A stretch of 64,000 nucleotides of DNA from Chloroflexia bacterium. Lineage in GTDB: Bacteria; Chloroflexota; Chloroflexia; Thermomicrobiales; UBA6265. Both the position numbers and the translations under genes were made by a program. This document shows positions 1 to 64,000 of the stretch, one piece after another. Under the pieces are notes generated by a model. It was not told the origin of the DNA and ran no database searches. It saw nothing but the letters and a program-made list of their open reading frames with translations. The stretch covers positions 77,502 through 141,501 of the forward strand of contig JBHWTK010000033.1 of NCBI GenBank assembly GCA_043427975.1, given 5' to 3'. Each line of letters opens with the position of its first letter. Positions within the stretch are counted from its first letter, which is position 1.

Positions 1-3
1 TCG

Positions 4-990
4 TTGCGTATCGTACCCGTCAACAAGCCTCATATTCTTCTCGCCTGCAGCGGCGGCAGGGATTCCGTTGCCCTGGCCTGGGTGTTGGGAGAGTTGCTTC
101 GCCTTGATCTGATCGGGCTGTCAATCGCCCATGTCCACCACGGGCAGCACAACCTTGCCGATGCTGCAGCGGACGCAGTCCGGCAGATAGGCGCGACCCT
201 TGATGTGCCTGTGGATGTGCGGCATTTGAGTCGCCAGCAAATCGCCTCCCACAGGGGTGTCGGCCTCGAAGAAGCACTGCGGCGAGAGCGGTACGTTGAG
301 CTCGCACGTGTTGCCCGGGAACGGAGTACTGATGCATTGGCGCTTGCTCACCACCAGTCGGATCAGGCAGAGACGTTGCTGCTCCACCTGATCCGCGGCA
401 GCGGCCTGAGTGGCCTTGCAGGCATGCGCGAGTGGGAAACGCGGCGAATCCCCTGGTGGACCACCAGTGAATCGGTGGGGGAAATGGGCCTCTGGAGGCC
501 GTTTATCCAGGAACCTGCCGACGAAGTCACTGCGGTAGCCGCGGCATCTGGCCTTCCCGTTGTGGAAGACCCCACGAACAGAGATACGGCGTTTCGGCGC
601 AATGCCATTCGTCACCAGCTCTTACCTGTCATCGAGGCCATTGCGCCTGGTTCCACCGCTTCCGTCGCCCGTACCGCCCACCTGGTCGCCCCGGATGCCG
701 ACCTCCTGGACGAACTGACCTCCCGCCACCTCGGCGCCTGCCGTGAAGGAAACCGCCTGGTTCGTCACGACGTTGTGGCGTTGCCGCTGTCGCTCCAGCG
801 CCGGGTGGTTCGGGCCTGGCTGGAATCGCTGGTGCCTGAAGGGGAGTTCACAATCAACCGCATCTCGGCTGTGCTGGATATCGCGCATCGCAACCGGGGT
901 GGAGCATCTGTCGAGGTGGGTGCCGGGAGCATAGTGGTGCTACGTGACGGTTATCTTGTGCTGCTTCCGTGGCAGAATAGGAATCGATAA
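4..990 (+). CDS. tilS: tRNA(Ile)-lysidine synthase
   Basis: 328-aa ORF with PP-loop motif SGGRDS near the N-terminus (LLACSGGRDSVALAW); directly followed by hpt, the common tilS-hpt pairing. Confidence 0.85.
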   Translation: MRIVPVNKPHILLACSGGRDSVALAWVLGELLRLDLIGLSIAHVHHGQHNLADAAADAVRQIGATLDVPVDVRHLSRQQIASHRGVGLEEALRRERYVELARVARERSTDALALAHHQSDQAETLLLHLIRGSGLSGLAGMREWETRRIPWWTTSESVGEMGLWRPFIQEPADEVTAVAAASGLPVVEDPTNRDTAFRRNAIRHQLLPVIEAIAPGSTASVARTAHLVAPDADLLDELTSRHLGACREGNRLVRHDVVALPLSLQRRVVRAWLESLVPEGEFTINRISAVLDIAHRNRGGASVEVGAGSIVVLRDGYLVLLPWQNRNR

Positions 991-993
991 CAT

Positions 994-1608
994 TTGTGCT
1001 CATCAGCGAGGCCTGCCGTGCAAATTCCCGGGAACGACAAGTCGAAAGGCATCAGCCGAATCCTTATTACCGAAGAGCAGATCGTGGCGGAAACCGCGAA
1101 GATCGCGGCCGAATTGGACGACGAATACCGTAACGATGTGCCGCTGGTGATTTGCGTCCTTCGGGGTGCTGTTGCCTTCATGAGCGATCTCACCAAGCAG
1201 ATGAGCATCCCACTGGAGATGGATTTCATGGCCATCTCCAGTTACGGGTCGTCAACGAAGAGCTCTGGCGTTGTTCGCATCCTCAAGGATCTCGACGAGG
1301 AGGTGGCGGGTCGCCGCCTGATTGTTGTTGAGGACATCGTCGATAGCGGCCTGACCCTTCAGTACCTGCTGGATCACCTGTCCCGCCGGAATCCGAAGGA
1401 CATCCGCGTGGTCAGCCTGGTGAAGAAAGACAAGCCCGGTGAGATTGATGTGCAGGTGGATCGAATCGGCTTCCATGTTCCGGATGAGTTCGTGGTGGGG
1501 TATGGGCTGGATTACGCCGGTCAATACCGCAACCTGCCCTACATCGGTATCCTCGATCCTTCGGTGTATGCGGGCGTCGATGATCCGATCAGCGAAACAG
1601 AGTATTGA
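994..1608 (+). CDS. hpt: hypoxanthine phosphoribosyltransferase
   Basis: PRPP-binding motif LIVVEDIVDSGLTL and typical Hpt N-terminal block (LVICVLRGAVAFMSDL); exact start uncertain. Confidence 0.9.
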   Translation: MCSSARPAVQIPGNDKSKGISRILITEEQIVAETAKIAAELDDEYRNDVPLVICVLRGAVAFMSDLTKQMSIPLEMDFMAISSYGSSTKSSGVVRILKDLDEEVAGRRLIVVEDIVDSGLTLQYLLDHLSRRNPKDIRVVSLVKKDKPGEIDVQVDRIGFHVPDEFVVGYGLDYAGQYRNLPYIGILDPSVYAGVDDPISETEY

Positions 1609-1680
1609 CGAGCCCATGCCCTGTTCTCTGATGCAGTTGACCAGGTGGGGGGGGTAGGGGTTACGGCGAGCGACCGCGGG

Positions 1681-2595
1681 CTACCTGGTTTCCCTGGTGA
1701 ACCACGTCGTGGAATGGGTCGTGGTGAAGCCAATGCCCTCATAAAGGGCCCGCGCCTTTCTGTTCTCGTAGGACACCTTCACGCGCATGGCGCCGCGTTC
1801 TACCAGCCGCCGGACGCCTTCTGTAACCATTGCCTTGGCCAGACCTTGCCTTTGGAAGTCATCCTCAACCCGGACCGGTTCAACCAGGCCGACCTTCGTG
1901 ACCGGATCGAACCAATAGAGCGAGTAGCCCGCAACTTCGCCGTTTTCTGTCTCGACGGCCAGGTCGAGTGCCGGGTCGTACAGCGAACACATTGCCAGGC
2001 GCCGGGCAACCTGCTGGCCGTTTCGGCCAACCATGGGGTGGGGAGTGTGCGAGCGCATTGCGCGGTCGACAAGCACGAACCCTTCCGGCAGCGGAGTGGG
2101 GGTCGGCACATCTGCGGCATCCATCCACGCCGTGGAATCGCCATCTCCGGCGGCAAAACCCAAGTCCCTGGCCAGCGCCCGCAACGTCTGGTCATCGTCA
2201 CGGACAGGAAGCGTGATAGTGGTGGGTGCGTGCATCAGAAGCAGGTGTAGGCTCACGTTGAGGATGTGGTTAAGCGATGGGGCGTTAGTGCCCATCACAA
2301 CGATGGGATCCAGCTGCCACGTATCGTCGTCCCAGGCGGAAAGTCGGGTGCCAGCCACTGGTCCAGTTTCATCCAGCCAAAACACCTGATCAGCATCATC
2401 TGATTTTTGTGGCTTGCGCCACCACCATTGGAAATCGGCTGCTTCCCACGTACCTGAATCCGGATCAGCAAGGCGGGCCCGTTGACAGAGGGTTGTCATG
2501 AGATTGAGCGCCTCCACGCCGCTGGCGCGATATTGACGAATCCTCACCGGCCACTCCCTTGATAGCACGCTGGTCCGGTTGCCCGGGGTAAGCAA
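1681..2595 (-). CDS. GNAT family N-acetyltransferase
   Basis: C-terminal acetyl-CoA binding block QRQGLAKAMVTEGVRRLVERG ... ARALYEGIGF; start codon uncertain (TTG at 2595 or downstream). Confidence 0.7.
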   Translation of the reverse strand: MLTPGNRTSVLSREWPVRIRQYRASGVEALNLMTTLCQRARLADPDSGTWEAADFQWWWRKPQKSDDADQVFWLDETGPVAGTRLSAWDDDTWQLDPIVVMGTNAPSLNHILNVSLHLLLMHAPTTITLPVRDDDQTLRALARDLGFAAGDGDSTAWMDAADVPTPTPLPEGFVLVDRAMRSHTPHPMVGRNGQQVARRLAMCSLYDPALDLAVETENGEVAGYSLYWFDPVTKVGLVEPVRVEDDFQRQGLAKAMVTEGVRRLVERGAMRVKVSYENRKARALYEGIGFTTTHSTTWFTRETR

Positions 2596-2633
2596 AACGC
2601 CCGATCCTGGTGGACCGGGCGTTCACTGCCTGT

Positions 2634-2709
<76 letters not shown>

Positions 2710-2805
2710 GCGAGGCAAGGTTGAGTATAGGGGAACGCGGTTCCTGACGTCAATTTTCCACGTCGATTCGGCCCCTATCGTTCGCGGATCCGGGCATTCG
2801 AGGGG

Positions 2806-3708
2806 CTAGACGTATTCTTTTCGGATTTTGGCGACCATGGAGTAATAGGTATCCACCATATTGCCGACATAACAGTCGCCAATTTGCGTGAGCGCCTGGT
2901 ATGCCTCCCATTTATCCCAGCCCATCTCGACCATCCAGTACACCAGTTCCGTGTATGCGATTCTGGCCGCATCCTCCATTGGCCGCGCGCTGCCAACCAC
3001 CATGTATTCTTCCGGGCTCTCGATACGCGGCCACCGCACCTTGTGACCCTTGATGAGCTCTACGGAGAGCGTTGTCCAGGCCGCTACCTCAAGGGCAACG
3101 CCACACAGTTCTCCCTGACCCTGGCCTGCATGGCAATCCCCGGCGAAGAGGAGTGCGCGTTCCACATTGACAGGCAGGTAGATACTATTGCCAGGTTTCA
3201 CATCCGGTACATCCATGTTTCCACCATGGTCGAACGGTGTAAGGGCGGAGAGTGCCTCCAGGAACGGCGCCGTGGCTATGGTGCCGAGGAACGGTCGCCA
3301 GGGGAAGCGCAACTTCTCGTTGTGCGTTACCCAGCCGTCCTCAATCCGGTAGAGAAAGACACGTTCTGGGAGAGGCTCCTGCAGCGTGCGGGTAGCGTTG
3401 GTGGATGTAAGCCCGCCGAAGTAGGGAACAAAGAGGTTGATCGCCCAGTCGCGAGTGGGCTGGATATCGAGAATATTCACCTTCACCGTGTCGCCAGCCT
3501 CGGCACCCTCGATATACACCGGACCCGTTTGCAGGTTCAGGTAATCACCCAGGACTTCCGACGGTTTGAGCTCGAGGTTCGTCATCTTGTCTTCGAAGGC
3601 ATCTTTCGTATAGACGACGAACTCTTCGCCCGGGCGGACCGTGGCTATCGGCTCGAGGTACGGGCTGAAAACGTAGGAGTACGGGCCGGGTTGATGGATT
3701 TCCTTCAT
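2806..3708 (-). CDS. acetamidase/formamidase family protein
   Basis: Sequence resembles FmdA/AmdA family (MKEIHQPGPYSYVFSPYLEPIATVRPGEEF...); start moved to ATG at 3708, which has a GGAGG RBS, instead of the ORF-track start at 3819. Confidence 0.75.
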   Translation of the reverse strand: MKEIHQPGPYSYVFSPYLEPIATVRPGEEFVVYTKDAFEDKMTNLELKPSEVLGDYLNLQTGPVYIEGAEAGDTVKVNILDIQPTRDWAINLFVPYFGGLTSTNATRTLQEPLPERVFLYRIEDGWVTHNEKLRFPWRPFLGTIATAPFLEALSALTPFDHGGNMDVPDVKPGNSIYLPVNVERALLFAGDCHAGQGQGELCGVALEVAAWTTLSVELIKGHKVRWPRIESPEEYMVVGSARPMEDAARIAYTELVYWMVEMGWDKWEAYQALTQIGDCYVGNMVDTYYSMVAKIRKEYV

Positions 3709-3875
3709 GGCGACCTCCGTTGGCTTGGGAGCCACGACATGGCGGGTGCCGGGTAGTAATCTCATCCTATCATCGGCATGACGCCACGATACCCGAATAC
3801 CTGGGTTGGTCGACTTCACTCGATTCGTGCTGACGCTTGTTCGAAAACGCTGCTATACTGCGTGCTGTGCGACGC

Positions 3876-3951
3876 GCCCGCGTAGCTCAACGGATAGAGC
3901 GTCTGTCTTCGGAACAGAAGGTTGTGGGTTCGATTCCTGCCGCGGGTACCA
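3876..3951 (+). tRNA. tRNA-Arg (anticodon TCG)
   Basis: Cloverleaf GCCCGCG/CGCGGGT, anticodon loop CUUCGGA, TTCGATT T-loop, encoded CCA. Confidence 0.9.
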
Positions 3952-3974
3952 GGATGTGAAGAAAAATGAGGTGA

Positions 3975-4000
3975 ACGGGAGGCCTTGGCCTCCCGTTTCT
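3975..4000 (+). terminator. rho-independent terminator after tRNA-Arg
   Basis: Hairpin acgggaggcc-tt-ggcctcccgt followed by ttct. Confidence 0.6.
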
Positions 4001-4143
4001 GCGTTCATCTGCCCGTGTTTCGGCTCCTTTGCAGGACAACGCCCTGCGGTACAATCGGCTGGATGTACCCGGCAAGACATCACTGCACCGCTCCCTGTTC
4101 CGGCCTGTTGACCTCGGCATCCTACCATTACAGGAGAACCTGA

Positions 4144-5322
4144 ATGCGCGCTTGCATTCTTTCCATCGGCTCGGAGCTCATGCTCGGCCAGATCACGGAC
4201 ACCAACGCCTCGTGGCTCGCTCGCGACCTCGCTGAGTCAGGGATTGAGCTGGTGCAGGTCACCCAGGTAGGTGACGACCGGACGCTGTTGCTTCGTGCAA
4301 TGAAAAACTCCCTCGAGATCGGCGATGTGGTGATCTGCACGGGAGGAATCGGCCCAACCGACGATGACCTCACCCGGGAGACGATTGCTGACCTCGTCGG
4401 CGAAACACCCGAGGTTGATGCCCATCTCCTGGCAGAGCTCGAAAAGTACTTCACTGATATGGGCCGTGTTATGCCGCCCCGAAACGCGAAGCAGGCCTGG
4501 GTTATACCCAGCGCAGAGAGCATCCCCAACCCGATCGGAACCGCTCCGGGCTGGTTTGTCACCGTTCCCGGCGAGTCTGGTAAGTACATTCTCACGATGC
4601 CGGGCGTGCCCCGGGAGATGTTCCGCATGTGGGAAGAGCAAATGAAGCCGCGCGTGCTCGGCAAATCCGAGGCGCAAATCATCGACACCTTGCAGATCAA
4701 GACGATCGGTATTGGTGAATCGGATGTCGAGGAGCGGATTCACGACCTTGTGCTCGCAGCGGACCCGCAGGTAGCTACATATGCCAAGGACGACGGGGTG
4801 CATATTCGCATCACGGCTCTGGGCACCGATCCGGGCGAGGTCCGGTCACGTCGCGACGCCGCACGCGATGAGGTGTACCGCCGGTTGGGGACGTTTATCT
4901 GGGGTTCTGATTCCGACACCCTGGCCGGTGTGATCGCGCAAGCCCTTTCGGCGCGGGGCCTGATGTTGAGCCTGCATGAGATCGGGACAGGCGGCGCGCT
5001 CGCGTCGTTACTGTCCGCCGATCCGGTAGCTGCTCGCAGTTACGTGCGCGATATCGTGGAGCCGAACGGGGAGCAAATTCGCGTGGACCACGATTGGCAT
5101 GCGGAACCTGGAAGCGTGAAGGTGACCATCAGGTTCGATGGGGAGATCGACGAGGCTGCAGTGTCTCGCGGCATGATGTTCCTGAGGGTGGACCACGAGA
5201 CACTGACAGAGCCGCTGGAGAAATCTTGGCAGGTCCGTGGAAGCCTCGCAGATATCCAGCGGAGGGTAGGGCTTAATGCCGTCCATGCTTTGCATGGTTG
5301 GCTGAACCAGCTGGAAGGCTAG
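4144..5322 (+). CDS. cinA: CinA family competence/damage-inducible protein (MoCF-binding domain plus PncC-like domain)
   Basis: N-terminus MRACILSIGSELMLGQITDTNASWLARDL is typical of the CinA molybdopterin-binding domain; 392 aa. Confidence 0.8.
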   Translation: MRACILSIGSELMLGQITDTNASWLARDLAESGIELVQVTQVGDDRTLLLRAMKNSLEIGDVVICTGGIGPTDDDLTRETIADLVGETPEVDAHLLAELEKYFTDMGRVMPPRNAKQAWVIPSAESIPNPIGTAPGWFVTVPGESGKYILTMPGVPREMFRMWEEQMKPRVLGKSEAQIIDTLQIKTIGIGESDVEERIHDLVLAADPQVATYAKDDGVHIRITALGTDPGEVRSRRDAARDEVYRRLGTFIWGSDSDTLAGVIAQALSARGLMLSLHEIGTGGALASLLSADPVAARSYVRDIVEPNGEQIRVDHDWHAEPGSVKVTIRFDGEIDEAAVSRGMMFLRVDHETLTEPLEKSWQVRGSLADIQRRVGLNAVHALHGWLNQLEG

Positions 5323-5771
5323 GGACGTTCCGGCCAGCTTGCCAGAAGCTCTATTTGCCGGTTTAGCATGGAGACACGGTCAGCGTGGCTTTGGTCGTCC
5401 CATCCGACAAGGTGCAGCACCCCGTGCGCAACCAGAAAGAAGAGTTCGTCCACCAGTGTCCATGAGGCGACCGATGCGTTCTCCTGCGCGGTATCGACGG
5501 ATATCATCAGGTCGCCTCCCGGCTCGCCCTCTGTCCAGATATCGTCAGCATCCGCATACGGGAAGGTCATGATATCGGTTGGTTCATTGATACCCATGAA
5601 CTCCGCGTGCGCTTCCTGCATGGTCGCATCATCGACGAACCGGATTCCCAGGTGCCACGTTTCGTCAATTCCTTCCTCGGACAGGATGTGCGTCAGGAGC
5701 GATGTAACGGCAGCGGTATCGATTGCCTCGGGAAGCGCTACATCGCTCTCAATCGTCACCATGTTGTGCAT
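5319..5771 (-). CDS. ybeY: rRNA maturation endoribonuclease YbeY
   Basis: Zinc motif HGVLHLVGWDD and TDIMTF block; 150 aa. Confidence 0.9.
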   Translation of the reverse strand: MHNMVTIESDVALPEAIDTAAVTSLLTHILSEEGIDETWHLGIRFVDDATMQEAHAEFMGINEPTDIMTFPYADADDIWTEGEPGGDLMISVDTAQENASVASWTLVDELFFLVAHGVLHLVGWDDQSHADRVSMLNRQIELLASWPERP

Positions 5772-6220
5772 CAGGCTTTGGCCAATGCGTTTTTGACGGC
5801 GGCCGACAGGCGTCGACCATCTACCCGTCCGTCGGCCAGCTTGTTGAGGTGACCCATGACTTTGCCCATATCCTTTGGCCCCGCGGCCCCGGTATCCGCA
5901 ATGCCGGCGGACACAAATGTTGCCAGTTCATCGTCGCTCATTTGCTGGGGCAGGTAGCGCTCCAGCACGCGCAACTGCGCCTCTTCCTTGTCTACCAGGT
6001 CCTGACGTCCCCCGGCGCGGAACTGCTCGATGGAGTCCTGGCGTTGCTTAACCTGCTGTCGCAGCACCTTGAGTTGTTCTTCTTCACTCAACTCCGCGCG
6101 AGCTTCGATCTCGGCGTACTTGAAGGCGGAAATTACGAAGCGCAGGGCGTCGCGGGTCTCGGTATCGCGCTCCTTCATCGCTGTCTTGAGGTCGGCTTCC
6201 ATTTGCTGTCGAATGCCCAT
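5771..6220 (-). CDS. GatB/YqeY domain-containing protein
   Basis: 149 aa, YqeY-like sequence (DLKTAMKERD...LRFVISAFKYAEIE...VLERYLP); start overlaps ybeY start region. Confidence 0.8.
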   Translation of the reverse strand: MGIRQQMEADLKTAMKERDTETRDALRFVISAFKYAEIEARAELSEEEQLKVLRQQVKQRQDSIEQFRAGGRQDLVDKEEAQLRVLERYLPQQMSDDELATFVSAGIADTGAAGPKDMGKVMGHLNKLADGRVDGRRLSAAVKNALAKA

Positions 6221-6245
6221 TGTTCACTCCTTGTATCAGGCCGAA

Positions 6246-6599
6246 TTAACCCAGGCGGCCCTGTTTCTTGCCACCGAGAACGTGCATATGCAGGTGCATT
6301 ACTTCCTGTCCGCCGTCGGGTCCAATATTGGTGACGAGCCGATATCCCGATTCCGCCACGCCGGTGGTTGAGGCCACGGACTGGGCGGTATCCAGCATTT
6401 CCTGCCACAATCCCGTGTGTTCAGGGCCCACGTGGTGAGCACTTTGGACATGTGCCCTGGGCACTATCAGCACATGCACGGGCGACACCGGCGCAATATC
6501 GTTGAACGCAACAACGTTGTCGCTCTCGGCGACGAACTCCGTTTTCATCTCGCCGCTGGCAATCTTGCAGAAGATACAGCTCGCACTATCGCCGGTCAT
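6246..6599 (-). CDS. HIT (histidine triad) family protein
   Basis: Histidine triad HLHMHVLGG near C-terminus, N-terminal CIFCKI. Confidence 0.9.
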   Translation of the reverse strand: MTGDSASCIFCKIASGEMKTEFVAESDNVVAFNDIAPVSPVHVLIVPRAHVQSAHHVGPEHTGLWQEMLDTAQSVASTTGVAESGYRLVTNIGPDGGQEVMHLHMHVLGGKKQGRLG

Positions 6600-6643
6600 G
6601 TGTATGCTCCTTCCATTGGAACTCGCGTTTTACGGGACAAATT

Positions 6644-7477
6644 ATGCCAGAGTTACCTGAAGTAGAAACAGTCAAACGTATAGCTGAGCCGTTGATCGTC
6701 GGGCGGACCATCACGAAGGTTCATCTGAACCCGCTTTTCCCGGGTGTTCTTGTCGGGCCAGAGGGGGTAAACGCCGCCGGCACATTGCCAGGAATGCAGA
6801 TCACAGCCCTGGGGCGACGTGGTAAATACCTGATCGCGAATCTGGATCCCGGGTGGCACCTGATTATCCACCTGCGTATGACCGGCAGGCTGCTGGTGAT
6901 GGACTCCGCTGCAGAACCCGTCAGGTTCCAGCACCTTGCGCTGAGCCTCGATAATGGCACCGATCTGCGCTTTGCCGACCAGCGCAAATTTGGCCGGGTT
7001 CAACTGGCGGTCACTGATGAGGTGAAAGCGCTTCATAACCGGCTGGGCATAGAGCCACTCACTTTGGGGTTCACGCCGTACCGATTGGCTGAGTTGTTTG
7101 CCGACCGCCGTGCCCCGGTCAAGTCGTTGCTCCTCAATCAGCACATCATTGCGGGCCTGGGCAACATCTATGTCGATGAGGCATTGTTCCGGGCGGGAAT
7201 CCACCCGTTGATACCGGCGGGAGAGCTAAACCCAATTCTGTTGCGGGCCCTGTCGGAGGCGATCCAGTATGTGCTGAAGGTCGGTATCCGGAACCAGGGA
7301 ACCACATTTTCTTCCTTCGAGAATCCATACGGGGAAGCGGGCGGCAACGCTGGGTACCTGCGGGTCTACGGCAAGCGCGGTGAGCCGTGCCCGCGGTGCG
7401 GCCATGAGCTGGAGCGGATCGTTGTTGGTGGCAGGGGCACAACACTCTGTGCGCTATGTCAGCCCCGATCATACTGA
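6644..7477 (+). CDS. mutM: formamidopyrimidine-DNA glycosylase
   Basis: N-terminus MPELPEVETV, C-terminal zinc finger CPRCG...CALCQ. Confidence 0.9.
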   Translation: MPELPEVETVKRIAEPLIVGRTITKVHLNPLFPGVLVGPEGVNAAGTLPGMQITALGRRGKYLIANLDPGWHLIIHLRMTGRLLVMDSAAEPVRFQHLALSLDNGTDLRFADQRKFGRVQLAVTDEVKALHNRLGIEPLTLGFTPYRLAELFADRRAPVKSLLLNQHIIAGLGNIYVDEALFRAGIHPLIPAGELNPILLRALSEAIQYVLKVGIRNQGTTFSSFENPYGEAGGNAGYLRVYGKRGEPCPRCGHELERIVVGGRGTTLCALCQPRSY

Positions 7478-7524
7478 TCTGCACCATGGCGGTTTGGTAT
7501 AATCGATGCAGGCGAAAGCCAGTT

Positions 7525-7597
7525 GCGGGAGTAACTCAGTTGGTAGAGTGTCTGCTTCCCAAGCAGAATGTCGCGGGTTCGAGTCCCGTCTTCCGCT
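7525..7597 (+). tRNA. tRNA-Gly (anticodon CCC)
   Basis: Cloverleaf GCGGGAG/CTTCCGC, anticodon loop UUCCCAA, TTCGAGT T-loop; CCA not encoded. Confidence 0.9.
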
Positions 7598-7644
7598 CCG
7601 ATCCACAACTTTTAAGCACCAGAACTCGGGATGTACCGTCGGGC

Positions 7645-9096
7645 CTATGCCCGTAGCGCCTTGATGGTTCGCTGCGCATGACGAATCCAGCGATCGCTTT
7701 CGTCGCTTGTGAGCCATATCCCCAGGGCTATTGGCAGCCACATGAGAATCATCATGCCTGGCGTAAGGGCGTCCACGCGTACTTGCGCTGCAAGCGGCGC
7801 GAGCCACTTTACAATCACCAGCACAGTATCGAGCAGGATCCCCGGTATCCAGGCCAGCAGGCCCGCGAGGGAGGGCGCCACGAGCGCCAGCATCGCGAAC
7901 GGGTAGGTCACCCAAAATGCAAGTGTGATGATTGGCGCGATCAGGATGTTGGCGAGGATGCTGACTGGCGACCACGTTCCGAACGTCGCAAGGATGATTG
8001 GCATGGTGGCCAGCGACGCGGCCACCGGCCCGAGTCCGATCTCCAGCAGGCGACGACGGAGATCGCCGTTCAGATCCGACGGCAGGGCAAGGCACAGGGC
8101 GGCGGAGGCTGTGGCCGAGAGCCAAAACCCAACTCCATGGACCATGAGAGGATTGAATAACGCCATCCCACCCAATGTGAGGAAGAGGCTTGTCAGCGGG
8201 TCGGGACGTCGATAGATTGCCTGGCCGACGATCGTAAAGGTCGCGACGATTGCTGCCCGGAATGCCGGAGCCTCCAGCCCAACGAACAGGGCGTAACTCC
8301 ACACCACCAGGATAAGTACAAGGAAGAAGATCCGCCGCTTCAGGATAGTGTTGGGGTGCCACCAGAGGGCAAGGAAGCCGAGTATGATCGTAACGTTCTG
8401 GCCACTCACAGCTGTGATATGAGACGTACCTGTCGCCTGGAAGTTATCCCGGGCATCGGCTGAGAGATCGGAATCGTCGCCCGTCACAATCCCGGTTGCC
8501 AATGCAGCTGTGTCGTCTGGGAGTATGCGTGAGAGGCGATCGGCAACACTCTGGTTGGCCGATGCCAACCATCTGGTCGCACGGGGCCCAGGGTCCAAGA
8601 CAGTAATCTCGTACGCGTTGGTCTTTGCCGTCGCGTCGTGAGATCGAATGAAGTTCCTATATCCTGGCGACAACGCGGTGAGGGGCTGCACACGCCATTG
8701 CACCTGAATAACCTGGCCCCGCGAGATGGGTGGATCTTGGCGTTCTGCGTAGAGAAGCACTGTTTCCTCGGCCGGCGTGCATTGCTGGCCAATGCAAAGT
8801 TCCGAGACCTCGAAGACGGCGCGGTGACCTTCTCCGGCAGGTCGTGGAATGGAGGCTATTCGCCCTACTGCACCAGTGGAGGAAGCAAGGATATCGCTGG
8901 TAGTGGTAGAACCGGGCGCTTCAGATCTCACTGCTCCAACAGTGGCGAAGAAGATCGCGGCGAGGATGATGGACAGTCGTCGTTCTCGTTCGACGAGCAG
9001 GAGCAGCGCGACAGTTGCGAAGCACAAGGGCAGCGCGTACCAGCCAAACCAGACGCCAGCGAGTGCGCTGAGCCCGACCACGATACCGTTAGTCAC
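7645..9096 (-). CDS. comEC: ComEC/Rec2 family competence channel protein (no C-terminal MBL domain)
   Basis: Polytopic membrane protein with the competence-domain block GTSHITAVSGQNVTIILGF; 483 aa; overlaps comEA stop. Confidence 0.8.
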   Translation of the reverse strand: MTNGIVVGLSALAGVWFGWYALPLCFATVALLLLVERERRLSIILAAIFFATVGAVRSEAPGSTTTSDILASSTGAVGRIASIPRPAGEGHRAVFEVSELCIGQQCTPAEETVLLYAERQDPPISRGQVIQVQWRVQPLTALSPGYRNFIRSHDATAKTNAYEITVLDPGPRATRWLASANQSVADRLSRILPDDTAALATGIVTGDDSDLSADARDNFQATGTSHITAVSGQNVTIILGFLALWWHPNTILKRRIFFLVLILVVWSYALFVGLEAPAFRAAIVATFTIVGQAIYRRPDPLTSLFLTLGGMALFNPLMVHGVGFWLSATASAALCLALPSDLNGDLRRRLLEIGLGPVAASLATMPIILATFGTWSPVSILANILIAPIITLAFWVTYPFAMLALVAPSLAGLLAWIPGILLDTVLVIVKWLAPLAAQVRVDALTPGMMILMWLPIALGIWLTSDESDRWIRHAQRTIKALRA

Positions 9097-9667
9097 CGTT
9101 CGTCACCCGAATGAACGGCCGGAGCTCCTCCAATTTGGTGTCCGAGATACCATCCACATTCACGAGTTCATCCACCGACTGGAACGGGCCATTCTCCTCC
9201 CGATAGGCAACGATCCGACCGGCAAGCACATCTCCGATTCCGGGTAATTGTGTGAGTTCCTGGACAGTGGCGGTGTTGATATTGACCTGACTGCTGGAGC
9301 TGTGGTCAGTGCCAGCAGGCGGAATCGTTGGAAGGACGATCATTTGCCCATCCCACACCCGTGAACTCAGGTTGATGAGAGCGAGGTCGGCATTGGGCGA
9401 CAGTCCACCTGCTTCATTGACGACATCAATCAGGCGATCTCCGGGGTCGACGAATACTACTCCCGGAGTGGAGACCGCGCCACGGATGTCCACTGCCACC
9501 TGAGTGCGTGGTGTGGCGGCGAAGGTAATTACAGGCACCTTCCGGGAATCTATCCAACTGAAAAGGGCAAGTCCCACGATAGCTGCCATAACCGCTACGC
9601 TCAGGAACCACCATAGCCAGGTCTTGACCGGGAAAGGATCCTCAGGCGCCGTGGGCGAAGTACTCAT
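9089..9667 (-). CDS. comEA: ComEA family DNA-binding protein
   Basis: N-terminal TM helix, C-terminal helix-hairpin-helix VNINTATVQELTQLPGIGDVLAGRIVAYREENGPF. Confidence 0.85.
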   Translation of the reverse strand: MSTSPTAPEDPFPVKTWLWWFLSVAVMAAIVGLALFSWIDSRKVPVITFAATPRTQVAVDIRGAVSTPGVVFVDPGDRLIDVVNEAGGLSPNADLALINLSSRVWDGQMIVLPTIPPAGTDHSSSSQVNINTATVQELTQLPGIGDVLAGRIVAYREENGPFQSVDELVNVDGISDTKLEELRPFIRVTNGD

Positions 9668-10476
9668 GCCAGCCAGCGGATAGCGCGCCGCACAACGACG
9701 GGAGTCATGAGGGCGGATGTGATGATCGATGCCGCCAGAGCGAGATTGTGATGTGATTCCGTCCCGGCGCCAGTAGACGGCAATGCACTCACAACCGGGA
9801 CCGCAGGTGCAGGCGGCACGCCGTCCGTTGATCCAGATACGTTCACCACTGAAGGTGGCGCGCCGGAAGCGGGAATCGTCGACGCCGGAGAGGCCTGTGG
9901 CTCGCTCACAGGCGGTACAGGCGGGGTCGGGGAGGCTTGCGGAGAAGGCGGCATATTACCGGGAATGGAAGCGTCAAATGGGGCCGGGTCATCGACGTCA
10001 ATCACGCCGTCGTTGTCGTCATCCAGATCGAGGTCATCGGCCATGCCATCGCCATCGATATCGGAACCGTGAGTTCCTGGCTCGGGCTCTAGGGGCGCGG
10101 AGGTGCCGGGCACCGCCGGGTTGTATGGATCTGGATCTTCGTCATCCATCACCGTGTCGCCGTCGGCGTCGAGATCGAGGTCGTCAGCCAAACCGTCGCC
10201 ATCAATGTCGGAACCGTGAGATCCCGGCTCAGGCCTGGGAGGCCCAGAGGTGCCGGGCACCTCCCGGTTTAGAGGTTCAGGATCATTGATATCGGTCACG
10301 CCATCACCGTCGTCATCAGCATCAAATTCGTCCGGCTGGCCATCCCTGTCTGTGTCGACGGGGAGTGACATGGCGGGGAGCAACGGTGCGTAACCAACAG
10401 AGGCAGCAGCCAGGCCAGTCTGCAGGAGCAGCAGTGATACGACCACCGGCATCACGATAAGAACTCGCAGCTTCAT
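9664..10476 (-). CDS. LPXTG-anchored secreted protein with thrombospondin type 3-like Ca-binding repeats
   Basis: Signal peptide; DxDxDGxxD repeats (DTDRDGQPDE, DIDGDGLADDLDLDADGD, DIDGDGMADDLDLDDDNDG); ~49-aa internal tandem duplication; C-terminal LPSTG, then a hydrophobic stretch and an RRAIR tail. Confidence 0.75.
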   Translation of the reverse strand: MKLRVLIVMPVVVSLLLLQTGLAAASVGYAPLLPAMSLPVDTDRDGQPDEFDADDDGDGVTDINDPEPLNREVPGTSGPPRPEPGSHGSDIDGDGLADDLDLDADGDTVMDDEDPDPYNPAVPGTSAPLEPEPGTHGSDIDGDGMADDLDLDDDNDGVIDVDDPAPFDASIPGNMPPSPQASPTPPVPPVSEPQASPASTIPASGAPPSVVNVSGSTDGVPPAPAVPVVSALPSTGAGTESHHNLALAASIITSALMTPVVVRRAIRWLA

Positions 10477-10772
10477 CGGCGACTCCCTTGAAGATGATCG
10501 TATTACATCCGTTTATGGTCCAACTGGTTGCAACATAATAAGAATCCAGACACATGTCAACGACTCCAGAACCCGTTGTGGCTATTTCGGACATTTAAGC
10601 CGTACGTACAGAGTCCGATCTGAACGGATGCCCCTCGTACCTTCAGCGGCGATTGATATGACGCCGCATTGTTCGACCGGCGGAACAACTTCTGCGAAGG
10701 GGATTCCAGCCGGGATCAGGATGCTCACGTCCGATTTCGCGGCAGCCGCTATGTTCGCAAAGGAGTCCCCAC

Positions 10773-11564
10773 ATGTCTGTGATTTCATCACATCAACGCA
10801 TAGCTGATGACGTGGTTCACGTCCGCTACCTGTTTACCAATGTCTATCTGGTCGGAGGTCCCGATGGGTGGGTGCTCGTCGACGCTGCGATGAAGGGCGC
10901 AGGAGACGATATCGCAAAGGCAGCAGAGCACTATTTTGGCGAGGGAACCCGGCCAGAGGCAATCGTTCTCACGCACGGGCACTTTGATCATGTTGGCGCG
11001 ATTGAGGAACTCCTCGATCGGTGGGACGTCCCGGTATGGGCGCACCAGCTGGAATTGCCACACCTCACTGGTCGGGAGGACTACATTGAACCGGATCCAA
11101 CAGTGGGCAAGGGGGCTATGGCGCTCCTCTCGTTCAGCTATCCCAATGCTGCGATTGACCTGGGTGCACGAGTACAGCCGTTGCCTGCCGATATGTCAGT
11201 TCCGCACCTTCCGGATTGGAAGTGGATCCATGTGCCTGGCCACACCAACGGGCAGGTGGCGTTGTTCCGTGAAAGCGACCGAACGCTGATTGCCGGTGAC
11301 GCGTTTGTGACCGTCGAGCAGGAATCCCTGTACAAGGTCGCTACGCAAAAAGAAGAAGTGCACGGCCCTCCCGCGTACTTCACTCCGGATTGGGAATCGG
11401 CACGGGAGTCAGTCCGCATCCTGGCGGAACTCTCGCCGGAAATTGGTGCCACCGGGCACGGCACTCCGATGCGTGGCGAGGCCCTGCGGGACGGGTTGCG
11501 ATCGCTGCTTGAGAATTTCGATGAAATCGCTATTCCGGATAGCGGCAAGTACGTGCCGGACTAA
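10773..11564 (+). CDS. MBL-fold metallo-hydrolase
   Basis: Metal-binding motif THGHFDHVGA; 263 aa. Confidence 0.85.
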   Translation: MSVISSHQRIADDVVHVRYLFTNVYLVGGPDGWVLVDAAMKGAGDDIAKAAEHYFGEGTRPEAIVLTHGHFDHVGAIEELLDRWDVPVWAHQLELPHLTGREDYIEPDPTVGKGAMALLSFSYPNAAIDLGARVQPLPADMSVPHLPDWKWIHVPGHTNGQVALFRESDRTLIAGDAFVTVEQESLYKVATQKEEVHGPPAYFTPDWESARESVRILAELSPEIGATGHGTPMRGEALRDGLRSLLENFDEIAIPDSGKYVPD

Positions 11565-11645
11565 CACGCACGGTCTCGTTGCCCGAAAACGACGAACCGG
11601 CCAGGCGAAGAGCCTGGCCGGATTGCTGTACCTGATGGTTCCAGT

Positions 11646-11690
11646 GGGGTGCCTAACGGGTTTCGAACCCGTAACCTCTTGTTCCACAGA
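11646..11690. repeat. attL: 45-bp direct repeat, a displaced 3' fragment of tRNA-His (anticodon loop to 3' end, with CCA)
   Basis: ggggtgcctaacgggtttcgaacccgtaacctcttgttccacaga is identical to 25988-26032; there is no 5' half of a tRNA here. Confidence 0.9.
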
Positions 11691-11818
11691 AAAGACTTGG
11701 TGCTAAGTTGCGTATGGGGCAGTTCGGCCCGGTTTGCGAAAAAGCCCATAAAATCCACGAAAACGGCTCATACTTTGTGGCAGAGTTTGGTAAAATAAGG
11801 GTTAGACGGGCGGAGTGT

Positions 11819-11850
11819 TCACGCCGCCATCACGCCGCCATCACGCCGCC
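11819..11850 (+). repeat. 3 x TCACGCCGCC at 11-bp spacing (candidate integrase arm-type sites, left arm)
   Basis: Copies at 11819-11828, 11830-11839 and 11841-11850; the same decamer recurs three times at 25883-25922. Confidence 0.6.
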
Positions 11851-11872
11851 GAGCACTGAGGGAACGTTCCAC

Positions 11873-13153
11873 ATGGCCGTAACACCACGCTACCGAATGG
11901 TGAAGAACCCGGAGACGGGCAAGAAGGAACCGGTGTACGCGAAGAAGAAGGGCGGTGGCATCCGGCTGGATAGCGAGGGCAAGCCGATACGCGAGGTTGT
12001 CAGCTGGAAGGTGGAAGTATGGGGTGTTGATGCCAGTGGTATGCGGCGGCGCAAGGTGGTAGGCAGCTACACCTACAAGGACGATGCCAAGCGAGCGGAG
12101 CGGGATGCGCTGCGAGCGATTGAGACGGGCGTGTTCGAGTGGGAGGAACGAAAGCCGGAGCCGGAGACGATCATTCCAAGCGTGCGCGAGGCGTGCGAGA
12201 CATGGATACGGCTAAAGGCGCTGAAGATAGAGCAAAACACGGTGAGCTCCTATGAGGGCGTATTGAAGAACCATATTGGCCCGGTGTTCGGAGACGAACA
12301 TGTGACGACCGTGACGCACGAGATGGTGCAGAGATGGGTTCTCGACATGCAAGAGGCCGGCAGGCATGCGCAGACAATCAGCCGTTCGCTGGTGGTGTTG
12401 AGTGGTGCGCTAGACCGGCAAGTACGCAGTGGCCTGCTAAGCGCAAACCCGGCGCTGGGCGTTGAGAAGCCGAGTGTCAACAAGGGCAAGAAAGACGTGG
12501 CACAGTGGAGCGCCGAACAGGTAGCAGCGTTCTTTGAGGCCGCCAGCGCTCACGACTATGCACCGGCGTTCTGGTTAGGTGAGCTGGAAGGCATGCGCCG
12601 GGCGGAAATCCTGGGCTTGCGTTGGAGCGATATACGCGGGCTGGATACGGACGGCGGCCCAGTGGTGGCGAGCATTGCGCAGACGTGCGTTGCCGACCAA
12701 CGCAACGGCGGCCGGGCGTTGCTGCAACCGAAGGCCAAAACCCGCAGTTCGGAGCGGGCGATTCTGCTCACACAGCCAACGGTAGAGGCGTTGCGACGAC
12801 ACCGCGATAAGCAGGCGTTCATCCGTAAGCAGGCGGGCGATGCGTGGCAGGCGCATGACCTGGTGATCTGTAACGAACTGGGCGAGCCGATACGGCCAGC
12901 GTGGTTCACGATCTGTACAAAGCGGATGGTGAAGGAAGCCGGGCTGCCAGAACTGACACCGCATGCGCTCCGACACCATGCGCTTACCCGGCTGCTGAGG
13001 CAGGGTGTAAGCCCGGCCTTGGCAGCACAGAAGGCTGGGCACAGCGATGTTGGGCTGGTGTATCGGAGCTATGGGCACTTGGTTCAGAGCGACCAGAGCG
13101 CGGCAAATGCGGCCATTGAACGCGAGCTAGCGACCGGTACAGGCCAGAGTTGA
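11873..13153 (+). CDS. int: tyrosine-type site-specific integrase
   Basis: C-terminal catalytic blocks HALRHHALT and GHSDVGLVYRSYGHL; basic N-terminal arm-binding-like domain; start set at ATG 11873 (MAVTPRYRMV) rather than 11708. Confidence 0.9.
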   Translation: MAVTPRYRMVKNPETGKKEPVYAKKKGGGIRLDSEGKPIREVVSWKVEVWGVDASGMRRRKVVGSYTYKDDAKRAERDALRAIETGVFEWEERKPEPETIIPSVREACETWIRLKALKIEQNTVSSYEGVLKNHIGPVFGDEHVTTVTHEMVQRWVLDMQEAGRHAQTISRSLVVLSGALDRQVRSGLLSANPALGVEKPSVNKGKKDVAQWSAEQVAAFFEAASAHDYAPAFWLGELEGMRRAEILGLRWSDIRGLDTDGGPVVASIAQTCVADQRNGGRALLQPKAKTRSSERAILLTQPTVEALRRHRDKQAFIRKQAGDAWQAHDLVICNELGEPIRPAWFTICTKRMVKEAGLPELTPHALRHHALTRLLRQGVSPALAAQKAGHSDVGLVYRSYGHLVQSDQSAANAAIERELATGTGQS

Positions 13154-13237
13154 CAGAATCCATGATGGCGGGTTAGGATGCGTTTACCGAACGGGAGGTT
13201 CGGCGAAAACGAATTTTGGCACATGGGTGCACCGCAA

Positions 13238-13300
13238 AGGCGGGCGACTTGTGAGGATGAACCGGATATTCCGGCCTCGCAGTCGCCCGCCTCTTTCGTT
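13238..13300 (+). terminator. long hairpin terminator between int and xis
   Basis: 12-bp arms aggcgggcgact (13238-13249) and agtcgcccgcct (13281-13292) enclosing the palindrome ccggatattccgg, followed by ctctttcgttttcg. Confidence 0.55.
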
Positions 13301-13342
13301 TTCGAGATTTGATCGGCGTAAGCCGGAAGGGAGGATATTCAG

Positions 13343-13582
13343 GTGGTTACTGCACGACGGAAGCCCGGCGCGGCAAGCCCGTTGGTTGACGCTAACGAAA
13401 TGGCGCAGGCGCTCGGAATCAGCAAATGGAGCGTTTACGAGGGCGCGAAAGCCGACACTCTGCCGATTCCGACGCTCAGAATCGGCAAGCGGTCGTACAG
13501 GTGGTCCCGTGCGCAGCTCGAAAAGCTGCTCGCAGGTGAGCTGGAGCCACGTGATGCTGGCGGTGGCGGAGATGATCGGTAA
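13343..13582 (+). CDS. excisionase/AlpA-like helix-turn-helix DNA-binding protein
   Basis: 79 aa; MAQALGISKWSVYEGAKADTLPIPTLRIGKRSYRWSRAQLEKLL resembles the excisionase-family HTH; GTG start with a GGGAGGA RBS. Confidence 0.7.
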   Translation: MVTARRKPGAASPLVDANEMAQALGISKWSVYEGAKADTLPIPTLRIGKRSYRWSRAQLEKLLAGELEPRDAGGGGDDR

Positions 13583-13671
13583 CGCGAAGTTTGGGGCCTG
13601 GAAAAGCCCGGCACTCTCTCCAGACGGCCGGGCTTATCCAAGACATGAAGCGCTTACCCGTGAAGCGATAG

Positions 13672-15024
13672 GTGAAGCACATGGACACTGTAGCACACGA
13701 CAACACGAACGAAATACGCTTTCCGCGTGCCTACGTTCATCATGCGCTGGAGGGCAATTTGCTTGACGCCGGGTTGTCGCTGGTTGCCAGCCCGCAGGGC
13801 TTCCGGGCATTGTGGACGAATGCGGATACCAAACAGCCCATAACGTCCGGTGGTGTGGCAGATGCCACCCGATATGGCTCGGAGTTATACGCCATGCACG
13901 AAGTCATACCGGAGCACATCGAACCAGCGTTGGCAATGGTGACACCGAGCGGCGCTGCCGTCGTGGACTGGGACGCTGACAAAGGGCCGCGCCCGCTTGG
14001 CTTGCCCACGGGCCGCAGTTCAATAGGGCCGTACGAGACTACGCGGGGCGGAGCGCACTGGTTTACCGCGCTGCCAGCGCAAGTGGACCTCGTTTCCAGC
14101 CACGATTCTGGAGAACTCAGAGCTGGGCCGAACAGCTACACGATCGTCTGTCCGTCTCCGGGGAAAGAGGCATGGCGGGCGGCTGGTGGCGCGTTCAACA
14201 TGCTGCCATGGCCGTTGCTGCCCGAAGACGGTAGCCTGTGGCTGAATTACTTACGTGCAGGTGTTCGTCGGGAACACATGGCGGAGATCATCGCCCGCGA
14301 CATTACGCAAGCGGACCGCAGGCAGGCGGATACGATCACAACGAACCTGCTGAAGGGCCGGTTCGGCAGCACCGTCACAGCGATTCTCAGAGGCGAGATC
14401 GAAGACCGTTATCCGAGCCGGAGCGAAGCCGACTTCGCGCTGCTATTCATGGCAACGCACTTCGATGCTTCCGAAGGCTGCCTTGCCGAACTGCTGTTTC
14501 GTCATTCACGAAAACTCCGTGACAAGCATACGGCCGCTTCGCAATCGTCATACATATCCAGCACCGTTTCCGCTGCCCTTGCCACCCGTTCACTCACCGA
14601 CTACACCCGGCTCGCGAACATTGCCCAGATTCTCCATTTCTCCACCTTGCCCTTTTCCATTCCCCACCCCACACCACCACATAGCCGCAAGGTGTGTATG
14701 TTGCCAGAAAACGGAATATGGGTGGTTGGAGGAATGGCGGAGAGACGGAAAAAGGAGCGCGGAGAAATGCTGGCCGCAAGCATTCTGGAATGGGCTGGCA
14801 GGTATGGAGCTGGTGACGGTTACGACTGGACTGACGGCTGGAGGCGATTGCCGGTTGAGGACATGGGCGCGATTCATGGATACGGTCGAGAGGGCGTGAG
14901 GACGAAGGTTCTAGCGCTCATTGATGCTGGATTCATCGAACGCAGGCTGCATGTTGCGAAGTGCGACAAGGGACACGACCGGCGCACAACGTTGATTCGA
15001 TTAACAAAGGGAGCACAGAGATGA
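13672..15024 (+). CDS. putative replication protein with prim-pol (bifunctional primase/polymerase)-like N-terminal domain
   Basis: Order of blocks KQPITSGG...AAVVDWDADKG...TTRGGAHWFTALP...YTIVCPS matches the prim-pol pattern (DxD metal site, sGGxHxyF, PpS); C-terminal half unassigned. Confidence 0.55.
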   Translation: MKHMDTVAHDNTNEIRFPRAYVHHALEGNLLDAGLSLVASPQGFRALWTNADTKQPITSGGVADATRYGSELYAMHEVIPEHIEPALAMVTPSGAAVVDWDADKGPRPLGLPTGRSSIGPYETTRGGAHWFTALPAQVDLVSSHDSGELRAGPNSYTIVCPSPGKEAWRAAGGAFNMLPWPLLPEDGSLWLNYLRAGVRREHMAEIIARDITQADRRQADTITTNLLKGRFGSTVTAILRGEIEDRYPSRSEADFALLFMATHFDASEGCLAELLFRHSRKLRDKHTAASQSSYISSTVSAALATRSLTDYTRLANIAQILHFSTLPFSIPHPTPPHSRKVCMLPENGIWVVGGMAERRKKERGEMLAASILEWAGRYGAGDGYDWTDGWRRLPVEDMGAIHGYGREGVRTKVLALIDAGFIERRLHVAKCDKGHDRRTTLIRLTKGAQR

Positions 15025-15509
15025 GCAGCGAGGGACTGAGGCCACTGATCGCATATTTCGACCTGACACAAGGGCCGCTTAGTTTGCAGCAGGCAATGAA
15101 CGCGCTAGGCGTTCAGAATCCGCGCAAGCTGCGCTACGCACAGTTGGAGGGCCGGGACACGTTGATTCACGACCCGAAAACAATGTCTCACAGTGCGCGA
15201 AGGCGCTACAGACGAGCATCTGGTGAAGATGCCTGGAAGGTGCTACAGGCGCTGGTTGAGGTTTCGGTACCCATTGGGCCGATGGTTGAAGCGATGTCTC
15301 ACGAAGCGAAAAGAGGCGCTGAGATGCTGGCAGCGTTGGCAGCTGACGACCCACGGGTATTGAAGTACATGCAAGTTGACGGCGGAGGAATGCTGGTACG
15401 TGACCCGTCCGCATTCACCGACGAAGAGCTACATGAGTATCTGGACATATTCGGTCCCGATCATCTGGAGGCAGTCAAGGCCAGTATCACAAAGCACTTC
15501 GGCGACTAG
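15021..15509 (+). CDS. hypothetical protein (island)
   Basis: ATG at 15021 overlaps the previous stop (ATGA coupling); no recognisable motif. Confidence 0.5.
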   Translation: MSSEGLRPLIAYFDLTQGPLSLQQAMNALGVQNPRKLRYAQLEGRDTLIHDPKTMSHSARRRYRRASGEDAWKVLQALVEVSVPIGPMVEAMSHEAKRGAEMLAALAADDPRVLKYMQVDGGGMLVRDPSAFTDEELHEYLDIFGPDHLEAVKASITKHFGD

Positions 15510-15540
15510 AGCGGCATAGCCCGCAAGGAGGAACACCATC

Positions 15541-16077
15541 ATGGCACAGCGAACAGGGTGTGACCGGCCTATTGGTAGCGCGGCAATGGACGGCGAACCG
15601 GGCACCGGGATAGCAGCGCTGGAACAGCGAACACGAACAACGCTGGAAGAGCTGCACACGGCACGAGATGCATATAGCGAGGCTATTGAGGCGCACGCTG
15701 CAAGCGAACGGATGCTACTGCGAGCGCGGCGCGAAGCGCTGGAAGCTGACGCAGCGGCGGCGCTGGGGTTGGAGCGCTCTCAACTGGAGACCGCGATTAG
15801 CGCGGCGGCGCAAGCATCGCGTGCTCAGACCGGCGTTGTCGTGGCTGACGGCATAAACGGAGCCTGGCCGAAATGGCTAGCTCCAAAGATGCAGGAGGCG
15901 GCCGCGCAATGCGGGCCGGATGAAATACCGGGCGTGCTTTTGGTTCGTGGCCTAAGTGGCAGCACGCGGGAAGCGGACCCTGCAACAGCGCTTGTGCTTG
16001 ATACAACGGGCCGGGTGTCGCGGCCTCTATCCGGGCTTACAGCGAGCGAACTGGCACGTCGAAGGAGCAGCCGGTAA
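15541..16077 (+). CDS. hypothetical protein (island), Ala-rich helical
   Basis: 178-aa ORF co-directional with its neighbours; no recognisable motif. Confidence 0.45.
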   Translation: MAQRTGCDRPIGSAAMDGEPGTGIAALEQRTRTTLEELHTARDAYSEAIEAHAASERMLLRARREALEADAAAALGLERSQLETAISAAAQASRAQTGVVVADGINGAWPKWLAPKMQEAAAQCGPDEIPGVLLVRGLSGSTREADPATALVLDTTGRVSRPLSGLTASELARRRSSR

Positions 16078-16099
16078 CGGATGCGGAGAGGATCTTAAG

Positions 16100-16591
16100 A
16101 TGCCACCTTGCACGGTTTGTACACATCCAAAACGGCTACACATTGATCGGGCGCTAGTTACCGATGGTGCAACCGTGCGAGACACAGCGCGTAAGTTTGA
16201 CGTGACCGTTTCCGCACTTGGCAGGCACCGCAAGAACCATTTGGCACCGGCGCTCGCAAAGCATGAAGAGCATTTCGATTTGGCGACAGCTCAAGGTATC
16301 GGCAACCAGCTTGCCACCATTCACGCGGAGGCAACGCGGTTGCTGCACGAGGCCCGCGAGGACGGAAACCGGCGCGATCAGCTATCAGCACTCGCACGGC
16401 TGGAGCGGCAGATCGAGTTAGCTGCAAAGCTCGCAAGCCTGATTCAAGACGGCCAGAGAGTAGCCGTGTCGGTGCAACTTGATACCGGCTGGCCGCTGGT
16501 TCGGAGCGCGATTCTCGAAACCCTGGCTAACCATCCGGCGGCATTGCAGGCGGTGAGCGAACGATTGGCGGCGCTGGAGCAACCAACATGA
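16100..16591 (+). CDS. putative terminase small subunit (CxxC plus HTH N-terminus)
   Basis: MPPCTVCTHPKRLHIDRALVTDGATVRDTARKFDVTVSALGRHRKNH; stop overlaps the start of the terminase ATPase ORF (ATGA). The call is based on position plus the HTH. Confidence 0.5.
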   Translation: MPPCTVCTHPKRLHIDRALVTDGATVRDTARKFDVTVSALGRHRKNHLAPALAKHEEHFDLATAQGIGNQLATIHAEATRLLHEAREDGNRRDQLSALARLERQIELAAKLASLIQDGQRVAVSVQLDTGWPLVRSAILETLANHPAALQAVSERLAALEQPT

Positions 16592-17346
16592 ACGCGGTCG
16601 CTGACCTTGCCAAGGATTTGCGCCTGCGGTTGGATGCGAACGCGCTGGCCGAGCACTGCGGCTACGATCTGGACCCGTGGCAACGGGAGCTGGTGCAAAG
16701 CCCGGCAAAGCAAGTGCTGATAGCGGCAGCGCGGCAGGTTAGCAAGACGTTAGCTTGCAGCATCGTTGCAGCGTTTGAAGCATTGCGCTTGCCAGACGGT
16801 TTGATCGTGGTTGTATCGCCTAGCCAACGCCAAAGCACAGAGCTATTCCGGCAGGTTGTGGAGTTGCTACGTAAGGCAAAGCTGGAATCAATCACGGCTG
16901 AAAGCTCCATGCGGTGCGAGTTGGCAAACGGCTCGCGTGTGGTAGCACTGCCGGGCAGCTCGCAAACCATTCGCGGACTAAGCGGGGCGCGGGCGATCAT
17001 CGTTGACGAAAGCGCATTCGTGCCGGACGAACTGTACGCGGCGGTGCTGCCTATGGCGGCCACAAGTGACGGGCGCTTGATTCTGGCATCGTCACCGGCT
17101 GGCACGGTGGGCTACTTCGCTAGGCAGTGGCGGGATGGTGGCGAGACGTGGCAGCGGGTGAAAGTGCGAGCTGACCAATGCAGCCGGATTAGCCCAGAGT
17201 TCCTTGCACGGCAGCGGTTGATGCTGACCGCACAGCAATATGCAGCCGAGTTTGAAGCGGAATTTGTCGAGGGTGCGGGCGCGGTGTTCCGGGCCGATGA
17301 TCTGGCACGACTGCATGAAGAGCCGGTAGCGGCATGGGAGGTTTGA
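16588..17346 (+). CDS. terminase large subunit, ATPase domain only (N-terminal half)
   Basis: Deviant Walker A AARQVSKT, Walker B AIIVDES, PWQRE block typical of TerL N-termini; ends after about 250 aa. Confidence 0.65.
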   Translation: MNAVADLAKDLRLRLDANALAEHCGYDLDPWQRELVQSPAKQVLIAAARQVSKTLACSIVAAFEALRLPDGLIVVVSPSQRQSTELFRQVVELLRKAKLESITAESSMRCELANGSRVVALPGSSQTIRGLSGARAIIVDESAFVPDELYAAVLPMAATSDGRLILASSPAGTVGYFARQWRDGGETWQRVKVRADQCSRISPEFLARQRLMLTAQQYAAEFEAEFVEGAGAVFRADDLARLHEEPVAAWEV

Positions 17347-17348
17347 GC

Positions 17349-18116
17349 ATGGACACAAAGCGACGATACACCGGAGAGAATGGCAATTACGCAACGAACG
17401 TAGACCGCGATAGTGGAGCCTATGCGGGTGCAAGGCACCGTGTGAAGGGCTTTGAACCGGACGTGCCAACCGGGCCGGAAAAACTGAACGTGCAGGTTGG
17501 CATTGACGCGGGCCAGATTGGAGACAGCACGGCGGTTTCAATCTCGGAGTGGACTGCCCGCAATGATGGTTTGCATTTCATGGTGCGGCGGCTGGAGCGG
17601 CTGCCGCTTGGGCTGCCATACCCTGCACAAGCTGACCGCATTGTTGAAATTCTGGAAGGGCTGCGGGCGATGTCTGCTAAGTGGGAAGCCGAAGGTACGG
17701 GGGTCATGGACATTCTCACGGTGCTAGACGTTACTGGCGTCGGGCGCGGCCTATTCGATCTGCTGACAGAACGCGGCGAAACGATAGTGCCCGTCACCAT
17801 CACCAGCACCGAACGGCTTACACAGCGCGATGATGCTGAATGGAGTTGCGGCAAGAGCGTGCTAGTGAGCAACCTGCTTATCGGCATTCAGCGCGGCGCG
17901 GTTCACCTGCCACAAGGCACAGAGGCAGAGGCGCTGCTATCGGAGCTGCAAAGTTTCCGGCTGCAAGAGACGCCGAGCGGAAAGCTGACGTTCAACGCGA
18001 AGAGTGGTTCACATGACGATCTGATTACGGCCCTGGGATTATCGACACTGCCGGGGTTGCGGCCACCGGAGCCACCGGGCTTTTACGGCATGGCAGTTGT
18101 GAAAGGCGGCTGGTGA
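17349..18116 (+). CDS. terminase large subunit, RNase H-like nuclease domain only (C-terminal half)
   Basis: VGIDAGQIGDSTAV, VLDVTGVGRG and SGSHDDLITALGLS acidic blocks typical of the TerL nuclease; different frame from the ATPase ORF (alternative ATG at 17334 overlaps it by 13 nt). Confidence 0.6.
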   Translation: MDTKRRYTGENGNYATNVDRDSGAYAGARHRVKGFEPDVPTGPEKLNVQVGIDAGQIGDSTAVSISEWTARNDGLHFMVRRLERLPLGLPYPAQADRIVEILEGLRAMSAKWEAEGTGVMDILTVLDVTGVGRGLFDLLTERGETIVPVTITSTERLTQRDDAEWSCGKSVLVSNLLIGIQRGAVHLPQGTEAEALLSELQSFRLQETPSGKLTFNAKSGSHDDLITALGLSTLPGLRPPEPPGFYGMAVVKGGW

Positions 18117-18415
18117 TGCGCGACCAACAGGAGACACAATTTCGCTGGCCTGATGACGGCAACGCGGTGAACGTTACCCGTGATGCCCTGGCGAGCATTT
18201 CAATGCCGGAGATTGTCGACTACGTGCTGCCTGGCCTTTCCGGCAAGGCGGTGCTGGCCGCTTGGATGCTGGCAACCGGAGCGGACGCGAGCGCAGTACG
18301 GCGAACCCTGAACATCACACCGGAAACGCTACGAGCCTATTGCGGCTCGATTCTGGACGCGACGCAGGCACACAGTGGCGAAACGATCATCTTGCCAGTT
18401 GGAGGGAAACCATGA
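18113..18415 (+). CDS. hypothetical protein (island)
   Basis: 100-aa ORF; start overlaps the previous stop (GTGATG). Confidence 0.45.
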   Translation: MMRDQQETQFRWPDDGNAVNVTRDALASISMPEIVDYVLPGLSGKAVLAAWMLATGADASAVRRTLNITPETLRAYCGSILDATQAHSGETIILPVGGKP

Positions 18416-18624
18416 GCACACAGACCAAAGGCGAGCGGCTTGCCGAGATAGCCGAACGGTCGGAAGGCACAGCAACGCACGCGCTGGCAGAGATACGCAT
18501 ACTCCGGCCGGATGGTGGCTACGCGGCTAACGTGCATCGTGATCTTGTAGCGACATTAGAAACCCTGGAGCGGATGACTGACCAACTGCGTTATGCGCAA
18601 CAGCGTGATCGGGGTGCATTGTGA
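18412..18624 (+). CDS. hypothetical small protein (island)
   Basis: ATG at 18412 overlaps the upstream stop (ATGA); 70 aa. Confidence 0.4.
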   Translation: MSTQTKGERLAEIAERSEGTATHALAEIRILRPDGGYAANVHRDLVATLETLERMTDQLRYAQQRDRGAL

Positions 18625-18857
18625 GTGAACGGATTGAATCCCGGTTGCTGACAGCGGCCGCGGCGATCAAAGCACCACTGCGGACACTGACAGACGCAAC
18701 CACAGACGCGGCGCAATCGAACTGGGAGCTTGCACATTGGCAACGTTCGGATGCTTGCCAAGAGGTGTTTGAGAGCTGCCACCAACTGCAACAGGCAATC
18801 GATAATGCCGAGCGGATGCTTTCACAAGCGCCACCGCTACCAAAGCGCAAACGATGA
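18621..18857 (+). CDS. hypothetical small protein (island)
   Basis: GTG start overlapping the upstream stop; 78 aa with a basic C-terminus KRKR. Confidence 0.4.
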   Translation: MSERIESRLLTAAAAIKAPLRTLTDATTDAAQSNWELAHWQRSDACQEVFESCHQLQQAIDNAERMLSQAPPLPKRKR

Positions 18858-18957
18858 AACACAGCCGAAGTGGAGAGATGCAAGCGGCTTGGACCAATAC
18901 CGGGCCGCTTTTGCGTTGTGGAAAGAAGACGAGGCGTTTATTTGCCCTGTAAGCGTA

Positions 18958-19055
18958 GAAAAGGGGTGAACCCTAGTCAGTACCCGCGTAACGGGCTATC
19001 GAATTAGCTACCCGGCAAAGAGTTGCAAACAGCGGCATGTTCGCATGATGTTCTG
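18958..19055 (+). repeat. imperfect direct repeat R1 (about 95 bp)
   Basis: aaagggGTGAACCCTAGTCAGTACCCgcGTaAcGGCTATCGAATTagCTACCCGGCAAAGAgtTGCAAAC... aligns with 19755-19865 at roughly 80% identity by eye. Confidence 0.75.
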
Positions 19056-19103
19056 AATTTAAGGGGTCTTTGAAACTTGGGGACCTAGTGATACCCTGAA
19101 AAG

Positions 19104-19601
19104 ATGAAGCTAGTTATACTCAGCGGGCCCACGGGCGCCGGTAAAAATACGATAGCGGAATTGGTAGCGCAGCAGCGGGGTCGGTGTGCGGGGATCGACT
19201 TCGATGTGCTCCGCAATATGTTTCTTAAGCCCCATTTGACTCCTTGGGACGGCGACGCCGGGCATCGTCAGAACGTCTTGGGCGTTGACCATGCCTGTAT
19301 GTTGGCTAGCAGCCTCCTTGCCAATGGCTATGACTGCATAATCCTGGATGTGTTGAGTGATGAAACGGCATCCTTATACAAGGAAAGACTGAGTCACCAC
19401 GATCCGGTCATCGTTCAGCTTTTACCCACATATGACGAAATACTGAGGCGGAATCGTACGAGACCGCCTCGGCTGACTGATGAGGAGCTGGAAATGGTGT
19501 ACCAAGGTCAACTGGAGTTTTCGATGTTCGACGAACGAATAGACAACACTGGTCTTTCACCTCAAGAGGCGGCAGATCGCATTCTCGCGATGATTGCATA
19601 G
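19104..19601 (+). CDS. small P-loop NTPase/kinase (AAA_33 / zeta-toxin-like fold class)
   Basis: Walker A ILSGPTGAGKNT at residues 5-16; 165 aa; lines sampled here are about 43-50% GC by hand count versus about 60% in flanking host genes. Confidence 0.65.
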   Translation: MKLVILSGPTGAGKNTIAELVAQQRGRCAGIDFDVLRNMFLKPHLTPWDGDAGHRQNVLGVDHACMLASSLLANGYDCIILDVLSDETASLYKERLSHHDPVIVQLLPTYDEILRRNRTRPPRLTDEELEMVYQGQLEFSMFDERIDNTGLSPQEAADRILAMIA

Positions 19602-19754
19602 ATGATAAGTTCAAGCTGCATATCTCGACGTAGCACCTCACCGGCGTAGAAATCACCTAGGAATCCAGCAGATAGAAGACTATTCAGCACCATTCCGCCC
19701 AGTGGAAGAAGCGTGGCCTGGATAAAGTAGCCCTAGGATCGATTCTAAGCGCCT

Positions 19755-19865
19755 GAAAGGGCTGCACCCTAGTCAGTACCCATGTGAATGGCTATCGAAT
19801 TCCCTACCCGGCAAAGAATCGCAAACTCGGACATGCTCGCGTTGTGTTCGGAACTGATGTTCTGG
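19755..19865 (+). repeat. imperfect direct repeat R2 (partner of R1)
   Basis: gaaagggCTGCACCCTAGTCAGTACCCatGTgAatGGCTATCGAATTccCTACCCGGCAAAGAatCGCAAAC... Confidence 0.75.
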
Positions 19866-19911
19866 ATTGGCACCACGGTTGCAACGTAGGTGACTAACGG
19901 TCAGCGAGCCC

Positions 19912-21584
<1,673 letters not shown>

Positions 21585-21627
21585 ATCGCGAGAGTACCTG
21601 TTAGCACATTGAAGAATGGCAGGTGAT

Positions 21628-22389
21628 ATGGAACTAGCCCTTGTGATTGCGATTGTGGCGGCCGGATTTGCAGGCTGGACGGCCTGGGAATCCCGACGAT
21701 CTGCGGGCGCTGCTTTGGCATCCGCAAAGGCGGCGGAGAGTTCGGCGGCAGCGTCACAAGTGGCCGTGCAACTGGAATCAAAACGGTTCGAATGGGAGCA
21801 GAGCGCACGACTTGCGCTCACAGAGCGGAGTGCATATCAAGGCCACCTAAACACCGTGCTGGCTGCCCAGCTGAACAACGTGGTGAATGCGGCAGTGAAT
21901 GACTGGCCGGAGTACATCGCTTTTGAGTTCCGAAATGTCGGGCAAGCACCAGCCACCGATATAGATGTTCAAGCGCATTATCTGGGAGATGTGTTCAGGC
22001 CGCAAGACAGCGTGAAGGCAACGGTGGCGAGTGGTGAGACGGTGCACTTCGTTTTCAATGTGAAGACGTTTCCAACCGGACGTGCTGACATGATGAAATT
22101 TCTATTGCTCGTCAAATACCACGATATTCGGCCGCATGAGCTGGCACTACAAATGGCCGTTTACTCAAAAACCGGAGGGCCGGACAATCCGTATCTTGCA
22201 CATAACAAAGACGGTGCCTTCTACAAGCCTTCGGTTGTTCTGGCAGAGCTTGACGGTGCTCGGCACGAAGAGATGGAAACCGGCGACGTCGTTTGGGTGG
22301 ATGCGTCGCTAAAGATAGCTCGCGAGGAACGGAGACGAATGCGACGCGGCGATTTCGAATCAGGTGCAAAACAACCGTCCACTATGTAG
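21628..22389 (+). CDS. membrane-anchored hypothetical protein A1 (paralogue of 23235-23921)
   Basis: N-terminal hydrophobic helix MELALVIAIVAAGFAGWTAW followed by ESRRSAG; C-terminal domain with a FRNVGQAPA block reminiscent of a beta-sandwich; start at ATG 21628, supported by the conserved upstream GGCAGGTGAT. Confidence 0.7.
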   Translation: MELALVIAIVAAGFAGWTAWESRRSAGAALASAKAAESSAAASQVAVQLESKRFEWEQSARLALTERSAYQGHLNTVLAAQLNNVVNAAVNDWPEYIAFEFRNVGQAPATDIDVQAHYLGDVFRPQDSVKATVASGETVHFVFNVKTFPTGRADMMKFLLLVKYHDIRPHELALQMAVYSKTGGPDNPYLAHNKDGAFYKPSVVLAELDGARHEEMETGDVVWVDASLKIAREERRRMRRGDFESGAKQPSTM

Positions 22390-22416
22390 CGTTCGCATTC
22401 GATGGGCAGGGGAGAG

Positions 22417-23166
22417 ATGAGCAAGCCAAGCCGCAAAAGCAAGCGACAGCCGCGCCTTGGCATTTGCGTGTACTGCGGCATAAGCGGCGAAGTCACGAGA
22501 GACCATGTGATTCCCCGTGGCATGTTCCACCACCGAGCGAACTCCACCTTTACCGTTGATGCTTGCAGGGCATGTAACGTGGACAAGTCCAGATACGATC
22601 CTGAGCTGCGAGATTTTGCAATATCGAACATGAACTCGGGTCAGCATCCATACCACGACGAGATATTGCACCGCATGTTCCGAGCAGTAAGCCGTAATCA
22701 ATCGCGGATTGGAAGGCGTATCAAGTGGCTAGCAAGGCCACGGACGTTCGTGCATAACGGCGAGATTATCGACGGAGTTTCAGTCCCTATCGACGGAGAG
22801 GACCAGCGAAAGGCTGTTGCGTACATCGCCAAAGCGGTTTGGTATCGGCATTTCGATGAGGTGGCAACGGACGGCATGTTGGAGAGCCGATATTTTGACA
22901 TGTTCGCAATCAAGCCGGAGGTGATGATGCTGGAGATCACGGAATCGCAGCCGCCAATCCAGTTGCTCGACAAGGAAGGTGTCGCGCTCATCTGTGGTTG
23001 GCCGTTCGTTGTTGGTGATCGGGGTCGAAAGGTACTGTTCATAACTATGCGCTTCTATGGTGGCCCTGCTTATAGCGTTGTGATGGACAATCGCCGTAGT
23101 GAGCCGCTCGAAGATGAAGTGCCGATAGCCAAGATCGTGGCAAGCGGTGATCGTGCCGACGATTAA
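22417..23166 (+). CDS. HNH endonuclease-motif protein with uncharacterised C-terminal domain
   Basis: CVYCGISGEVTRDHVIPRG...CRACNVDKS (CxxC...DH...CxxCN..K beta-beta-alpha-metal finger); about 185 aa downstream unassigned; start ATG 22417 with a GGGGAGAG RBS (alternative 22402). Confidence 0.75.
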   Translation: MSKPSRKSKRQPRLGICVYCGISGEVTRDHVIPRGMFHHRANSTFTVDACRACNVDKSRYDPELRDFAISNMNSGQHPYHDEILHRMFRAVSRNQSRIGRRIKWLARPRTFVHNGEIIDGVSVPIDGEDQRKAVAYIAKAVWYRHFDEVATDGMLESRYFDMFAIKPEVMMLEITESQPPIQLLDKEGVALICGWPFVVGDRGRKVLFITMRFYGGPAYSVVMDNRRSEPLEDEVPIAKIVASGDRADD

Positions 23167-23234
23167 TGTTGATCGGTTGATCTATGGTGAGCCGAAAAGT
23201 TGCATGTTAGCTGTTAGAGGGAACGGCAGGCGAT

Positions 23235-23921
23235 ATGGAGCTAACCATTGCAATCCTCGGCTTGACAGTCGCGATTCTTGCCGCCGGATTTGCGGGCTGG
23301 ACCGCGTGGGAATCGCGACGATCTGCCGGTGCTTCTATAGCGTCTGCGAAGGCGGCAGAGAGTTCGGCAGCGGCGTCTGAGAAAGCCGTGCAGCTGGAGG
23401 CGCAGCGTTTTGACTGGGAGCGAACTGCGAGGCTTGTGCTGGTACGAAGAATGGTTAGCATCCATCAAGTTGAGCAGTTCGAGAACGCGGACCATATCCA
23501 ATGGCCAAGCGCGGTGGGACTGGAGCTTTCCAACGCAGGCCAAGCGCCTGCGCTTGGCCTGAAGATAGGGGCCTTGATTCTTGGAGAATATCATTTGCCC
23601 GTGCATTCCCCCAGTCAGTCAATCGGGCCGGGTGATTCAGCAGTCACTTACTTCGAGCTTCGGGATATAACGCTGCCGCCGGATCACTTGCTGCGCATGG
23701 TGGTCACCTGCCAGTATCACGATGTTGGTGCTCACGAATTGACGCTTCACTTGGCGCTTCATTCCAAGTCAGGTGCTCCAACCGATTCCCACCTCAGGCA
23801 CAACCGATATGGCAATTACTACCTGCCGTCAGTCACAGCTGCACGTCTAGACGGCGCGGACCTTGAAGGCTGGGAAACCGGAGACGTAATAGAACTCCGT
23901 AGAGGTGAGCTAAGACACTGA
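23235..23921 (+). CDS. membrane-anchored hypothetical protein A2 (paralogue of 21628-22389)
   Basis: MELTIAILGLTVAILAAGFAGWTAWESRRSAGASIASAKAAESSAAAS is nearly identical to A1; shared C-terminal YHD..HEL..SK.G.P..H.N..Y.PSV..LDGA..ETGDV. Confidence 0.7.
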   Translation: MELTIAILGLTVAILAAGFAGWTAWESRRSAGASIASAKAAESSAAASEKAVQLEAQRFDWERTARLVLVRRMVSIHQVEQFENADHIQWPSAVGLELSNAGQAPALGLKIGALILGEYHLPVHSPSQSIGPGDSAVTYFELRDITLPPDHLLRMVVTCQYHDVGAHELTLHLALHSKSGAPTDSHLRHNRYGNYYLPSVTAARLDGADLEGWETGDVIELRRGELRH

Positions 23922-24052
23922 ATCAGCCATCAACCTGATGCTCTGTCACCTTGGTTGCAGTATCGGAAGCCAACTGGGACGCACCGAATTGTAGCTCGGA
24001 CGCCTCTATTGTTTGACGACTATGAAGTAGTGCAAAGCGTAAGGAGCGACAC

Positions 24053-25834
24053 TTGACTGAGGTAAATGAAGCGGCTGAAATCGATCCGATTACTACTTTG
24101 GCGGTCTCGATGCAGGCCCAGCAAGGCACATTTGCTTTACTTCTCGGTTCTGGCGTATCGCAATCCGCACAGATTCCAACCGGATGGGCTATTATCGAGG
24201 ACTTGATTAGGCGCATCGCCAAAGTCGAGGGCCATGAGATTCAAGGGAAGCCCACAGACTGGTACCAGGAAACCTACGGCGAAGAACCTGACTACAGTCG
24301 ATTGCTTGACGCACTATCAACGACCCCACTGGAACGAAGCCAGATCATCAAGCGGTTCATTGAGCCAACAGAAGAAGAGCGTGAGGTAGGGGTGAAGCAG
24401 CCGACCTTAGCGCACCGGTCGATTGCCTCACTCGTTGCCAAGGGCTACGTCAAAGTCATCGTCACTACGAATTTTGACCGGCTGCTCGAAACGGCATTGG
24501 CTGACGCAGGGGTGGTGCCTTCGGTGATTAGCACACCCGATGACGTCCAGGGGACACTGCCCTTGGCGCACAACGCTTGTACCATCATCAAAATCCATGG
24601 TGACTATCTTGATTCCCGCATTCGCAATACCACCGACGAGTTGTCTAACTACCCGGTAGAGATGAGGAACCTCTTATCCCAGGTGTTTCGGGAGTATGGG
24701 CTAATCGTGAGCGGCTGGTCAGGGGATTGGGATCACGCGTTGTGCGAGGCGATGTGTGAGACGTTAAGTCCGTGGTTTCCCACGTACTGGGTTTCCTATC
24801 GAGAACCAGGTAAGAAAGCGCAGGGGATTGTCGAGCAGCGGGGCGGCAAGCTGATAACAAACATGGGAGCAGACGCATTCTTTGAACGGTTGGCAGACAG
24901 CGTTGCAGCGGTGGAAGATATGCAGAATCCTGAACTGGTCTCCGTTGATATTGCTGTAGCAACGCTGAAACGGTATCTTGATGATCCTTCCAAGCGCATC
25001 CGTCTTCACGATTTGGTGATTGGGGAAGCTACCCGTGTTCAACGGTCACTCATCGAAGTTCCGGCAGGTTATTTCCTTGAGAACCCAACCCAGGAATCCG
25101 TCGTCAATCGATTGGAATCTTATGAAGCGAGTACCGCTGTACTTCGGGCTCTATTTATCACCGGATGTTACTGGTCGGCAGATGACCACGATCTCCGCCC
25201 TTGGGTTACTGCGCTGGAGCGCCTTGCTGCCTTAGGAAATGGACCAGGAACCTTCCATCGTCATTGGGTAGCGCTACGGCGATACCCGGCACTCCTAACG
25301 CTTTTTGCCGGCGGAATTGCCGCGCTGGCGAACCGTCGGTTCAAGACTCTCCATGCGTTGCTCTATCAACCGGCATCAATTGATATTTATCGACATGAAC
25401 GCAATCCCATGGTCATTTCTGTCCATCAGGCGTTGTTCGAACCGGTGGCCGATCTTCTCTATCCCGGATACTACTCCGACACAGCCGCAAGCCTGCGAAT
25501 GCGAAATACCGAATCTCTGTGGTCGGTGCTGCGAGAATACGTCCCGGACCAAGATCGATTCAAAGAGCTGTTCAACGAGTTCGAGTATCTATTCGGGCTC
25601 GTCCACACAGACTTGGCTCACCAGCATGATTTCGGCGCGTGGTATCCAACCGGTCTACTTCCATACCTTGGGCACGGTTATGACCGTGACAAACTAATCG
25701 AGCGGATGGACAGGGAGGTTCAGGAAATGCAGAGCCAGTGGCCACCGTTGCAAGCTGGGATGTTTAGCGGGTCACTCGGACGGTTACAGGAGGTCAAACA
25801 AGAATTCGATGAACGGCTGAAGAAGCGTCATTAG
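24053..25834 (+). CDS. SIR2_2-family (sirtuin-like) protein with about 300-aa uncharacterised C-terminal region
   Basis: FALLLGSGVSQSAQIPTGW (Gly-rich NAD loop), VIVTTNFDRLLE, IIKIHGDYLD; TTG start 7 nt after AAGGAG. Confidence 0.8.
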   Translation: MTEVNEAAEIDPITTLAVSMQAQQGTFALLLGSGVSQSAQIPTGWAIIEDLIRRIAKVEGHEIQGKPTDWYQETYGEEPDYSRLLDALSTTPLERSQIIKRFIEPTEEEREVGVKQPTLAHRSIASLVAKGYVKVIVTTNFDRLLETALADAGVVPSVISTPDDVQGTLPLAHNACTIIKIHGDYLDSRIRNTTDELSNYPVEMRNLLSQVFREYGLIVSGWSGDWDHALCEAMCETLSPWFPTYWVSYREPGKKAQGIVEQRGGKLITNMGADAFFERLADSVAAVEDMQNPELVSVDIAVATLKRYLDDPSKRIRLHDLVIGEATRVQRSLIEVPAGYFLENPTQESVVNRLESYEASTAVLRALFITGCYWSADDHDLRPWVTALERLAALGNGPGTFHRHWVALRRYPALLTLFAGGIAALANRRFKTLHALLYQPASIDIYRHERNPMVISVHQALFEPVADLLYPGYYSDTAASLRMRNTESLWSVLREYVPDQDRFKELFNEFEYLFGLVHTDLAHQHDFGAWYPTGLLPYLGHGYDRDKLIERMDREVQEMQSQWPPLQAGMFSGSLGRLQEVKQEFDERLKKRH

Positions 25835-25882
25835 CATTTACGTTGAGGTAGCAGAGGAGGCGAGCGAAGAGATGCGAAATCA

Positions 25883-25922
25883 TCACGCCGCCAAATAGCA
25901 TTCACGCCGCCGTCACGCCGCC
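25883..25922 (+). repeat. 3 x TCACGCCGCC (candidate integrase arm-type sites, right arm)
   Basis: Copies at 25883-25892, 25902-25911 and 25913-25922, in the same orientation as the left-arm copies. Confidence 0.6.
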
Positions 25923-25987
25923 ACGAAAAACAGTGAACCGGCCACCCTGTATGAGTGGCCGATTTCCTTGATTCTATAGGGTTTCCG

Positions 25988-26032
25988 GGGGTGCCTAACG
26001 GGTTTCGAACCCGTAACCTCTTGTTCCACAGA
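25988..26032. repeat. attR: 45-bp direct repeat inside the intact tRNA-His gene
   Basis: Identical to 11646-11690. Confidence 0.9.
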
Positions 26033-26062
26033 CAAGCGCTCTGCCGTTGAGCTATAGGCACC
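25990..26062 (-). tRNA. tRNA-His (anticodon GTG)
   Basis: Cloverleaf with extra G-1 opposite C73, acceptor GTGCCTA/TAGGCAC, anticodon loop CUGUGGA, TTCGAAA T-loop; followed by CCC rather than CCA. Confidence 0.9.
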
Positions 26063-26074
26063 GTGTAAACGTGT

Positions 26075-26415
26075 TTGAAGAAGGAGGTGTAAGCCGAGTT
26101 CTGTTCTAAATGGTCATCTCTCTCAACCCGGAGGCTGGTCACATCGTCGCCTTTGTGACGGCTCTCGACTTCCGGCCTTGGCGAGCAGCCTAATTGCGGC
26201 CGAATCGGAGATTGCTGCGGGGAGGATTGCCCTTTTCACTCCGCGGTCGCCCGCGGCTTTGGTCTCTGTTGCTCTCGCACGGTTGCCCGTACGCCAATCT
26301 GGACTGTCGATCCGCCAAAGCGGACCTCCCTGGTTTTCACCAGGCACCCTTGCTCTACGCAGCCCGGACTTTCCTCTGGTAGCATGTGCCACCAGCGACC
26401 ATCCCCTTGCTTCCC
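26075..26415 (-). ncRNA. rnpB: RNase P RNA (bacterial type A)
   Basis: Minus strand contains AGAGGAAAGUCCGGGCUGC (26362-26375 region) and ACAGAACUCGGCUUAC (P4 strands), plus UUAGGCUGCU...GAUGACC...; ends estimated from P1 pairing GAAGCAAGG/CCUCCUUCUUC. Confidence 0.85.
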
Positions 26416-26857
26416 AAGCACGTTAACATCTTAAGGTGCGGCTGCGTATGCACGCAGCATCGCCGTCCCTTCGCTACCGCTCAGGGCACCCGTATTTATA
26501 CATCATTCCCTCCTGGATGTCACACGCTTTGCCAAGCCACATCTGCCAACAAGGCGGGACCTCCTGGCTCGCGACTCTCTCCCAAGATCAACTGAATCAC
26601 CATCCATAAGCTTCCCCGAAATGGAGTCGGATCACGTGCATCCAGCCCGCGTCGGTATATTGGTGACTGGTGGTTAGGCTAATTCGCACGTCTCCTCTCG
26701 ACTTAATTTTGCGAAGTCGTGGGTTTACGGATATGGTTTTGGTAGGGTGATGTCAGAAGGTCTGTTGTCATTCGTTTATTGGGGACGCATTTGGCAACGT
26801 ATGTCGGATGCGAGCAGCGTGCACGTTAGTCGGCTTTGAGGCCGGCGGGAGGTAGTG

Positions 26858-27931
26858 ATGGGTAAGAGATTAAGTCAGGTACTGGCCACGTTCCTGACCG
26901 TTGTCATGATGGTTGGCGCTCCTTCAATCGCAGCCGCATCCGGAATGTACGCGAGCCAGGGCAGTGGCCAGCAGGTCGCCTGGGACTCGGGATGGCAGGA
27001 AAAGGCTTTGGAGGAAAAGGACGCCGCTATTGCCGATAGCGTGTTCCTTGAGCATGGTGATTCCGGTGCCGAGTTGTTGGTGGCGTTTGTCGCGGCGGAT
27101 GGTGACGCAATTGCTGTTCGTGATGCCGCCTTCGCTGCATCCGGCCGCTCGGGTGCCAAGGTCTCACAGCTAGAAGACGGTGCATATGGCGATGTGAGCT
27201 ATAGCGTGGAACTTCTTCGAGCCGATGCAGGGGAGCCCGAGGGCGTATTCACCCTGAAAATCGCGAACACCGGTGCCGGTACGGCGGTCATCTACGTATT
27301 GGTCACCGATGCCGATGCGTTCTCTGAAGGGGTGAGCGCGGTACAGGTTGGTATCACCGTTGATGGCACTGCCGCCATGAATGGCGTTGATCCGGCCGGC
27401 ATGCAGAGCTTCCTCAACCTGGCCCAGGGAACGTCCACCCAGACCACGGGAACGGTGCAGGTTCCGACAGCCGAGGTGGTGCCGACTCAGGAACCGGTGA
27501 ACACGACAACGTCCAGTGGGAACTCGTTCACAAGCCCGGTATGGGGCTACACGGTCGAGTACGATGCCCCGTTCATGGATATGAGCGACGAGGCGGATCT
27601 TGACTTCATGGTCGCGAGTTACTCCCCGCTCGTGGTTGTCGGCTTCATGGGTCTTGAGAACCCGGGGGCCTCTCCGTCCGCAATTTTCGAAGCGCTTACG
27701 CCAACATTCATTGACTCGCTCGGTTCGAACGGGCGGTACATTGACGGCGGGTACATGAATGACCGGGCCGTTTGGGCAGGTGTTACGTCCGACGGTAACC
27801 AGATGGTTCAGCAGGTCGTCATCGTGAGCCCCTCGACGGTGGTTATCGTCACAATTCTTGGCGAGCCGGGCGTGAACATGTCGGAAGTTGGCGATGTACG
27901 GCTCAACGGCGTTTCGGTGTTCGGCAACTAG
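26858..27931 (+). CDS. secreted hypothetical protein
   Basis: Signal peptide-like N-terminus MGKRLSQVLATFLTVVMMVGAPSIAAASG; GGGAGG RBS. Confidence 0.6.
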   Translation: MGKRLSQVLATFLTVVMMVGAPSIAAASGMYASQGSGQQVAWDSGWQEKALEEKDAAIADSVFLEHGDSGAELLVAFVAADGDAIAVRDAAFAASGRSGAKVSQLEDGAYGDVSYSVELLRADAGEPEGVFTLKIANTGAGTAVIYVLVTDADAFSEGVSAVQVGITVDGTAAMNGVDPAGMQSFLNLAQGTSTQTTGTVQVPTAEVVPTQEPVNTTTSSGNSFTSPVWGYTVEYDAPFMDMSDEADLDFMVASYSPLVVVGFMGLENPGASPSAIFEALTPTFIDSLGSNGRYIDGGYMNDRAVWAGVTSDGNQMVQQVVIVSPSTVVIVTILGEPGVNMSEVGDVRLNGVSVFGN

Positions 27932-27974
27932 CCCGGTGGTTCCGGGAAGCCGATAGCGGGAGCCATGAGCCCGA

Positions 27975-28010
27975 GGAGAGGGCCCGACTATGTCGGGCCC
28001 TCTCCTTTTC
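27975..28010 (+). terminator. rho-independent terminator
   Basis: ggagagggcccgac-tat-gtcgggccctctcc followed by tttt. Confidence 0.8.
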
Positions 28011-28154
28011 TTCAGCATATCGGTGATTGAGCACCAGGAAGTGCAGCCCGGCTAGGGGCCACCTGGGATGAAGGGCACTGCATCAGCCGGCCGAGGGGTG
28101 ACGTGTTGGCTCCAGTGGCCAGCTTCTGCTGCCAAGGCAAAGGAAAGAACCGTT

Positions 28155-28189
28155 GAAAAACGAACCCGGGCCACGAGGCCCGGGTTCGT
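28155..28189 (-). terminator. rho-independent terminator downstream of the tRNA-Thr/tRNA-Leu pair
   Basis: On the minus strand acgaacccgggcc-tcgt-ggcccgggttcgt followed by ttttt. Confidence 0.75.
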
Positions 28190-28206
28190 AACGCTTGATG
28201 CGTTTG

Positions 28207-28292
28207 TGGTGCCGAAGGGGAGATTTGAACTCCCACGGGGTTACCCCCACTACGCCCTGAACGTAGCGCGTCTGCCGTTTCGCCACTTCGGC
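28207..28292 (-). tRNA. tRNA-Leu (anticodon CAG)
   Basis: Acceptor GCCGAAG/CTTCGGC, anticodon loop UUCAGGG, long variable arm TGGGGGTAACCCCGT, encoded CCA. Confidence 0.9.
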
Positions 28293-28311
28293 ATGAAGTG
28301 TTGTGGAGAAC

Positions 28312-28387
28312 TGGAGCCGAACGCCGGACTCGAACCGGCGACCTGCTGTTTACGAAACAGCTGCTCTACCAACTGAGCTAGTTCGGC
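28312..28387 (-). tRNA. tRNA-Thr (anticodon CGT)
   Basis: Acceptor GCCGAAC/GTTCGGC, anticodon loop UUCGUAA, TTCGAGT T-loop, encoded CCA. Confidence 0.9.
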
Positions 28388-28546
28388 AGCACCTTCTCCA
28401 CAAGGCCGCGTCAGTATACCAAAGGGTCTTTGGTGCTGCCAAGCATCCCTGACGCTGCTCACGTAGTGTACATTCTTTGTGCGTGGTTTGCACAGGGCAA
28501 AACCCGGATTCAGCACGACATTCCCGAACGACGAGAAAGACGCTTC

Positions 28547-29176
28547 ATGTCCCAGCCACGACCACGGCGAAGGCCACCCGCACAACGTCCGCAAGCCACC
28601 CAGGGTACGAACCGGGCGCCACTGGTGTACATCGCTATCGTCTCCCTCGTCGTGTTTTCTCTCATTCTCGCAGGGCTGTCCTCGGTCGATTGGTCTGGCG
28701 TGCTCGGCAGCTCCGAGCCAACGCCCGACTACACAACTGATGCCATTGCCATGCAGCAGACTGCCGTTGCTCAGAACCCTGACGACATGGCAGGGCGGGG
28801 GCTACTGGCGTCCATGCTCTCGAATTCGGGGAGGATGTCAGAGGCGATCCCTATCTATGAACAGGTGCTTAAGGAAGACCCGAATAATGTTGAGGTGCGC
28901 CTGAGCTTCGCCCAGAGCCTGCAGGCGAACGGGATGAACCACGATGCGGAGGCGCAGTTCCTCAAGGTCATTGAGCTTCAGCCCGACAACCATACCGCCC
29001 ATTACTTTCTTGCCCGGCTTTATATGGATTGGCAACCACGACGGGAAGAAGACGCCATTGGACATTTCCAGCGCGTCGTAGAGATCGCGCCGGATTCGTT
29101 CTACGCGGAACAGTCCCAGAACGTCCTCGACACCATTGGCCAGTCGACCCCTATTGCTTCGCCCACGGCACCGTAA
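28547..29176 (+). CDS. membrane-anchored tetratricopeptide repeat protein
   Basis: Basic N-terminus, one TM helix (LVYIAIVSLVVFSLILAGL), then TPR-like repeats (AIPIYEQVLKEDPNNVEVRLSFAQSL...); start set at ATG 28547. Confidence 0.65.
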   Translation: MSQPRPRRRPPAQRPQATQGTNRAPLVYIAIVSLVVFSLILAGLSSVDWSGVLGSSEPTPDYTTDAIAMQQTAVAQNPDDMAGRGLLASMLSNSGRMSEAIPIYEQVLKEDPNNVEVRLSFAQSLQANGMNHDAEAQFLKVIELQPDNHTAHYFLARLYMDWQPRREEDAIGHFQRVVEIAPDSFYAEQSQNVLDTIGQSTPIASPTAP

Positions 29177-29180
29177 GAGC

Positions 29181-29192
29181 GAACAGATGTTC
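29181..29192. promoter_or_regulatory. Cheo-type SOS (LexA) box GAACAGATGTTC overlapping the ruvB promoter
   Basis: cGAACAGATGTTCg matches CGAACRNRYGTTYC; TATACT -10 at 29204-29209 ends 6 nt before the ruvB ATG (29216). Confidence 0.6.
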
Positions 29193-29215
29193 GTTTCCTG
29201 CGGTATACTGGCCGT

Positions 29216-30319
29216 ATGACTGATGCACCACGACCCAAGGGTCGGCTCTCCACCATTTCTGCCGAAAACGAGCCCCAGGAACGGATAGTCACGCCCCACC
29301 TGCGGGAGGATGACGATCTCTCCACCGAGAAGAACCTGCGTCCGCGGTCGTTGGCGGAGTACGTCGGCCAGGCGAGGGTAAAGAACAATCTCAGCATCTT
29401 TATCCGGGCGGCACTGGAGCGGGGTGAACCGCTTGATCACATCCTGCTGTACGGGCCGCCCGGCCTCGGGAAAACCACGCTTGCACAGATCATTGCTGCC
29501 GAGATGGGAGTCAATCTTCGCGTCACAAGCGGACCGGCTATTGAGCGCCAGGGAGACCTGGTGTCCGTGCTGACCAACCTCCAACCGGGGGACGTGCTCT
29601 TTATCGACGAAATCCACCGCCTCAATCGCCTGGTGGAAGAGGTGCTGTACCCGGCGATGGAGGACTTCTCCGTCGATATCATCGTCGGTAAGGGACCGGC
29701 CGCGAGGACCATGCGAATTCCGCTCCCCAAGTTCACACTCGTTGGAGCCACCACCCGGCTGGCGTTGCTGACAGGACCTCTACGCGACCGTTTCGGGGCG
29801 GTATTGCGGCTCGAGTTCTACGACGATGATTCGATGGAGCAGATTATCCAGCGATCTGCGGGCATCCTCGGCGTACAGTTGGAAGAGCAGGGCGCCAGGG
29901 CCCTGTCCAGCCGCGCACGGGGCACTCCCCGCATCGCCAACCGATTGCTTCGACGCGTCAGAGATGTGGCACAGGTCATGGGTAATGGCGTTGTCACCGA
30001 AGAAATCGCCGCCGAGGCGCTGAGCCTACTGGAAATCGACCACCTGGGCCTTGACGATACCGACCGCCGGCTGCTTGAAACCGTCATCGACAAGTTCGAC
30101 GGTGGCCCGGTTGGAATCGACACGTTGGCAGCGGCGACCGCAGAGGAAACGGACACCATCATGGATGTGTACGAGCCGTTCCTCATTCAACTCGGGTTCC
30201 TGCAGCGTACGCCACGCGGACGTATCGCCACCCGTCGTGCCTACGACCACCTGGGACGCCCGTACGATCCTCAGCGAGCTGGCACAACGCAACAACCACT
30301 TTTCCAGGAGAACGAGTGA
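29216..30319 (+). CDS. ruvB: Holliday junction branch migration helicase RuvB
   Basis: Walker [18 protein letters not shown], typical RuvB length (367 aa). Confidence 0.95.
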
Positions 30320-31374
30320 CCTCTTCGCAGCCCCCGAAGCTCGCAATTGCCGAGTTCGATTACCACCTTCCGCCCGAACGAATCGCCCAGGAACCGCTTG
30401 AGGATCGTGCCGCAAGCAGGCTCATGGTGTTGCACCGGGAGAGCGGGGCAGTGGAACACCGCATATTCCGGGATCTGCCCGGCCTGCTCCAGCCGGGGGA
30501 CCTGCTGGTGGTTAACGATTCTCGCGTGCTGCCGGCACGTATCCGGGGGTATCGCAGCACCGGTGGATCGGTGGAGTTCCTGCTGCTTCGGCCAGACGTC
30601 GACGGCATGTGGCTGGCCCTCGCAAAACCGGTCAGGCGGCTCTCGATTGGCGAACGCATCGCGATTCCGGCTCATGGCGACGCCGATTCTGCTTACGTGA
30701 CGCTGGTGGAAAAGCGTGCAGAGGGTCAGGCGCTGGTCCAATTGGATGACCACCTTAGCCAACACCTGGATGATTACGGCAGTGTGCCTCTGCCGCCGTA
30801 CATCACGCATCAGCTTGATGACGACTCCCGCTATCAAACGGTGTATGCGAACGAAACCGGCTCTGCGGCCGCTCCAACCGCCGGCCTGCACTTTACAGAT
30901 GAAGTGATCGCAGAGGTGAGGGCGCGTGGCGTCGATTTCACCTCTGTAACGCTACATGTGGGACTTGATACGTTCAGGCCGGTAACGGCCGAGTACGCCG
31001 AGGACCACGAGATCCACAGCGAGTGGTGCTCGGTGTCAGAAGAGGCATGGGAGAAGATCAGGGAGACAAAGGAGCGGGGTGGGCGAGTGGTGGCTGTAGG
31101 TACGACCAGCGCCCGAACCCTGGAATCCCTCGGCCAGCGAGTTCGCGATGGCCAGCCGGGTCCTTTCGATGCCTTTACCCGCATCTACATCACGCCGGGG
31201 TACCAGTGGACAATGGTGGACGTTCTGCTCACCAACTTTCACTTGCCAAAGTCCACCCTGTTGCTGATGATCAGTGCACTTGCCGGCAAGGAGAATGTGT
31301 TGGCGGCGTATGAGGAGGCGATCCGGACAGAATACCGGTTCTTCTCGTTCGGCGATGCGATGCTGATTGTGTGA
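30316..31374 (+). CDS. queA: S-adenosylmethionine:tRNA ribosyltransferase-isomerase
   Basis: [15 protein letters not shown]-terminus, [11 protein letters not shown] block; overlaps the ruvB stop. Confidence 0.9.
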
Positions 31375-31380
31375 GGTGGT

Positions 31381-31992
31381 ATGAGCGATTTTCCAGAACT
31401 GAATGGTAAGACACGGGGTGACGCGTGGGCCCTGGTGACCGAATGGATCACCAGCGACAGCCTGCGCAAGCATTGCCTGGCAGTTGAGACCGCGATGCGT
31501 GCCTATGCTGAAAGGCTCGGCGAGCCGGTTGAAGCGTGGGGCATGCTTGGGCTGCTGCATGATTTCGATTACGAACGCTATCCGACCGTCGAAGATCACA
31601 CCAAGGTCGGATCGGCGTATCTGCGGGATAACGGGTGGCCTGGTTGGCTCGCGGATGCACTGCTCGCCCACGGGTTCGACGAGAACTACCCTCGAACCAC
31701 GCTATACGACAAGGCCTTGTTCGCCGTCGATGAGCTAACCGGGTTCGTCTCGGCGGTCGCGCTGGTACGGCCGTCGAAGTCTGTCAGGGACGTCAAGGTG
31801 AGCTCAGTCACAAAGAAGATGAAGGACAAGGCCTTCGCTGCTGCGATCCATCGTGATGAACTGCGACAGGGTGCCGAGGAGTTTGGGGTGGACTTCAACG
31901 AACACGTTGGCGTTATCATTGAGGCGATGTCCGCCAATGCCGAGGATCTCGGCCTGGCCGGCACTCCGATGAGCCAGGAACCTGGCCATTGA
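31381..31992 (+). CDS. HD domain-containing phosphohydrolase
   Basis: LGLLHDFDYERYP HD motif; 203 aa. Confidence 0.75.
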   Translation: MSDFPELNGKTRGDAWALVTEWITSDSLRKHCLAVETAMRAYAERLGEPVEAWGMLGLLHDFDYERYPTVEDHTKVGSAYLRDNGWPGWLADALLAHGFDENYPRTTLYDKALFAVDELTGFVSAVALVRPSKSVRDVKVSSVTKKMKDKAFAAAIHRDELRQGAEEFGVDFNEHVGVIIEAMSANAEDLGLAGTPMSQEPGH

Positions 31993-32038
31993 TGATCGGT
32001 GCAGGCGATGGTGCCGGCACCAGAACAGAAAGGCAAAC

Positions 32039-32561
32039 CATGGCAAAGCAGTGGAAGCAGCCATTTGAGATGTCGCTCGACGACAACACCACGTACACCG
32101 CCACACTGGAGACCAGCCACGGCTCGATGGACGTTGAGTTCTTCGTGGAGGACGCTCCCAATACAGTCAACAACTTCGTGAACCTCGCGAAGGAGGGCTA
32201 CTACGACGGTACGCCGTTCCACCGCATCATCAAGGGGTTCATGTTGCAGGGTGGCGATCCCACCGGCACGGGCATGGGCGGCCCTGGCTACAAGTTCAAC
32301 GATGAGAAGGTGAGCAAGCCGTACTCCAAGGGCACGCTGGCCATGGCCAACGCCGGCCCGAACACCAATGGCAGCCAGTTCTTCATCATGCACGCCGATT
32401 ACCCGCTGCCACCGAACTACACCATATTCGGTAAGGTGACGAGCGGCATGGATGTAATCGATGCTATTGCAAACGTGCCAGTCGGCGCTTCCCGCAGTGG
32501 TGAGCGCTCCACCCCGCTCGAGCCAGTCACGCTGCAGAAGGTAACGATCCACGAGTCCTAA
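32039..32561 (+). CDS. peptidyl-prolyl cis-trans isomerase (cyclophilin type)
   Basis: FHRIIKGFMLQGGDPTGTGMGGPGY and NGSQFFI blocks; start set at ATG 32039. Confidence 0.9.
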
Positions 32562-32584
32562 GGCCCACCGGTCCTGAAAACCAA

Positions 32585-32618
32585 GAAGACGCCGTTCCCC
32601 GCAGGGAACGGCGTCTTC
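32585..32618. terminator. bidirectional rho-independent terminator
   Basis: gaagacgccgttccc-cgca-gggaacggcgtcttc with T-rich tracts on both strands, between convergent genes. Confidence 0.8.
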
Positions 32619-32622
32619 GTTC

Positions 32623-32823
32623 TTAGGCAGCCTGCTGGCGTGCCCGATATTCCTCTTCGTACTCCCGCAGCAAGCGCAGCCAGTGCTCCTCGAGAGCCCC
32701 GATCGGCTTGTTGTCCGCGCGGAGCTGGTTGATCATCGCTTCACCGTGGTTAAGGCGATCAACCAGGTCGTCGAGCGCTGAACGCTTCTCGACGACAGCG
32801 GTAGATGTGGAAACAACTCGCAT
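32623..32823 (-). CDS. hypothetical small protein
   Basis: 66-aa ORF 15 nt downstream of the Rad52-like gene, GGAGG-type RBS (agggaggagagcc) upstream. Confidence 0.45.
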   Translation of the reverse strand: MRVVSTSTAVVEKRSALDDLVDRLNHGEAMINQLRADNKPIGALEEHWLRLLREYEEEYRARQQAA

Positions 32824-32838
32824 AGTGGCTCTCCTCCC

Positions 32839-33411
32839 TTAGGACGCGCGCTGGCTAACTGGTCGACGAGCCTCGAGCATATCGATAACACCGCTCGCCT
32901 GGCGCTTGTTCATGTTCATAAAGTCTGTACCGGTGTGCTGCTGGATCAGCGCACTCAGCTCTTCCGGCTGCAGCTGCATTTCTGCGGCAAGGCGCTGGAT
33001 GCGGGACTTCTGCGGAGCAGTTGCCAGGAACGCACTCGACTGGTTGAAGTGCTGCGGCTCTGGCTGACGATGGAAGGTTACTTCCGGCTCACCATCATCG
33101 TTGTCAGCAGCGGGTGTGCCATATCCCAGCGCCGTGAGCGCGCGGCCGATGGACTTGGTCTCGGCCTTTTCGATGTAGTTCTCAAAGTTGGCAGCGGTCT
33201 CGCTGCCCCAGCCGGTGGCACGTCCACCGCTGGGCAGAACCACGCTGGCGCGCATGATCGCGCGGCCATCGGCGTGGGATACCAGCTCAGTCTCGACGAC
33301 GGCCTCAGGGTGTTCGCTGCGCATCCATGCGATGCGGTGCTTCACTTCCAGGTAATCCTGGCCCTTGACTTTGCTGAGGAACTGGTTTGGATCAAAGGGT
33401 TGCTGGGCCAC
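32839..33411 (-). CDS. putative Rad52/Sak-like single-strand annealing protein
   Basis: DYLEVKHRIAWMRSEHP...ATGWGSE...YIEKAETKSIGRALTALGYG resembles Rad52-fold SSAP families (from memory, not searched); start moved to GTG 33411, which lies 7 nt after AAGGAG. Confidence 0.45.
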   Translation of the reverse strand: MAQQPFDPNQFLSKVKGQDYLEVKHRIAWMRSEHPEAVVETELVSHADGRAIMRASVVLPSGGRATGWGSETAANFENYIEKAETKSIGRALTALGYGTPAADNDDGEPEVTFHRQPEPQHFNQSSAFLATAPQKSRIQRLAAEMQLQPEELSALIQQHTGTDFMNMNKRQASGVIDMLEARRPVSQRAS

Positions 33412-33456
33412 AGTTCGTCTCCTTGCGGGCGGTTGAATCACGGGCGAACCCATGCA

Positions 33457-33468
33457 GAACACTTGTTC
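33457..33468. promoter_or_regulatory. Cheo-type SOS box GAACACTTGTTC
   Basis: aGAACACTTGTTCg lies 46 nt upstream of the revised start of the Rad52-like gene. Confidence 0.55.
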
Positions 33469-33484
33469 GTATGTGCCTATTCTA

Positions 33485-33496
33485 GAACTTCTGTTC
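33485..33496. promoter_or_regulatory. second Cheo-type SOS box GAACTTCTGTTC
   Basis: aGAACTTCTGTTCt lies 16 nt from the first box in the divergent region between the Rad52-like gene and dnaN. Confidence 0.5.
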
Positions 33497-33656
33497 TACA
33501 GTGTCAACCCCTGGAGATGGCGATTTCTCCGATGCATCCACGGCATTTTCGTGCGACAATACGAAAAGAAAGTACTGTGCATACGTTGCCAGTGAACGCC
33601 TATACGGCCCTGGTGGTCAGGTGCCGCTCAGTCATTCATACAAAGTGAGGTGGCCC

Positions 33657-34796
33657 GTGAAGGTCTCTTGCCTTCAGGAACAACTTCAACGAGGTTTGAG
33701 CCGCGTCAGCCGTGCGGTGGCAACCCGATCGACCCTGCCGGTGCTGAGCAATGTGCTCCTCGCCACCGACCAAGGGCGTTTGCGTATCGCCGCCACGGAT
33801 ATGGCCGTGGGTGTCACAACCTGGATTGATGCGTCCATCGAGGAAGAGGGTGCCCTCACGGTCGATGCCCGCCTGTTGAACGAGTTTGTCAATACACTGC
33901 CGGCTGGCGAGGTATCGCTTGTGTCCGACAGCGTGCGCATGTCCATCACCGTGCAGTCGGGCCGGGACAAGGCCACCATCAACGGCCTCGATGCCGAGGA
34001 TTTCCCGGTATTGCCGTCTGTATCCGGGGATGGCTTTACGGTTGAAGTAAACGGGCAGCTCATGCGCGAGGCGATCGCGATGGTGGAGTTCTCCGCCGCC
34101 AGCGACGAAAGCCGCCCCGTGTTGGCTGGTGTGCTCACGCGCTTCGATGGCAACACCATGACCCTGGCGTCGGCCGATGGATTCCGTATGGCGGTGATCG
34201 ACCAGCAGCTGGATTCGGCAGTCGATGGTCGGCACGATTTCATCGTGCCTGCCAGGGCGTACCGCGAGTTCGCTCGCATCATCGGTGACTACGATGGCCT
34301 GATTAAACTGTCGCTCACCTCCAACCGCAGCCAGCTCGTGGCGCGTGTGGGCGACACCGAATGGGTAAGCAGCCTGATCGACGGCACCTTCCCCGATGTG
34401 AAGCAGATCGTGCCCAAAGAAGTCGGCACCCGCGTAGACCTTGGCCGGGAATCGCTGCTGCAGGCGGTGCGCCGAAGCAGTTTCTTTGCACGCGAGAACA
34501 ACGACGTTGTTTACCTCACCATCCAGCCAGGCGCCGATGAGCTGACGCCGGGGAGTGTCGAGATCTCGGCGACCGCGGCGGAGCGAGGCAACAACCAGAG
34601 TTTCGTGGATGCAAGTGTCACCGGTTCTGAGATGCGCGTGGCCTTCAACAGTCACTACCTCACCGATGTACTGGGCGTGCTCCGCTCCGGCCAGGTGATG
34701 ATCGGCCTCAATGGTCCCAACGCTGCTGGCATTGTGCGGTCCGGCGATAACCAGAACTGCACGCACGTGATCATGCCGATGGTCATCGGCGGGTAA
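33657..34796 (+). CDS. dnaN: DNA polymerase III beta sliding clamp
   Basis: MKVSCLQEQLQRGLSRVSRAVATRSTLPVLSNVLL typical DnaN N-terminus; GTG start at 33657 gives 379 aa. Confidence 0.9.
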   Translation: MKVSCLQEQLQRGLSRVSRAVATRSTLPVLSNVLLATDQGRLRIAATDMAVGVTTWIDASIEEEGALTVDARLLNEFVNTLPAGEVSLVSDSVRMSITVQSGRDKATINGLDAEDFPVLPSVSGDGFTVEVNGQLMREAIAMVEFSAASDESRPVLAGVLTRFDGNTMTLASADGFRMAVIDQQLDSAVDGRHDFIVPARAYREFARIIGDYDGLIKLSLTSNRSQLVARVGDTEWVSSLIDGTFPDVKQIVPKEVGTRVDLGRESLLQAVRRSSFFARENNDVVYLTIQPGADELTPGSVEISATAAERGNNQSFVDASVTGSEMRVAFNSHYLTDVLGVLRSGQVMIGLNGPNAAGIVRSGDNQNCTHVIMPMVIGG

Positions 34797-34810
34797 CGCA
34801 CCGAGCCCGC

Positions 34811-35989
34811 ATGCGCGTCACCAGGATTACGCTCGATCAGTTTCGACGATACGACAACCTCCGTCTGGACGTGCCGCATGCCGGCCTCCGGATCGTTGGC
34901 AATAACGCCTCGGGCAAAACCAGTTTGCTCGAGGTGTTGTTGTTGCTTGCCACAACCAAATCTCCGAGGGTGAACGTGGAGCGGGACCTGATCCGATGGG
35001 AGAGTGGCGAGGAGTTTGGGCTCCAGCCGTACTCGCGCATTACCGCAAGGGTGGAGACTGGTTCTGGCGAACATGAGCTGGAGTTGCGGCTGGAGGCAAG
35101 CGCGAACAGCGATTCGACGGCGCGCAAGACCTGTATTGTGGATGGCAAGAACGTCCGGGCCAGCACAATGGTCGGCATCCTGAAAGTGGTGGAGTTCTCT
35201 CCGGAGGACGTGCAGCTTGTTGGTGGGCCTCCCGCTGACCGCCGGCGCCAGCTCGATATCCTTATCTCCCAGATCGATCGCCACTATATGCAGTCCAGCA
35301 CCAGGTACGGCAAGGTGCTGAGCCAGCGTAACGGCCTTTTGCGCACCTTCAACAAGGAGGGCGCATCCCATCGTTCCACCGAGGTGATTGAACAGCTCCG
35401 GTTTTGGGATGAAGAGTTGGTGCACCATGGCTCCCGACTCATCACTGCCCGGGCCAGGATCATCGATGCACTTTCGATGCACATGCGCGGGTGGTCTGCC
35501 GCGCTGCTTGGCGCCCATGTCATCGACAGCGTCTACCTGCCTGGCGTTCCGCGTGTGGACCACGTCCTGGCCCGAGAGTTCGAGGACGACCAGATGCTGC
35601 AAGCGGTGGAGGAGCGGTTCGCGAGAGAGCTCGAATCCGCCCGGGCCGATGATGTGCGGCGGGGAACCACTACCATCGGCCCGCAGCGAGACGACATGTC
35701 GATGCGCATCAACGCTCGTTCCCTGGCTTCATTTGGATCTCGAGGCCAGCAGCGTTTGGGTGTGATCGCGCTCAAGCTGAGCGAAGCGGACGTGATCGAA
35801 CGGTTGACCGGGGAGCAGCCGGTCTTGTTGCTGGACGATGCGCTATCTGAACTGGACGAATTTCATGCCCAGTGGCTGCTGGAAAGTGTCTCGAGTTCCA
35901 ATCGCCAACTCCTTCTAACATCGGCCATTGAGCAAACACTTGACCGACCGGAGTTGGCCCACCTGGAGACGATCCGGCTCGAGTCCTGA
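34811..35989 (+). CDS. recF: DNA replication and repair protein RecF
   Basis: Walker A GNNASGKTSLLE, SMC-like signature GSRGQQR, Walker B LLLDD. Confidence 0.9.
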   Translation: MRVTRITLDQFRRYDNLRLDVPHAGLRIVGNNASGKTSLLEVLLLLATTKSPRVNVERDLIRWESGEEFGLQPYSRITARVETGSGEHELELRLEASANSDSTARKTCIVDGKNVRASTMVGILKVVEFSPEDVQLVGGPPADRRRQLDILISQIDRHYMQSSTRYGKVLSQRNGLLRTFNKEGASHRSTEVIEQLRFWDEELVHHGSRLITARARIIDALSMHMRGWSAALLGAHVIDSVYLPGVPRVDHVLAREFEDDQMLQAVEERFARELESARADDVRRGTTTIGPQRDDMSMRINARSLASFGSRGQQRLGVIALKLSEADVIERLTGEQPVLLLDDALSELDEFHAQWLLESVSSSNRQLLLTSAIEQTLDRPELAHLETIRLES

Positions 35990-36053
35990 CCCCGCAAATC
36001 CTTGAACCGCTGCGGCACATCGTGTACTATTCAGCACGTTGCCTCGGCAGCAT

Positions 36054-36130
36054 GGCCCGTTCGTCTAGCGGCCTAGGACACCGCCCTCTCAAGGCGGAGA
36101 TCAGGGGTTCGAATCCCCTACGGGCTACCA
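36054..36130 (+). tRNA. tRNA-Glu (anticodon CTC)
   Basis: Acceptor GGCCCGT/ACGGGCT, anticodon loop CUCUCAA, TTCGAAT T-loop, encoded CCA. Confidence 0.9.
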
Positions 36131-36139
36131 CCAAATGAA

Positions 36140-36168
36140 AACGCCGGAGGATGTATCCTCCGGCGTTT
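36140..36168 (+). terminator. rho-independent terminator after tRNA-Glu
   Basis: aacgccggagga-tgta-tcctccggcgtt followed by t. Confidence 0.65.
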
Positions 36169-36426
36169 CCTGCGCTTAACGAGACAGTCCCGACCGGTCC
36201 GGTGAGACTTCTCGCAGACATCAGTTCCGATACAACGCCCCGCAACGTGTACCGATCTGGATTGCCCACCGCCATCGTTGATCGGGAAGTGCATAAAGCC
36301 CCGCAGCGATATACACACATCAACTTCTGGCGTGAAGAACACCAGTCCACTGGGACTGTACGTACATTCTATGCGCCACGGTGCGGCATGTCAACAGTGA
36401 ACGTACATACGCCATGGGGAGTCTGA

Positions 36427-37350
36427 TTAGGCCGGGGTCGGTTCTTCTTCGAAGTCTGGTCGCGGCAGGAACTCTGAGAGATCCGGCAGCGGGCACTGCA
36501 GCATCGAATCCAGCTCCGGCAGGGCATCCAGTGTGCCTTCCAGCCTGGCGAAACCTGCTGCGAGCACATTCCTGGCCAATACCATGGCCGTCACCGGACC
36601 GGTGCCACCTGGGGTAGGTGTGTAGGCCGAGGCGATTCCTTCCAGGCTTTCAACATCCGCATCGCCCACGACCTTGCCGCCCTCGGCGACGTTGACGCCG
36701 AAATCGAGAACCAGGGCGCCCTTGCGAATCATTTTGCCTGTGATCAGCCCCGGACTTCCTGCCGCCACGCAAACGATCTCTGCCCGGCGAACATGTTGTG
36801 CCAGGTTCCGGGTCCTGGTGTGGCACAGGGTTACGGTGGCATCCGCATGGGTGAGCATAGTTGCCAGTGGACGGCCCACCACATTGCTGCGACCTACAAC
36901 GGTGACGGGCGTGCCGGCGAGCTCGACGCCGTAATAGCGGAGGAGCTCCATGCCACCCGATGGAGTGCTTGGCTTGAGGCTTGGCAGACCAAGATGAAGG
37001 CGTCCCGAGTTCACCGGCGTAATCCCGTCCACATCTTTAAGCGGAGAGAGCGTTTCCAAAACAACGTGCGGATCAATATGTTGCGGCAGGGGCATCAGCA
37101 CCAGGATGCCAGTAATGTCGTCGTCGTTATTGAGCGCCTGGAGCGCCTTGCGGAACTCGCTACTACTGATCCCCTCATCCATTTCCAACTTCCGGTGCTC
37201 GATCTCCACTTTCTTGAAGGAACGTTCGATGGAAGCGCGATAGGCCAGCGCAGCAGGATCCCTGCCCACGAGGACGGTCGCGAGAACGGCACCCTGGCCT
37301 CGTTGCTGGCGATAGAGTTCCTTGGCTGAAATGATGGTTTCCCGGAGCAT
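36427..37350 (-). CDS. folD: bifunctional methylenetetrahydrofolate dehydrogenase/cyclohydrolase
   Basis: VLVGRDPAALAY, ILVLMPLP, DVDG and VVGRSNVVGRPLA blocks; start set at ATG 37350 (MLRETIIS); about 30-aa acidic/proline C-terminal extension. Confidence 0.85.
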   Translation of the reverse strand: MLRETIISAKELYRQQRGQGAVLATVLVGRDPAALAYRASIERSFKKVEIEHRKLEMDEGISSSEFRKALQALNNDDDITGILVLMPLPQHIDPHVVLETLSPLKDVDGITPVNSGRLHLGLPSLKPSTPSGGMELLRYYGVELAGTPVTVVGRSNVVGRPLATMLTHADATVTLCHTRTRNLAQHVRRAEIVCVAAGSPGLITGKMIRKGALVLDFGVNVAEGGKVVGDADVESLEGIASAYTPTPGGTGPVTAMVLARNVLAAGFARLEGTLDALPELDSMLQCPLPDLSEFLPRPDFEEEPTPA

Positions 37351-37696
37351 CTTCGCGGGTGGGGCACCCTTCAGTGCTCTCGTTTCAAATGTGGTCAATG
37401 CAGGAAGTCCTCTCGCAGTACTGGCGATCGGCCGGGGTAAGGACAGCAGCGATGGCAGGCGGCTTACCGGTCGGGGGCAGTATACCAAGCCCCTGGAGCC
37501 CTCAGGCGGGACGATGCACGGACACACGGCACGTTATAGCCCTCCCTTGTACGCCGGATATCAACAGTAATACCAGTGAAGCGACAGTTACCGACAGAGG
37601 TGAGTACTCGGTGACAGTGCCACTGTTAAGTTTGCGCTTTGGAACCCCGTTGTGGCACTGCCTGTGTGATTACTGTGCATAGTACGTACACAGGTA

Positions 37697-37725
37697 TTGA
37701 CATCTTGGCAACCGGGTAGTACTAT
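37697..37725 (+). promoter_or_regulatory. sigma-70-type promoter TTGACA-17 nt-TACTAT
   Basis: TTGACA at 37697-37702 and TACTAT at 37720-37725, about 100 nt upstream of the XRE regulator start. Confidence 0.55.
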
Positions 37726-37822
37726 CGGTTTGTCGGTGGTTGCAGCTCGTGACTAAACGGCAAGTGCTTGACGAGTGAACGAAATAGCGTGTCAGGTGGA
37801 CACGATAGAGGGTGGGGTAGTG

Positions 37823-38224
37823 ATGCAGGCAAACGATCAGTTCGGCGCGACGCTGAAGCGTTTTCGCGAGGTCCGCAGGGTTTCGCAAAGCAAGCTGGCA
37901 GAGCGTGCCGGGTTCGACCACAGCTATGTGAGCCGCCTGGAGAGTGGGGCGCGTACCCCAACCCGGGATGCAGTGCAGCAGTTGGCCGACGCACTTGAAC
38001 TGGAGCGTTTGCAGCAGGATGAACTCCTGGCTTCGGCCGGCTTCCTTCCTCAGGAAGTGTCCAGCTTGCTTTCGAGCGAGCCGGAAATCACCGACGTGCT
38101 AGCTCTGTTGCAGAACAGCTCCATGCCGGATGAGTACCGCCAATCGATGCGCCAGGTATTGCGCGTTATCGCCGACCAGGCTCGCCTGGTGCTGAAGGAA
38201 AGCGACCGCATTTCGGTCGCATAG
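37823..38224 (+). CDS. XRE family helix-turn-helix transcriptional regulator
   Basis: LKRFREVRRVSQSKLAERAGFDHSYVSRLESGARTPT; start at ATG 37823. Confidence 0.8.
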   Translation: MQANDQFGATLKRFREVRRVSQSKLAERAGFDHSYVSRLESGARTPTRDAVQQLADALELERLQQDELLASAGFLPQEVSSLLSSEPEITDVLALLQNSSMPDEYRQSMRQVLRVIADQARLVLKESDRISVA

Positions 38225-38300
38225 TTTCGAAACAGCCGCTATCCACCTGTGCGCCCCCGCCCACAGCGTGAAGCCAGGTAGGGGCTGTACGTACTACACT

Positions 38301-38340
38301 CCGGATGCACCTTCCGTTCACTGGTGCATCCGGGGTTTCG
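38301..38340 (+). terminator. 11-bp stem hairpin between the XRE gene and dnaE (terminator or attenuator)
   Basis: ccggatgcacc (38301-38311) pairs with ggtgcatccgg (38323-38333), followed by ggtttcg. Confidence 0.45.
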
Positions 38341-38360
38341 TACTTAAGGAAGATCTCGAC

Positions 38361-41300
38361 ATGCCAGAGTTTGCCCATTTACACCTCCATACCGAGTTCT
38401 CGCTGCTTGACGGCATGGGACGGATGAAGGATTACATCGCATCGGCGCAAGAAATGGGCATGCACCACATGGCGGTCACCGACCATGGCGTGATGTATGG
38501 CGCCATGGATTGGTACAAAACGGCAACGAGTGCCGGAATGCACCCGATTCTCGGCATGGAGGCATATCTTGCCGAGGGAGCCGCGTCGGAGAGCAACCGC
38601 AAGAATTACCACCTGCTCTTGCTGGCGGAAAATGAAACTGGGTATCGAAACCTGATTCGCTTGGCCAGCGAGGCGTCGCTCAAGGGCTTCTACTATCGCC
38701 CGCGTGTCGACCTGGATATGCTGCAGCGATACGGGTCGGGAGTCATTGCTACCTCGGCCTGCCTCGGCGGCCCGGTGGCGAACAACTTCCTCAACGACCA
38801 GGCCAACAAGGCCTACTACTATGCCAACACCCTCAGCGAGATCTTTGGCAAGGACCGCTTTTATATCGAAATCCAGGATCATGGGCTGCCTGAGCAGCAC
38901 ATGACCAACCGGATGATGATCCAGATGTCGAAGGAACTCGGCCTGCCGCTAGTGGCCACCAACGACGTCCACTACTGCAACCAGCACGACGCGCCGGCCC
39001 AGGACATCCTTATCTGTGTCGGTACCAGCACCACGATTAACGACCCCAAACGCCTGAAGCACGAGACTGACCAGTTCTACCTGAAGAGCCCTGCGGAGAT
39101 GGCCCGGCTGTTCCCTGATCATCCCGAGGCGTTGCAGAACACCATTCGCATTGCTGAAATGTGCAATGTCAATATCGAGTTCGGGGGTTATCAGCTGCCG
39201 AACTTTGAAACGCCAGGCGACATATCCCCTGAAGACTACTTGCGCCAGTTGTGCACCGAAGGGGTGATGCGGAAGTACGGGACGCTTGACGGCCAAATAG
39301 GTGAGCGGCTCGATTATGAACTCGGCGTTATCGCCAACATGGGGTTCACCAACTACTTCCTGATCGTGTGGGATTTTGTGAGCTTCGCCAAGCGCAACGG
39401 CATCCTGGTGGGCCCGGGCCGTGGCTCCGCCGCCAGCAGCATTGTGACGTACTCGCTCGACATCACGGGCCTGGATCCGCTTAAGTACAACCTCATGTTC
39501 GAGCGGTTCCTCAATCCGAGCCGCATCTCGATGCCAGATATTGATATCGATTTTGCCGACGACCGCCGGGGCGAAGTCATCGATTACGTGGTGCGAAAGT
39601 ACGGTGACGATCGTGTAGCCGGTATCGCGACGTTCGGAACCATGAAGGCCAAGGCGGCCATCAAGGACTGCGCCCGGGCGATGGATATACCTGTGTTCGA
39701 GGCGAATCGGATTGCCAAAATGATCCCTGCCGATATCGGTGTGACCATCGATAGCGCGCTCGAATCTGTTCCCGAGCTCAGCAAGGCATACAAGGAAGAG
39801 CCGGTCACGCGGGAACTTATCGATACAGCCAAGAAGGTTGAGGGCATCTCCCGCCACCCGGGCAAGCATGCCGCTGGCGTCGTCATCTCCCGCGATCCCT
39901 TGGTGGAGCATGTGCCGCTGCAGCTCACCGGGAAGGGGCGCACGGATGTCACTACCCAGTGGACTCAGACCCACCTGGAGGACCTGGGCCTGCTGAAGAT
40001 GGACTTCCTTGGCCTCAAGACACTCACGGTGCTTGGACGGGCGGTGGAACTGGCTCGGCAGGCGGGTTCGGATATCACGCTGGAGAGCATCCCCCTCGAA
40101 GACAAGAAGGCCTTCGAGCTGCTCCAGCGCGGCGATACCTTTGGTGTCTTCCAGTTAGAAGGTGGCATGACCACCCGCATGACGATCGATGTTCAGCCCG
40201 AGAGCTTCGAGGACATCATTGCGCTGATGGCGCTGATCCGGCCGGGTCCGATGGAACTTGCACCAGATTACATCGGACGGAAGCACGGTCGGCTTCCGAT
40301 CGAATACCCACACCCCTCCCTGGCGGACGTGCTGGAGGAGACGTACGGCGTTGCGCTCTACCAGGAACAGGTGATGCAGATCGCCAACGTCCTGGCCGGC
40401 TTCTCCATGGCGGAGGCCGATGGCCTCCGTAAGGCGATGGGCAAGAAGTTACCGGCTGTTATGGCCGAGTACAAGGATCGGTTCGTTGAAGGCGCAGCAG
40501 GGAAGGGCGTAAGCAAGAAGGACGCAAACAACGTTTGGGACCTGATTGAGAAGTTCGCCGGCTACGGGTTCGTGAAGTCACATAGCGCTGCCTATGGTGT
40601 GATTGCTGCCCAAACTGCGTACATGAAGGCCCACTATCCGGCCCAGTTCATGGCGGCATTGATGAGTACGGAAATCGAATCGTCAGAAAAGACGGTTATC
40701 AACGTAGCCGAGTGCATCAAGGCAGGTATCCCCGTACTGCCGCCAGATATCAATGCCAGTTTTGTGGACTTTACCGTGGAGACGATGGAGGACGGGACAC
40801 CGGCGGTGCGCTTCGGGCTGGCTGCAGTGAAGGGTGTTGGCAAGCATGCGCTTGAGAGCGTTATTGCCGCGAGGATGGAGAGGGAAGACAAGCGCTTCCC
40901 AACCCTGGACGCGTTCTGCGACTCGATCGACTGGACATCCGGTAACAAGAAAATGATCGAGTGCCTGGTCAAGGCAGGGGTGCTGGATAGCTACGGCCAT
41001 CGAGCGCAAGTCCTTGTTGGTATGGAGCAGTTGACATCATCGGCCCAGAAACGCCAGCGAGCAAAGAGCCGCGGCCAGATGGACATGTTTGGCCAACTCA
41101 TTGCCGATAGTGGAGCCGAAGAAACCGGCACCGTGTTGCCGGACGTGATGGAAGCGGACCAGCGTCAAATCCTGGAGTGGGAAAAGGAAGTGCTGGGCAT
41201 CTATCTCAGTAGCCATCCGCTCAAGGAGGTTATCGGCACTGATCTTCCATACGGGTTCCACAACATTGCGTCCATCGCCGGCATGGGCTCAAACCACATG

Positions 41301-41840
41301 GTGAAGCTCATCGGTATGGTGAAGTCGGTCCGCCGCGTTACAACCAAGACCAACAAGACAATGGCAGTAATGGAAGTGGAGGACCTCACCGGGAGCATAG
41401 AGGTCGTGGTGTTCCCGAAGAAATATGAGGAGTTTGGAGCGCTGCTCGAGCCAGACGTAATCCTGGTTGTCGAAGCGAAGGTCGATGAGCGAGGTGACCA
41501 GAACCAGTTGCTGTTGGAGTCGCTTTCACAGAATATCCCCGGCAGGATCGAAAAGGCCCCAGAGCGCGACACGGTGGTCGTATGCGTTCCGCTCACCGGA
41601 GAACAGTGGAGCGACGTCGATTTGCTCCATCGGCTTGACGACACAACGTCGGAATTCGCTGGCGAGCACCCACTGGAGCTGCTGGTAACGATTGGCGACG
41701 AGTCGCGGGTGTTCAGATCGCGGAGCAAGCGCGTGGAGTGGTCGGCAGCGTTCGTCGAAGCAGTCGAGGAAATAACGGGCACCGGAAGCGTACGCATCCG
41801 GGCCACGACGCCTGAGGCGACATATCCCATAGGCGATTAG
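38361..41840 (+). CDS. dnaE: DNA polymerase III alpha subunit
   Basis: PHP domain start MPEFAHLHLHTEFSLLDG and polymerase core blocks (GPGRGSAASS, PDIDIDF); 1159 aa from ATG 38361. Confidence 0.95.
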   Translation: MPEFAHLHLHTEFSLLDGMGRMKDYIASAQEMGMHHMAVTDHGVMYGAMDWYKTATSAGMHPILGMEAYLAEGAASESNRKNYHLLLLAENETGYRNLIRLASEASLKGFYYRPRVDLDMLQRYGSGVIATSACLGGPVANNFLNDQANKAYYYANTLSEIFGKDRFYIEIQDHGLPEQHMTNRMMIQMSKELGLPLVATNDVHYCNQHDAPAQDILICVGTSTTINDPKRLKHETDQFYLKSPAEMARLFPDHPEALQNTIRIAEMCNVNIEFGGYQLPNFETPGDISPEDYLRQLCTEGVMRKYGTLDGQIGERLDYELGVIANMGFTNYFLIVWDFVSFAKRNGILVGPGRGSAASSIVTYSLDITGLDPLKYNLMFERFLNPSRISMPDIDIDFADDRRGEVIDYVVRKYGDDRVAGIATFGTMKAKAAIKDCARAMDIPVFEANRIAKMIPADIGVTIDSALESVPELSKAYKEEPVTRELIDTAKKVEGISRHPGKHAAGVVISRDPLVEHVPLQLTGKGRTDVTTQWTQTHLEDLGLLKMDFLGLKTLTVLGRAVELARQAGSDITLESIPLEDKKAFELLQRGDTFGVFQLEGGMTTRMTIDVQPESFEDIIALMALIRPGPMELAPDYIGRKHGRLPIEYPHPSLADVLEETYGVALYQEQVMQIANVLAGFSMAEADGLRKAMGKKLPAVMAEYKDRFVEGAAGKGVSKKDANNVWDLIEKFAGYGFVKSHSAAYGVIAAQTAYMKAHYPAQFMAALMSTEIESSEKTVINVAECIKAGIPVLPPDINASFVDFTVETMEDGTPAVRFGLAAVKGVGKHALESVIAARMEREDKRFPTLDAFCDSIDWTSGNKKMIECLVKAGVLDSYGHRAQVLVGMEQLTSSAQKRQRAKSRGQMDMFGQLIADSGAEETGTVLPDVMEADQRQILEWEKEVLGIYLSSHPLKEVIGTDLPYGFHNIASIAGMGSNHMVKLIGMVKSVRRVTTKTNKTMAVMEVEDLTGSIEVVVFPKKYEEFGALLEPDVILVVEAKVDERGDQNQLLLESLSQNIPGRIEKAPERDTVVVCVPLTGEQWSDVDLLHRLDDTTSEFAGEHPLELLVTIGDESRVFRSRSKRVEWSAAFVEAVEEITGTGSVRIRATTPEATYPIGD

Positions 41841-41867
41841 CCCGATCTTGAAATCGCCGCCAGAGAC

Positions 41868-43112
41868 TCAGGCACGGTCGAGCTGACGGCGCACCGCCCG
41901 GTGCGCCACGCCGGAATCGCGGGTCGTCAGGATGACGAGGACATTGCGCGGACGCAGCGCTCCGAACGCGCGGTTAATCGCCTTGCGTTCGGTGGGGAGG
42001 ATGCTAAGGAGGGGCGGGTACTCATTGCTGGCCAAGCCCCGTTTGAACTCGGCCAGACGGTCGTCCTCCTGTTCACCGTGGAGCACGATGGCACCTCGGT
42101 AGCGGCCCAACAGCTTGCCGACGTCGTGAACCTCATCACGTTCGATCCAGGATAGATCCCCGACCACTGTTATCTGTCGCCGGTCCATCTCCGGATTAAG
42201 CACCTTCAGGACATCGCGCAGGATCCAGTGCGGGGCAAGCTGATCAATCACTACACTGGCTTCATGGTAGGTGTAGTGGTTCATGGATGCCGGCAGGATC
42301 TCCCATGCGGCACGAAACTGCCGGAACTGCCGCCGGATCAGGTGAAGGTCCACCCCAATCGCATGGAGTGCCCCCAACGCCAGTAGCACGTTCTTGACGT
42401 TGAACGAAGCCTCCCCATCGAAGGTGATTGGGAAATCGCGAACGTTTCCAAACCGTGCGGCCGACCTCTCATTGCCTACGTAAATGACCCCGTTCTTCAC
42501 CCACACACCGGACCCGTTGTTGTGCAGGTGGGCTTTCATATTCGGTGATTCAATCGACTGGGACACCAGGATTACCGACGCGTCCGCGTCCTCAAGGGCA
42601 TCAACGACATAATGGTCGTCCCCGTTAGCGACGATAATTCCGTCGTGGTGAGTGGCGGCAATGCACTTGATCGAGCTCCCCAGACCCAACTGGAAACGGC
42701 TCGATTTCCCCAGCGGTTCGGATGTCTCGCGTAGTCCTGTATGCACCATGACGGGATACATGCCCGTAGGTAGACCAGCTACGCTCACCGCGGCCCAGTC
42801 CAGTTCCTGCAGTGCCACGTCCAGATGGCCCTCGGCCAGGCCTTGCATGGCGCGGCTCCAGCCAGCAAGTTCCGCCCTCTGGTGCCGGCCGCGTATCTGC
42901 ACTCCCATATCGGTCCAGGTCGCCGTCTTGAAGCGCATGGCGTTCAATACGGATTCGATAAGACGAAGCACGGTGCTTTTGCCCCGCGTACCCGCGACGC
43001 CTATGAGGGGTACCAACTGCTTTCGGAGGGTCTCGCTTTGCCACGCCCGTGCATTCGGAAAGAGGAAGCTCGCTGGTTCGCGGTCGTGAAGGATATCAGG
43101 GGTCAGGATCAT
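41868..43112 (-). CDS. Mur ligase family-like protein (divergent)
   Basis: P-loop IGVAGTRGKSTV typical of Mur ligase/cyanophycin synthetase-type ATP sites; otherwise divergent. Confidence 0.5.
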   Translation of the reverse strand: MILTPDILHDREPASFLFPNARAWQSETLRKQLVPLIGVAGTRGKSTVLRLIESVLNAMRFKTATWTDMGVQIRGRHQRAELAGWSRAMQGLAEGHLDVALQELDWAAVSVAGLPTGMYPVMVHTGLRETSEPLGKSSRFQLGLGSSIKCIAATHHDGIIVANGDDHYVVDALEDADASVILVSQSIESPNMKAHLHNNGSGVWVKNGVIYVGNERSAARFGNVRDFPITFDGEASFNVKNVLLALGALHAIGVDLHLIRRQFRQFRAAWEILPASMNHYTYHEASVVIDQLAPHWILRDVLKVLNPEMDRRQITVVGDLSWIERDEVHDVGKLLGRYRGAIVLHGEQEDDRLAEFKRGLASNEYPPLLSILPTERKAINRAFGALRPRNVLVILTTRDSGVAHRAVRRQLDRA

Positions 43113-43732
43113 AGCGTCCCTCCCTTCGCATTAATGTGCTCCAGCAGTACCGGCACAGCCTGACGCATGGCGTGGCCGCGGTGGCTCACCGCGTTCTTTT
43201 CATCGGGCTCGAGTTCAGCCATCGTGCGCCCGTTGGGAAGATAAAAGAGCGGGTCGTAGCCGAACCCCCCGGTTCCCTTCGGCTCGAAACCAACGGCTCC
43301 CTCGCAGGTGCCCTCGAATACCAGCAGCGTTTCACGATCCAGCCGGATGGCAATCGCGCTCCGAAATCGCGCCGACCTGAGACCTTCGGGAACTTGGGCG
43401 AGTTCCGCCAGGAGCTTTTCGTTATTCTCGGCGTCGGTAGCATCGGGGCCCGCAAAGCGGGCTGAATAGACGCCAGGTCGACCATCGAGCGCGTCTACCT
43501 CAAGGCCGCTGTCATCGGCAAGTGTCATATGTCCGGTTTGCTCGAAAGCTGCATCAGCCTTAAGCGTGGCATTGTCGGCGAAGGACGTTCCTGTTTCCTC
43601 CGGCATGGTAATTCCCATTTCAATGGCGGAGACCACATGTACGGAATCACCAAGGAGTTGCTGAAGTTCTGCCAACTTGCCCCGATTGGCGGAGGCAAGC
43701 ACTACGGTCATCGGCGGGTGTTGGTTAGTCAT
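43109..43732 (-). CDS. rdgB: non-canonical purine NTP pyrophosphatase (RdgB/HAM1)
   Basis: VLASANRGKLAE, FGYDPLF, SHRGHA blocks. Confidence 0.9.
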   Translation of the reverse strand: MTNQHPPMTVVLASANRGKLAELQQLLGDSVHVVSAIEMGITMPEETGTSFADNATLKADAAFEQTGHMTLADDSGLEVDALDGRPGVYSARFAGPDATDAENNEKLLAELAQVPEGLRSARFRSAIAIRLDRETLLVFEGTCEGAVGFEPKGTGGFGYDPLFYLPNGRTMAELEPDEKNAVSHRGHAMRQAVPVLLEHINAKGGTL

Positions 43733-44525
43733 TCATATGTCCAAAAACGCGCTCGGCATTCGTCGTTGCTTGCGCGGCGAGGGTAGCGGGATCGGTCCCC
43801 AGAGCGTCGGCCATCATGGTGGCGATCGTTGCAATATGGGCTGGCTGGTTCCGCCTGTCTTTTTGCCGGGCCGGCACCAGGTATGGTGAATCTGTTTCAA
43901 GCAGAATCCGTTCCATTGGCACATTGGTCAAGAGGGACCGCAATTCACCTGAACTCTGCCGCGTGGCCAGCCCGCCGATTCCCACATAACTCCCGGTCTG
44001 CAGCATGAAATCCATGAGCCGCTGGTTACCGTCGAAGGAGTGGAAAATCAGTGTAGGCAAGGTGCGACCGTCTGAAAGCACCTCAAGAATCTCGTCATCA
44101 GCAGATCGCATATGGATCACGACTGGGAGACCAAGTTCGAGGGCGATATCGAGTTGGCCGCGGAACGCCCGCGCCTGTACTTCATAGGGGGCGTTATCGC
44201 GGAAAAAATCCAGCCCTGCTTCGCCGACGCCACATGCGCCCGATTCTTCGAGCATGCGCCGCAGCCGTTCACCCACCGCATCGGTCCAAATATGCGCACA
44301 CGCCGGGTGAACACCCAGCGTGTGCGACATGCCCTGGTGATGGCTCGCCATCTCGATCGCCTGTTTCCAGCGGTCGGGATCGTAGCCGATAAGAATCCAA
44401 CGGGTGACGTTCGCGTCGCGGCTCCGCTGGAGCACCTCATGGAGGTCGTGGGCGAACTGGTGGTCGTCCAGGTGGCAGTGTGTATCGATCATCGGCGGCA
44501 GTGCCGATGGGTGTGAATTAATCAT
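43725..44525 (-). CDS. tatD: TatD family metal-dependent hydrolase
   Basis: IDTHCHLD N-terminal motif, ETDSPYL block. Confidence 0.85.
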   Translation of the reverse strand: MINSHPSALPPMIDTHCHLDDHQFAHDLHEVLQRSRDANVTRWILIGYDPDRWKQAIEMASHHQGMSHTLGVHPACAHIWTDAVGERLRRMLEESGACGVGEAGLDFFRDNAPYEVQARAFRGQLDIALELGLPVVIHMRSADDEILEVLSDGRTLPTLIFHSFDGNQRLMDFMLQTGSYVGIGGLATRQSSGELRSLLTNVPMERILLETDSPYLVPARQKDRRNQPAHIATIATMMADALGTDPATLAAQATTNAERVFGHMND

Positions 44526-44559
44526 GCCTCGATTGTACTATCCGACCGCTGGTGCCGGT

Positions 44560-46299
44560 TTAACGGACCGTGACGCTCTTGGCGAGATTCCTCGGGAAAT
44601 CGGGATCCACCCCCCGCGCCAGAGCAATGTGGAAGGCGAGCACCTGTGACGCCACCAGGTGAACAAGACTCGCGGAGCCTCCGGAAGAGGAGAGCGGCAC
44701 AGCTACAGAGCACTCATTCGGGTCGAATTCACCCATCGCTACAACATAACCGCCGCGGCACATTACCTCAGCGGCGGCAATCCTGGCGGATTGCAGTTCC
44801 TCGGCTGTGGTTGCAAACACCAAACACGGGGTTCCCTGCTGAACAAGTGCCAGCGGGCCGTGCTTCAGTTCGCCAGAGAGGAATGCCTCGGCATGAAGGT
44901 ATGAGCCTTCCTTGATCTTGAGGGCTGCTTCCTGAGCCACCGCGCGACCTGCGCCCTTTCCGAGCACGATCATCGAATCCTGCATGGCAATTGCGTTGGC
45001 AATCCGGGGGAGCTCCGGATTTGTGAGGACTGCGTCAATCGCTCGCGTGGTCTCATCGAGGTCGCTGTCGTTCTCGGGATCGAGCCAGGCGGACGTCTGG
45101 ATCAGCCGGATAGCCATGGCCAAGAATGACTTGGTTGCGAGAACGCTGCGCTCAACACCGGCCTTGATCGGCACAACAATATCGGCGAGGCTGGCCACAG
45201 TGGAGGTCTCAGTGTTGATGATCGTCGCGATAGTCGCATCCCACCGCCTTGCGAGCTGGATTGCATCGACCACATCGGCGGTCTCACCGCTCTGGGTCAG
45301 GGCGATCACCAATGTATCGGTGCCAAGGTGCCGGGTAGAGTCGCTGATTTCCGATGCGGGAACGACATCCACCCAGGCATCCGTTGCCTGCTGGAGCCAG
45401 GTTGCACCCAGTGAAGCCGCGTACAGGGCAGAACCGCAACCTGTGAGAAGCACATGCTTCGCCTTCTGAACAGCCTGTGCAAGGGGGGATACATCGGCCG
45501 CGCAGGCCGCCAATATCCGCGCTACTTCCGGCTGGTCATGGATCTCCTTGAGGGTGAAGTGGCTGAACTCCCCTCGGCTGGAGTGCATCTCCTCCGGTGT
45601 CGGTTGCCAGGAGATCGCCACTTCAGAACCGGCATGGAGATCAACCAGCTGGGCGGTATCAGGGGTGAGGATGACGAGATGATGGTCCGGTATAACGGCG
45701 ATTTCGTGCGAACTCTTCGCAAACGCCAGTGGGTCGGATGCCAGCTCCCACCCGTCCGTGCGTCGTCCCAGCCGCAGCGGCGAGCGGGCTGTAACGGCAA
45801 CCATCACATTGCTCGTCCGGTCCATGGCGAGGACAGCCGAACTGCCCTCGAGCATGAGGAACGTCCGTCGTACGGCCTCGGTGAAGGACGCACCCCGGTC
45901 GAGGTACATTCGGATGAGGTGGGGAACGATCTCGGAATCAGTTTCGGACCGGAATGGTACGTCCGGCAGGTAGGTCGCTTTCAACTCGGCAGCGTTCTCG
46001 ATCACGCCGTTGTGCACCACCGCGAGCTGTCCGGCTTCGTCCGTATGGGGATGGGCATTGGTATCCGTGACTCCACCATGTGTTGCCCAGCGGGTATGAC
46101 CTATCGCAATGCTTGCGGTGACATCCTCGGCCAACTCCTGGGGAACGCGCCCGGCACGCTTCACCAGTTGAACCCGCGTGCCTTCATCCCAGCCGATACC
46201 CCAGCTATCGTAGCCGCGGTACTCCATCACACGAAGCGCATTTGCCACCATGGGGATCACTGCCGTCGGTTTGCCAACGTACCCGAAAACTCCACACAT
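44560..46299 (-). CDS. glmS: glutamine--fructose-6-phosphate aminotransferase (isomerising)
   Basis: N-terminal MCGVFGY Ntn-amidotransferase start, two SIS domains, C-terminal PRNLAKSVTV. Confidence 0.9.
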   Translation of the reverse strand: MCGVFGYVGKPTAVIPMVANALRVMEYRGYDSWGIGWDEGTRVQLVKRAGRVPQELAEDVTASIAIGHTRWATHGGVTDTNAHPHTDEAGQLAVVHNGVIENAAELKATYLPDVPFRSETDSEIVPHLIRMYLDRGASFTEAVRRTFLMLEGSSAVLAMDRTSNVMVAVTARSPLRLGRRTDGWELASDPLAFAKSSHEIAVIPDHHLVILTPDTAQLVDLHAGSEVAISWQPTPEEMHSSRGEFSHFTLKEIHDQPEVARILAACAADVSPLAQAVQKAKHVLLTGCGSALYAASLGATWLQQATDAWVDVVPASEISDSTRHLGTDTLVIALTQSGETADVVDAIQLARRWDATIATIINTETSTVASLADIVVPIKAGVERSVLATKSFLAMAIRLIQTSAWLDPENDSDLDETTRAIDAVLTNPELPRIANAIAMQDSMIVLGKGAGRAVAQEAALKIKEGSYLHAEAFLSGELKHGPLALVQQGTPCLVFATTAEELQSARIAAAEVMCRGGYVVAMGEFDPNECSVAVPLSSSGGSASLVHLVASQVLAFHIALARGVDPDFPRNLAKSVTVR

Positions 46300-46444
46300 A
46301 ACTCACTCCTCAATGCGTGCGGGACAATGACCCGGCGCTGCCGCTCCCATTGGGGCGCAGTGGCAGAAAAAGCAGGCATTTCCCATTCAGTTGGATCAGG
46401 AGAGTTTCCAGAGGAGTGAGGCGAGGCCTCGTGCACGCTGGAGT

Positions 46445-46577
46445 GGCGTTGTCGGGTTGTTACCAACCCGGTTTGACCACTGCATATCGACTGTGCGGCC
46501 GGGGGATCATCCGCCGATACTTTCGATAAATCCCCACCTCGTCGACCTTTTCGACCAAGAAAAGGCCCTGGCGCTGT
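46445..46577 (-). ncRNA. glmS ribozyme (GlcN6P-dependent self-cleaving riboswitch)
   Basis: Minus strand reads AGCGCCAGGGCC...GGUCGACGAGGUGGGGAUUUAUCGAAAGUAUCGGCGGAUGAUCCCCCGGCC..., matching the conserved core AGCGCCAG...GACGAGG..AUUAUCGAA..UCGGCGGAUG..CCCGGC; located in the glmS leader. Confidence 0.85.
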
Positions 46578-46733
46578 AAAACGGAATCGTCCCTCTGTAG
46601 ATTCTCGTACGTACAATGCTACAACCTCCAGTGCCTGCCCGGCAAGCATGCGTTCACCGTATACTGGAAGCGTCAAATCGCCCTCGGAAGGCGGGCGAAA
46701 TATCCTCAGCTTGTATCCCACATGGAGTAGCTC

Positions 46734-48026
46734 GTGATCGAACGCTATACGCGCCCGGAAATGGGGGCTATCTGGTCGCAGGACCACAAGATCCAGCAAT
46801 GGCTGGCGGTGGAAATAGCGGTATGTGAGGCCTGGGCCAGAAGGGGACGCATTCCCGCCGAGGCGATGGAAGCGATTCGGGGAGCGTCGTGTTCGCTGGA
46901 GCGTATGCTGGAGATCGAGAAGGAAACCGACCACGATGTGATCGCGTTCCTGCGGGCCGTCGGCGAAACAGTTGGGGAGGCATCGCGGTTCATTCACCTG
47001 GGCCTGACGTCGTCAGATGTCGTCGATACCGGCATGGCGATGCAGGCGCGGGATGCCAGCGACCTGCTCCTGAAAGGCCTGGACCACCTGATCGAAGTTG
47101 TTGGCGAAAAGGCGATCGAACACAAGGACACCATCACTATCGGGCGTTCCCATGGTATGCAGGCCGAACCCACCACGTTCGGGCTCAAGCTGGCCGTCTG
47201 GTACGACGAACTGCGCCGGCATCGCGAGCGCTTGACCATGGCGCGCGATCACATTGCGGTCGGTCAAATCTCCGGGGCGGTCGGTACCCACGCCCATGTC
47301 TCCCTTGAACTCGAGGAGGAGGTTTGTCGCGATCTCGGATTGGGCATAGAGCTTGTAAGCACCCAGGTCATCCAGCGGGACCGGCATGCGTTCTTCCTCT
47401 CAGTACTTGCCGGAATCGCTGCAACGCTGGAGAAAATGACGGTTGAGGTTCGGCACCTGCAGCGGAGCGAAGTTGCGGAAGCCGAGGAGAGTTTTGGCGA
47501 AGGCAACCAGGGCAGCTCCGCGATGCCGCACAAACGCAACCCTCATGAGTCGGAGCGAATCGCTGGCCTCTCCCGCATAGTGCGGAGTTACGCCATGGTG
47601 GGGTACGAAAACGTCCCGCTCTGGCACGAACGAGACATATCCCATAGTTCAGCTGAACGCGTCGTTTTCCCGGACGCCTGTATTGGCCTGGACTTCATGC
47701 TGCATGAGACCGCCGACATCATCGAAGGCCTGGTGGTGTACCCCGAACGGATGCTGGCGAACTTGAACATGAGTGGTGGGCTGATTTTCAGCCAACGCAT
47801 CCTGCTTGCACTGGTCGACGGCGGAATGGACCGGCAAGACGCCTATAAGCTGGTTCAGCGCCACGCCCACGCCAGCGACGGGCAAACGTTCCGCCAGCGT
47901 ATCGAGAACGATCCCGAGGTACAGCAGCGCGTCCCCCAATCTGAAATCGAGAAGGCGTTCGATCCGTGGGATCAGCTCCATAATGTGGACGCCACATTTG
48001 CCAGAGTCGGACTGCTGCGCGCATGA
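46734..48026 (+). CDS. purB: adenylosuccinate lyase
   Basis: MIERYTRPEM start, SSAMPHKRNP signature. Confidence 0.95.
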   Translation: MIERYTRPEMGAIWSQDHKIQQWLAVEIAVCEAWARRGRIPAEAMEAIRGASCSLERMLEIEKETDHDVIAFLRAVGETVGEASRFIHLGLTSSDVVDTGMAMQARDASDLLLKGLDHLIEVVGEKAIEHKDTITIGRSHGMQAEPTTFGLKLAVWYDELRRHRERLTMARDHIAVGQISGAVGTHAHVSLELEEEVCRDLGLGIELVSTQVIQRDRHAFFLSVLAGIAATLEKMTVEVRHLQRSEVAEAEESFGEGNQGSSAMPHKRNPHESERIAGLSRIVRSYAMVGYENVPLWHERDISHSSAERVVFPDACIGLDFMLHETADIIEGLVVYPERMLANLNMSGGLIFSQRILLALVDGGMDRQDAYKLVQRHAHASDGQTFRQRIENDPEVQQRVPQSEIEKAFDPWDQLHNVDATFARVGLLRA

Positions 48027-48898
48027 AACTGAAATCCTATCCGCTCATCCGACAAGGTAAGGTCAGGGACATCTACGATGCCGGTGACCATCTGCTGCTC
48101 GTCGCCACCGATCGCCTCTCGGCGTTCGATGTGATCCTTCCTACTGAAATCTCCGGGAAGGGACGGATCCTGACGCAGTTGTCGGTCTTCTGGTTTGATC
48201 AGACGCGACACCTCCTGCCAAACCACCTCGTGGGCACCGATGTATCCGCTCTGGACGTCACACAGGAAGAAGCGGCGTGGCTTCAGGATCGAACCATGAT
48301 CGTGCACAAGGCTAATCGCATCGATATCGAGTGCGTTGTACGCGGATATCTCGCGGGTAGCGGCTACAAGGAATATGTCCAGAAGGGCACGTTGGCTGGT
48401 GAACCACTACCGCCCGGCCTGCAGCGCGCTGGGAAGCTGGATACACCCGCATTCACGCCGGCGATCAAGAACGATGAAGGACACGACGAGAACATAAGTC
48501 GGGAGCGTCTCGCGGGTGTTGCCGGAAGCGACATGGCTGCCGAACTGGAAGAGCGCAGCCTGGAAATCTACCGGTTCGCCCACAACCTCGCCGCCAGGGC
48601 CGGGATCGTTCTGGCGGATACCAAGTTCGAGTTCGGGCACATCGATGGACAGCTCTCCCTGATCGACGAAGTGCTGACTCCCGACAGCTCGCGCTATTGG
48701 GAAGCAGCAAGCGTTACGCCCGGCATTGAGCCGGACAGCTTTGACAAGCAAATCGTGCGAAACTGGCTCGAGCACCTGGATTGGGACAAGACCCCGCCCG
48801 GCCCGGCAATTCCAGACGACATCGTTGAACGCACGCTGAACCGCTACAACGAGGTATATGAGCGGCTCACTGCGGTAACGAAAGGATCCAACGAGTGA
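48023..48898 (+). CDS. purC: phosphoribosylaminoimidazole-succinocarboxamide synthase
   Basis: GKVRDIY, ATDRLSAFD, LADTKFEFG blocks. Confidence 0.95.
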   Translation: MKLKSYPLIRQGKVRDIYDAGDHLLLVATDRLSAFDVILPTEISGKGRILTQLSVFWFDQTRHLLPNHLVGTDVSALDVTQEEAAWLQDRTMIVHKANRIDIECVVRGYLAGSGYKEYVQKGTLAGEPLPPGLQRAGKLDTPAFTPAIKNDEGHDENISRERLAGVAGSDMAAELEERSLEIYRFAHNLAARAGIVLADTKFEFGHIDGQLSLIDEVLTPDSSRYWEAASVTPGIEPDSFDKQIVRNWLEHLDWDKTPPGPAIPDDIVERTLNRYNEVYERLTAVTKGSNE

Positions 48899-49167
48899 AG
48901 ACCTTTACTGTGGAAGCGGAAATCATGCCCAAACGTGGAGTGAACGACCCTCAGGGCGAGGCCGTGCTGTCTGGCCTGAAGCTGCTCGGGTTCGATGACG
49001 CGAGCAAGGTGAGGGTTGGCAAGCTGATCCGGTTTGAGGTCAATGCCGAATCCGAGAATGCCGCCCGCAGCAGTGCGACCGAAATGTGCGAGAAGCTTCT
49101 GGCCAACCCGGTTATCGAAGAGTTTCAGTTAAGCGTGAGCGAGGCACAGACATGCACATCGGTGTAG
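48895..49167 (+). CDS. purS: phosphoribosylformylglycinamidine synthase subunit PurS
   Basis: 90 aa, VNDPQGEAV block, sits between purC and purQ. Confidence 0.85.
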   Translation: MKTFTVEAEIMPKRGVNDPQGEAVLSGLKLLGFDDASKVRVGKLIRFEVNAESENAARSSATEMCEKLLANPVIEEFQLSVSEAQTCTSV

Positions 49168-49844
49168 TCTCGTTTCCCGGCAGCAACGGCGATCACGATG
49201 CCCTGGCCAACCTTGAGGCCGATCTCGGGGTGACGGTCCGCCGCGTCGACTACCGCGAAACGACGTTGGCAGGGCTCGATGCTGTGGTGCTTCCGGGTGG
49301 ATTCAGCTATGGCGATGCGCTTCGCTGCGGCGCCATTGCGCGTTTTGCGCCGGTCATGAGCGAGCTCCAGAAGGCCGCTGCCGAAGGCATGCCGATACTG
49401 GGTATATGCAACGGCTTCCAGGTGCTCTGCGAGGCACATTTGCTTCCCGGTGCGCTCCTGCGCAACAAAACCCTGAACTTCCACTGCTACTGGGAGCACC
49501 TGCGGTTCGAAAATGTGTCAACGGTGTGGACGAACAACCTCCGCCAGGGCCAGGTGCTGAGGTTGCCCATCGCCCACGGCGAGGGTGCATATTTCATTGA
49601 CGCAGAGGGACTCGAACGAATCGAAGCGAACGGCCAGGTCGTGGCGCGCTATTCCGATACCGAAGGCAATGTATCTGACGCTGCCAACGGAGCCATTAAT
49701 GCTATCGCAGCCGTGTGCAATGAAAACGGAAATGTAGTCGGGCTCATGCCACATCCCGAGCGGGCAACGAACGACCTGATTGGGGGGTCCGACGGCCTGC
49801 TCATGCTCCGATCCGTATTGAACACCGGCGCAACAGCCAACTAA
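49152..49844 (+). CDS. purQ: phosphoribosylformylglycinamidine synthase glutaminase subunit PurQ
   Basis: FPGSNGDHD, LPGGFSYGD, GICNGFQ, MPHPER blocks; start at ATG 49152 overlapping the purS end. Confidence 0.9.
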   Translation: MHIGVVSFPGSNGDHDALANLEADLGVTVRRVDYRETTLAGLDAVVLPGGFSYGDALRCGAIARFAPVMSELQKAAAEGMPILGICNGFQVLCEAHLLPGALLRNKTLNFHCYWEHLRFENVSTVWTNNLRQGQVLRLPIAHGEGAYFIDAEGLERIEANGQVVARYSDTEGNVSDAANGAINAIAAVCNENGNVVGLMPHPERATNDLIGGSDGLLMLRSVLNTGATAN

Positions 49845-49860
49845 CGAAAGGTATTACCGA

Positions 49861-51381
49861 ATGTCGCAGGAAAAGTACGATGCGCTCTTCGCGCGAATGC
49901 AAACGCTGACCGACCTTGCCGGCGCCAGCTCGGTACTGAGTTGGGATATGCACACGCATATGCCCCCGCGTGGGAATACTGTGCGCGCCGAGCGGTTGGC
50001 TACACTCTCCGCTACGTTGCACAGCATGCTGGTTGCGGATGAGACGGGCCAGATGATCGACGCTGCCGAGGAGTATGCCCGATCCAAAGGCGAGGACAGC
50101 TTCGAGCTGGCGATCTGGAAGGATGCCCGTCGCCGGTATGACAAGGCAAAGCTGATTCCCACTGAACTCGCAGCGGAGTTGGAGCGTGCATTCTCGCTGG
50201 GCAACCACGCATGGATGGAAGCACGGAAGAACGACGATTACGAGGCGTTCAAGCCGTTCCTGAAGCACAACTACGAACTCACGCAGCGGGTGGTGGACCT
50301 AACCCGCAGTTACTATCCCGATGCTGAGGAGGACTACGACATCCTTCTTGATGACTATGAGCAAGGGATGAAGACACGCGAGATCGCCGCCGTGTTCGAT
50401 GCCTTCAAGGAAGGCGCCCGGCCACTGGTAGAGAAGGTCGCGGCAAAGGCCGGTGATGGCAGGGATGCCGTCACATTCAGGCACTTCCCGAAGGCTGACC
50501 AGCAAAAGCTGGTCGAAGAGATCGTCAAGGCGGTTGGATTCACGGACGACGCGTGGGATCTTACCGAAACAACCCATCCGTTCGAACAGTCGATGGCCAT
50601 CAACGACATCCGCATTACCACGAAGTACGAAGAGGATTTCTTTAATCCAAGCTTCTTCGGCACATTGCACGAGTTTGGTCACGGGCTCTACGAGCACCAG
50701 ATCGACGAGAAGTACGAGCGCACTACGCTCGGCCACGGGGTTTCCATGGCCTGGCACGAAAGCCAGAGCCGCATGTGGGAGAACCTCGTCGGCCGTTCAC
50801 TGCCGTTCTGGAAATGGGCAACGCCGAAGGTCAAGGCAGTGTTTGGCGAGCAGTTCGCTGGCATGGAAGCCGAGGACATCTACCGGGCAGTGAACGTTAT
50901 GGGGCCGTCACTCATCCGAATTGAAGCTGATGAATTGACCTACAACTACCACATCATCATCCGCTTCGAACTTGAGCGCGAGTTGCTGGCGGGCAAGGTG
51001 TCATTCGACGACCTGCCGGAAGCGTGGAACGCGAAGATCAAGGACTACCTGGGCCTGGAGGTGCCGAACTTCCGCGAGGGTGTCCTCCAGGATGTGCACT
51101 GGAGTTTCGGTTCAGTCGGTTACTTCCCGACGTATGCCCTTGGCAACTTCCTCGGCGCCATGCTGTGGAAGCGGATCAACTCCGACCTACCGAACCTGGC
51201 CTCGGAGTTCGAGAGCGGGGAATTTGGCAGCCTGCGCGAATGGAGCCGGGAGCATATCCATCAGTACGGTTCGCATTACTCGCCTACCGACTTGATGGAG
51301 AAGGTCCTTGGCACCCGCACGCTAAGCGCCGAGCCGCTTTTGGAGTACCTGACGCAAAAGGTCGATGAACTCTACGGTTAG
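49861..51381 (+). CDS. M32 family carboxypeptidase (Taq-type)
   Basis: HEFGHGLYE zinc motif, HESQSRMWEN, IRIEADELTY blocks. Confidence 0.9.
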   Translation: MSQEKYDALFARMQTLTDLAGASSVLSWDMHTHMPPRGNTVRAERLATLSATLHSMLVADETGQMIDAAEEYARSKGEDSFELAIWKDARRRYDKAKLIPTELAAELERAFSLGNHAWMEARKNDDYEAFKPFLKHNYELTQRVVDLTRSYYPDAEEDYDILLDDYEQGMKTREIAAVFDAFKEGARPLVEKVAAKAGDGRDAVTFRHFPKADQQKLVEEIVKAVGFTDDAWDLTETTHPFEQSMAINDIRITTKYEEDFFNPSFFGTLHEFGHGLYEHQIDEKYERTTLGHGVSMAWHESQSRMWENLVGRSLPFWKWATPKVKAVFGEQFAGMEAEDIYRAVNVMGPSLIRIEADELTYNYHIIIRFELERELLAGKVSFDDLPEAWNAKIKDYLGLEVPNFREGVLQDVHWSFGSVGYFPTYALGNFLGAMLWKRINSDLPNLASEFESGEFGSLREWSREHIHQYGSHYSPTDLMEKVLGTRTLSAEPLLEYLTQKVDELYG

Positions 51382-51398
51382 CGACCGGGAACAAGGTG

Positions 51399-51436
51399 AA
51401 AGCAGAGGGGATCCCCGTGGGGATCCCCTCTGCTTT
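51399..51436. terminator. bidirectional rho-independent terminator
   Basis: aaagcagaggggatcccc-gt-ggggatcccctctgcttt between convergent genes. Confidence 0.8.
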
Positions 51437-51461
51437 GCTCAATATTATCCGCAAAATATGG

Positions 51462-52355
51462 TTAGCTGACCTTGATTCCGGCATCGTTTTCCAGCGGAAT
51501 CACGATAGCGGTCATATCTTTCTCGCCCATACCTTCGGCGCTGGTGCGATCGAAGAGGTCCATGGCTGCCTGGCCGATGTTGAGTGGGAGATGTTGTTCC
51601 TGCGCGGCGTCCAGCACAATTCCCAAATCCTTACGGATGAGGTCCACCGGCGTGGCTGGAGCGAAGTTCCGTTGCTGAATCAGGGGCACGCCACGGTCGA
51701 GCATGCGGCTACCACCGAAACTCGACGAGATAACGTCGAGGATCTTCTGTGGCTCGGCCCCAGCGCTGGCGCCAAACAGCAGCGCTTCAGCCACTGCGGC
51801 CATATTGATTCCCACGAGTAACTGGTTGACCAGCTTCATCGCCGTACCGGCCCCAACGGGGCCAAGGTGGTGGATGTTCGCGCCGATTACCTGAAGTAGC
51901 GGCAGTGACGAATTGTATACATTATCGCTGCCGCCAACCATAACGGTAAGGGTGCCAGCTTCAGCGCCCGGCACGCCGCCGCTCACTGGAGCATCGAGAA
52001 ATGACGCCCCCTGAGCCTGGAGCGATTCTGCGATCTCGCGCATGAGTGCGATATCGTTTGTGCTGGTGTCGATAAACACCTGGCCCGGCCGTGCGGAGGC
52101 CGCGAGACCGTCTTTGCCCAGGTACACATCGCGGACGCTTTGCTGGTTGGTGAGGCTGGTCAAAACTGTATTGGCAACGCTCGCGACCTCTGCGATTGAT
52201 GTCGCGGCTTTGGCCCCGGCGGCCTCAACCTGCCGGAGCGGCTCCGGCGAACGGTTGTACGCGATCACCGGGTATCCTGCCGCCAGCAGGTTCGCGATCA
52301 AGGGCCGGCCCATCTTCCCGGTGCCAATGAAGCCGATCGTGGGTTTGTCTGTCAT
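51462..52355 (-). CDS. NAD(P)-dependent oxidoreductase (3-hydroxyisobutyrate/6-phosphogluconate dehydrogenase-like)
   Basis: IGFIGTGKMGRPLIANLLAAGY dinucleotide fold; start at ATG 52355 (MTDKPTIG). Confidence 0.85.
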   Translation of the reverse strand: MTDKPTIGFIGTGKMGRPLIANLLAAGYPVIAYNRSPEPLRQVEAAGAKAATSIAEVASVANTVLTSLTNQQSVRDVYLGKDGLAASARPGQVFIDTSTNDIALMREIAESLQAQGASFLDAPVSGGVPGAEAGTLTVMVGGSDNVYNSSLPLLQVIGANIHHLGPVGAGTAMKLVNQLLVGINMAAVAEALLFGASAGAEPQKILDVISSSFGGSRMLDRGVPLIQQRNFAPATPVDLIRKDLGIVLDAAQEQHLPLNIGQAAMDLFDRTSAEGMGEKDMTAIVIPLENDAGIKVS

Positions 52356-52508
52356 TTCGGGACTCCTGCTTGAAGGCAGCAACTCTGCGCTGATGGTACC
52401 AGTATCCCCATGAACCGGCATCGGGCCGGAAATGCGCGCTTTGCGCACAAGATAAGTTATCCGCAAACGATTTACGCCGCTGACGCTTTCACGATATGAC
52501 ACATGATC

Positions 52509-53141
52509 CTACTCCCGGATCTCCAGCCCAAGCAGGCGCGCCAGGTAAAGGGCCTGGTCACTCGTGACGATCACACCCTTGAGCTGCTCCGGGCCAACGC
52601 GGATGTCCTGAACGTTTGCCCTGCGAAAGTCACACCCCTGCAGGTTTGCTCCCGAGAAGTCCGCTCCGGTCAGGTCGCTGCCTTCGAACACCGTTCCGGC
52701 AATGTCACTGTCGTTGAAAAATGCTCCGCTGAGATCGCAGGCATCAAACCGCACATTGCGCAGCTTGCTGAGCTGGCACTGGATCAGGTTCATCTTGCAT
52801 CTGTCAAACACCACAAGTGACAGATTCGCTCCGTCCAGCCGTGCCCCGGTAAATCGCGAATCTGACACCGATACATCTCGCCAGCCCGATCGCACCAGAT
52901 CCGCAGCCGCTGCATCCACCGACTCAAGCTGGCACTTCCGAATGGTGATGCCGGGAGCGTGTCGGACTCTGGTCCGGCGGACATCGCTCTCAACTAGCGA
53001 TATACCAGTTCCCGATATGACGGTGCTGTCGTCGGTCCGGGCGTTGGTCAGCTCTGATTCGGACCCTACCTCTCCCGTAATAGTATACAAAGTCCTGCGC
53101 GAGGACCCGGATATGCGCCTTTCCGTCATTCGGCCTCCCAC
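52509..53141 (-). CDS. pentapeptide repeat protein
   Basis: Runs of A(D/N)LxG-type pentapeptides (ADFSGANLQGCDFRRANVQD, ARLDGANLSLVVFDRCKM). Confidence 0.85.
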   Translation of the reverse strand: MGGRMTERRISGSSRRTLYTITGEVGSESELTNARTDDSTVISGTGISLVESDVRRTRVRHAPGITIRKCQLESVDAAAADLVRSGWRDVSVSDSRFTGARLDGANLSLVVFDRCKMNLIQCQLSKLRNVRFDACDLSGAFFNDSDIAGTVFEGSDLTGADFSGANLQGCDFRRANVQDIRVGPEQLKGVIVTSDQALYLARLLGLEIRE

Positions 53142-53932
53142 GCAGCGCCAAGCAGGTTCGTCCAGAGAAGCCGTGCCGCGATCCCGCGCTGGGGCCGCCA
53201 GCCTTCCGAGAGGCGGTCCAGGTCCCTCATCGTCATGCCCGGGTCACCGTAGGCAAGCCGTGCTGCCCGCAAGAGCGCCACATCTCCTTTTGGATAGACG
53301 TCCACATGGCCGAGTCCCCACAGTAACGCGCTGGCTGCGGTCCAGGGGCCGACCATCGGCATGGCCGTCAGGTCTCGCATCCACTCTTCGGCCTCACCAG
53401 AAGCCGGAAACGTCACGTTGCCCGTTGCAAATTCGTGGGCAACACCGATAAGCCCCTCGGCACGGCGCGTGGTAAGGCCGACCGACCGGATCCGCTCCAA
53501 CGATGTCTCGGCCACCACCTCGGCCGTGGGGAGCGGCCAGAATACCCGCCCATGTGAGTGCCACTGTGGGCTCAGCATTTCGCACAGGCGGCGCTGGAAC
53601 GCCGAGGCGCTGTGCAGGCTCACCGCCTGTCCCGTTATTGAGGTGAACAGGCCTTCCCAAAGCCCACCGTCTGTCAAGGGCCGAAGCGCCGGGAAGTTGG
53701 CCGACAGACCGGCGATGATCGGGTCAGTGAACTTTGCGTGCTGAACGGTGATGTCAATGAATCGGGACGGCTCCGAGCCGTCCAGCTCCTCTACGCCCGT
53801 TTCGGTCGCAACGACGAGTCGTTTATCAATAATTGCACGGTGATGAGAGCCGGAGGGCATCCAACTAACCGGGCTAGCGGACTGCCTGAGAATCTCGTTG
53901 GCTGAATTATTAACCATTGTCCATACCTGCAT
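53126..53932 (-). CDS. HhH-GPD DNA glycosylase (AlkA-type 3-methyladenine glycosylase II)
   Basis: HhH-GPD region VGLTTRRAEGLIGVA...MVGPWTAASALLWGLGHVDVYPKGDVAL. Confidence 0.75.
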   Translation of the reverse strand: MQVWTMVNNSANEILRQSASPVSWMPSGSHHRAIIDKRLVVATETGVEELDGSEPSRFIDITVQHAKFTDPIIAGLSANFPALRPLTDGGLWEGLFTSITGQAVSLHSASAFQRRLCEMLSPQWHSHGRVFWPLPTAEVVAETSLERIRSVGLTTRRAEGLIGVAHEFATGNVTFPASGEAEEWMRDLTAMPMVGPWTAASALLWGLGHVDVYPKGDVALLRAARLAYGDPGMTMRDLDRLSEGWRPQRGIAARLLWTNLLGAAWEAE

Positions 53933-54064
53933 TAATCGCGCATCCTGTTCCTAGCATCCAGCGTTCTGCATACACTAAGATAGGAACAATCGATGGTCCC
54001 GAATATTGGATTCTGGGTCCAAAAGGTTATCCCAGGCCTGTGCCTGCGAAAGGATTGTGACGAG

Positions 54065-55414
54065 ATGTCTCACAAAGATATCAAGACCGCGCTTTCGATT
54101 TCCCGCCGCTCTGCCGTCCGCGGCGCCGGCCTTCTTGGTGCCTCAGTGGCTGCTGGTCGGTTCGCCCTGGCCGGTGCCCAGGATGCTTCTCCGGCGGCAT
54201 CCCCTGCTGCGGCCCCCACTACCTACGAGCCCAAGGGCCCGCAGGTAGAGAAGCTTACCTTCTGGACGCGGTCGAGCATCGACAGTTCCGCCAACGAATG
54301 GAACGCCCTCAAGGCCGTCACCGAGCGCTACACCGAGATTACCGGTACGCCGGTAGAGCTGATGACGGTGGTCGACGCCGACTTCCGCAACAACCTTTCG
54401 CTTGCCGCGCCCAGCGGCGATGGACCGGATGTATTCGGTCCGATTGCGCACGACTGGCTTGGTGAGCTGGCCCTCCAGGAAATCGCACTGCCCACCAATG
54501 AGCTTGTCGGCCTCGAAGACGTCGCGCAGCCGACAATCGATGCTGTCACGTATGAGGACAACATCTACGGCTATCCCCTCTTCTCCGAATCTCTGCTGCT
54601 GTTCCGCAACACCGACCTTGTTCCCGAGGCTCCTGCCACATGGGACGAGCTGGTTCAGAAGGCAACCGAGATCACCGAGGGCGACGTCTGGGGCTTCACC
54701 TTCCCGGTGCTGGAGCAGTACTACGAGGGAGCGTTCTTCCACGCAGCCGGCAGCTATATCTTCAAGAATAATGATGGCACGCTCGATTACACCGACATCG
54801 GCCTGAACAACGAGGGTGGCGTCGAGGCAGCCAAGTGGCTCCGCGACATGTTCAACAACCAGACTCCGCCCATGCCCGAGGACATGATCGACCGCGCTAA
54901 TGCCGGTGGTTTTGTGGACTCGCTGCAGGAAGCGGGCCTGCTTGGTATGACCATCGCCGGTCCGTGGCGCGAACCAGCCGTGCGTGAAGCTGGCGTCAAC
55001 TACGAATTCTCCAAGCTTCCCACTGGCCCGAACGGCGAGCAACTGAAGCCGTTCTCCGGCATCCAGGTCGTCTGCGCGAACGCCTTCGGCGAGCAGCAGG
55101 AGGCCGCGCTCGACCTCGTGAACTTCATGGGTTCGGTCGAGGGCGTCAGCCTGATGTTCGAAGGCTTCAACAAGGCCCCGGTGCATGCCAGCATGCGTGA
55201 CCAAGCCGTCGAAGTATCACCCACCCTGGCTGTGGTGATGGAGCAGGTAGAAGACGCAGTTCCGATGCCGAACATCCCGCAGATGGCCCAGGTATGGTCG
55301 CCGTGGGGTGACGCCATGGATGGCATCATCATGGGCAATGTCTCGGACGAAGAGGTTCAGCAGCTGCTTGACGATGCTGTTGCCCAGATCGAGGCCAACA
55401 TCGCGAACAACTAA
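54065..55414 (+). CDS. sugar ABC transporter substrate-binding protein (maltodextrin-type), Tat signal
   Basis: Twin-arginine signal SRRSAVRGAGLLGASVAA; family 1 solute-binding protein features; start at ATG 54065. Confidence 0.8.
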   Translation: MSHKDIKTALSISRRSAVRGAGLLGASVAAGRFALAGAQDASPAASPAAAPTTYEPKGPQVEKLTFWTRSSIDSSANEWNALKAVTERYTEITGTPVELMTVVDADFRNNLSLAAPSGDGPDVFGPIAHDWLGELALQEIALPTNELVGLEDVAQPTIDAVTYEDNIYGYPLFSESLLLFRNTDLVPEAPATWDELVQKATEITEGDVWGFTFPVLEQYYEGAFFHAAGSYIFKNNDGTLDYTDIGLNNEGGVEAAKWLRDMFNNQTPPMPEDMIDRANAGGFVDSLQEAGLLGMTIAGPWREPAVREAGVNYEFSKLPTGPNGEQLKPFSGIQVVCANAFGEQQEAALDLVNFMGSVEGVSLMFEGFNKAPVHASMRDQAVEVSPTLAVVMEQVEDAVPMPNIPQMAQVWSPWGDAMDGIIMGNVSDEEVQQLLDDAVAQIEANIANN

Positions 55415-55520
55415 CCTGCCGGATCGATAAGGCCATCGGCCTCCTGGTTGGTTCGTGGAGGGCGGAGCAGTCGCTCCGCCCTCTTCGCAAATCTTCGGTC
55501 ACCGTAGGGTGGGGAGAACC

Positions 55521-56492
55521 ATGCAAACGCAGAGTCATAGTATCGCGACGCAGGAAATCATACCGTCGGGTGAGCCCTCCCGCGGTACACGAAAGCGTAT
55601 CCCCACCGCCTATTGGTACCTGTTACCAGTAGCTATCAGCACAGTCGGCTTTACGATTGTTCCGTTCCTGTACACCTTCTATATCTCCTTCACCAACTAC
55701 CACCGGGTGTTTCGGGCACGGGACTTCGATTTCATCGGCCTGGATAACTACACCAGGGCGCTTTCCAGTGGTGGCGAACTGTTTCCGGTGCTTGGCTGGA
55801 CGTTCGCATTCATGTTTATCACTACGTTGCTGAACGTCGGTGGCGGCATGCTGATCGCCCTGTTGTTGAACAACCCGCTCTTGCGCGAGCGGAACCTGTA
55901 CCGGACGCTGTTGATTATCCCTTGGGCACTCCCCAGCATTCTTACCATTCAGGTGTGGTCGGGACTCTTTGGCCTGTCGGGTCCGTTCAACTACATCCTC
56001 GAGGAATTCGGCTTTGAGAGGGTTCGATGGCTGCTGGAAGAAGCACCAGCCCGCACAGCCCTGCTCATTGCTAACTTCTGGCTTTCGTTCCCGTTCTTTA
56101 TGACCGTTGGCCTGGCAGCGCTGCAGGCGATTCCAAGGGATCTCTACGAAGTGTCCGACCTGGATGGCGCGGGATCGTGGCAGCAGTTCCGCGACATTAC
56201 TTTCCCGTTCATGATCGCCTCAGTAACACCGTTGCTGATTACCCAGCTGGCATTCCAGTTCAACAACGCCGGAATCATCATCCTCCTGACCGGAGGCAAT
56301 CCGCAGGCGAGTCCGGGATCGTCTTATGGCGTCACAGATACGCTGGCGTCCTTTAGCTACAAGCTGATCAATACACAGGGCCAGGGAGATATGGGCTACG
56401 CCGCAGCCTACGGCGTGTTTACCTTCCTGATCATCGCGGTATTTATCCTACTTAGCGCTCGCCTTACCGACGCCTTCAAGGAGGTGGACTAA
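55521..56492 (+). CDS. sugar ABC transporter permease (MalF-like)
   Basis: Multi-TM protein, EAA-like loop EVSDLDGAGSWQQFRDITFPF; start at ATG 55521 with a GGGGAG RBS. Confidence 0.8.
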   Translation: MQTQSHSIATQEIIPSGEPSRGTRKRIPTAYWYLLPVAISTVGFTIVPFLYTFYISFTNYHRVFRARDFDFIGLDNYTRALSSGGELFPVLGWTFAFMFITTLLNVGGGMLIALLLNNPLLRERNLYRTLLIIPWALPSILTIQVWSGLFGLSGPFNYILEEFGFERVRWLLEEAPARTALLIANFWLSFPFFMTVGLAALQAIPRDLYEVSDLDGAGSWQQFRDITFPFMIASVTPLLITQLAFQFNNAGIIILLTGGNPQASPGSSYGVTDTLASFSYKLINTQGQGDMGYAAAYGVFTFLIIAVFILLSARLTDAFKEVD

Positions 56493-57415
56493 TGGCTGCA
56501 CAGGCACCCGCCCCCGCTGACCTCGCAAGTGCTCCCTCGGCAACATCGCTAAAGGAACGTCCGGGTTGGCTCAGCAGCCGCAGGAACCAAAACCTGCTCA
56601 AGGCGTGGGCTCTCCGCGTTGTGATCTGGGTCATCCTTATTGCCGTCCTGTTCCCGGTTGTGTACGTGCTGTTCACCAGCTTCAAGGCCGATGGCCGGGG
56701 GCTGTCCACAACATCGCTGTTCCCGAGGGAATACACGCTTGATCTCTACAAGCGATTGCTCAATACAGAGACCAGCAACTTCCTCAACTGGGTGAAGAAC
56801 TCGCTCATCATGGGCATTGTGGCTGGCGTATTCCAGGTTGTGTTTGCAACCTTTGCGGGTTACGCGTTCTCACGCATGCGATTCCCGGGCCGCAAATACG
56901 GCATTCTCTTCCTGCTCATCATCCAGATGCTGCCAATCAACATGCAGGCAGTGGCCTACTACAAGCTGCTGTCGCTGACCGGCCTGTACAACACCCGCAT
57001 CGGCATCATCATGATCTTCGGCCTCGGCGGGTCCGCCCTGGCGGTGTGGCTGATGAAGAACTTCGTGGATTCCATCCCGAAGGACCTCGATGAAGCTGCG
57101 TCGATTGACGGCGCCGGGCATTGGCAGAACTTCTGGCAGATCATCTTCCCGCTCATCCAGCCGATGCTGGTGGCACAGTTCATCTTCGGGTTCATCGGCG
57201 TGTACAACGAGTACGTGCTCACGTCCATCCTGCTTTCCAACGATGCCCTGTACCCGCTGGGCGTTGGCGTCCGCGTGTACAGCACGGCGGTAACCACCAG
57301 CTGGACGATCTTCTGCGCCGCAGCGGTGCTCGGTTCGATTCCGATCCTGATCATCTTCTTCGCCGCCCAGAAGTTCCTGGTGGAGGGACTTACGCGGGGC
57401 GCTGTCAAGGGGTAA
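56492..57415 (+). CDS. sugar ABC transporter permease (MalG-like)
   Basis: EAASIDGAGHWQNFWQIIFPL EAA motif, six predicted TM segments. Confidence 0.85.
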   Translation: MAAQAPAPADLASAPSATSLKERPGWLSSRRNQNLLKAWALRVVIWVILIAVLFPVVYVLFTSFKADGRGLSTTSLFPREYTLDLYKRLLNTETSNFLNWVKNSLIMGIVAGVFQVVFATFAGYAFSRMRFPGRKYGILFLLIIQMLPINMQAVAYYKLLSLTGLYNTRIGIIMIFGLGGSALAVWLMKNFVDSIPKDLDEAASIDGAGHWQNFWQIIFPLIQPMLVAQFIFGFIGVYNEYVLTSILLSNDALYPLGVGVRVYSTAVTTSWTIFCAAAVLGSIPILIIFFAAQKFLVEGLTRGAVKG

Positions 57416-57549
57416 CCCCCGCTCTACCCGCACAATGTGCCACTATCCCCGGTTCCTCCGCGAACCGGGGATGGTGCGCGATCTCTACGCGTCGAATCGC
57501 TCCCGCAGGGCCGACCTGCCGGAGTGTTGGCATGAACGGATAATCTCTC

Positions 57550-59328
57550 TTGGATAACAAGGTCACCGGCGATTTCATTTTCGGCACGCTTGGCACTGAC
57601 GAGCGGCGCCTGGAGCACGAGGTTAACCGTGTCCGCGGTGTATGGCACGGCTCTCGCACATCACCCATCGATCCGGTCCCTGGCGATGTGGTGACGTTCA
57701 CCGTCACCGTGGGTACCGATATATCTGCGGAACACGTCGAACTGCTCCTGACACGGGATGGTTCATTCCCCGGCGACGAGGCCCCGGTGACGCGGCTCCA
57801 ACGGGTATCGGTTGAGTGGTCAACCATCGGCTGGGGCTACATCGAAACGTGGACATGCACCATACCGGCCGAAACTGAAGAGATGTGGCGGTACCGGGTC
57901 CGGGCCGTTACGGCGAACGGCGCGGTGGTATGGGCGGACATGAATCCCCGCACCGGTGAACCGGGCCTCTTTGCGCTTTCCATCGACACCGAAGGCGATG
58001 CGCCCTGGCTAAAGACGGCGGTCATCTACCAGGTGATGGTCGATCGTTTCGCCCCCTCTGAAACGGATACGTTCGAGAAGCAACCGACCCTGATGAATAT
58101 TTGGGGCGGCACGTTGCGGGGCCTGATCCGGCACCTGGATCACATTAAGCGGCTCGGCGCGAATGCCATTTGGCTCACGCCTGTTTTCCCCAGCCCCACG
58201 CATCATGGCTACGACGTTACCGATTACACGGCCATCGAGCCACGGCTGGGTACACTGGCTGACTTCGACCAATTGGTCGCCAAGGCACATGACCTTGGGA
58301 TCCGCATCATCCTGGACTTCGTTGCGAGCCACGCCTGCAACGAACACCCGCGATTCAAGGAGGCCCTGGCAGACCCGGAATCACCGTCCAGGGATCTGTT
58401 CCTGATCGACAACGACGGAGGGTACGATACGTTCTTCGGCGTCCAGTCCATGCCACGAATCAATGGCGATAGCGACGCGGCGCTGGAATGGCTGGTGAGC
58501 GCCGGGGCGTTCTGGATCGAGCGCGGAGTGGACGGGTTCCGGCTCGATTATGCGATCGGGCAATCCCACCAGTTCTGGACCCGCTTCCGCCGGGAACTGC
58601 GACGACTCAAACCAGACTTCGCGTTGATTGCGGAAGCGGTCGATTCCCCTGAAACCCTGCGGCAGTATCGCGGGCGTATCGACGCTGTGCTCGATTTTAC
58701 CTTCCTGGAGCACCTGCGCCTGTTTATGGGGTTCGAGAAGGAAACCGCAGCCGACTTCTGGCGCTTCTATCAGCGCGCAAGCAATTGGTTTGCCGAGGGG
58801 CCTGTAACAGTAACCTTCCTCGACAATCACGATATGAACCGCTTCCTGTGGATCGTACGTGGAGATACGCGCCGCCTGAAAATTGCGGCCATGCTTCAAC
58901 TGTCTCTCCCCTCCCCGGCGGTGATTTACTACGGAACCGAGGTGGGGCTGAACCAGTGGCGCGATTTGGAACACGAGGACGGATCGCGGCGGCTGGAGGA
59001 AAGTCGACCGCCGATGATATGGGGTAGCGGCCGGGATAACGACCTGATCGACTATTACCGGGCGCTGGTATTTTGGCGGGAGAAATTCGCAATCGCCGAT
59101 GCCGTGCCCCGGCTCGTGCATGCCGGCGACGACGGCACCCTGATCTTCACCACAGACGCGTGGCTCATTGCGATCAACCGCAGTAACCATGAGATCGGCA
59201 TTGATCTTGGCAGCTATGGCTCCATGTGGCTCTCGCTGGCAACCGGTAACGACGTTAACCTCTACGGGAGCGAGCTTGTGCTGCCTGCGTACAGTGGTGC
59301 GATACTGGCAAACGAACGAGCTCGCTAG
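57550..59328 (+). CDS. GH13 alpha-amylase family glycoside hydrolase
   Basis: GH13 regions GANAIWLTPVF, GFRLDYA, LIAEAV, FLDNHD; TTG start. Confidence 0.85.
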   Translation: MDNKVTGDFIFGTLGTDERRLEHEVNRVRGVWHGSRTSPIDPVPGDVVTFTVTVGTDISAEHVELLLTRDGSFPGDEAPVTRLQRVSVEWSTIGWGYIETWTCTIPAETEEMWRYRVRAVTANGAVVWADMNPRTGEPGLFALSIDTEGDAPWLKTAVIYQVMVDRFAPSETDTFEKQPTLMNIWGGTLRGLIRHLDHIKRLGANAIWLTPVFPSPTHHGYDVTDYTAIEPRLGTLADFDQLVAKAHDLGIRIILDFVASHACNEHPRFKEALADPESPSRDLFLIDNDGGYDTFFGVQSMPRINGDSDAALEWLVSAGAFWIERGVDGFRLDYAIGQSHQFWTRFRRELRRLKPDFALIAEAVDSPETLRQYRGRIDAVLDFTFLEHLRLFMGFEKETAADFWRFYQRASNWFAEGPVTVTFLDNHDMNRFLWIVRGDTRRLKIAAMLQLSLPSPAVIYYGTEVGLNQWRDLEHEDGSRRLEESRPPMIWGSGRDNDLIDYYRALVFWREKFAIADAVPRLVHAGDDGTLIFTTDAWLIAINRSNHEIGIDLGSYGSMWLSLATGNDVNLYGSELVLPAYSGAILANERAR

Positions 59329-59345
59329 CTACAAAGGACTCCAGG

Positions 59346-60128
59346 TTGAGGAACGCGACGATCTCCCTTTGGGCCGACCAGAACTTTACGCAGGCGACGA
59401 ACTCCCTGGTCTCGTCACATACCTCCCATATGTCCGGCGCGGTCGCTATCCTCCCCTCCTCCATGGACGCGAAGGACCCCTTTGCGGCGCTGGTCGGATC
59501 GGCCTTGCCGGAAGATACCAGTCCGTTTACGGCTGTACCCGTGACCGGGGCGGCCGCGCGACGCGCGTTTGTGACCCCCAACGTGATCGGTCGTTGGATG
59601 GATCGACCTGTACGATCCACAGATTCATCAATTACGAATGTCACGTGGCCCCAGGATGTTGTGCAGGCAAATCATCGGGTCATTGTGACCGACGTTGTAG
59701 AAGTCGCCCGTCGTGGGCCTTTCGTTTTGGACCTGCCCGCTCGTTACATTCACCCGCGTCAGCGCATGAAGTTACTGGCCAGCGGGCAGCGCGAGCAACT
59801 GGCTGCTGAGGTGGCGGATGCGTTCCCTGTGGATGTGATGGCCGTGTATATGTCTCATCGCGAGGGCGTGGTGCTGGCTGTGACGACGGATCCGATCGCT
59901 GCCGAGCTGGTCGCGCTGGCCATGAGCGAGTTATGTACCGGAGCGCCACGATCATTCACTGGTCCTTGGGAGGATCCTGTCGTACAGCGCGCAACTGAGC
60001 TGGAAATGGGGGTGCTCCTGCCCAACAGAATCCGAATCATTCCCGATGGCCCAAATCGTGCGAACCACTGGGCACAGCGCGTTGTGAACCATGTTCACCT
60101 GCGGCTTGGTGTACCACAGCGGAACTAG
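59346..60128 (+). CDS. hypothetical protein
   Basis: 260-aa ORF co-directional with its neighbours; no recognisable motif. Confidence 0.4.
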   Translation: MRNATISLWADQNFTQATNSLVSSHTSHMSGAVAILPSSMDAKDPFAALVGSALPEDTSPFTAVPVTGAAARRAFVTPNVIGRWMDRPVRSTDSSITNVTWPQDVVQANHRVIVTDVVEVARRGPFVLDLPARYIHPRQRMKLLASGQREQLAAEVADAFPVDVMAVYMSHREGVVLAVTTDPIAAELVALAMSELCTGAPRSFTGPWEDPVVQRATELEMGVLLPNRIRIIPDGPNRANHWAQRVVNHVHLRLGVPQRN

Positions 60129-60218
60129 CCCGACAGCCGGCCAAATGAGTACACTTCCACCACAGGGAAAAGCTCAGTGTCGAGCCTGAATGCCGGAGCG
60201 AATGTTCGGTGACGGTCC

Positions 60219-61442
60219 ATGAAGGAAAGGACGGACAGGCTTGAACACATTACTGGAAGCAATCAAACGTTGGATGCAGCAAATGGCGGAGTCGCACGAG
60301 CCAGTGCCAGTCCGCGTACCGGCCCGACGCCGCTAACCTTTCCAGCCTGGTACAAGCAGTTCATCACGCTTCTCATAGCGGCCACCCTCGTGTGGCCGCT
60401 ATTTGTTGGTGTCACGGGCGCGCAGGGTAATGCAACGTGTCATCAGTCGGTGGCGAAGCCCACGTTTGTGACCTCGGTCCACGTTCAACCCGGTGCTGGC
60501 TACGAACCGATTCTTGACGAAATCGACGCCGCCCGGTGCAGTATCGATATCTCCATGTACATCCTGACAAGCGAGGAGGTTGTGCAGGCTCTCGACTATG
60601 CCGAGCGCCGGGGCGTGCGCGTGCGGGTAATCCTTGACGAGGTTCCGTTCGGGTATTACGGCACCCAGCAGGAGATGTTCGATCAACTCATTGGGATCGG
60701 TGTGGAGGTGAAATGGTCGCCTCCGTCGTTTCAGTTCAGTCATGCCAAGTACATGATCATCGACAATAGCGTCCTTCTTGTGACCAACCAGAACTTCACC
60801 GGCGCGGGATTTAACAGTAATCGTGAGTTCGGAGTAGTGACCACCGAACCCGGGCGCGTCGGCGAGGCGATGCAGGTGTTCGAGAGCGATTGGAATAACG
60901 TCCAGAGCCCGACAACTTTTCAGCACCTCGTCGTTAGCCCGGTGAACTCTCGCAGTACGATCGTGGGGCTGATCAACGCCAGCCAGGAGAGCGTGTGGCT
61001 GTACGCCGAGGTTTTGCGTGACGAGGAGGTGACGCGGGCCCTGGACAGCGCCGTCGCCAGAGGCGTTGATGTGCGCCTGCTGGTCAACCCCTCTGCGAGC
61101 GATGAGGACGCCCCCTACTTCCTCGACGTTCTGAGCCACGGTGTGCAGGTGCGCGTGCTCAATACTCCATACGTTCACTCCAAGGCGTTGATCATCGATG
61201 GCAATCAGGTGTTGATCGGGTCGCAGAACTATTCGCTCACATCGCTGGACCGCAACCGCGAGCTCGGAATCGTGCTTGACGACCCAGAAATTGTCCAGGT
61301 CGTCAGTTCGACATTCATCGTGGATTGGCAACGCGGCGAACCAGTCGACACCATTACGATCGGTGGAAACCGCCTGTCGGGCGCCTTGACTCTGCCGGGC
61401 CGTGTTGGTACACTCACTTCCGGTCGATGGGGTGTCGTCTAA
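60219..61442 (+). CDS. phospholipase D family protein (two HKD motifs), secreted or membrane-anchored
   Basis: HAKYMIIDN and HSKALIIDG HKD motifs; N-terminal TM/signal FITLLIAATLVWPLFVGV. Confidence 0.85.
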   Translation: MKERTDRLEHITGSNQTLDAANGGVARASASPRTGPTPLTFPAWYKQFITLLIAATLVWPLFVGVTGAQGNATCHQSVAKPTFVTSVHVQPGAGYEPILDEIDAARCSIDISMYILTSEEVVQALDYAERRGVRVRVILDEVPFGYYGTQQEMFDQLIGIGVEVKWSPPSFQFSHAKYMIIDNSVLLVTNQNFTGAGFNSNREFGVVTTEPGRVGEAMQVFESDWNNVQSPTTFQHLVVSPVNSRSTIVGLINASQESVWLYAEVLRDEEVTRALDSAVARGVDVRLLVNPSASDEDAPYFLDVLSHGVQVRVLNTPYVHSKALIIDGNQVLIGSQNYSLTSLDRNRELGIVLDDPEIVQVVSSTFIVDWQRGEPVDTITIGGNRLSGALTLPGRVGTLTSGRWGVV

Positions 61443-61498
61443 TGGTAGGACAGCTGATTCTGGATCAGCCAGTTGGGGTTCGAGTCCCTGCACCCCAG
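61428..61498 (+). tRNA. tRNA-Gln (anticodon CTG)
   Basis: Acceptor TGGGGTG/CACCCCA with the U1:A72 pair typical of bacterial tRNA-Gln, anticodon loop UUCUGGA, TTCGAGT T-loop; CCA not encoded. Confidence 0.85.
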
Positions 61499-61504
61499 CC
61501 CCGA

Positions 61505-61547
61505 AACGCCCGCGAGTGAGTATTCACTCGCGGGCGTTCACTTTTTC
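61505..61547. terminator. rho-independent terminator
   Basis: aacgcccgcgagtga-gtat-tcactcgcgggcgtt followed by cacttttt. Confidence 0.8.
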
Positions 61548-61582
61548 GCTCAAGGTTCTGCGCGCCGGTTACCGGTGCGGCG

Positions 61583-62422
61583 TCATGAGGAGTGGCCCTC
61601 GTCGCCCGCAAACATCAGGTCTGCCAGAAGCGGAAAGTGGTCCGACGCCATGCGGGAGACCTCGTTATCCGCCACTTTGGCGGATGTAACAGTGAAATGT
61701 CGGGATACGAGGATGTGATCGATCCGGGCAATGGGCTCACCGCTGACGCCATCGAAAATCGTCTCACCTGGGCCGTCGGCCGCCGACCACACGTCAGCCA
61801 GCCCTGAGTCCGGCCCGATCAGACAATCGAGATCCCCGCTGTTGGCCTCAGCGTTGAAATCACCGAGGAGAACTACCGGTATGTCGAGTCCTGCAATATG
61901 GCGCGCAATCGCCGCGGCCTGTTGCATCCGTTGCCTGGACGCCTCTTCGATCTTCCCTGTCGCGTTTGACTGCATATGGGTGTTAACCACCGCGACTGCG
62001 CCGATTCCGGGCACTGCGATACGCGTATCCAGCATGCCCCGCTGTTCCCAGCCTTCTCTGGTGGGAAGGAAGATATTTTTGCAACTGACAATTGGAAACC
62101 GGGACAGCGTCGCTACCCCATGCTCGTGTAGCCCGGCTGCGTGTGAATCAGCTTCGTGCGTGAGGTTCGCACCGTAACACACGTCCATGTGAAGAAGTGC
62201 GGCAAACGACTGCGGCTGGTCGACGCTCCCCGACCTGGCCCAGAAGCGGTCTACTTCCTGAAGGGCGACGATATCCGGGTTCTCCGCCAACACAACAGCG
62301 GCCAGGCGCTCGAGATCCAGAGAGCAGTCCGCCTGGGGTGTTGAACCATCAGGTGTTGGGGGATCCTCGCATATGTCGTTTCCAGCGCTGTGGTGCGTGT
62401 TGTAAGTCATTATGGGCAACAT
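61583..62422 (-). CDS. endonuclease/exonuclease/phosphatase (EEP) family protein
   Basis: MTYNTHH, LQEVD and SDHFPLLADL blocks; start set at ATG 62422 because the longer ORF reads through a tRNA gene. Confidence 0.8.
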   Translation of the reverse strand: MLPIMTYNTHHSAGNDICEDPPTPDGSTPQADCSLDLERLAAVVLAENPDIVALQEVDRFWARSGSVDQPQSFAALLHMDVCYGANLTHEADSHAAGLHEHGVATLSRFPIVSCKNIFLPTREGWEQRGMLDTRIAVPGIGAVAVVNTHMQSNATGKIEEASRQRMQQAAAIARHIAGLDIPVVLLGDFNAEANSGDLDCLIGPDSGLADVWSAADGPGETIFDGVSGEPIARIDHILVSRHFTVTSAKVADNEVSRMASDHFPLLADLMFAGDEGHSS

Positions 62423-62653
62423 TGTCTGGCCTTCCGGAATCGCTTGATGAACGGCAGCCTGACCGTGTAACCAGGCGGCAACAATGGCGGGGTGGTAACG
62501 AAAATGGGAACACGTGGACCTGGTTGACCCCGGAGATCCATCGCCAATTGTACCGGTTGATTCCGCTCGGAACGCAAAACACGCCGCTGGATGGACGTCG
62601 ACGCGTAGTCGCACCAATATGCCAAAGCGATCAAGCAACCGCCGCCCAACGTG

Positions 62654-62676
62654 AAAAGCCACCCATACGGGTGGCC
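62654..62676 (-). terminator. rho-independent terminator after tRNA-Gly(TCC)
   Basis: On the minus strand ggccaccc-gtat-gggtggct followed by ttt. Confidence 0.6.
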
Positions 62677-62697
62677 TTTCGAGAATTAGATCGTACG

Positions 62698-62773
62698 TGG
62701 AGCGGGAGACGGGACTCGAACCCGCGACATTCTGCTTGGAAGGCAGACACTCTACCAACTGAGTTACTCCCGC
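62698..62773 (-). tRNA. tRNA-Gly (anticodon TCC)
   Basis: Acceptor GCGGGAG/CTCCCGC, anticodon loop CUUCCAA, TTCGAGT T-loop, encoded CCA. Confidence 0.9.
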
Positions 62774-62969
62774 GCTTGCGCAGCACGGAGAGTATAGTGC
62801 CTCGCCGGAAGACTGTCGAGAATGCTCCTCTTCCATCCGCTGCGCCGATAGGGGCGGCACCGATCACAGTAGATCTTCAGGCGGTCCATACCGGGTGATT
62901 TCTGCGGTACCATGCCACTGACTTGATGCGCGCGTTGGCGTGCCGGAATCACAACGAGGTGAACCTTTC

Positions 62970-63983
62970 ATGCATCCAGCTTTCGCTGATACTCCCGAGA
63001 CCCGTGCATGGTTTGACGCGATTGCGACCGTGTCCAATGAGGATGCCGACCGCGTACGCATACCAGACTCAAACACCTGGAGGACCTGGCTGGAGTTCGT
63101 CGAGATTCCGGAGCAGGACATTGCTGATGTGATCGCCACCACGCCAACGCAGGAGACCGATCCGGAACTCTATCGCGTGCTCCAGCAAGGCGCCGCTTAC
63201 CTGCTGTCGTATATGGGCAATCTGGATCGTCCGGTACCGTTCGCTGCCCTGGCGGATTTCAACTCGCCGCAATACCGTTTCTTCTATGTGCAGCTGCTCA
63301 CGGCCTGCCTGCCTGTCATACGGGCATATCACGGATCCCGAGGCATTCCCGAATCGGTCTCACAGGCCACCCTGGCTGATCTCGGTCGCAATGTCCGCGT
63401 GCATCGGAAGCGCGAAGGTGTTGGCGGCCTCGGCGTGATGTGGTGGTTGATGCTCCATTTCCGGGGGCTCATCTACCAGTTGGGCCGGCTGCAGTTTGAA
63501 ATGCATAGGGCCGGCGAGGAAATCGCAACGTCCATTCGGGCCGCCGGTGGCGATGCCACGGCGGATACATACGTGCTTTCGATCCACATACCGGATTTCA
63601 TGGGACCGATGGATTACGAGGCCTGCAACGCCTCTATTCGCCATGCCAGGCAGTTCTTCCCGGAGCACTTCCCCGATTGGCCGGTAGAGTACGCCATTTG
63701 CAATTCGTGGTTACTGGATCCGCAACTCAAGGCCTTCCTTAAACCGGAATCGAACATCATCCGGTTCCAGGATCGGTTCACGCTTACCGATGACTCTTAC
63801 GATTCCAGCGATTCAGTGATGCAGTTTGTGTTTGGTAAGCACGTGCGCGATATCGATACGATAACGCCCACCTCCTCCCTCGAACGCGGAGTCCTTGAAC
63901 ACCTTCGCAGCGGCAGGAAATGGTACGGTCGTCAGGGATGGTTCCGGCTCGCCGACGTTCCAGTGGCCGGTGCCCTGGACTAA
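62970..63983 (+). CDS. conserved hypothetical protein (possibly acyltransferase-like)
   Basis: 337-aa ORF from ATG 62970 with a GAGGTGA RBS; family assignment is from weak memory only. Confidence 0.5.
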   Translation: MHPAFADTPETRAWFDAIATVSNEDADRVRIPDSNTWRTWLEFVEIPEQDIADVIATTPTQETDPELYRVLQQGAAYLLSYMGNLDRPVPFAALADFNSPQYRFFYVQLLTACLPVIRAYHGSRGIPESVSQATLADLGRNVRVHRKREGVGGLGVMWWLMLHFRGLIYQLGRLQFEMHRAGEEIATSIRAAGGDATADTYVLSIHIPDFMGPMDYEACNASIRHARQFFPEHFPDWPVEYAICNSWLLDPQLKAFLKPESNIIRFQDRFTLTDDSYDSSDSVMQFVFGKHVRDIDTITPTSSLERGVLEHLRSGRKWYGRQGWFRLADVPVAGALD

Positions 63984-64000
63984 CCGCACCACCGGGTGAG

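Follow-up and report, generated by a model that had tools for sequence, protein, structure and literature searches.

The window analysed here comprises 64,000 nucleotides of a Chloroflexia bacterium contig (JBHWTK010000033.1) and contains a 14.4 kb element inserted in tRNA-His, with an array of four open reading frames (ORFs) at its attR end. The array ORFs, designated A1, HNH, A2 and SIR2, are all encoded on the + strand; the original prediction had placed them correctly, and the intergenic distances it gave (27, 68 and 131 nt) are exact. The features of the element and the array are as follows:

11646-11694, no strand assigned: attL, a 49-nt copy of the 3' part of tRNA-His; left end of the element
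11708-13153, + strand: tyrosine integrase (Pfam Phage_integrase, E 1e-16), orthologous to the integrase of the sister element L086
16588-18116, + strand: large terminase, split into Terminase_6N (16588-17346) and Terminase_6C (17334-18116) (Pfam)
19104-19601, + strand: P-loop kinase-like cargo gene (zeta-toxin/CPT/polynucleotide-kinase-like; all matches in Pfam, NCBIfam and PHROG weak)
19950-21584, + strand: N6/N4 DNA methyltransferase with a C-terminal Mrr_cat/NA-iREase1 fusion (Pfam), hereafter MTase-Mrr
21628-22389 (ORF from 21616), + strand: A1, 253 aa; transmembrane (TM) helix, Ala-rich stalk helix and beta-sandwich, with an A1-type C-terminal domain
22417-23166 (ORF from 22402), + strand: HNH, 249 aa from 22417; putative zinc-finger HNH nuclease
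23235-23921, + strand: A2, 228 aa; paralogue of A1 with an A2-type C-terminal domain
24053-25834, + strand: SIR2, 593 aa; SIR2_2 protein of the PADLOC PDC-S65 family
25936-25964, - strand: tRNA-His terminator, a 12-bp hairpin plus T-run supplied by the element end and kept in L086 and L001
25987-26062, - strand: tRNA-His (GTG), whose 3' part is the attR core (25988-26036)

The element is bounded by a 49-nt direct repeat (11646-11694 and 25988-26036; 98% identity); the tRNA-His of L086, a sister element found at the same host locus, likewise matches the attL copy at 98% identity. The array thus lies at the tRNA-proximal cargo end, as had been proposed from the sequence. The proposed start of the element at tRNA-Gly 7525 was wrong: the left boundary is at 11646, and 7645-11564 encodes host ComEC, ComEA and a metallo-beta-lactamase-fold protein. 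The conserved core includes the split terminase, which has ~81% nucleotide identity to L086 and is split in the same way there. MTase-Mrr (N6_N4_Mtase E 4.7e-44, Mrr_cat E 2.4e-11) has 83-85% nucleotide identity to L086 and is kept directly upstream of A in sister elements. The kinase cassette is bracketed by a repeated junction sequence, a 108-nt direct repeat at 18950-19057 and 19746-19853. GC content is 52-57% in the cargo genes versus 59-61% in the element core and host genes. The element also encodes a primase-polymerase-like gene, no structural genes were recognised in it, and it is satellite-like, belonging to an uncultured and undescribed lineage. Within the array, ATG 21628 was taken as the A1 start codon on the basis of the leader and ribosome-binding site common to A1 and A2, SIR2 begins with TTG preceded 6 nt upstream by AAGGAG, and no terminators were predicted between the four genes.

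A1 and A2 had been described as full-length, membrane-tethered paralogues, and both points hold, the tether as a prediction. The two proteins share 100 of 220 residues (45% identity, E 2e-52), and five close relatives were found among 1.84 billion representative proteins. No family in Pfam, PADLOC, NCBIfam or PHROG was matched by A1, and A2 likewise matched no PADLOC model. The sole strongly hydrophobic 19-mer (Kyte-Doolittle 1.8-2.2) falls within residues 1-21, with ESRRS after it; the AlphaFold2 (AF2) model of A2 (pLDDT 85.5) has one continuous helix at residues 2-62 and a beta-sandwich at 67-205, whose structural matches are generic Ig-like only. A is accordingly modelled as a single N-terminal TM helix that leads into an Ala-rich stalk helix of ~35 residues and then an Ig-like beta-sandwich, with a predicted N-out/C-in topology because the arginine pair follows the TM helix. 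Between A1 and A2 the N-terminal dN/dS is ~0.1 with dS saturated, indicating strong purifying selection on anchor and stalk. Across the family the N-terminal parts are 54-88% identical versus 22-57% for the C-terminal parts, so that the beta-sandwich is hypervariable in sequence. The membrane protein is lineage-restricted, and its two paralogues, A1 and A2, are of ancient origin. Their N-terminal parts are 78% identical to each other and 67-68% identical to counterparts from another sample, a likeness that could reflect co-adaptation within a shared complex and that we count against reading the genes as autonomous.

A proposed check was whether homologues of A recur directly upstream of effector genes, and the sister elements showed no conserved linkage of this kind. 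L086 and L001 were the only sister loci readable through to the tRNA, and in both a single A gene stands directly before tRNA-His with neither HNH nor SIR2 beside it: L086 reads MTase-Mrr, one A gene, 135 nt, tRNA-His, and L001 reads HTH_31, an A2-type gene, ~200 nt, tRNA-His 3' end. As these two loci come from a single element lineage, they do not amount to many independent samples. In all of the sister elements recovered (L086, L001/L002, L003 and L085), A is the one gene that recurs at the attR end, with L003 and L085 ending 65 and 27 nt past the A stop codon, so a gene farther downstream is possible in these two, and no independent A1-type locus is among those readable past A1. L003 carries an A2-type and L085 an A1-type gene, and both the leader upstream and the sequence downstream are common to these loci; A1 and A2 types thus behave as alleles of one locus. 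In L003 the sequence upstream of A encodes the C-terminus of an MTase-Mrr orthologue, and A follows this conserved gene in three of five contexts. Neighbouring cargo differs among the elements, the variable region of L086 holding a type I CBASS (cyclase plus 2TM effector), in line with the predicted defence hotspot at the element end. On the sequence evidence, the attR-proximal region of this element family behaves as such a hotspot.

The HNH motif reported for the second protein was confirmed, even though its Pfam matches fall below the gathering score (HNH_5 19.3 bits, HNH 13.3 bits): the CxxC...DH...CxxC core (C17, C20, D29, H30, C50, C53) is invariant in the family alignment, and the family profile matches the PDB HNH endonuclease 4h9d (E 1.5e-5). 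The protein consists of an N-terminal HNH region of ~60 aa and a C-terminal domain of ~180 aa. Searches returned no close homologues; the family is a sparse set of solitary ~225-270-aa proteins on plasmids and viral contigs, and the distant full-length relatives in L087 and L096 sit between oppositely oriented genes. No HNH-family locus carries an A-like gene, and no methyltransferase is annotated next to the plasmid and viral relatives.

Assignment of the fourth protein to the SIR2_2 type also stands (Pfam E 8e-12, above threshold), with the catalytic-type N140 invariant and H182 nearly invariant in the family and both kept here. The original prediction had matched the array to no named system, while recommending a PADLOC check; PADLOC calls this protein as full-length PDC-S65 (E 1.7e-194; residues 9-591 against model positions 15-588 of 592). 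PDC-S65, a SIR2_2 protein encoded by one gene, belongs to the 145 candidates listed by Payne et al. (bioRxiv 10.1101/2024.01.29.577857), and our literature search found no published phenotype for the family. At E<=1e-10, 2,896 homologues were collected, nearly all of ~580-600 aa. In 80 genome loci of the family, 429 neighbour proteins fell into 399 clusters, and the only recurrent neighbours were type I restriction-modification (R-M) genes (HsdM in 8 loci, HsdS in 8, 6 of them directly upstream, and HsdR in 4), ~10% of loci being embedded in type I R-M operons. This fits the way in which the PADLOC candidates were found, by their embedding in R-M or BREX systems (10.1101/2024.01.29.577857). 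The 102 SIR2-family loci comprised 80 genome loci, 21 viral loci and L004; no A-like or related HNH ORF is present in any of them, even with a profile built from distant A relatives as an additional query. For the closest homologue (L004, 71% identity), nucleotide similarity is confined to the ORF and the upstream neighbour is divergently transcribed. On this evidence, the SIR2 gene is a stand-alone candidate defence gene with no conserved partner.

The window's SIR2 shares with PDC-S65 the end-to-end match, the family length and both motifs (TTNFD, invariant in the family, and H-G-D-Y, near-invariant); it differs in being cargo of a satellite-like element in tRNA-His behind an A gene, a neighbour seen in no other locus of the family. 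Its AF2 model (pLDDT 86) has an N-terminal SIR2 domain and a ~300-residue all-helical C-terminal domain, and Foldseek matched it to DSR2 (E 1.4e-8), SPARSA (1.6e-8), ThsA and KomC, with TM scores of 0.61-0.69 over the isolated SIR2 domains. Its modelled SIR2 fold with catalytic Asn and His is shared with DSR2, ThsA, the SPARSA SIR2-APAZ protein and KomC. DSR2 is likewise a single polypeptide with N-terminal SIR2 and a helical C-terminal region, but has ~1,000 aa versus ~590, and no PADLOC DSR model is listed among the matches; sequence similarity to SIR2-APAZ ends at residue ~250, the window's protein lacks a SLOG domain, and its neighbourhood contains no gene for a TIR, pAgo, HerA or KomA/B partner. 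The PADLOC search likewise bore out the predicted absence of any TIR, HerA, pAgo/APAZ, PtuA or Zor partner for the array. HNH shares a zinc-finger HNH core with PDC-M01B (E 1.2e-6, residues 20-88), but the PDC-M01B and PtuB (E 0.022) matches cover only ~65 residues of ~290-position models in which the HNH lies mid-protein, whereas here it is at the extreme N-terminus. Compared with Septu and PDC-M01, the array has no PtuA ATPase and, as A1 and A2 match no PADLOC model, no M01A-type partner.

The array had been proposed as possibly one new four-gene system or two modules of A plus effector. The single-system reading is not borne out: PADLOC already lists the SIR2 protein as a candidate of its own, and no conserved linkage among the array's components was found. 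The array is probably a set of autonomous accessory genes that accreted in a variable attR-proximal hotspot. Two related two-gene modules, A1 with HNH and A2 with SIR2, in which A would be a membrane sensor or anchor recruiting or gating the soluble effector downstream, are an unlikely alternative on the neighbourhood data, with A2-type A lacking SIR2 in L001, A lacking any effector in L086, and SIR2-family loci (even the 71%-identical L004) and HNH-family loci lacking A. A1 in particular may still work with the orphan HNH. The alternating order, common strand, 27-131 nt gaps and lack of predicted terminators do give the array the look of a paired-module operon, which counts against accretion; a kept TM/stalk with diverged C-terminal domains is what partner-specific domains would lead one to expect, and the location in a defence hotspot also fits. 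Two A genes and two enzymes can, however, be arranged in six orders, of which A-enzyme-A-enzyme is one, and statistically the pattern is therefore unremarkable.

A might instead be a membrane protein that serves the satellite's life cycle or housekeeping (helper-phage interference, lysis timing and envelope interaction being examples of such roles), with HNH and SIR2 as unrelated morons next to and between its two copies. Its constant attR position amid varying cargo, its place after MTase-Mrr and its lack of PADLOC matches speak for this, but a hypervariable C-terminal domain and two types apparently exchanging at one locus are more typical of arms-race genes, duplication of a core gene would be unusual, and A keeps company with CBASS, SIR2 and HNH cargo (guilt by association); we consider it improbable. 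Several type II restriction enzymes, among them KpnI, Hpy99I and PacI, are small HNH proteins, and a methyltransferase lies 0.8 kb upstream of HNH on the same strand, so HNH could be the nuclease half of an R-M-like pair with MTase-Mrr, A1 being an unrelated gene in between. This is very unlikely: MTase-Mrr occurs in L086 and L003 without any HNH, which points to an orphan or anti-restriction methylase that is resident in the element, and the HNH relatives lack an adjacent annotated methyltransferase.

Ends of prophages and phage satellites are known defence hotspots (P2/P4-type hotspots, PICI accessory regions). The element resembles these in its conserved backbone and variable, lower-GC att-side block, the latter carrying kinase, HNH and SIR2 here versus CBASS in L086, and differs in that the slot has a conserved resident gene, A, duplicated in the window. 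Prophages also encode small membrane-anchored exclusion proteins, such as lactococcal Sie2009 and HK97 gp15, to which T4 Imm is comparable. A is similarly predicted to be small, with a single N-terminal TM helix and a fast-diverging soluble domain, and is an element-edge gene; PHROG and structure searches found no sequence or fold similarity to Sie2009-, gp15- or Imm-type proteins, from which the predicted cytoplasmic beta-sandwich of A differs.

Under the accretion reading, the C-terminal domain of SIR2 would sense infection and release NAD+ hydrolysis, leading to abortive infection by analogy with DSR2 and ThsA, and HNH would be a nuclease acting on invading DNA. The new item at the locus is the A family. 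On this reading A is the resident last gene before attR in this element family; it stands alone in sister elements, and would act by itself at the inner membrane face as an exclusion or defence determinant. Its C-terminal domain would set specificity, and the element in the window would then carry two specificities.

The integrated element was delimited as 11646-26036 (14.4 kb) because it is flanked by a 49-nt repeat, the copy of the 3' part of tRNA-His at 11646-11694 being 98% identical to 25988-26036. A tRNA-Gly at 7525 was rejected as a boundary, since the adjoining "integrase-sized" ORF is ComEC and 7645-11564 holds the host genes ComEC, ComEA and a metallo-beta-lactamase-fold protein. Within the host ORF at 9664-10476 (-), for which Pfam has no family, a 147-nt tandem duplication (71% identity) lies at 9959-10252.

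Features of the element and of its tRNA-His end, the four array genes taken from a six-frame ORF list:
11708-13153, tyrosine integrase, element gene
16588-18116, + strand, large terminase, split into Terminase_6N and Terminase_6C ORFs that overlap by 13 nt
19950-21584, + strand, N6/N4 DNA methyltransferase fused to a C-terminal Mrr_cat / NA-iREase1 domain (MTase-Mrr)
21616/21628-22389, + strand, A1, small membrane protein
22402/22417-23166, + strand, HNH protein
23235-23921, + strand, A2, paralogue of A1
24053-25834, + strand, SIR2 protein
25987-26062, - strand, tRNA-His
26075-26414, - strand, RNase P RNA, bacterial class A (RF00010), 103.9 bits, directly upstream of tRNA-His on the same strand

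The array was read correctly at the outset as four co-directional ORFs separated by 27, 68 and 131 nt, with A1 and A2 as full-length paralogues (45% identity across 220 residues, E 2e-52). The element also encodes a protein with a weak match to the NrS-1 polymerase HBD and several unknowns, and since no structural genes were recognised in its 14.4 kb it is satellite-like. GC content is 52-57% in genes from 19.1 kb onwards versus 59-61% in the element core and host, so the right-hand third was assigned to acquired cargo. The terminase split, which is kept in a sister element (locus L086, 3332-4854), could be a true two-subunit arrangement or a programmed frameshift. An Rfam scan returned tRNA-His and RNase P RNA only, and the ORFs listed at 26075-26414 are spurious. 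A "105-aa gene" of the sister element (11034-11351) is probably the same RNase P RNA, because it lies inside a stretch (10854-11365) that is 93% identical to 25932-26440 of the window.

The SIR2 gene is already catalogued as a candidate defence gene. Whereas the original prediction had offered the array as a candidate system outside the named SIR2 and HNH ones, a check with the PADLOC-DB v2.0.0 models called the SIR2 protein as the phage defence candidate PDC-S65, end to end (model PDLC05061, E 1.7e-194, 646 bits, residues 9-591 on model positions 15-588 of 592; PDLC05060, E 1.7e-115); PDC-S65 is a single-gene unit without an obligatory partner. The PADLOC phage defence candidates number 145, comprise single genes as well as multi-gene sets, and are described as untested in their source paper, where they were predicted because they lie inside BREX, DISARM and type I R-M loci (10.1101/2024.01.29.577857); no literature mentioning PDC-S65 was found. 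Pfam SIR2_2 also matched above threshold (E 8e-12). At E<=1e-10 the family counts 2,896 homologues, almost all of them about 580-600 aa long; the TTNFD motif with N140 does not vary among them, and H182 (in K-x-H-G-D-Y) hardly does. The AF2 model (pLDDT 86) consists of a Rossmann-type SIR2 domain to about residue 290 followed by an all-helical domain (about 298-593). Foldseek retrieved the defence SIR2 NADases DSR2 (1.4e-8), the SPARSA SIR2-APAZ protein (1.6e-8), ThsA and KomC with it, and superposition was good for the SIR2 domain only (TM 0.61-0.69 against isolated SIR2 chains; whole-chain rmsd about 20 A).

With respect to the established systems the original prediction held: neither Thoeris, SPARSA, DSR1/DSR2, SIR2-HerA nor Septu accounts for the array, and the TIR, HerA, pAgo/APAZ and PtuA partners are indeed missing from it by Pfam and PADLOC. 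The PADLOC candidate PDC-M01 does not account for it either. Thoeris pairs a SIR2-SLOG fusion (ThsA) with a TIR-domain ThsB gene, whereas the ThsA models match only the SIR2 core here (E 7e-7, residues 95-212), the C-terminal domain is built of helices throughout, and Pfam and PADLOC identified no TIR protein among the array neighbours. SPARSA carries APAZ after SIR2 next to a short pAgo, but similarity to SIR2-APAZ ends at about residue 250 (Aga_SIR2 models and PDB 8in8 align to residues ~22-250 only), and neither the ORF list nor PADLOC placed a pAgo gene in 19000-26000. DSR1 and DSR2 have a large C-terminal sensor (~700 aa) behind SIR2, in contrast to the 593 aa of the window protein, and DSR models are absent from the 18 PADLOC matches. 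SIR2-HerA needs an adjoining HerA-type ATPase, whereas the cargo region contains neither HerA nor any other large ATPase, its sole P-loop protein being a 165-aa kinase-like ORF. Septu joins a PtuB-type HNH protein to the ABC-type ATPase PtuA; the window HNH protein matches PtuB at E 0.022, and no array neighbour matched PtuA in PADLOC. PDC-M01 consists of full-length M01B with an M01A partner, but M01B matches HNH residues 20-88 only (best E 1.2e-6).

Genome context of the SIR2 family was surveyed with a SIR2 alignment, a genome scan with the single protein as query having returned no relatives; the repeat scan, over one genome per GTDB species, gave 592, and the best 80 of these 592 loci (L005-L084) were taken with 5-kb flanks. 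Immediate neighbours differ in size and strand, with divergently transcribed genes on both sides in many members, and the 429 neighbours within three genes either side fell into 399 clusters. Only type I R-M genes recur in these best 80 of 592 loci: HsdM at 8, HsdS at 8 and HsdR at 4. About 10% of the loci lie inside type I R-M operons; at the six loci with HsdS directly upstream the genes often overlap by 4-8 nt. Members were also found on 21 IMG/VR viral or proviral contigs. In the closest homologue (L004, 71% identity) nucleotide similarity to the window is confined to the ORF (24080-25832) and the upstream neighbour is divergently transcribed; it follows that the gene is transferred as a single-gene cassette and presumably functions as one. 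Its product would be a self-contained sensor-NADase acting by abortive infection.

The HNH protein was identified as such in the original prediction, and this reading was upheld. Its Pfam HNH_5 match is sub-threshold (19.3 bits), but the CxxC...DH...CxxC core of the beta-beta-alpha-metal superfamily (C17, C20, D29, H30, C50, C53, numbered on the 249-aa form) is invariant in the family alignment, and the family profile matches the PDB HNH endonuclease 4h9d (E 1.5e-5). A word-based search turned up no close homologues, returning only the protein itself and one weak match. Distant full-length relatives (23-30% identity, 226-267 aa) were recovered by tblastn against plasmids and from IMG/VR, on Burkholderia and Bradyrhizobium plasmids and IMG/VR contigs; common to them are the HNH core at the N-terminus and, in the C-terminal part, a conserved R...GG motif. 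The PDC-M01B and PtuB models cover the ~65-residue HNH core only. At two loci (L087 and L096) the relatives are flanked by oppositely oriented genes and are therefore monocistronic. The window protein is an unremarkable member of a sparse family and would act as a nuclease.

The A family, very rare, very small and unannotated, is the new item. Pfam, PADLOC, NCBIfam and PHROG have no family for it, and neither A1 nor A2 matched a PADLOC model. Among 5.8 billion proteins, four matched in a word-indexed search; against 1.84 billion representatives, a profile search found five at E<1e-30 and, behind these, a weak tail of proteins of ~180-220 aa with the same layout: a TM helix, an S-x-R-S-A-x-A-A...S-A-x-A-A helix and an N-x-G-x-x-P-A beta domain. 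The JGI metagenome and IMG/VR scans contained no relatives, and tblastn of A2 against phage genomes returned nothing. The A5 alignment was too divergent for deriving search patterns, and the contigs of three distant A-like loci (L090-L092) were too short or uninformative for gene context.

The membrane tether ascribed to A1 and A2 was borne out by a sole strongly hydrophobic segment at residues 1-21 (Kyte-Doolittle 1.8-2.2), followed by ESRRS, in both proteins. The AF2 model (19-sequence alignment, pLDDT 85.5) has one helix at residues 2-62, in which the TM segment is joined to an Ala-rich stalk of ~35 residues, and a seven- or eight-stranded beta-sandwich at residues 67-205. In PDB, Foldseek found only generic Ig-like sandwiches (including the adaptin ear, ASF1 and archaeal pilins; E>1e-3), and in BFVD it gave weak matches to uncharacterised membrane proteins of phages. 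The proteins were not accepted as type IV pilins or spanins: they lack a class III leader and a positively charged N-terminus, and an o-spanin partner is missing. From the acidic N-terminus and the RR that follows the TM helix, an N-out/C-in topology is predicted, which would make the beta-sandwich cytoplasmic.

The N-terminal TM and stalk region (window 21628-21830 and 23235-23440) was compared with the A genes of L003 and L085. N-terminal parts are 54-88% identical across the range (A1-A2 78%; P0002-P0125, the A2-type and A1-type proteins from outside the window, 88%; cross-pairs 67-68%), and C-terminal parts 22-57% (A1-P0125 57%; A2-P0002 51%; between types 26-34%). In the close family, C-terminal domains thus group by type and N-termini by source, a pattern that could reflect old gene conversion, allelic exchange of the C-terminal domain or co-adaptation. 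By the Nei-Gojobori method the N-terminal part has dN/dS ~0.1. Since even this conserved part is saturated at synonymous sites (pS 0.64), a recent duplication or gene conversion of A1 and A2 was rejected; the duplication is therefore old.

Outside the window, A genes were found in few contexts. The sister element (~81% nucleotide identity in the terminase block, 83-85% in the MTase) occupies the same host locus (tRNA-His, tRNA-Leu, tRNA-Thr, TPR protein, RuvB) in the order integrase, split terminase, CBASS, MTase-Mrr, one A gene, 135 nt and tRNA-His. Its type I CBASS at 6562-7955 (-) (PADLOC: cyclase E 3e-95, 2TM/SLATT effector E 2e-39) lies between the terminase block and MTase-Mrr, the place of the kinase-like gene in the window. 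At L001/L002 an IrrE/HTH protein and an HTH_31 protein precede an A2-type gene, which is followed by ~200 nt of non-coding sequence ending in a conserved hairpin and the tRNA-His 3' end. L003 starts with the C-terminus of an MTase-Mrr orthologue (12 residues, not shown here), 238 nt upstream of an A2-type gene, and in L085 a divergently transcribed ORF of 173 aa precedes an A1-type gene; this ORF was considered as a SLATT protein like that of the sister element and showed no similarity. L003 and L085 share a ~200-nt upstream leader and downstream sequence despite different A C-terminal types, so the A1 and A2 types behave as alleles of one locus; these contigs end 65 and 27 nt past the A stop codon, and a further downstream gene is possible in both.

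The MTase-Mrr gene, kept in the sister element and L003 and always just upstream of an A gene, provides the only recurrent adjacency of A, within one element lineage. Its Mrr_cat / NA-iREase1 domain is possibly an inactive PD-(D/E)xK fold. The protein may serve as a methylase, either orphan or anti-restriction, or as an R-M enzyme in a single chain. The P-loop kinase-like gene (19104-19601) is flanked by a 108-nt direct repeat (18950-19057 and 19746-19853, 78% identity), present as one copy upstream of MTase-Mrr in the sister element, which suggests a cassette insertion that duplicated an intergenic or promoter module.

That the four genes form one system, one of the two readings originally proposed, did not survive this comparison: the complete array was recovered only in reads of the same organism (L093-L095), and A stands alone before tRNA-His in the sister element and L001. 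We regard 19.1-25.9 kb as probably a defence-cargo hotspot in which autonomous genes accreted around a resident, duplicated A gene, because each of the three gene kinds is kept alone elsewhere, CBASS takes up the same variable region in the sister element, the only recurrent adjacency of A is to MTase-Mrr, and the 108-nt junction repeat flanks the kinase cassette. A would act on its own as a membrane-associated determinant of exclusion or defence, with its specificity set by the C-terminal domain.

The alternative that A1 with HNH and A2 with SIR2 form paired modules draws on the alternating order and tight spacing, on A N-termini that are alike within one genome, and on the absence of predicted terminators between the genes, in promoter and terminator scans whose counts were at or below shuffle expectation; the A1-HNH pair has no comparator loci. 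The alternation is, however, one of six possible orders of two A genes and two enzymes. At the best 80 of 592 SIR2 loci, neither an A-family HMM (E<=1) nor the HNH protein as query had a match. A wider HMM with distant A-like proteins added, and an HNH-family HMM, brought up no A or HNH at 102 loci (the best 80 of 592, L004 and 21 IMG/VR contigs), the lone match (E 0.0012, to a 590-aa ORF) being spurious. HMM searches likewise found no A-like or SIR2 neighbour at HNH-family loci, and we consider such pairing unlikely. It is similarly doubtful that A is a membrane-anchored adaptor or sensor whose TM and stalk oligomerise while a swappable beta-sandwich takes a phage cue or docks the downstream soluble effector, although the A1 and A2 N-termini, closer to each other than to their counterparts elsewhere, would fit a hetero-oligomer. 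If it were so, an autonomous PDC-S65 SIR2 or HNH nuclease would become a membrane-localised, gated module. In a weaker version, A by itself would be a new single-gene determinant of exclusion or defence whose specificity domains are allelic.

A duplicated anchor with two effectors would be a striking architecture; the evidence instead shows a typical satellite-like defence-cargo hotspot in an uncultured lineage, and hotspot cargo on satellites is an already known theme. The array serves as a worked example: genes that alternate within a hotspot can look like a multi-gene system without being one. It gives the candidate PDC-S65 a natural mobile context, which strengthens the case for a defensive family, and a compact construct. 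The A family, with its conserved anchor and stalk and hypervariable Ig-like domain, marks the attR end of this element family and may reasonably be put forward as a new candidate gene for exclusion or defence.

Follow-up and report, generated by a model that had tools for sequence, protein, structure and literature searches.

Two paralogous, putatively membrane-anchored proteins with a variable beta-sandwich domain in the cargo of a 14.4-kb tRNA-His element

Two genes designated as A1 and A2 flank an HNH-motif gene on the forward strand and are followed by a SIR2-like gene, and this arrangement raises the question of what two related small membrane proteins do among defence genes, and whether each works with the putative effector encoded next to it. 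The window, i.e., the whole stretch of 64,000 nucleotides that was analysed, carries them on an integrated element of 14.4 kb (Table 1), where an exact 29-mer repeat was found at 11648-11676 and 25990-26018 and nowhere else. Besides the integrase, the element has a primase-like gene and a split large terminase; no capsid, portal or tail genes and no endolysin, o-spanin or lysis genes were recognised on it, nor was a remnant internal att site, a sign of tandem integration, found within the island. Near attR, A1 and A2 form part of the accessory cargo of this element. No internal terminator was identified between the MTase-Mrr, A1, HNH, A2 and SIR2 genes, the sole promoter-like site is 5' of the MTase gene, and the five genes may form one operon.

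Table 1. Coordinates of the integrated element, of the A1 and A2 genes with their parts, and of the neighbouring genes in the window
Feature	Position	Strand	Remarks
attL	11646-11690	+	duplicate (45 nt) of the tRNA-His 3' part; left end of the 14.4-kb element
Integrase	11708-13153		beside attL; PHROG match, 2.3e-51
MTase-Mrr	19950-21584	+	N6/N4 DNA methyltransferase fused to Mrr_cat / NA-iREase1 domain (Pfam)
A1 upstream block	21599-21632	+	TGTTAGC 21599-21605; GGCAGGTGAT, Shine-Dalgarno-like box abutting ATG, 21615-21632
A1 CDS	21628-22389	+	ATG 21628, 253 aa (257 aa if alternative ATG 21616); the 253-aa record P0001 of NCBI source starts there
A1 TM helix	~21628-21690	+	
A1 stalk	~21691-21813	+	Ala/Ser-rich, helical
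A1 beta domain	~21814-22266	+	CARDB-like beta-sandwich
A1 C-terminal tail	~22267-22386	+	basic
HNH-motif protein	22402-23166	+	254 aa; N-terminal HNH, C-terminal region of ~170 aa without family assignment
A2 upstream block	23205-23239	+	TGTTAGC 23205-23211; AACGGCAGGCGATATGGA 23222-23239; aligns with the A1 block
A2 CDS	23235-23921	+	228 aa
A2 TM helix	~23241-23312	+	
A2 stalk	~23313-23435	+	
A2 beta domain	~23436-23891	+	CARDB-like beta-sandwich
SIR2-like protein	24053-25834	+	593 aa; PADLOC PDC-S65 1.7e-194, residues 9-591; Pfam SIR2_2 8.2e-12
Hairpin	25936-25964		GC-rich, terminator-like; closes the MTase-A1-HNH-A2-SIR2 string
tRNA-His	25988-26062	-	contains attR 25988-26032; right end of the element

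A preliminary description made from the sequence had regarded A1 and A2 as a paralogous pair, and this was confirmed in BLASTP, where the proteins are 45% identical over 220 aa with one gap of eight residues (E=2e-52). Similarity of low-complexity Ala-rich sequence alone is ruled out, and the match is far above that level, because the alignment covers the entire beta-rich C-terminal part, spanning the beta domain. The first ~65 residues had been called almost identical; the N-termini are indeed similar, but 79% identity over 62 aligned residues falls short of near-identity, and A1 has a 5-residue deletion within the TM helix relative to A2. The remainder after this N-terminal module, i.e., the C-terminal domain, is 34% identical. 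When the DNA was compared, identity was 76-83% up to about nt 150 of the CDS and 44-58% beyond. Of the conserved ends and variable middle proposed earlier, the conserved N-terminal module stands, but there is no unalignable middle block: the beta domain is divergent yet alignable throughout, and the fold motifs NxGxAPA, YxD..H.L, and PSV..LDG are kept in both proteins, somewhat denser nearer the C-terminus.

In the N-terminal part of A1 and A2, synonymous sites are close to saturation (pS 0.66) and omega is about 0.09; the similarity is therefore maintained by selection and does not stem from recent duplication or conversion. For this pair, the same pS rules out that the likeness of the N-termini arose by a recent tandem duplication or by gene conversion. 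For the C-terminal domain of A1 and that of its closest homologue, P0002, pN is 0.26 and pS is 0.85. By these measures, A1 and A2 are real genes, both under purifying selection, and their duplication is old, with anciently diverged copies. The pair of relatives P0002 and P0005 has a pS of 0.40, reflecting some exchange of a later date.

The duplication was also said to reach into the upstream DNA, and it does: AATGGCAGGTGATATGGA at A1 agrees with AACGGCAGGCGATATGGA at A2 in 16 of 18 positions, and the shared TGTTAGC is present before both genes. In the related locus L004, GTTAGC stands at an equal distance 5' of its A gene. The AGGTGAT motif is complementary to the 3' end of 16S rRNA.

The A proteins have a very short acidic N-terminus, one TM helix, a conserved helix, and a CARDB-like beta-sandwich of Ig fold. 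The strongly conserved helix is basic and rich in Ala and Ser, with the pattern SRRSAGA..ASAKAAESSAAAS..AVQLE..RF.WE..ARL. Across 37 family members, the flank N-terminal of the TM helix has a mean charge of -0.65 and 0.2 K+R, while the first 10 residues past the helix have +1.5 and 2.2 K+R. Charges distributed in this way agree with the positive-inside rule, for each of the six close members as for the 37-member set, so that the N-out/C-in topology suggested before is strongly inferred as a charge-based prediction; the beta-sandwich is therefore predicted on the cytoplasmic side.

The likeness to CARDB/Ig-like beta-sandwiches, also suggested before, was recovered by the family profile, whose positions 88-147 match repeat proteins of the CARDB and DUF11 kinds and which aligns (positions 62/88-146) with all six CARDB repeats of P0009, a protein with a Pfam CARDB match of 1.4e-116. 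The Pfam CARDB model itself was matched by two of the 37 family members, both remote, at 8.5e-5; A1 and A2 gave no Pfam CARDB match at E<=0.1 (PF07705 gathering score 22.7 bits). An AlphaFold2 model shows a beta-sandwich with pLDDT of 80.8 and pTM of 0.78. Foldseek with two AF2 models returned generic Ig-like sandwiches only (best E 6e-3, TM-score <=0.52), and a profile search of PDB sequences gave nothing significant.

Six distinct members, A1 and A2 included, form the close A family in libraries that sample ~15 billion proteins. The architecture of TM helix, SA-rich helix and CARDB-like domain recurs in about 30 small, remotely related proteins, bringing the wider family to ~37; one of these remote members, P0034, adjoins an HTH_3 gene. 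Judged by these libraries, the A family is extremely rare, and the close relatives are a tiny sample, mostly from contigs of 1-3 kb (L002, L001, and L005 included). As the earlier reading had it, the proteins belong to no characterised family: Pfam, PHROGs, PADLOC, and NCBIfam contain no family entry for A. In tblastn, A1 was without match in 50,697 phage records and A2 in 72,556 plasmid records, and scans of genome, viral and metagenome contig collections with the family pattern gave no matches. A known phage structural or lysis protein as the identity of A1 or A2 was rejected, as PHROGs gave weak compositional matches only: for A2 a membrane protein (phrog_9090, 1.8e-3), and for A1 none.

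The two parts of the protein do not group the members alike. By the N-terminal module, A1, A2, and P0003 are together and P0002 with P0005, while the C-terminal domain places A1 with P0002, and A2 with P0005 and P0003, leaving P0006 apart; the discordance has a sharp recombination breakpoint at the junction of helix and domain. The same is seen in DNA of loci L001 and L005: identity is 75-87% upstream of the CDS and over its first 193 nt, and 81% in the 3' flank, but 47% in the beta domain. Between the window and L004, the MTase is 79% identical and the adjoining A beta domain 28%. There are at least three divergent beta-domain types, dS is saturated in comparisons of them, and the C-domain types of A1 and A2 both have conserved counterparts in other metagenomes. 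These alignments show a beta domain that is swapped as a cassette while its flanks stay conserved. The specificity-determining variable region proposed earlier is thus to be sought in the whole beta domain and not in a middle block alone; that the types encode specificities is our inference.

Whether the neighbours are partners of the A proteins was judged from related loci. The HNH protein, also on record in a 249-aa form starting at 22417 (P0043), matches Pfam HNH_5 at 1.1e-3, under the curated cut-off, and PADLOC PDC-M01B weakly (1.2e-6; residues 20-88, the HNH motif alone). It is a near-orphan in 5.8 billion clusters, with one weak relative, P0044, which has no A-like neighbour. The SIR2-like protein has 2896 homologues at E<=1e-20. 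L004 is syntenic with the window, as both have a site with tRNA-His, RNase P, tRNA-Leu, tRNA-Thr, TPR, and RuvB, and it also carries SMODS+SLATT; its order is MTase-Mrr, A, tRNA-His, with neither HNH nor SIR2. In L002, A comes after a small HTH gene, and next are a hairpin and a 3' end resembling that of tRNA-His. Hairpins homologous to that of the window stand 3' of the A gene in both L004 and L002. Neither HNH nor SIR2 was present within the 1-3 kb contigs of L002, L001, and L005.

On this basis, it is unlikely that A1 and A2 are anchors or sensors of two-gene defence modules, with A1 tethering or activating the HNH nuclease and A2 the SIR2 NADase at the membrane, the site of phage DNA entry. 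The one-strand alternation of A and effector genes, the 12 bp between the A1 stop and the HNH start, the lack of an internal terminator with a single promoter-like site ahead of the MTase, the strong match of SIR2 to the candidate family PDC-S65 (together with the weak one of HNH), and a predicted cytoplasmic domain that could touch soluble proteins would all suit such modules. However, an A-family profile at E<=10 matched no ORF in 81 of 81 PDC-S65 SIR2 loci (L012-L092), among them L012 with a SIR2 homologue 71% identical; A is followed by a hairpin and tRNA-His instead of an effector in L004 and L002, and by a conserved 3' flank up to the contig end in L001 and L005; 131 bp separate A2 from SIR2; and A1 and A2 match no PADLOC model, and so no PDC-M01 partner. 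The pairing of A1 with HNH and A2 with SIR2 that had been implied is consequently not supported as a conserved rule by the loci compared, and it is mainly L004 and L002 that show A occurring without effectors. The SIR2 family is widespread and a single-gene candidate in PADLOC, and the apparent repeat of anchor plus effector is therefore specific to this locus. Given the 12-bp gap and a possible single operon, local cooperation is nonetheless conceivable. Rather improbable is also that the A family is a modular membrane-tethered sensor or adaptor whose swappable Ig-fold cassettes in the cytoplasm recognise components of phages and recruit or license whatever soluble effector adjoins them (HNH, SIR2 or MTase-Mrr); its TM helix and stalk would then oligomerise, perhaps with A1 mixed with A2, and if true, it would be a new plug-and-play membrane-associated defence class on a satellite-like element. 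We regard it as quite improbable that A is instead a trailing accessory subunit of the enzyme encoded upstream (MTase-Mrr with A1, HNH with A2, SIR2 alone). The window, L004, and L005 all have MTase-Mrr directly 5' of an A gene, a lone SIR2 agrees with the single-gene status of PDC-S65, and the remote members in L006, L176, and L177 each have an unannotated same-strand protein of 283 to 470 aa upstream at gaps of 41-73 bp (that of L176 is truncated by the contig end at 295 aa). Yet these upstream proteins belong to no Pfam or PADLOC family, and those of L176 and L177 are unrelated when compared; the gene 5' of A is divergent in L001 and a small HTH gene in L002; L005 has a spacer of 235 bp, conserved in its own right, before A; and 83 loci with MTase-Mrr homologues (40-65% identity) had no close A-family gene at the threshold applied, while a single weak match (L145, E=2.3e-4) came from the looser profile of 37 members.

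Two further explanations dispense with partners. A1 and A2 could be membrane disruptors, either abortive-infection effectors or holin- or spanin-like proteins that oligomerise via the TM and Ala-rich helices, and the small-residue-rich TM helix followed by a long Ala/Ser-rich helix, as well as weak matches of several remote members to Rz-like spanin PHROGs and of one to a holin (E 2e-4 to 6e-3), point that way. We nevertheless consider this very doubtful: the PHROG matches, including that of A2, are weak and explicable by a composition of TM plus Ala-rich helix, the element is devoid of recognised endolysin, o-spanin and structural genes, spanins are N-in/C-out while A is predicted N-out/C-in with a folded beta-sandwich, and a pure pore-former leaves the hypervariable Ig-fold domain unexplained. 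Least credible, and in our view extremely unlikely, is the idea that the second A copy has no function and was left behind when two related tRNA-His elements recombined or integrated in tandem. These elements are mosaic, their conserved A-gene flanks could drive recombination, and the composite cargo of HNH and SIR2 is missing from the syntenic L004, but the island has no internal remnant att site, both ORFs are intact with low N-terminal omega despite nearly saturated synonymous sites, both C-domain types have their counterparts elsewhere, and the order A1-HNH-A2-SIR2 with identical proteins was also found in three other sequencing runs.

The explanation that we tentatively prefer, while giving it somewhat less than an even chance, is that A1 and A2 are membrane-anchored paralogues carried as element cargo, with an exchanged beta domain, each acting autonomously in recognition. 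Our best guess from these comparisons is a factor for recognition or exclusion that acts on its own and type-specifically at the membrane's inner face. Anchoring, and probably oligomerisation, would fall to the conserved TM helix and stalk, the ligand of the variable Ig-fold domain would be a component of an arriving phage or rival element, and an A1-type together with an A2-type protein would give the element two specificities. Such action would be analogous to that of entry- or superinfection-exclusion proteins with specificity groups; no homology of A1 or A2 to known exclusion or defence proteins was detected in Pfam, PADLOC, PHROGs, and NCBIfam, or by tblastn of phage and plasmid records. 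If the functional part is true, the A proteins would be element-borne membrane proteins of a family that had gone unannotated, with a cytoplasmic Ig-fold domain swapped as a cassette, and would offer a compact model of how small integrated elements diversify recognition specificity beside defence cargo. The comparison of SIR2 and A genes makes co-location separable from partnership here, and the wider family of ~37 proteins could be defined as a new domain family and looked for in surveys of defence islands.

Among known systems, the Ig-like (E-set) repeats of CARDB (PF07705) and DUF11 share the xNxGxxxA strand motif with the A beta-sandwich. They are tandem and usually extracytoplasmic or on the cell surface, whereas A has a single, predicted cytoplasmic domain on an N-terminal TM tether, and extra C-terminal strands with the YxD..H.L and PSV..LDG motifs. 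Cap15 of CBASS, a membrane-anchored effector of a signalling defence system, consists of TM helices plus a beta-barrel and resembles A in its small size, its N-terminal membrane anchor and its all-beta C-terminal domain, A being also in a defence-gene neighbourhood; it differs by two TM helices and a barrel versus one TM helix and an Ig-like sandwich, there is no homology, and A has no conserved cyclase or signal-generating partner. Rz-like i-spanins (PHROG 214, 739, 2466) likewise have an N-terminal TM helix and then an Ala-rich helical region, but theirs is a periplasmic coiled coil in N-in/C-out orientation, in contrast to the beta-sandwich C-terminus and predicted opposite topology of A; no o-spanin or lysis cassette accompanies A, and the spanin PHROG matches come from remote members at E>=2e-4. 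An RmrA-like gene (RosmerTA antitoxin model) lies in L002 ~0.9 kb 5' of the A gene for P0003; in the window, the island has no RmrA, and A1 and A2 match no PADLOC model, RmrT included. The genes that they sit among are the clear PDC-S65 member and the HNH gene with its weak PDC-M01B similarity. TraS (IncF) and Eex of SXT/R391 are small exclusion proteins of the inner membrane that fall into discrete exclusion groups, and their specificity determinants are reported to lie in the cytoplasm (PMC11493245). They have no sequence or fold relationship to A, and the A element has a terminase and not conjugation genes. Like these exclusion proteins, however, A is a small membrane protein (with a single TM helix) encoded on an element (an att-bounded island), and its variable, cassette-like and predicted cytoplasmic domain would be the analogue of their specificity types.

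The membrane-anchored protein pair A1 and A2 is coded in the attR-proximal cargo of a small, satellite-like integrated element. A 45-nt direct repeat, the 3' part of tRNA-His, is found at both ends of the element; its 29-mer core is present at those two places only. The island between the repeats is 14.4 kb long and has A1 and A2 as cargo near its attR end. It encodes a tyrosine integrase (PHROG, 2.3e-51), a primase-like protein, a split large terminase, a P-loop kinase-like protein, and a string of five ORFs in series from a DNA methyltransferase fused to an Mrr-type domain (MTase-Mrr) to a SIR2-like protein (19.9 to 25.9 kb). As no capsid, portal, or tail genes were recognised among the island ORFs scanned, the element looks satellite-like. 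The terminase split is not a sequencing frameshift, since it recurs in the syntenic locus L004, which stems from another sequencing run. Just within each element end there are three copies of TCACGCCGCC, a sequence absent from the rest of the 64-kb window; they are possibly arm-type integrase binding sites. In the right arm, the sole promoter-like consensus is upstream of MTase-Mrr and the sole strong hairpin follows SIR2.

Coordinates of features in the window and in related loci
Locus	Feature	Coordinates	Strand
Window	attL, tRNA-His 3' part	11646-11690	
Window	Tyrosine integrase	11708-13153	
Window	TCACGCCGCC copies, left end	11819-11850	
Window	Terminase_6N	16588-17346	
Window	Terminase_6C	17334-18116	
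Window	Small P-loop protein	19104-19601	
Window	Promoter-like consensus	19890-19917	
Window	MTase-Mrr	19950-21584	+
Window	TGTTAGC, A1	21599-21605	
Window	AATGGCAGGTGATATGGA	21615-21632	
Window	A1 (alternative ATG 21616)	21628-22389	+
Window	HNH-motif protein	22402-23166	+
Window	TGTTAGC, A2	23205-23211	
Window	AACGGCAGGCGATATGGA	23222-23239	
Window	A2	23235-23921	+
Window	SIR2-like protein	24053-25834	+
Window	TCACGCCGCC copies, right end	25883-25922	
Window	attR, in tRNA-His	25988-26032	
Window	RNase P RNA	26075-26414	-
Window	RNase P RNA to tRNA-Leu interval	26440-28200	
Window	358-aa protein	26855-27931	
Window	glmS ribozyme/riboswitch	46429-46586	-
L004	Terminase_6N	3332-4090	
L004	Terminase_6C	4093-4854	
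L004	SMODS nucleotidyltransferase, SLATT_4	6562-7955	-
L004	RNase P RNA to tRNA-Leu interval	11350-11470	
L002	RmrA-like gene	24-1169	
L002	Small HTH_3 gene	1699-1917	
L006	Gene upstream of A member	2828-4240	
L176	Gene upstream of A member	2-889	
L177	Gene upstream of A member	40-891	

The small P-loop protein at the start of the cargo region has weak similarity to zeta-toxin, chloramphenicol phosphotransferase, and polynucleotide kinase. RNase P RNA (Rfam RF00010, 103.9 bits) directly adjoins tRNA-His and attR; probably neither the ORFs listed there nor the 105-aa gene annotated in L004 are real. The window exceeds L004 by ~1.7 kb in the interval from RNase P RNA to tRNA-Leu, and this additional DNA codes for a 358-aa protein that starts with a signal-peptide-like stretch and matches no Pfam family. 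A glmS ribozyme/riboswitch (Rfam RF00234, 87.2 bits) is also present in the window.

A1 and A2 are paralogs, as the preliminary description proposed, with 45% identity across 220 residues and a single 8-residue gap (E=2e-52). Because of this span, the likeness extends beyond the Ala-rich segment, and restriction to that segment is ruled out. Identity is 79% over the 62 aligned residues that run to the end of the conserved ...ARL motif, and 34% after it; the N-termini are thus similar, but calling them almost identical was an overstatement. In the coding DNA, identity falls from 76-83% within the initial ~150 nt to 44-58% beyond them. A1 is without five residues inside the TM helix that are present in every other close member; its hydrophobic stretch (21628-21690) has ~17-19 residues unless the true start is the upstream ATG (MAGD...). 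The shared upstream motifs were also found, with AATGGCAGGTGATATGGA at A1 matching AACGGCAGGCGATATGGA at A2 and TGTTAGC at both genes. The conserved upstream box holds an AGGTGAT Shine-Dalgarno-like sequence and a GTTAGC box, the latter also upstream of the L004 A gene at equal distance, and its conservation probably reflects function. The order A1-HNH-A2-SIR2 is stable, as three more sequencing runs contain it, the proteins being identical.

A hydrophobic segment occurs only once in both proteins, at the very N-terminus. In 37 A-family members, the flank ahead of this helix is acidic or neutral (mean charge -0.65, 0.2 K+R), and the ten residues after the helix have a mean of 2.2 K+R and mean charge of +1.5. 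According to the positive-inside rule, this pattern predicts N-out/C-in proteins with cytoplasmic stalk and beta-sandwich, in agreement with the topology suggested earlier. AlphaFold2 with the full-length family alignment predicted a single long helix at the N-terminus (residues 4-59) and an all-beta domain after it, with moderate overall confidence (mean pLDDT 68, pTM 0.57); the domain-only model from ten sequences is a confident beta-sandwich (mean pLDDT 80.8, pTM 0.78).

No significant match of A1 or A2 was found in Pfam, PADLOC, or NCBIfam, and no PADLOC model covers the family. A1 had zero PHROGs matches and A2 two weak ones, phrog_9090 (membrane protein, 1.8e-3) and phrog_9343 (0.037). 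Foldseek searches of PDB and BFVD with the family models revealed generic Ig-like sandwiches only, including the KirBac cytoplasmic domain, gamma-adaptin ear, ASF1, TRAP subunits, and fusexin/HAP2 domain III (best PDB E-value 6e-3, TM-scores <=0.52); the best BFVD match was an uncharacterised viral protein (1.1e-4). Sequence profiles were more specific for the beta domain. When 1.84 billion cluster representatives were searched exhaustively with HMMER, the A-family profile matched, besides family members, giant CARDB/DUF11 repeat proteins at positions 88-147; it aligns with each of six CARDB repeats in the repeat protein P0009, and two remote A-family members matched Pfam CARDB directly (8.5e-5). 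Fold and remote homology therefore support the earlier CARDB/Ig-like idea, with A1 and A2 themselves below the Pfam threshold.

A word-indexed search of 5.8 billion clusters recovered only A1 itself, an A2 fragment, and the relatives P0002 and P0003. Exhaustive profile search added the close members P0005 and P0006 and, at E between 1e-10 and 1e-3, ~30 small remote proteins of 113-280 aa sharing a short acidic N-terminus, TM helix, basic pair, helix (SADAA..SA.AAE.SA.AA), and beta domain (NxGxxxAxDV and Y/WxDxxG). Pattern scans of genome, viral, and metagenome contig collections gave no A-family relative, and tblastn found nothing with A1 in the phage collection or with A2 in the plasmid collection. 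In each of loci L006, L176, and L177, an unannotated protein of 283-470 aa is encoded 41-73 bp ahead of the remote member on the same strand (in L176 the contig end cuts it at 295 aa). The upstream proteins of L176 and L177, the two compared, are unrelated; such proteins could be variable partners.

In the N-terminal module of A1 and A2, pS is 0.66, dS about 1.6, pN 0.12, and omega about 0.09 (Nei-Gojobori). Synonymous sites are almost saturated there, so the duplication is ancient; recent duplication or conversion as the source of the N-terminal likeness is ruled out by pS, and the similarity is kept by purifying selection. dS is saturated in the beta domain. The two halves of the protein group differently. 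According to the N-terminal module, A1, A2, and P0003 are together at 77-79% and P0002 and P0005 at 90%; according to the beta domain, A1 is with P0002 (60%) and A2 with P0005 and P0003 (42-51%), while P0006 is apart (22-28%). DNA alignment of L001 and L005, the loci of P0002 and P0005, shows the breakpoints directly: the 186 nt upstream are 75% identical, the gene's first 193 nt reach 87% with peaks of 94%, the beta domain drops to 47%, and the 47 nt of 3' flank are back at 81%. Stalk and beta domain meet at the first breakpoint. In a comparison of the window with L004, the MTase-Mrr next to the A gene is 79% identical, but the A beta domain only 28%. From the discordant groupings, the breakpoints, and this contrast, the beta domain behaves as an exchangeable cassette between conserved flanks.

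Each A protein would act on its own at the membrane's inner face, as a factor for type-specific recognition or exclusion, and the two copies would provide two specificities; oligomerisation may proceed through the conserved TM/stalk. This function is speculative but fits best. Architecture, attR-end cargo membership, independence from HNH and SIR2 in relatives, and cassette-like variability are established for A. The structural and evolutionary description is very probably correct; the overall explanation including the function is tentative.

That A is an adaptor for a downstream effector is unlikely. The proposed pairing of A1 with HNH and A2 with SIR2 is not supported as an obligate rule, and an anchor-plus-effector arrangement does not hold as a conserved one, as A, which is confined to one narrow tRNA-His element lineage, is found without HNH and SIR2, and SIR2 without A. 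L004 shares the tRNA-His, RNase P RNA, tRNA-Leu, tRNA-Thr, TPR, and RuvB site and the integrase with the window, but has after its MTase a single A gene (P0006), then directly a hairpin and tRNA-His; HNH or SIR2 is absent. Where the window has the kinase-like gene, L004 carries SMODS and SLATT_4 defence cargo, indicating cargo turnover in the element family. In L002, an RmrA-like gene (RosmerTA antitoxin model, HTH and peptidase M78, PADLOC 3.7e-139) and the small HTH gene precede P0003, an A2-type homologue, and a hairpin of the same kind and a tRNA-His-like 3' end come after it. The window's SIR2 protein belongs over its full length to PADLOC PDC-S65 (single-gene candidate, 1.7e-194) and has thousands of homologues; in 80 SIR2 genome loci of many phyla and in L012 (SIR2 71% identical), no six-frame ORF matched the A-family profile at E<=10. 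Local cooperation with effectors in this one element is possible. The HNH protein is a near-orphan with one weak relative in 5.8 billion clusters (P0044, 54% over 21% of query), and no family or PDB relative could be recognised for its ~170-aa C-terminal region.

A role as accessory to the upstream gene is improbable. P0005 comes after the end of MTase-Mrr in L005, and P0002 after a divergent gene in L001. Among 83 loci with more distant MTase-Mrr homologues, zero ORFs matched the close A-family profile, and the looser 37-member profile gave one weak match (L145, E=2.3e-4). MTase-Mrr itself, an N6/N4 DNA methyltransferase with C-terminal Mrr_cat / NA-iREase1 domain, has >200 metagenome homologues. 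Equally improbable is a membrane-disrupting Abi, holin, or spanin-like protein: the weak PHROG matches of remote members to Rz-like spanins fit compositional similarity, and the spanin-like reading conflicts with the predicted topology, the fold, and the absence of lysis genes. It is very improbable that the second copy is a functionless recombination by-product.

The A proteins are single-pass membrane proteins carried by the element, each with an Ig-like domain. Their cassette structure and extreme rarity are notable, in a small sample. The beta domain resembles CARDB, but stays below the Pfam threshold and is unlike CARDB in its copy number and its predicted location. TraS and Eex of SXT/R391 are small inner-membrane entry-exclusion proteins of conjugative elements, with specificity determinants reported as cytoplasmic, and form exclusion groups (PMC11493245). 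Although they have no homology with A, they may be regarded, by analogy, as its closest functional precedent.

Follow-up and report, generated by a model that had tools for sequence, protein, structure and literature searches.

One of the major outputs of prokaryotic immune systems is the SIR2 NADase, which also has descendants in eukaryotes, and what differs between the SIR2 systems is the sensor, which is usually not known. The systems compared here combine the SIR2 domain with different parts: APAZ and an adjacent short pAgo gene in SPARSA, a SLOG/Macro domain and the ThsB TIR partner in Thoeris, an adjacent HerA ATPase gene in SIR2-HerA, and a central STAND NTPase in Avs5. DSR2 was described as a protein of 1,005 aa with catalytic residues S51, N133, D135 and H171, with a MID region made of a linker and a helical bundle, and with a HEAT-like CTD of 11 repeats to which the phage tail tube binds (PMC11850899). 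According to Bonhomme et al., all the antiphage SIR2 proteins fall in a single clade, in which defence neighbours are enriched 12-fold.

We studied a SIR2 gene located in a stretch of 64,000 nt of Chloroflexia DNA (the window). An initial annotation had presented its product as a stand-alone protein with a sensing arrangement of its own, possibly acting through the neighbouring gene A2. For the window, the results below mean that the SIR2 gene is not an orphan, that its link with A2 is unsupported, and that the interest centres on the C-terminal module of the protein.

The gene and its island at tRNA-His

The SIR2 gene, its ribosome binding site and the elements that define the island were located as follows:

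11646..11694, no strand: left att repeat of the island (14.4 kb), a duplicate of the 3' part of tRNA-His (repeat family D4)
11708..13153, plus strand: island tyrosine integrase (Pfam Phage_integrase, E = 1e-16, and Phage_int_SAM_3)
24041..24046, plus strand: Shine-Dalgarno sequence AAGGAG, 6 nt 5' of the TTG start, read from the sequence
24053..25834, plus strand: PDC-S65-family SIR2 gene, 593 aa plus stop (ORF list, PADLOC match, identical NCBI protein)
25987..26062, minus strand: tRNA-His(GTG), the integration target (ARAGORN); the right att repeat is 25988-26036

The ORF list gave the 593-aa reading frame and its TTG start exactly as first described, the strong AAGGAG site was in its place, and no alternative in-frame start was found upstream of the region shared with homologues. 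An identical copy of the protein is recorded from an NCBI contig. A 49-nt direct repeat (11646-11694 and 25988-26036, 98% identical) duplicates the 3' part of tRNA-His, and the SIR2 gene is the final gene before its right-hand copy, at the distal end of the island, which confirmed the position next to attR that had been assigned to it. Besides the integrase, the island has a gene resembling a primase-polymerase and a TerL that is split; the cargo that comes after them is low in GC and includes an HNH-like gene and a fusion of MTase and Mrr. The island is satellite-like, and the PDC-S65 gene is probably carried as its defence cargo. Pfam and PADLOC scans of the island found no SLOG, ThsB-type TIR, HerA or pAgo genes, so the description of the SIR2 gene as standing alone, outside such contexts, was upheld.

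The proposal that sensing could go through A2 implies a two-gene system, in which a membrane-anchored A2 (23235-23921) would sense and signal to SIR2, and A1 (21616-22389) together with the HNH-like gene (22402-23166) would form a sister system. A1 and A2 are paralogues (45% identical), each placed directly 5' of an effector-like gene in the same strand; the HNH-like gene has a weak match to PDC-M01B, which is part of a candidate system of several genes; and the A1, HNH-like, A2 and SIR2 genes occur together on a second, independently assembled contig. Neither promoter nor terminator signals were found in the gap between A2 and SIR2 (the counts in the scanned region were below the shuffle means, which makes the scan uninformative); the lack of a terminator-like site there would also suit a two-gene system. 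Against such a system, 131 bp separate A2 from the SIR2 gene, which has a strong RBS of its own, searches of Pfam, PADLOC, NCBIfam and PDB gave nothing for A2, and the HNH-like protein is devoid of the C-terminal module of the SIR2 protein (a shared domain was rejected at an hhalign probability of 0.3%). Moreover, homologues of A1, A2 and the HNH-like gene were absent from all 80 PDC-S65 loci searched by tblastn (see below), the A1/A2 family amounts to only 4 clusters among 5.8 billion proteins, as against thousands for PDC-S65, and the sole other A homologue with a context adjoins an HTH/ImmA-like gene and has neither SIR2 nor HNH beside it. With these results A2 was rejected as a general partner, and we consider the two-gene arrangement very unlikely.

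The PDC-S65 family and its neighbourhoods

The SIR2 protein matched the PADLOC model PDLC05061 with E = 1.7e-194 (646.5 bits), in an end-to-end alignment that pairs aa 9-591 with positions 15-588 of the 592-position profile, and a second model, PDLC05060, with E = 1.7e-115. Both models represent PDC-S65 (phage defence candidate, single gene 65), a defence candidate derived computationally by PADLOC. By profile similarity, the protein is a member of this catalogued single-gene candidate family and not an orphan: it has the same size (~590 aa) and the same single-gene organisation, and it shows no structural difference. With that profile E value and 2,896 homologues scored, the significance of the match is far beyond chance; the best 120 homologues were all 569-623 aa long, with a query coverage of 96-100%. 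The protein had been set apart beforehand from ThsA, from the DSR families and from other single-gene SIR2 defence proteins already described. The distinctions from ThsA and DSR2 stood, as the ThsA models matched the SIR2 part only and the similarity to DSR2 was restricted (see below); as regards the DSR families, DSR1 among them, no DSR-named PADLOC model matched at E <= 0.01. The distinction from other single-gene proteins gave way to the end-to-end alignment with PDC-S65, itself a predicted system only. The name PDC-S65 was not mentioned in the literature searched, and searches on PDC-S, PADLOC and SIR2, on SIR2 clades, on SIR2 with hsdS/hsdR, and on shared C-terminal sensors returned nothing on the family.

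The relatives are thousands of proteins of ~585 aa from bacteria and archaea, with a relative present in at least 562 species genomes of bacterial phyla and archaea; the nearest genomic one, from a Thermomicrobiales MAG, was 47% identical. Full-length copies were found on 33 plasmids, including those of cultured hosts (Bacillus cereus SRCM116293 and several Streptomyces), which makes the PDC-S65 question directly testable. The matches in phage genomes were at the level of the SIR2 domain (coverage <=49%), and no full-length member was found among them.

We clustered the flanking ORFs of 80 homologue loci and scanned 59 adjacent co-oriented neighbours. No neighbour gene was conserved across the 80 loci. 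The largest recurrent set, present in 13 of them, was HsdM, HsdS and HsdR of type I R-M systems, and in about 13/80 loci the PDC-S65 gene was placed between hsdS and hsdR. Methylase_S (7), Abi_C (4) and N6_Mtase (3) were the top families among the 59 adjacent neighbours, whose family listing included no Piwi, HerA, TIR or SLOG. Other defence-type neighbours of the homologues were AbiEii-like, HmaC/DUF499 and Type ISP genes, and on Streptomyces and Bacillus plasmids the PDC-S65 gene stands alone. By these loci, PDC-S65 is a single-gene candidate system with no obligate conserved partner, and its members recur on plasmids and integrative elements, next to Abi genes and inside operons of type I R-M systems.

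The gene lies at the very end of an integrative element and has homologues on plasmids, which would also suit an addiction or stabilisation module of the island, i.e., a toxic NADase that kills the cells that lose or excise the element and that does not respond to phage. This is extremely unlikely, since the 80 loci revealed no small, antitoxin-like gene that is conserved next to PDC-S65 and many of the copies are chromosomal, within R-M operons.

The two domains and a candidate mechanism

Two domains joined by a short linker were distinguished in the protein, with these features in the gene:

24116..24922, plus strand: N-terminal SIR2 (sirim-type) putative NADase domain, aa ~22-290 (Pfam, PADLOC, PDB, Foldseek, AF2)
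24146..24154, plus strand: codons of the dinucleotide-binding loop G32-S33-G34, invariant in 42/42 family members
24470..24478, plus strand: codons of N140-F141-D142 of the TTNFD motif, invariant in 42/42 and counterpart of DSR2 N133/D135
24596..24598, plus strand: codon of H182, putative catalytic His of KIHGDY, which aligns with KIHGDF of SIR2-APAZ
24923..24940, plus strand: inter-domain linker, aa 291-296, with the sole internal low-confidence AF2 segment (aa 292-295)
24941..25831, plus strand: C-terminal all-alpha domain, aa ~297-593, putative sensor or regulator (AF2, profile search)

The SIR2_2 hallmarks reported initially for the N-terminal part were present, with ALLLGSGVSQSAQIPTGW at aa 28-45, VTTNFDRLLE at 137-146 and KIHGDYLD at 180-187, and the Pfam SIR2_2 match was above its cut-off (45.9 vs 24.5 bits, E = 8e-12). 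The PADLOC Aga_SIR2 model matched aa 22-248 (E = 4e-32), and the PDB sequence matches were to SIR2-APAZ (8in8/8jkz, E = 4e-11, aa 30-230) and also to KomC, DSR2 and ThsA. Foldseek retrieved SPARSA 8y80_E at the top (E = 7e-10), then DSR2, KomC and ThsA, with probability 1.00 to the SIR2 domains of the four and a target-normalised TM of 0.61-0.69 against isolated SIR2 chains. The AF2 pLDDT of this domain was about 90; the full-length model had a pTM of 0.55 and does not define the relative placement of the two domains. Residues G32/S33/G34, N140, D142 and H182 correspond to the catalytic residues of DSR2 (PMC11850899). As judged by these similarities, the N-terminal ~290 aa adopt a SIR2 fold of the defence (sirim) type and carry the full predicted catalytic and NAD-binding set. 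Position 182 was H in 37 of 42 family members and N in the other five, and this replacement of the catalytic His suggests that NAD+ hydrolysis may not be universal in PDC-S65. A Pfam HAD match was below its cut-off and was treated as noise.

The C-terminal ~300 aa, described at first as helical-looking and unassigned, had no Pfam or PDB sequence match, and AF2 modelled them alone, with confidence, as a compact and almost entirely helical domain (pLDDT 92.3, pTM 0.92). A fold search with this model against PDB and BFVD gave no significant match (best E = 0.45-0.53, TM <= 0.28); weak ARM/HEAT-like matches (E >= 0.5, TM <= 0.28) were set aside as not significant, and a BBE match (E = 0.07) as noise. 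The identity of the domain as APAZ, SLOG or DSR2 solenoid was ruled out by HMM coverage, PDB profile search and Foldseek, and no STAND module was found in this half by PADLOC, PDB and Foldseek. As modelled, the C-domain is a separate compact fold that matches no named domain or solved (PDB/BFVD) fold. A C-terminal half that is not SLOG, APAZ, a DSR2-type MID/HEAT solenoid or STAND means that the putative sensing part differs from those of the characterised SIR2 systems, which bears out the different sensing arrangement anticipated by the initial annotation.

A profile search with the C-domain yielded 3,568 representatives. The best 149 of them comprised 52 full-length SIR2 fusions, 71 colinear fragments and 26 proteins with other N-terminal domains, which by Pfam were TIR_2, SEFIR, PilZ, DUF4062, HNH_2, Pkinase and Abhydrolase, and by PADLOC matched bSEFIR, the ThsB, Aga and CBASS TIR, CBASS HNH effectors, PD-T4-6 and PDC-S60. 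Whatever the N-terminal domain attached, the core residues of the C-domain were kept (invariant K306, Y308, R353, Y357-E358, W374, W384, F510-E511-Y512 and W563). The pattern of fusions is consistent with a sensor or regulatory module, and the invariance of the core, whichever the effector, suggests an interface that is conserved for a ligand or for assembly, and not a fast-evolving surface. We tentatively propose, with somewhat less than even confidence, that the C-domain is an unnamed, widespread immune control module, swapped among SIR2, TIR, SEFIR, HNH, kinase, hydrolase and DUF4062 effectors, whose invariant core would read a single conserved cue of infection or small-molecule ligand. If so, it would found a new class of sensors, built on a fold for which no relative has been solved. 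Because the C-domain also occurs behind no fewer than seven other N-terminal domains, what was an anonymous "SIR2 family protein" becomes a question that can be tackled, and finding the cue of one C-domain could explain a whole set of single-gene systems.

Note that PilZ was the N-terminal partner in 7 of the 26 alternative architectures, and that one PilZ-C-domain gene sits among LarC/LarB and Tad-pilus genes, not defence genes. These fusions indicate that the C-domain is not confined to immunity; rather than sensing phage, it may have a general role in regulation or assembly. Taken further, the protein would have no immune role at all: a sirtuin-like regulatory deacylase or ADP-ribosyltransferase, with a general signalling or assembly module at its C-terminus, that rides mobile elements. 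PilZ being a c-di-GMP receptor, its fusions fit such a role, as do the housekeeping neighbours (e.g., CTP synthase and gyrase B) of several homologue loci and a weak match (E about 2e-3) to the CobB-type deacetylases of NCBIfam. The latter, at 17 bits, is far from its cut-off of 320, and the SIR2 domain is nearest to immune SIR2 domains (SIR2-APAZ, DSR2, KomC, ThsA) and not to CobB. PADLOC derived PDC-S65 as a defence candidate, about 13/80 loci have the gene embedded between hsdS and hsdR and others have the Abi_C, AbiEii-like, HmaC/DUF499 and Type ISP neighbours, the sister fusions carry effector domains typical of defence systems, and the single antiphage clade with its enriched defence neighbours (Bonhomme et al.) also favours immunity. 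A non-immune function is therefore unlikely.

Could the domain roles be reversed or shared, so that the C-domain executes or assembles, e.g., as a scaffold that forms filaments or acts on membranes, while the N-terminal domains serve as input or accessory? Several features of the C-domain would fit: a core conservation across architectures more uniform than expected for a sensor of phage proteins, a helix that is strongly hydrophobic and hardly varies (YPALLxLYAGGIAA, aa 411-426), near-standalone versions with an N-terminal extension of just 31-62 aa, and the occupation of the N-terminal position by PilZ, a sensor, in the seven architectures mentioned. Nevertheless, the Pfam-assigned N-terminal partners other than PilZ are enzyme domains or effector-type families, the models that these partners match are those of effectors in CBASS, Thoeris, bSEFIR and PD-T4-6, where such domains are the output parts, and fold searches of PDB and BFVD gave the C-domain nothing that looks catalytic. 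We thus take the reversal to be quite improbable.

The PDC-S65 protein is probably a self-contained, single-polypeptide SIR2 candidate abortive-infection NADase, a defence function and an enzymatic activity predicted from homology and association. The C-domain would keep the SIR2 domain inactive until an infection cue is detected; activation would probably consist in a change of oligomeric state, by analogy with ThsA, DSR2, SPARSA, Avs5 and KomC; and the activated SIR2 domain would hydrolyse NAD+, so that phage replication stops at the cost of the infected cell.

Comparison with known SIR2 systems

The closest SIR2 domain by sequence and by fold was that of the SIR2-APAZ protein of SPARSA (8in8, 8jkz, 8y80), which also has a similar length (about 585 aa). 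However, APAZ is missing from the SIR2 protein: the Aga_SIR2-PNTD profiles align just aa 22-248, the Foldseek alignment to 8y80_E spans 322 columns, mostly of SIR2, and the C-domain model retrieves no SPARSA chain. The short pAgo (PIWI) gene adjacent to SIR2-APAZ in SPARSA is absent near the SIR2 gene and from the listing of 59 neighbours. ThsA shares the SIR2 NADase fold (Foldseek 8wc0 and 6lhx, E about 1e-7; PADLOC ThsA, E = 7e-7, in the SIR2 part only), but its SLOG/Macro domain is missing, the ThsA HMMs matching just aa 95-212 and neither Pfam nor the fold search giving SLOG or Macro for the C-domain, and ThsB, the TIR partner in Thoeris, is absent from the island and from the same listing. 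SIR2-HerA, with a SIR2 protein of about 350-400 aa, was matched weakly through the PADLOC 'SIR2' models (E >= 2e-5, N-terminal part), and its adjacent HerA ATPase gene was not found among the neighbours. Avs5 (SIR2-STAND) differs in its central STAND NTPase, as the SIR2 protein has no P-loop/STAND match in Pfam or PADLOC and its C-domain is all-alpha and lacks an NTPase fold.

DSR2 of Bacillus subtilis (8k98, 8wy8) is also a single polypeptide with an N-terminal SIR2 domain followed by a helical C-terminal region, and its catalytic S/N/D/H set is equivalent to that of the SIR2 protein. The two differ in size (1,005 vs 593 aa) and are similar in sequence just in aa 136-222 (E = 0.036); nominally full-length structural alignments have an RMSD of about 19 Å, and the C-domain alone does not retrieve DSR2. 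The resemblance is likely a functional analogy, in which the C-terminal part would sense and the SIR2 domain would deplete NAD+. As for bSEFIR and other single-gene defence proteins that join an effector to an unknown C-terminus, a sister architecture, P0157, carries a bSEFIR-type SEFIR domain (E = 1.5e-52) on the same C-domain, beside an integrase. The bSEFIR profile covers just the N-terminal SEFIR (positions 37-201 of 412), and the C-terminus of bSEFIR itself differs from the C-domain; as far as profile matches indicate, P0157 illustrates the swapping of effectors on a common C-terminal module.

The SIR2 gene and its family

The gene and its ribosome-binding site were placed from the ORF list and the sequence, respectively:

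24053..25834, + strand: SIR2 gene, 593 aa, TTG start (ORF list)
24041-24046, + strand: Shine-Dalgarno AAGGAG, 6 bases 5' of the TTG (read from sequence)

No alternative in-frame start was present ahead of the region shared with homologues, and an identical 593-aa protein is recorded for an NCBI contig (156,470 bp). The ORF size, TTG start and ribosome-binding site described in the initial annotation were all confirmed in the sequence, as were its three SIR2_2 motifs, located at aa 28-45, 137-146 and 180-187. The Pfam SIR2_2 profile scored 45.9 bits against a gathering score of 24.5, with a match limited to aa 135-225.

The PADLOC PDC-S65 model (PDLC05061) aligned with the protein end to end, pairing aa 9-591 with positions 15-588 of its 592 (E = 1.7e-194). 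The next-best PADLOC models were confined to the SIR2 part: the pAgo-associated Aga_SIR2-PNTD (E = 4e-32, aa 22-248), ThsA (E = 7e-7) and the 'SIR2' models (E >= 2e-5), which presumably represent SIR2-HerA; none of the DSR-named models matched at E <= 0.01. Judged by sequence, the gene is a member of PDC-S65, a family already catalogued by PADLOC and so far only predicted. The initial annotation had named beforehand, as evidence against its reading, an end-to-end match to ThsA, a DSR family or another described single-gene SIR2 protein; this holds in part, for the catalogued but only predicted PDC-S65, and not for DSR2 or ThsA. When 5.8 billion proteins were searched, 2,896 were scored as homologues. 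Leaving aside the identical protein, the top 120 all had a length of 569-623 aa, with 96-100% coverage and 39-71% identity. Relatives occurred in at least 562 genomes (scan of one genome per species) from many bacterial phyla and from archaea (Methanothrix, Heimdallarchaeota). Near-full-length copies, annotated mostly as 'SIR2 family protein', were found on 33 plasmid records from Streptomyces, Bacillus, Cupriavidus, Rubrobacter and haloarchaea; the phage records searched showed similarity at the SIR2-domain level only.

AlphaFold2 modelled the whole protein with a mean pLDDT of 89.5, and aa 292-295 were taken as the linker because they form the model's only internal low-confidence stretch; with a pTM of 0.55, the placement of the two halves relative to each other is undefined. 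Foldseek comparison with the PDB returned SIR2 domains only, the best being the SPARSA SIR2-APAZ protein 8y80_E (E = 7e-10 over 322 columns); DSR2, KomC and ThsA ranked next. Alignments to DSR2 that nominally span the full length are uninformative past the SIR2 domain because their RMSD is about 19 Å. The PDB sequence search gave the same ranking, with SIR2-APAZ 8in8/8jkz at E = 4e-11 (aa 30-230) and DSR2 at E = 0.036 (aa 136-222 only). In an alignment of 42 members, G32-S33-G34, T138-T139-N140-F141-D142, K180 and G183-D184-Y185 were invariant, and counterparts of the complete set of DSR2 catalytic residues S51/N133/D135/H171 (PMC11850899) are present in the SIR2 protein. Position 182 was His in 37 members and Asn in five, which kept the remaining active-site residues; from their sequences, the Asn members may represent either a catalytically distinct or an inactive subgroup.

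Genomic neighbourhood and island

We compared 80 homologue loci, each extended by up to 10 kb of flanking sequence, clustering four ORFs per side without bias. The largest neighbour clusters were HsdM and HsdS upstream and, third, HsdR downstream, none in more than 13 of the 80 loci; some genomes thus carry the gene inside a type I restriction-modification operon, at times with an Abi_C protein or an AAA_13 ATPase after it. An Abi_C-domain protein (~250 aa) lay directly 3' of the homologue in four loci (L015, L036, L044 and L057), in the operon order hsdM-hsdS-SIR2-Abi_C-...-hsdR, and L036 also had an AAA_13 ATPase. Sixty-seven same-strand neighbours lay within 200 bp of homologues; among the 59 scanned with Pfam and PADLOC, Methylase_S (7), Abi_C (4) and N6_Mtase (3) were the top families, HmaC/DUF499, Type ISP, AbiEii-like ATPases and CcdB were single cases, and no Piwi, HerA, TIR or SLOG family was listed. 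Two plasmids, one from Streptomyces and one from Bacillus cereus, carried the gene free-standing among unrelated genes. Since no neighbour is conserved across the loci and these two plasmid copies stand free, PDC-S65 is a genuine single-gene unit, associated with defence islands and mobile elements, and the description of the protein as stand-alone holds.

In the window, the SIR2 gene lies in an integrated element of 14.4 kb (11646-26036) bounded by a 49-nt direct repeat (11646-11694 and 25988-26036, 98% identical) that copies the 3' part of tRNA-His. Its main features are:

11708-13153: tyrosine integrase
13672-15024: gene matching the NrS-1 primase-polymerase HBD domain (weak, sub-threshold)
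16588-17346, then 17334-18116: large terminase, split into a Terminase_6N and a Terminase_6C ORF that overlap in different frames
25987-26062, - strand: tRNA-His, the integration target, its 3' part overlapped by the right repeat copy

The split in the terminase may reflect either a programmed shift or a frameshift that has left a pseudogene. With an integrase, a weak primase-polymerase match, a terminase and no capsid or tail genes found in the island, the element looks more like a phage satellite than a prophage. At its far end, about 7 kb of defence-type cargo with a GC content of 0.52-0.57 (vs ~0.60 in the surroundings) comprises a P-loop kinase-like gene, an N6/N4 methyltransferase-Mrr_cat fusion, the paralogue A1, an HNH-like gene weakly matched by PADLOC PDC-M01B, the paralogue A2 and the SIR2 gene. 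As initially annotated, the latter is the last gene before the right att site, and hence occupies the cargo position of a satellite-like island.

Several other elements were seen. The fusion protein (544 aa, 19950-21584) joins an N6/N4 DNA methyltransferase to a C-terminal Mrr_cat/NA-iREase1 nuclease-like domain and may be a single-chain restriction-modification or modification-dependent enzyme. The kinase-like gene (19104-19601) is flanked by a 108-nt direct repeat (18950-19057 and 19746-19853, 78% identical), as if it were a separately inserted cassette. About three copies of the 11-mer TCACGCCGCCA lie just within each island end (11818-11851 and 25874-25923) and may serve as arm-type binding sites for an integrase or excisionase. 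A terminator-like hairpin (25936-25964, - strand; 12-bp stem and T-run) lies ~100 nt past the SIR2 stop codon and directly 3' of tRNA-His, on the island side of the att repeat, so that the island provides the terminator of the reconstituted tRNA-His gene. Outside the island, a 147-nt unit is duplicated in tandem (71% identical) within an ORF at 9959-10252.

A1 (21616-22389) and A2 (23235-23921), 45% identical and each with an N-terminal hydrophobic helix, directly precede an effector-like gene, HNH-like and SIR2 respectively, an arrangement suggestive of a local functional link between A2 and the SIR2 gene. Against such a link, the two genes are 131 bp apart, the SIR2 gene has its own ribosome-binding site, and the HNH-like protein lacks the C-terminal module. 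Moreover, just four clusters make up the A family in a database of 5.8 billion proteins, and the family's other member with known context adjoins an HTH/ImmA-like gene, with SIR2 and HNH absent. Neither A1 nor A2 matched the domain and defence profile libraries, and tblastn searches of the 80 loci with A1, A2 and the HNH-like protein gave no match. A local link is a remote possibility that no result calls for; A2 is clearly not needed by the PDC-S65 family, and the earlier idea of sensing through A2 finds no support here.

The C-terminal module

The C-terminal ~300 aa had been described as helical and unassigned, and structure prediction bears this out. Modelled separately (aa 293-593, 25-sequence alignment), the C-domain gave a confident, compact and nearly all-helical structure with one short beta-hairpin (pLDDT 92.3, pTM 0.92). 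It had no significant fold neighbour in BFVD or the PDB (best E = 0.53, TM <= 0.28; weak matches to ARM/HEAT-type proteins), its profile matched no PDB sequence, and Pfam at E <= 10 gave only noise. Because of these empty searches, assignment as SLOG, APAZ, DSR2 MID/HEAT region or STAND module was rejected.

Against 1.84 billion representatives, the C-domain profile had 3,568 matches with E <= 1e-3, of which 1,281 reached E <= 1e-30. Comparison of 149 of the best 150 listed matches with the full-length family profile revealed 52 full-length SIR2 fusions, 71 colinear N-truncated fragments and 26 proteins with an unrelated N-terminal region ahead of a complete C-domain. These 26, plus a zinc-ribbon variant added by eye (P0136), formed 12 groups, most of them named by Pfam.

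N-terminal regions joined to the C-domain (Pfam)
P0134, P0224, P0241: TIR_2
P0157: SEFIR/TIR_2
P0150: TIR-like CAP12/Pycsar (weak match)
P0158 group, 7 members: PilZ
P0190: DUF4062
P0200: HNH_2
P0207: protein kinase
P0234: alpha/beta-hydrolase (DUF676)

PADLOC models of effector type also matched these N-termini (bSEFIR, E = 1.5e-52; ThsB, Aga_TIR, SAVED-TIR, CBASS endonuclease effectors, SduA, PD-T4-6 kinases and PDC-S60), and in every such architecture the C-terminus matched PDC-S65 positions ~290-590. About 30 core positions were at least 80% conserved with SIR2 or any other partner, including K306, Y308, R353, Y357-E358, G371-C372, W374, W384, Y411-P-A-L, F510-E511-Y512, G534, W563 and G569/F571/G573; the three positions specific to SIR2 fusions are all in the linker. 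Conservation of the core whatever the partner argues that the C-domain has its own function, independent of the attached enzyme. We tentatively suggest, giving it somewhat less than an even chance, that it is a new sensor class common to at least seven effector types. The SEFIR fusion P0157 (L086 3019-4476) is on a mobile element, adjoining an integrase and an HNH gene. The PilZ fusion P0158 (L085 198-1778) lies amid LarC/LarB and Tad-pilus genes, a non-defence context, and thus the module is not strictly immune. No description of the module or of its effector swapping was found in the searchable literature, and it is in these that the remaining interest of the SIR2 gene lies.

Proposed mechanism and known systems

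The best-supported reading is that the SIR2 protein would be a self-contained abortive-infection protein. The C-terminal module would hold the SIR2 NADase off pending detection of an infection cue; once activated, probably through a change of oligomeric state, the SIR2 domain would deplete NAD+ and phage replication would be blocked. Activation by oligomeric state is a logic common to ThsA, DSR2, SPARSA, Avs5 and KomC. The Asn-for-His substitution in five of the 42 members is a caveat for the NADase reading.

The different sensing arrangement proposed initially stands as regards the C-terminal half, though not as regards A2. The protein differs from ThsA, with a model match to the SIR2 part only and a C-domain unlike SLOG; from SPARSA, as the Aga_SIR2-PNTD match ends at aa 248, the C-domain is unlike APAZ and no Piwi neighbour was listed; from SIR2-HerA, with the 'SIR2' models limited to the SIR2 part and no HerA neighbour listed; and from Avs5, its C-domain not being a STAND module. 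DSR2 shares similarity in the SIR2 domain only, and its MID/HEAT region is unlike the C-domain, but it is probably the closest in manner of working: in both, a single chain begins with the SIR2 domain and continues into a helical C-terminal region, which in the protein studied here is a putative sensor.
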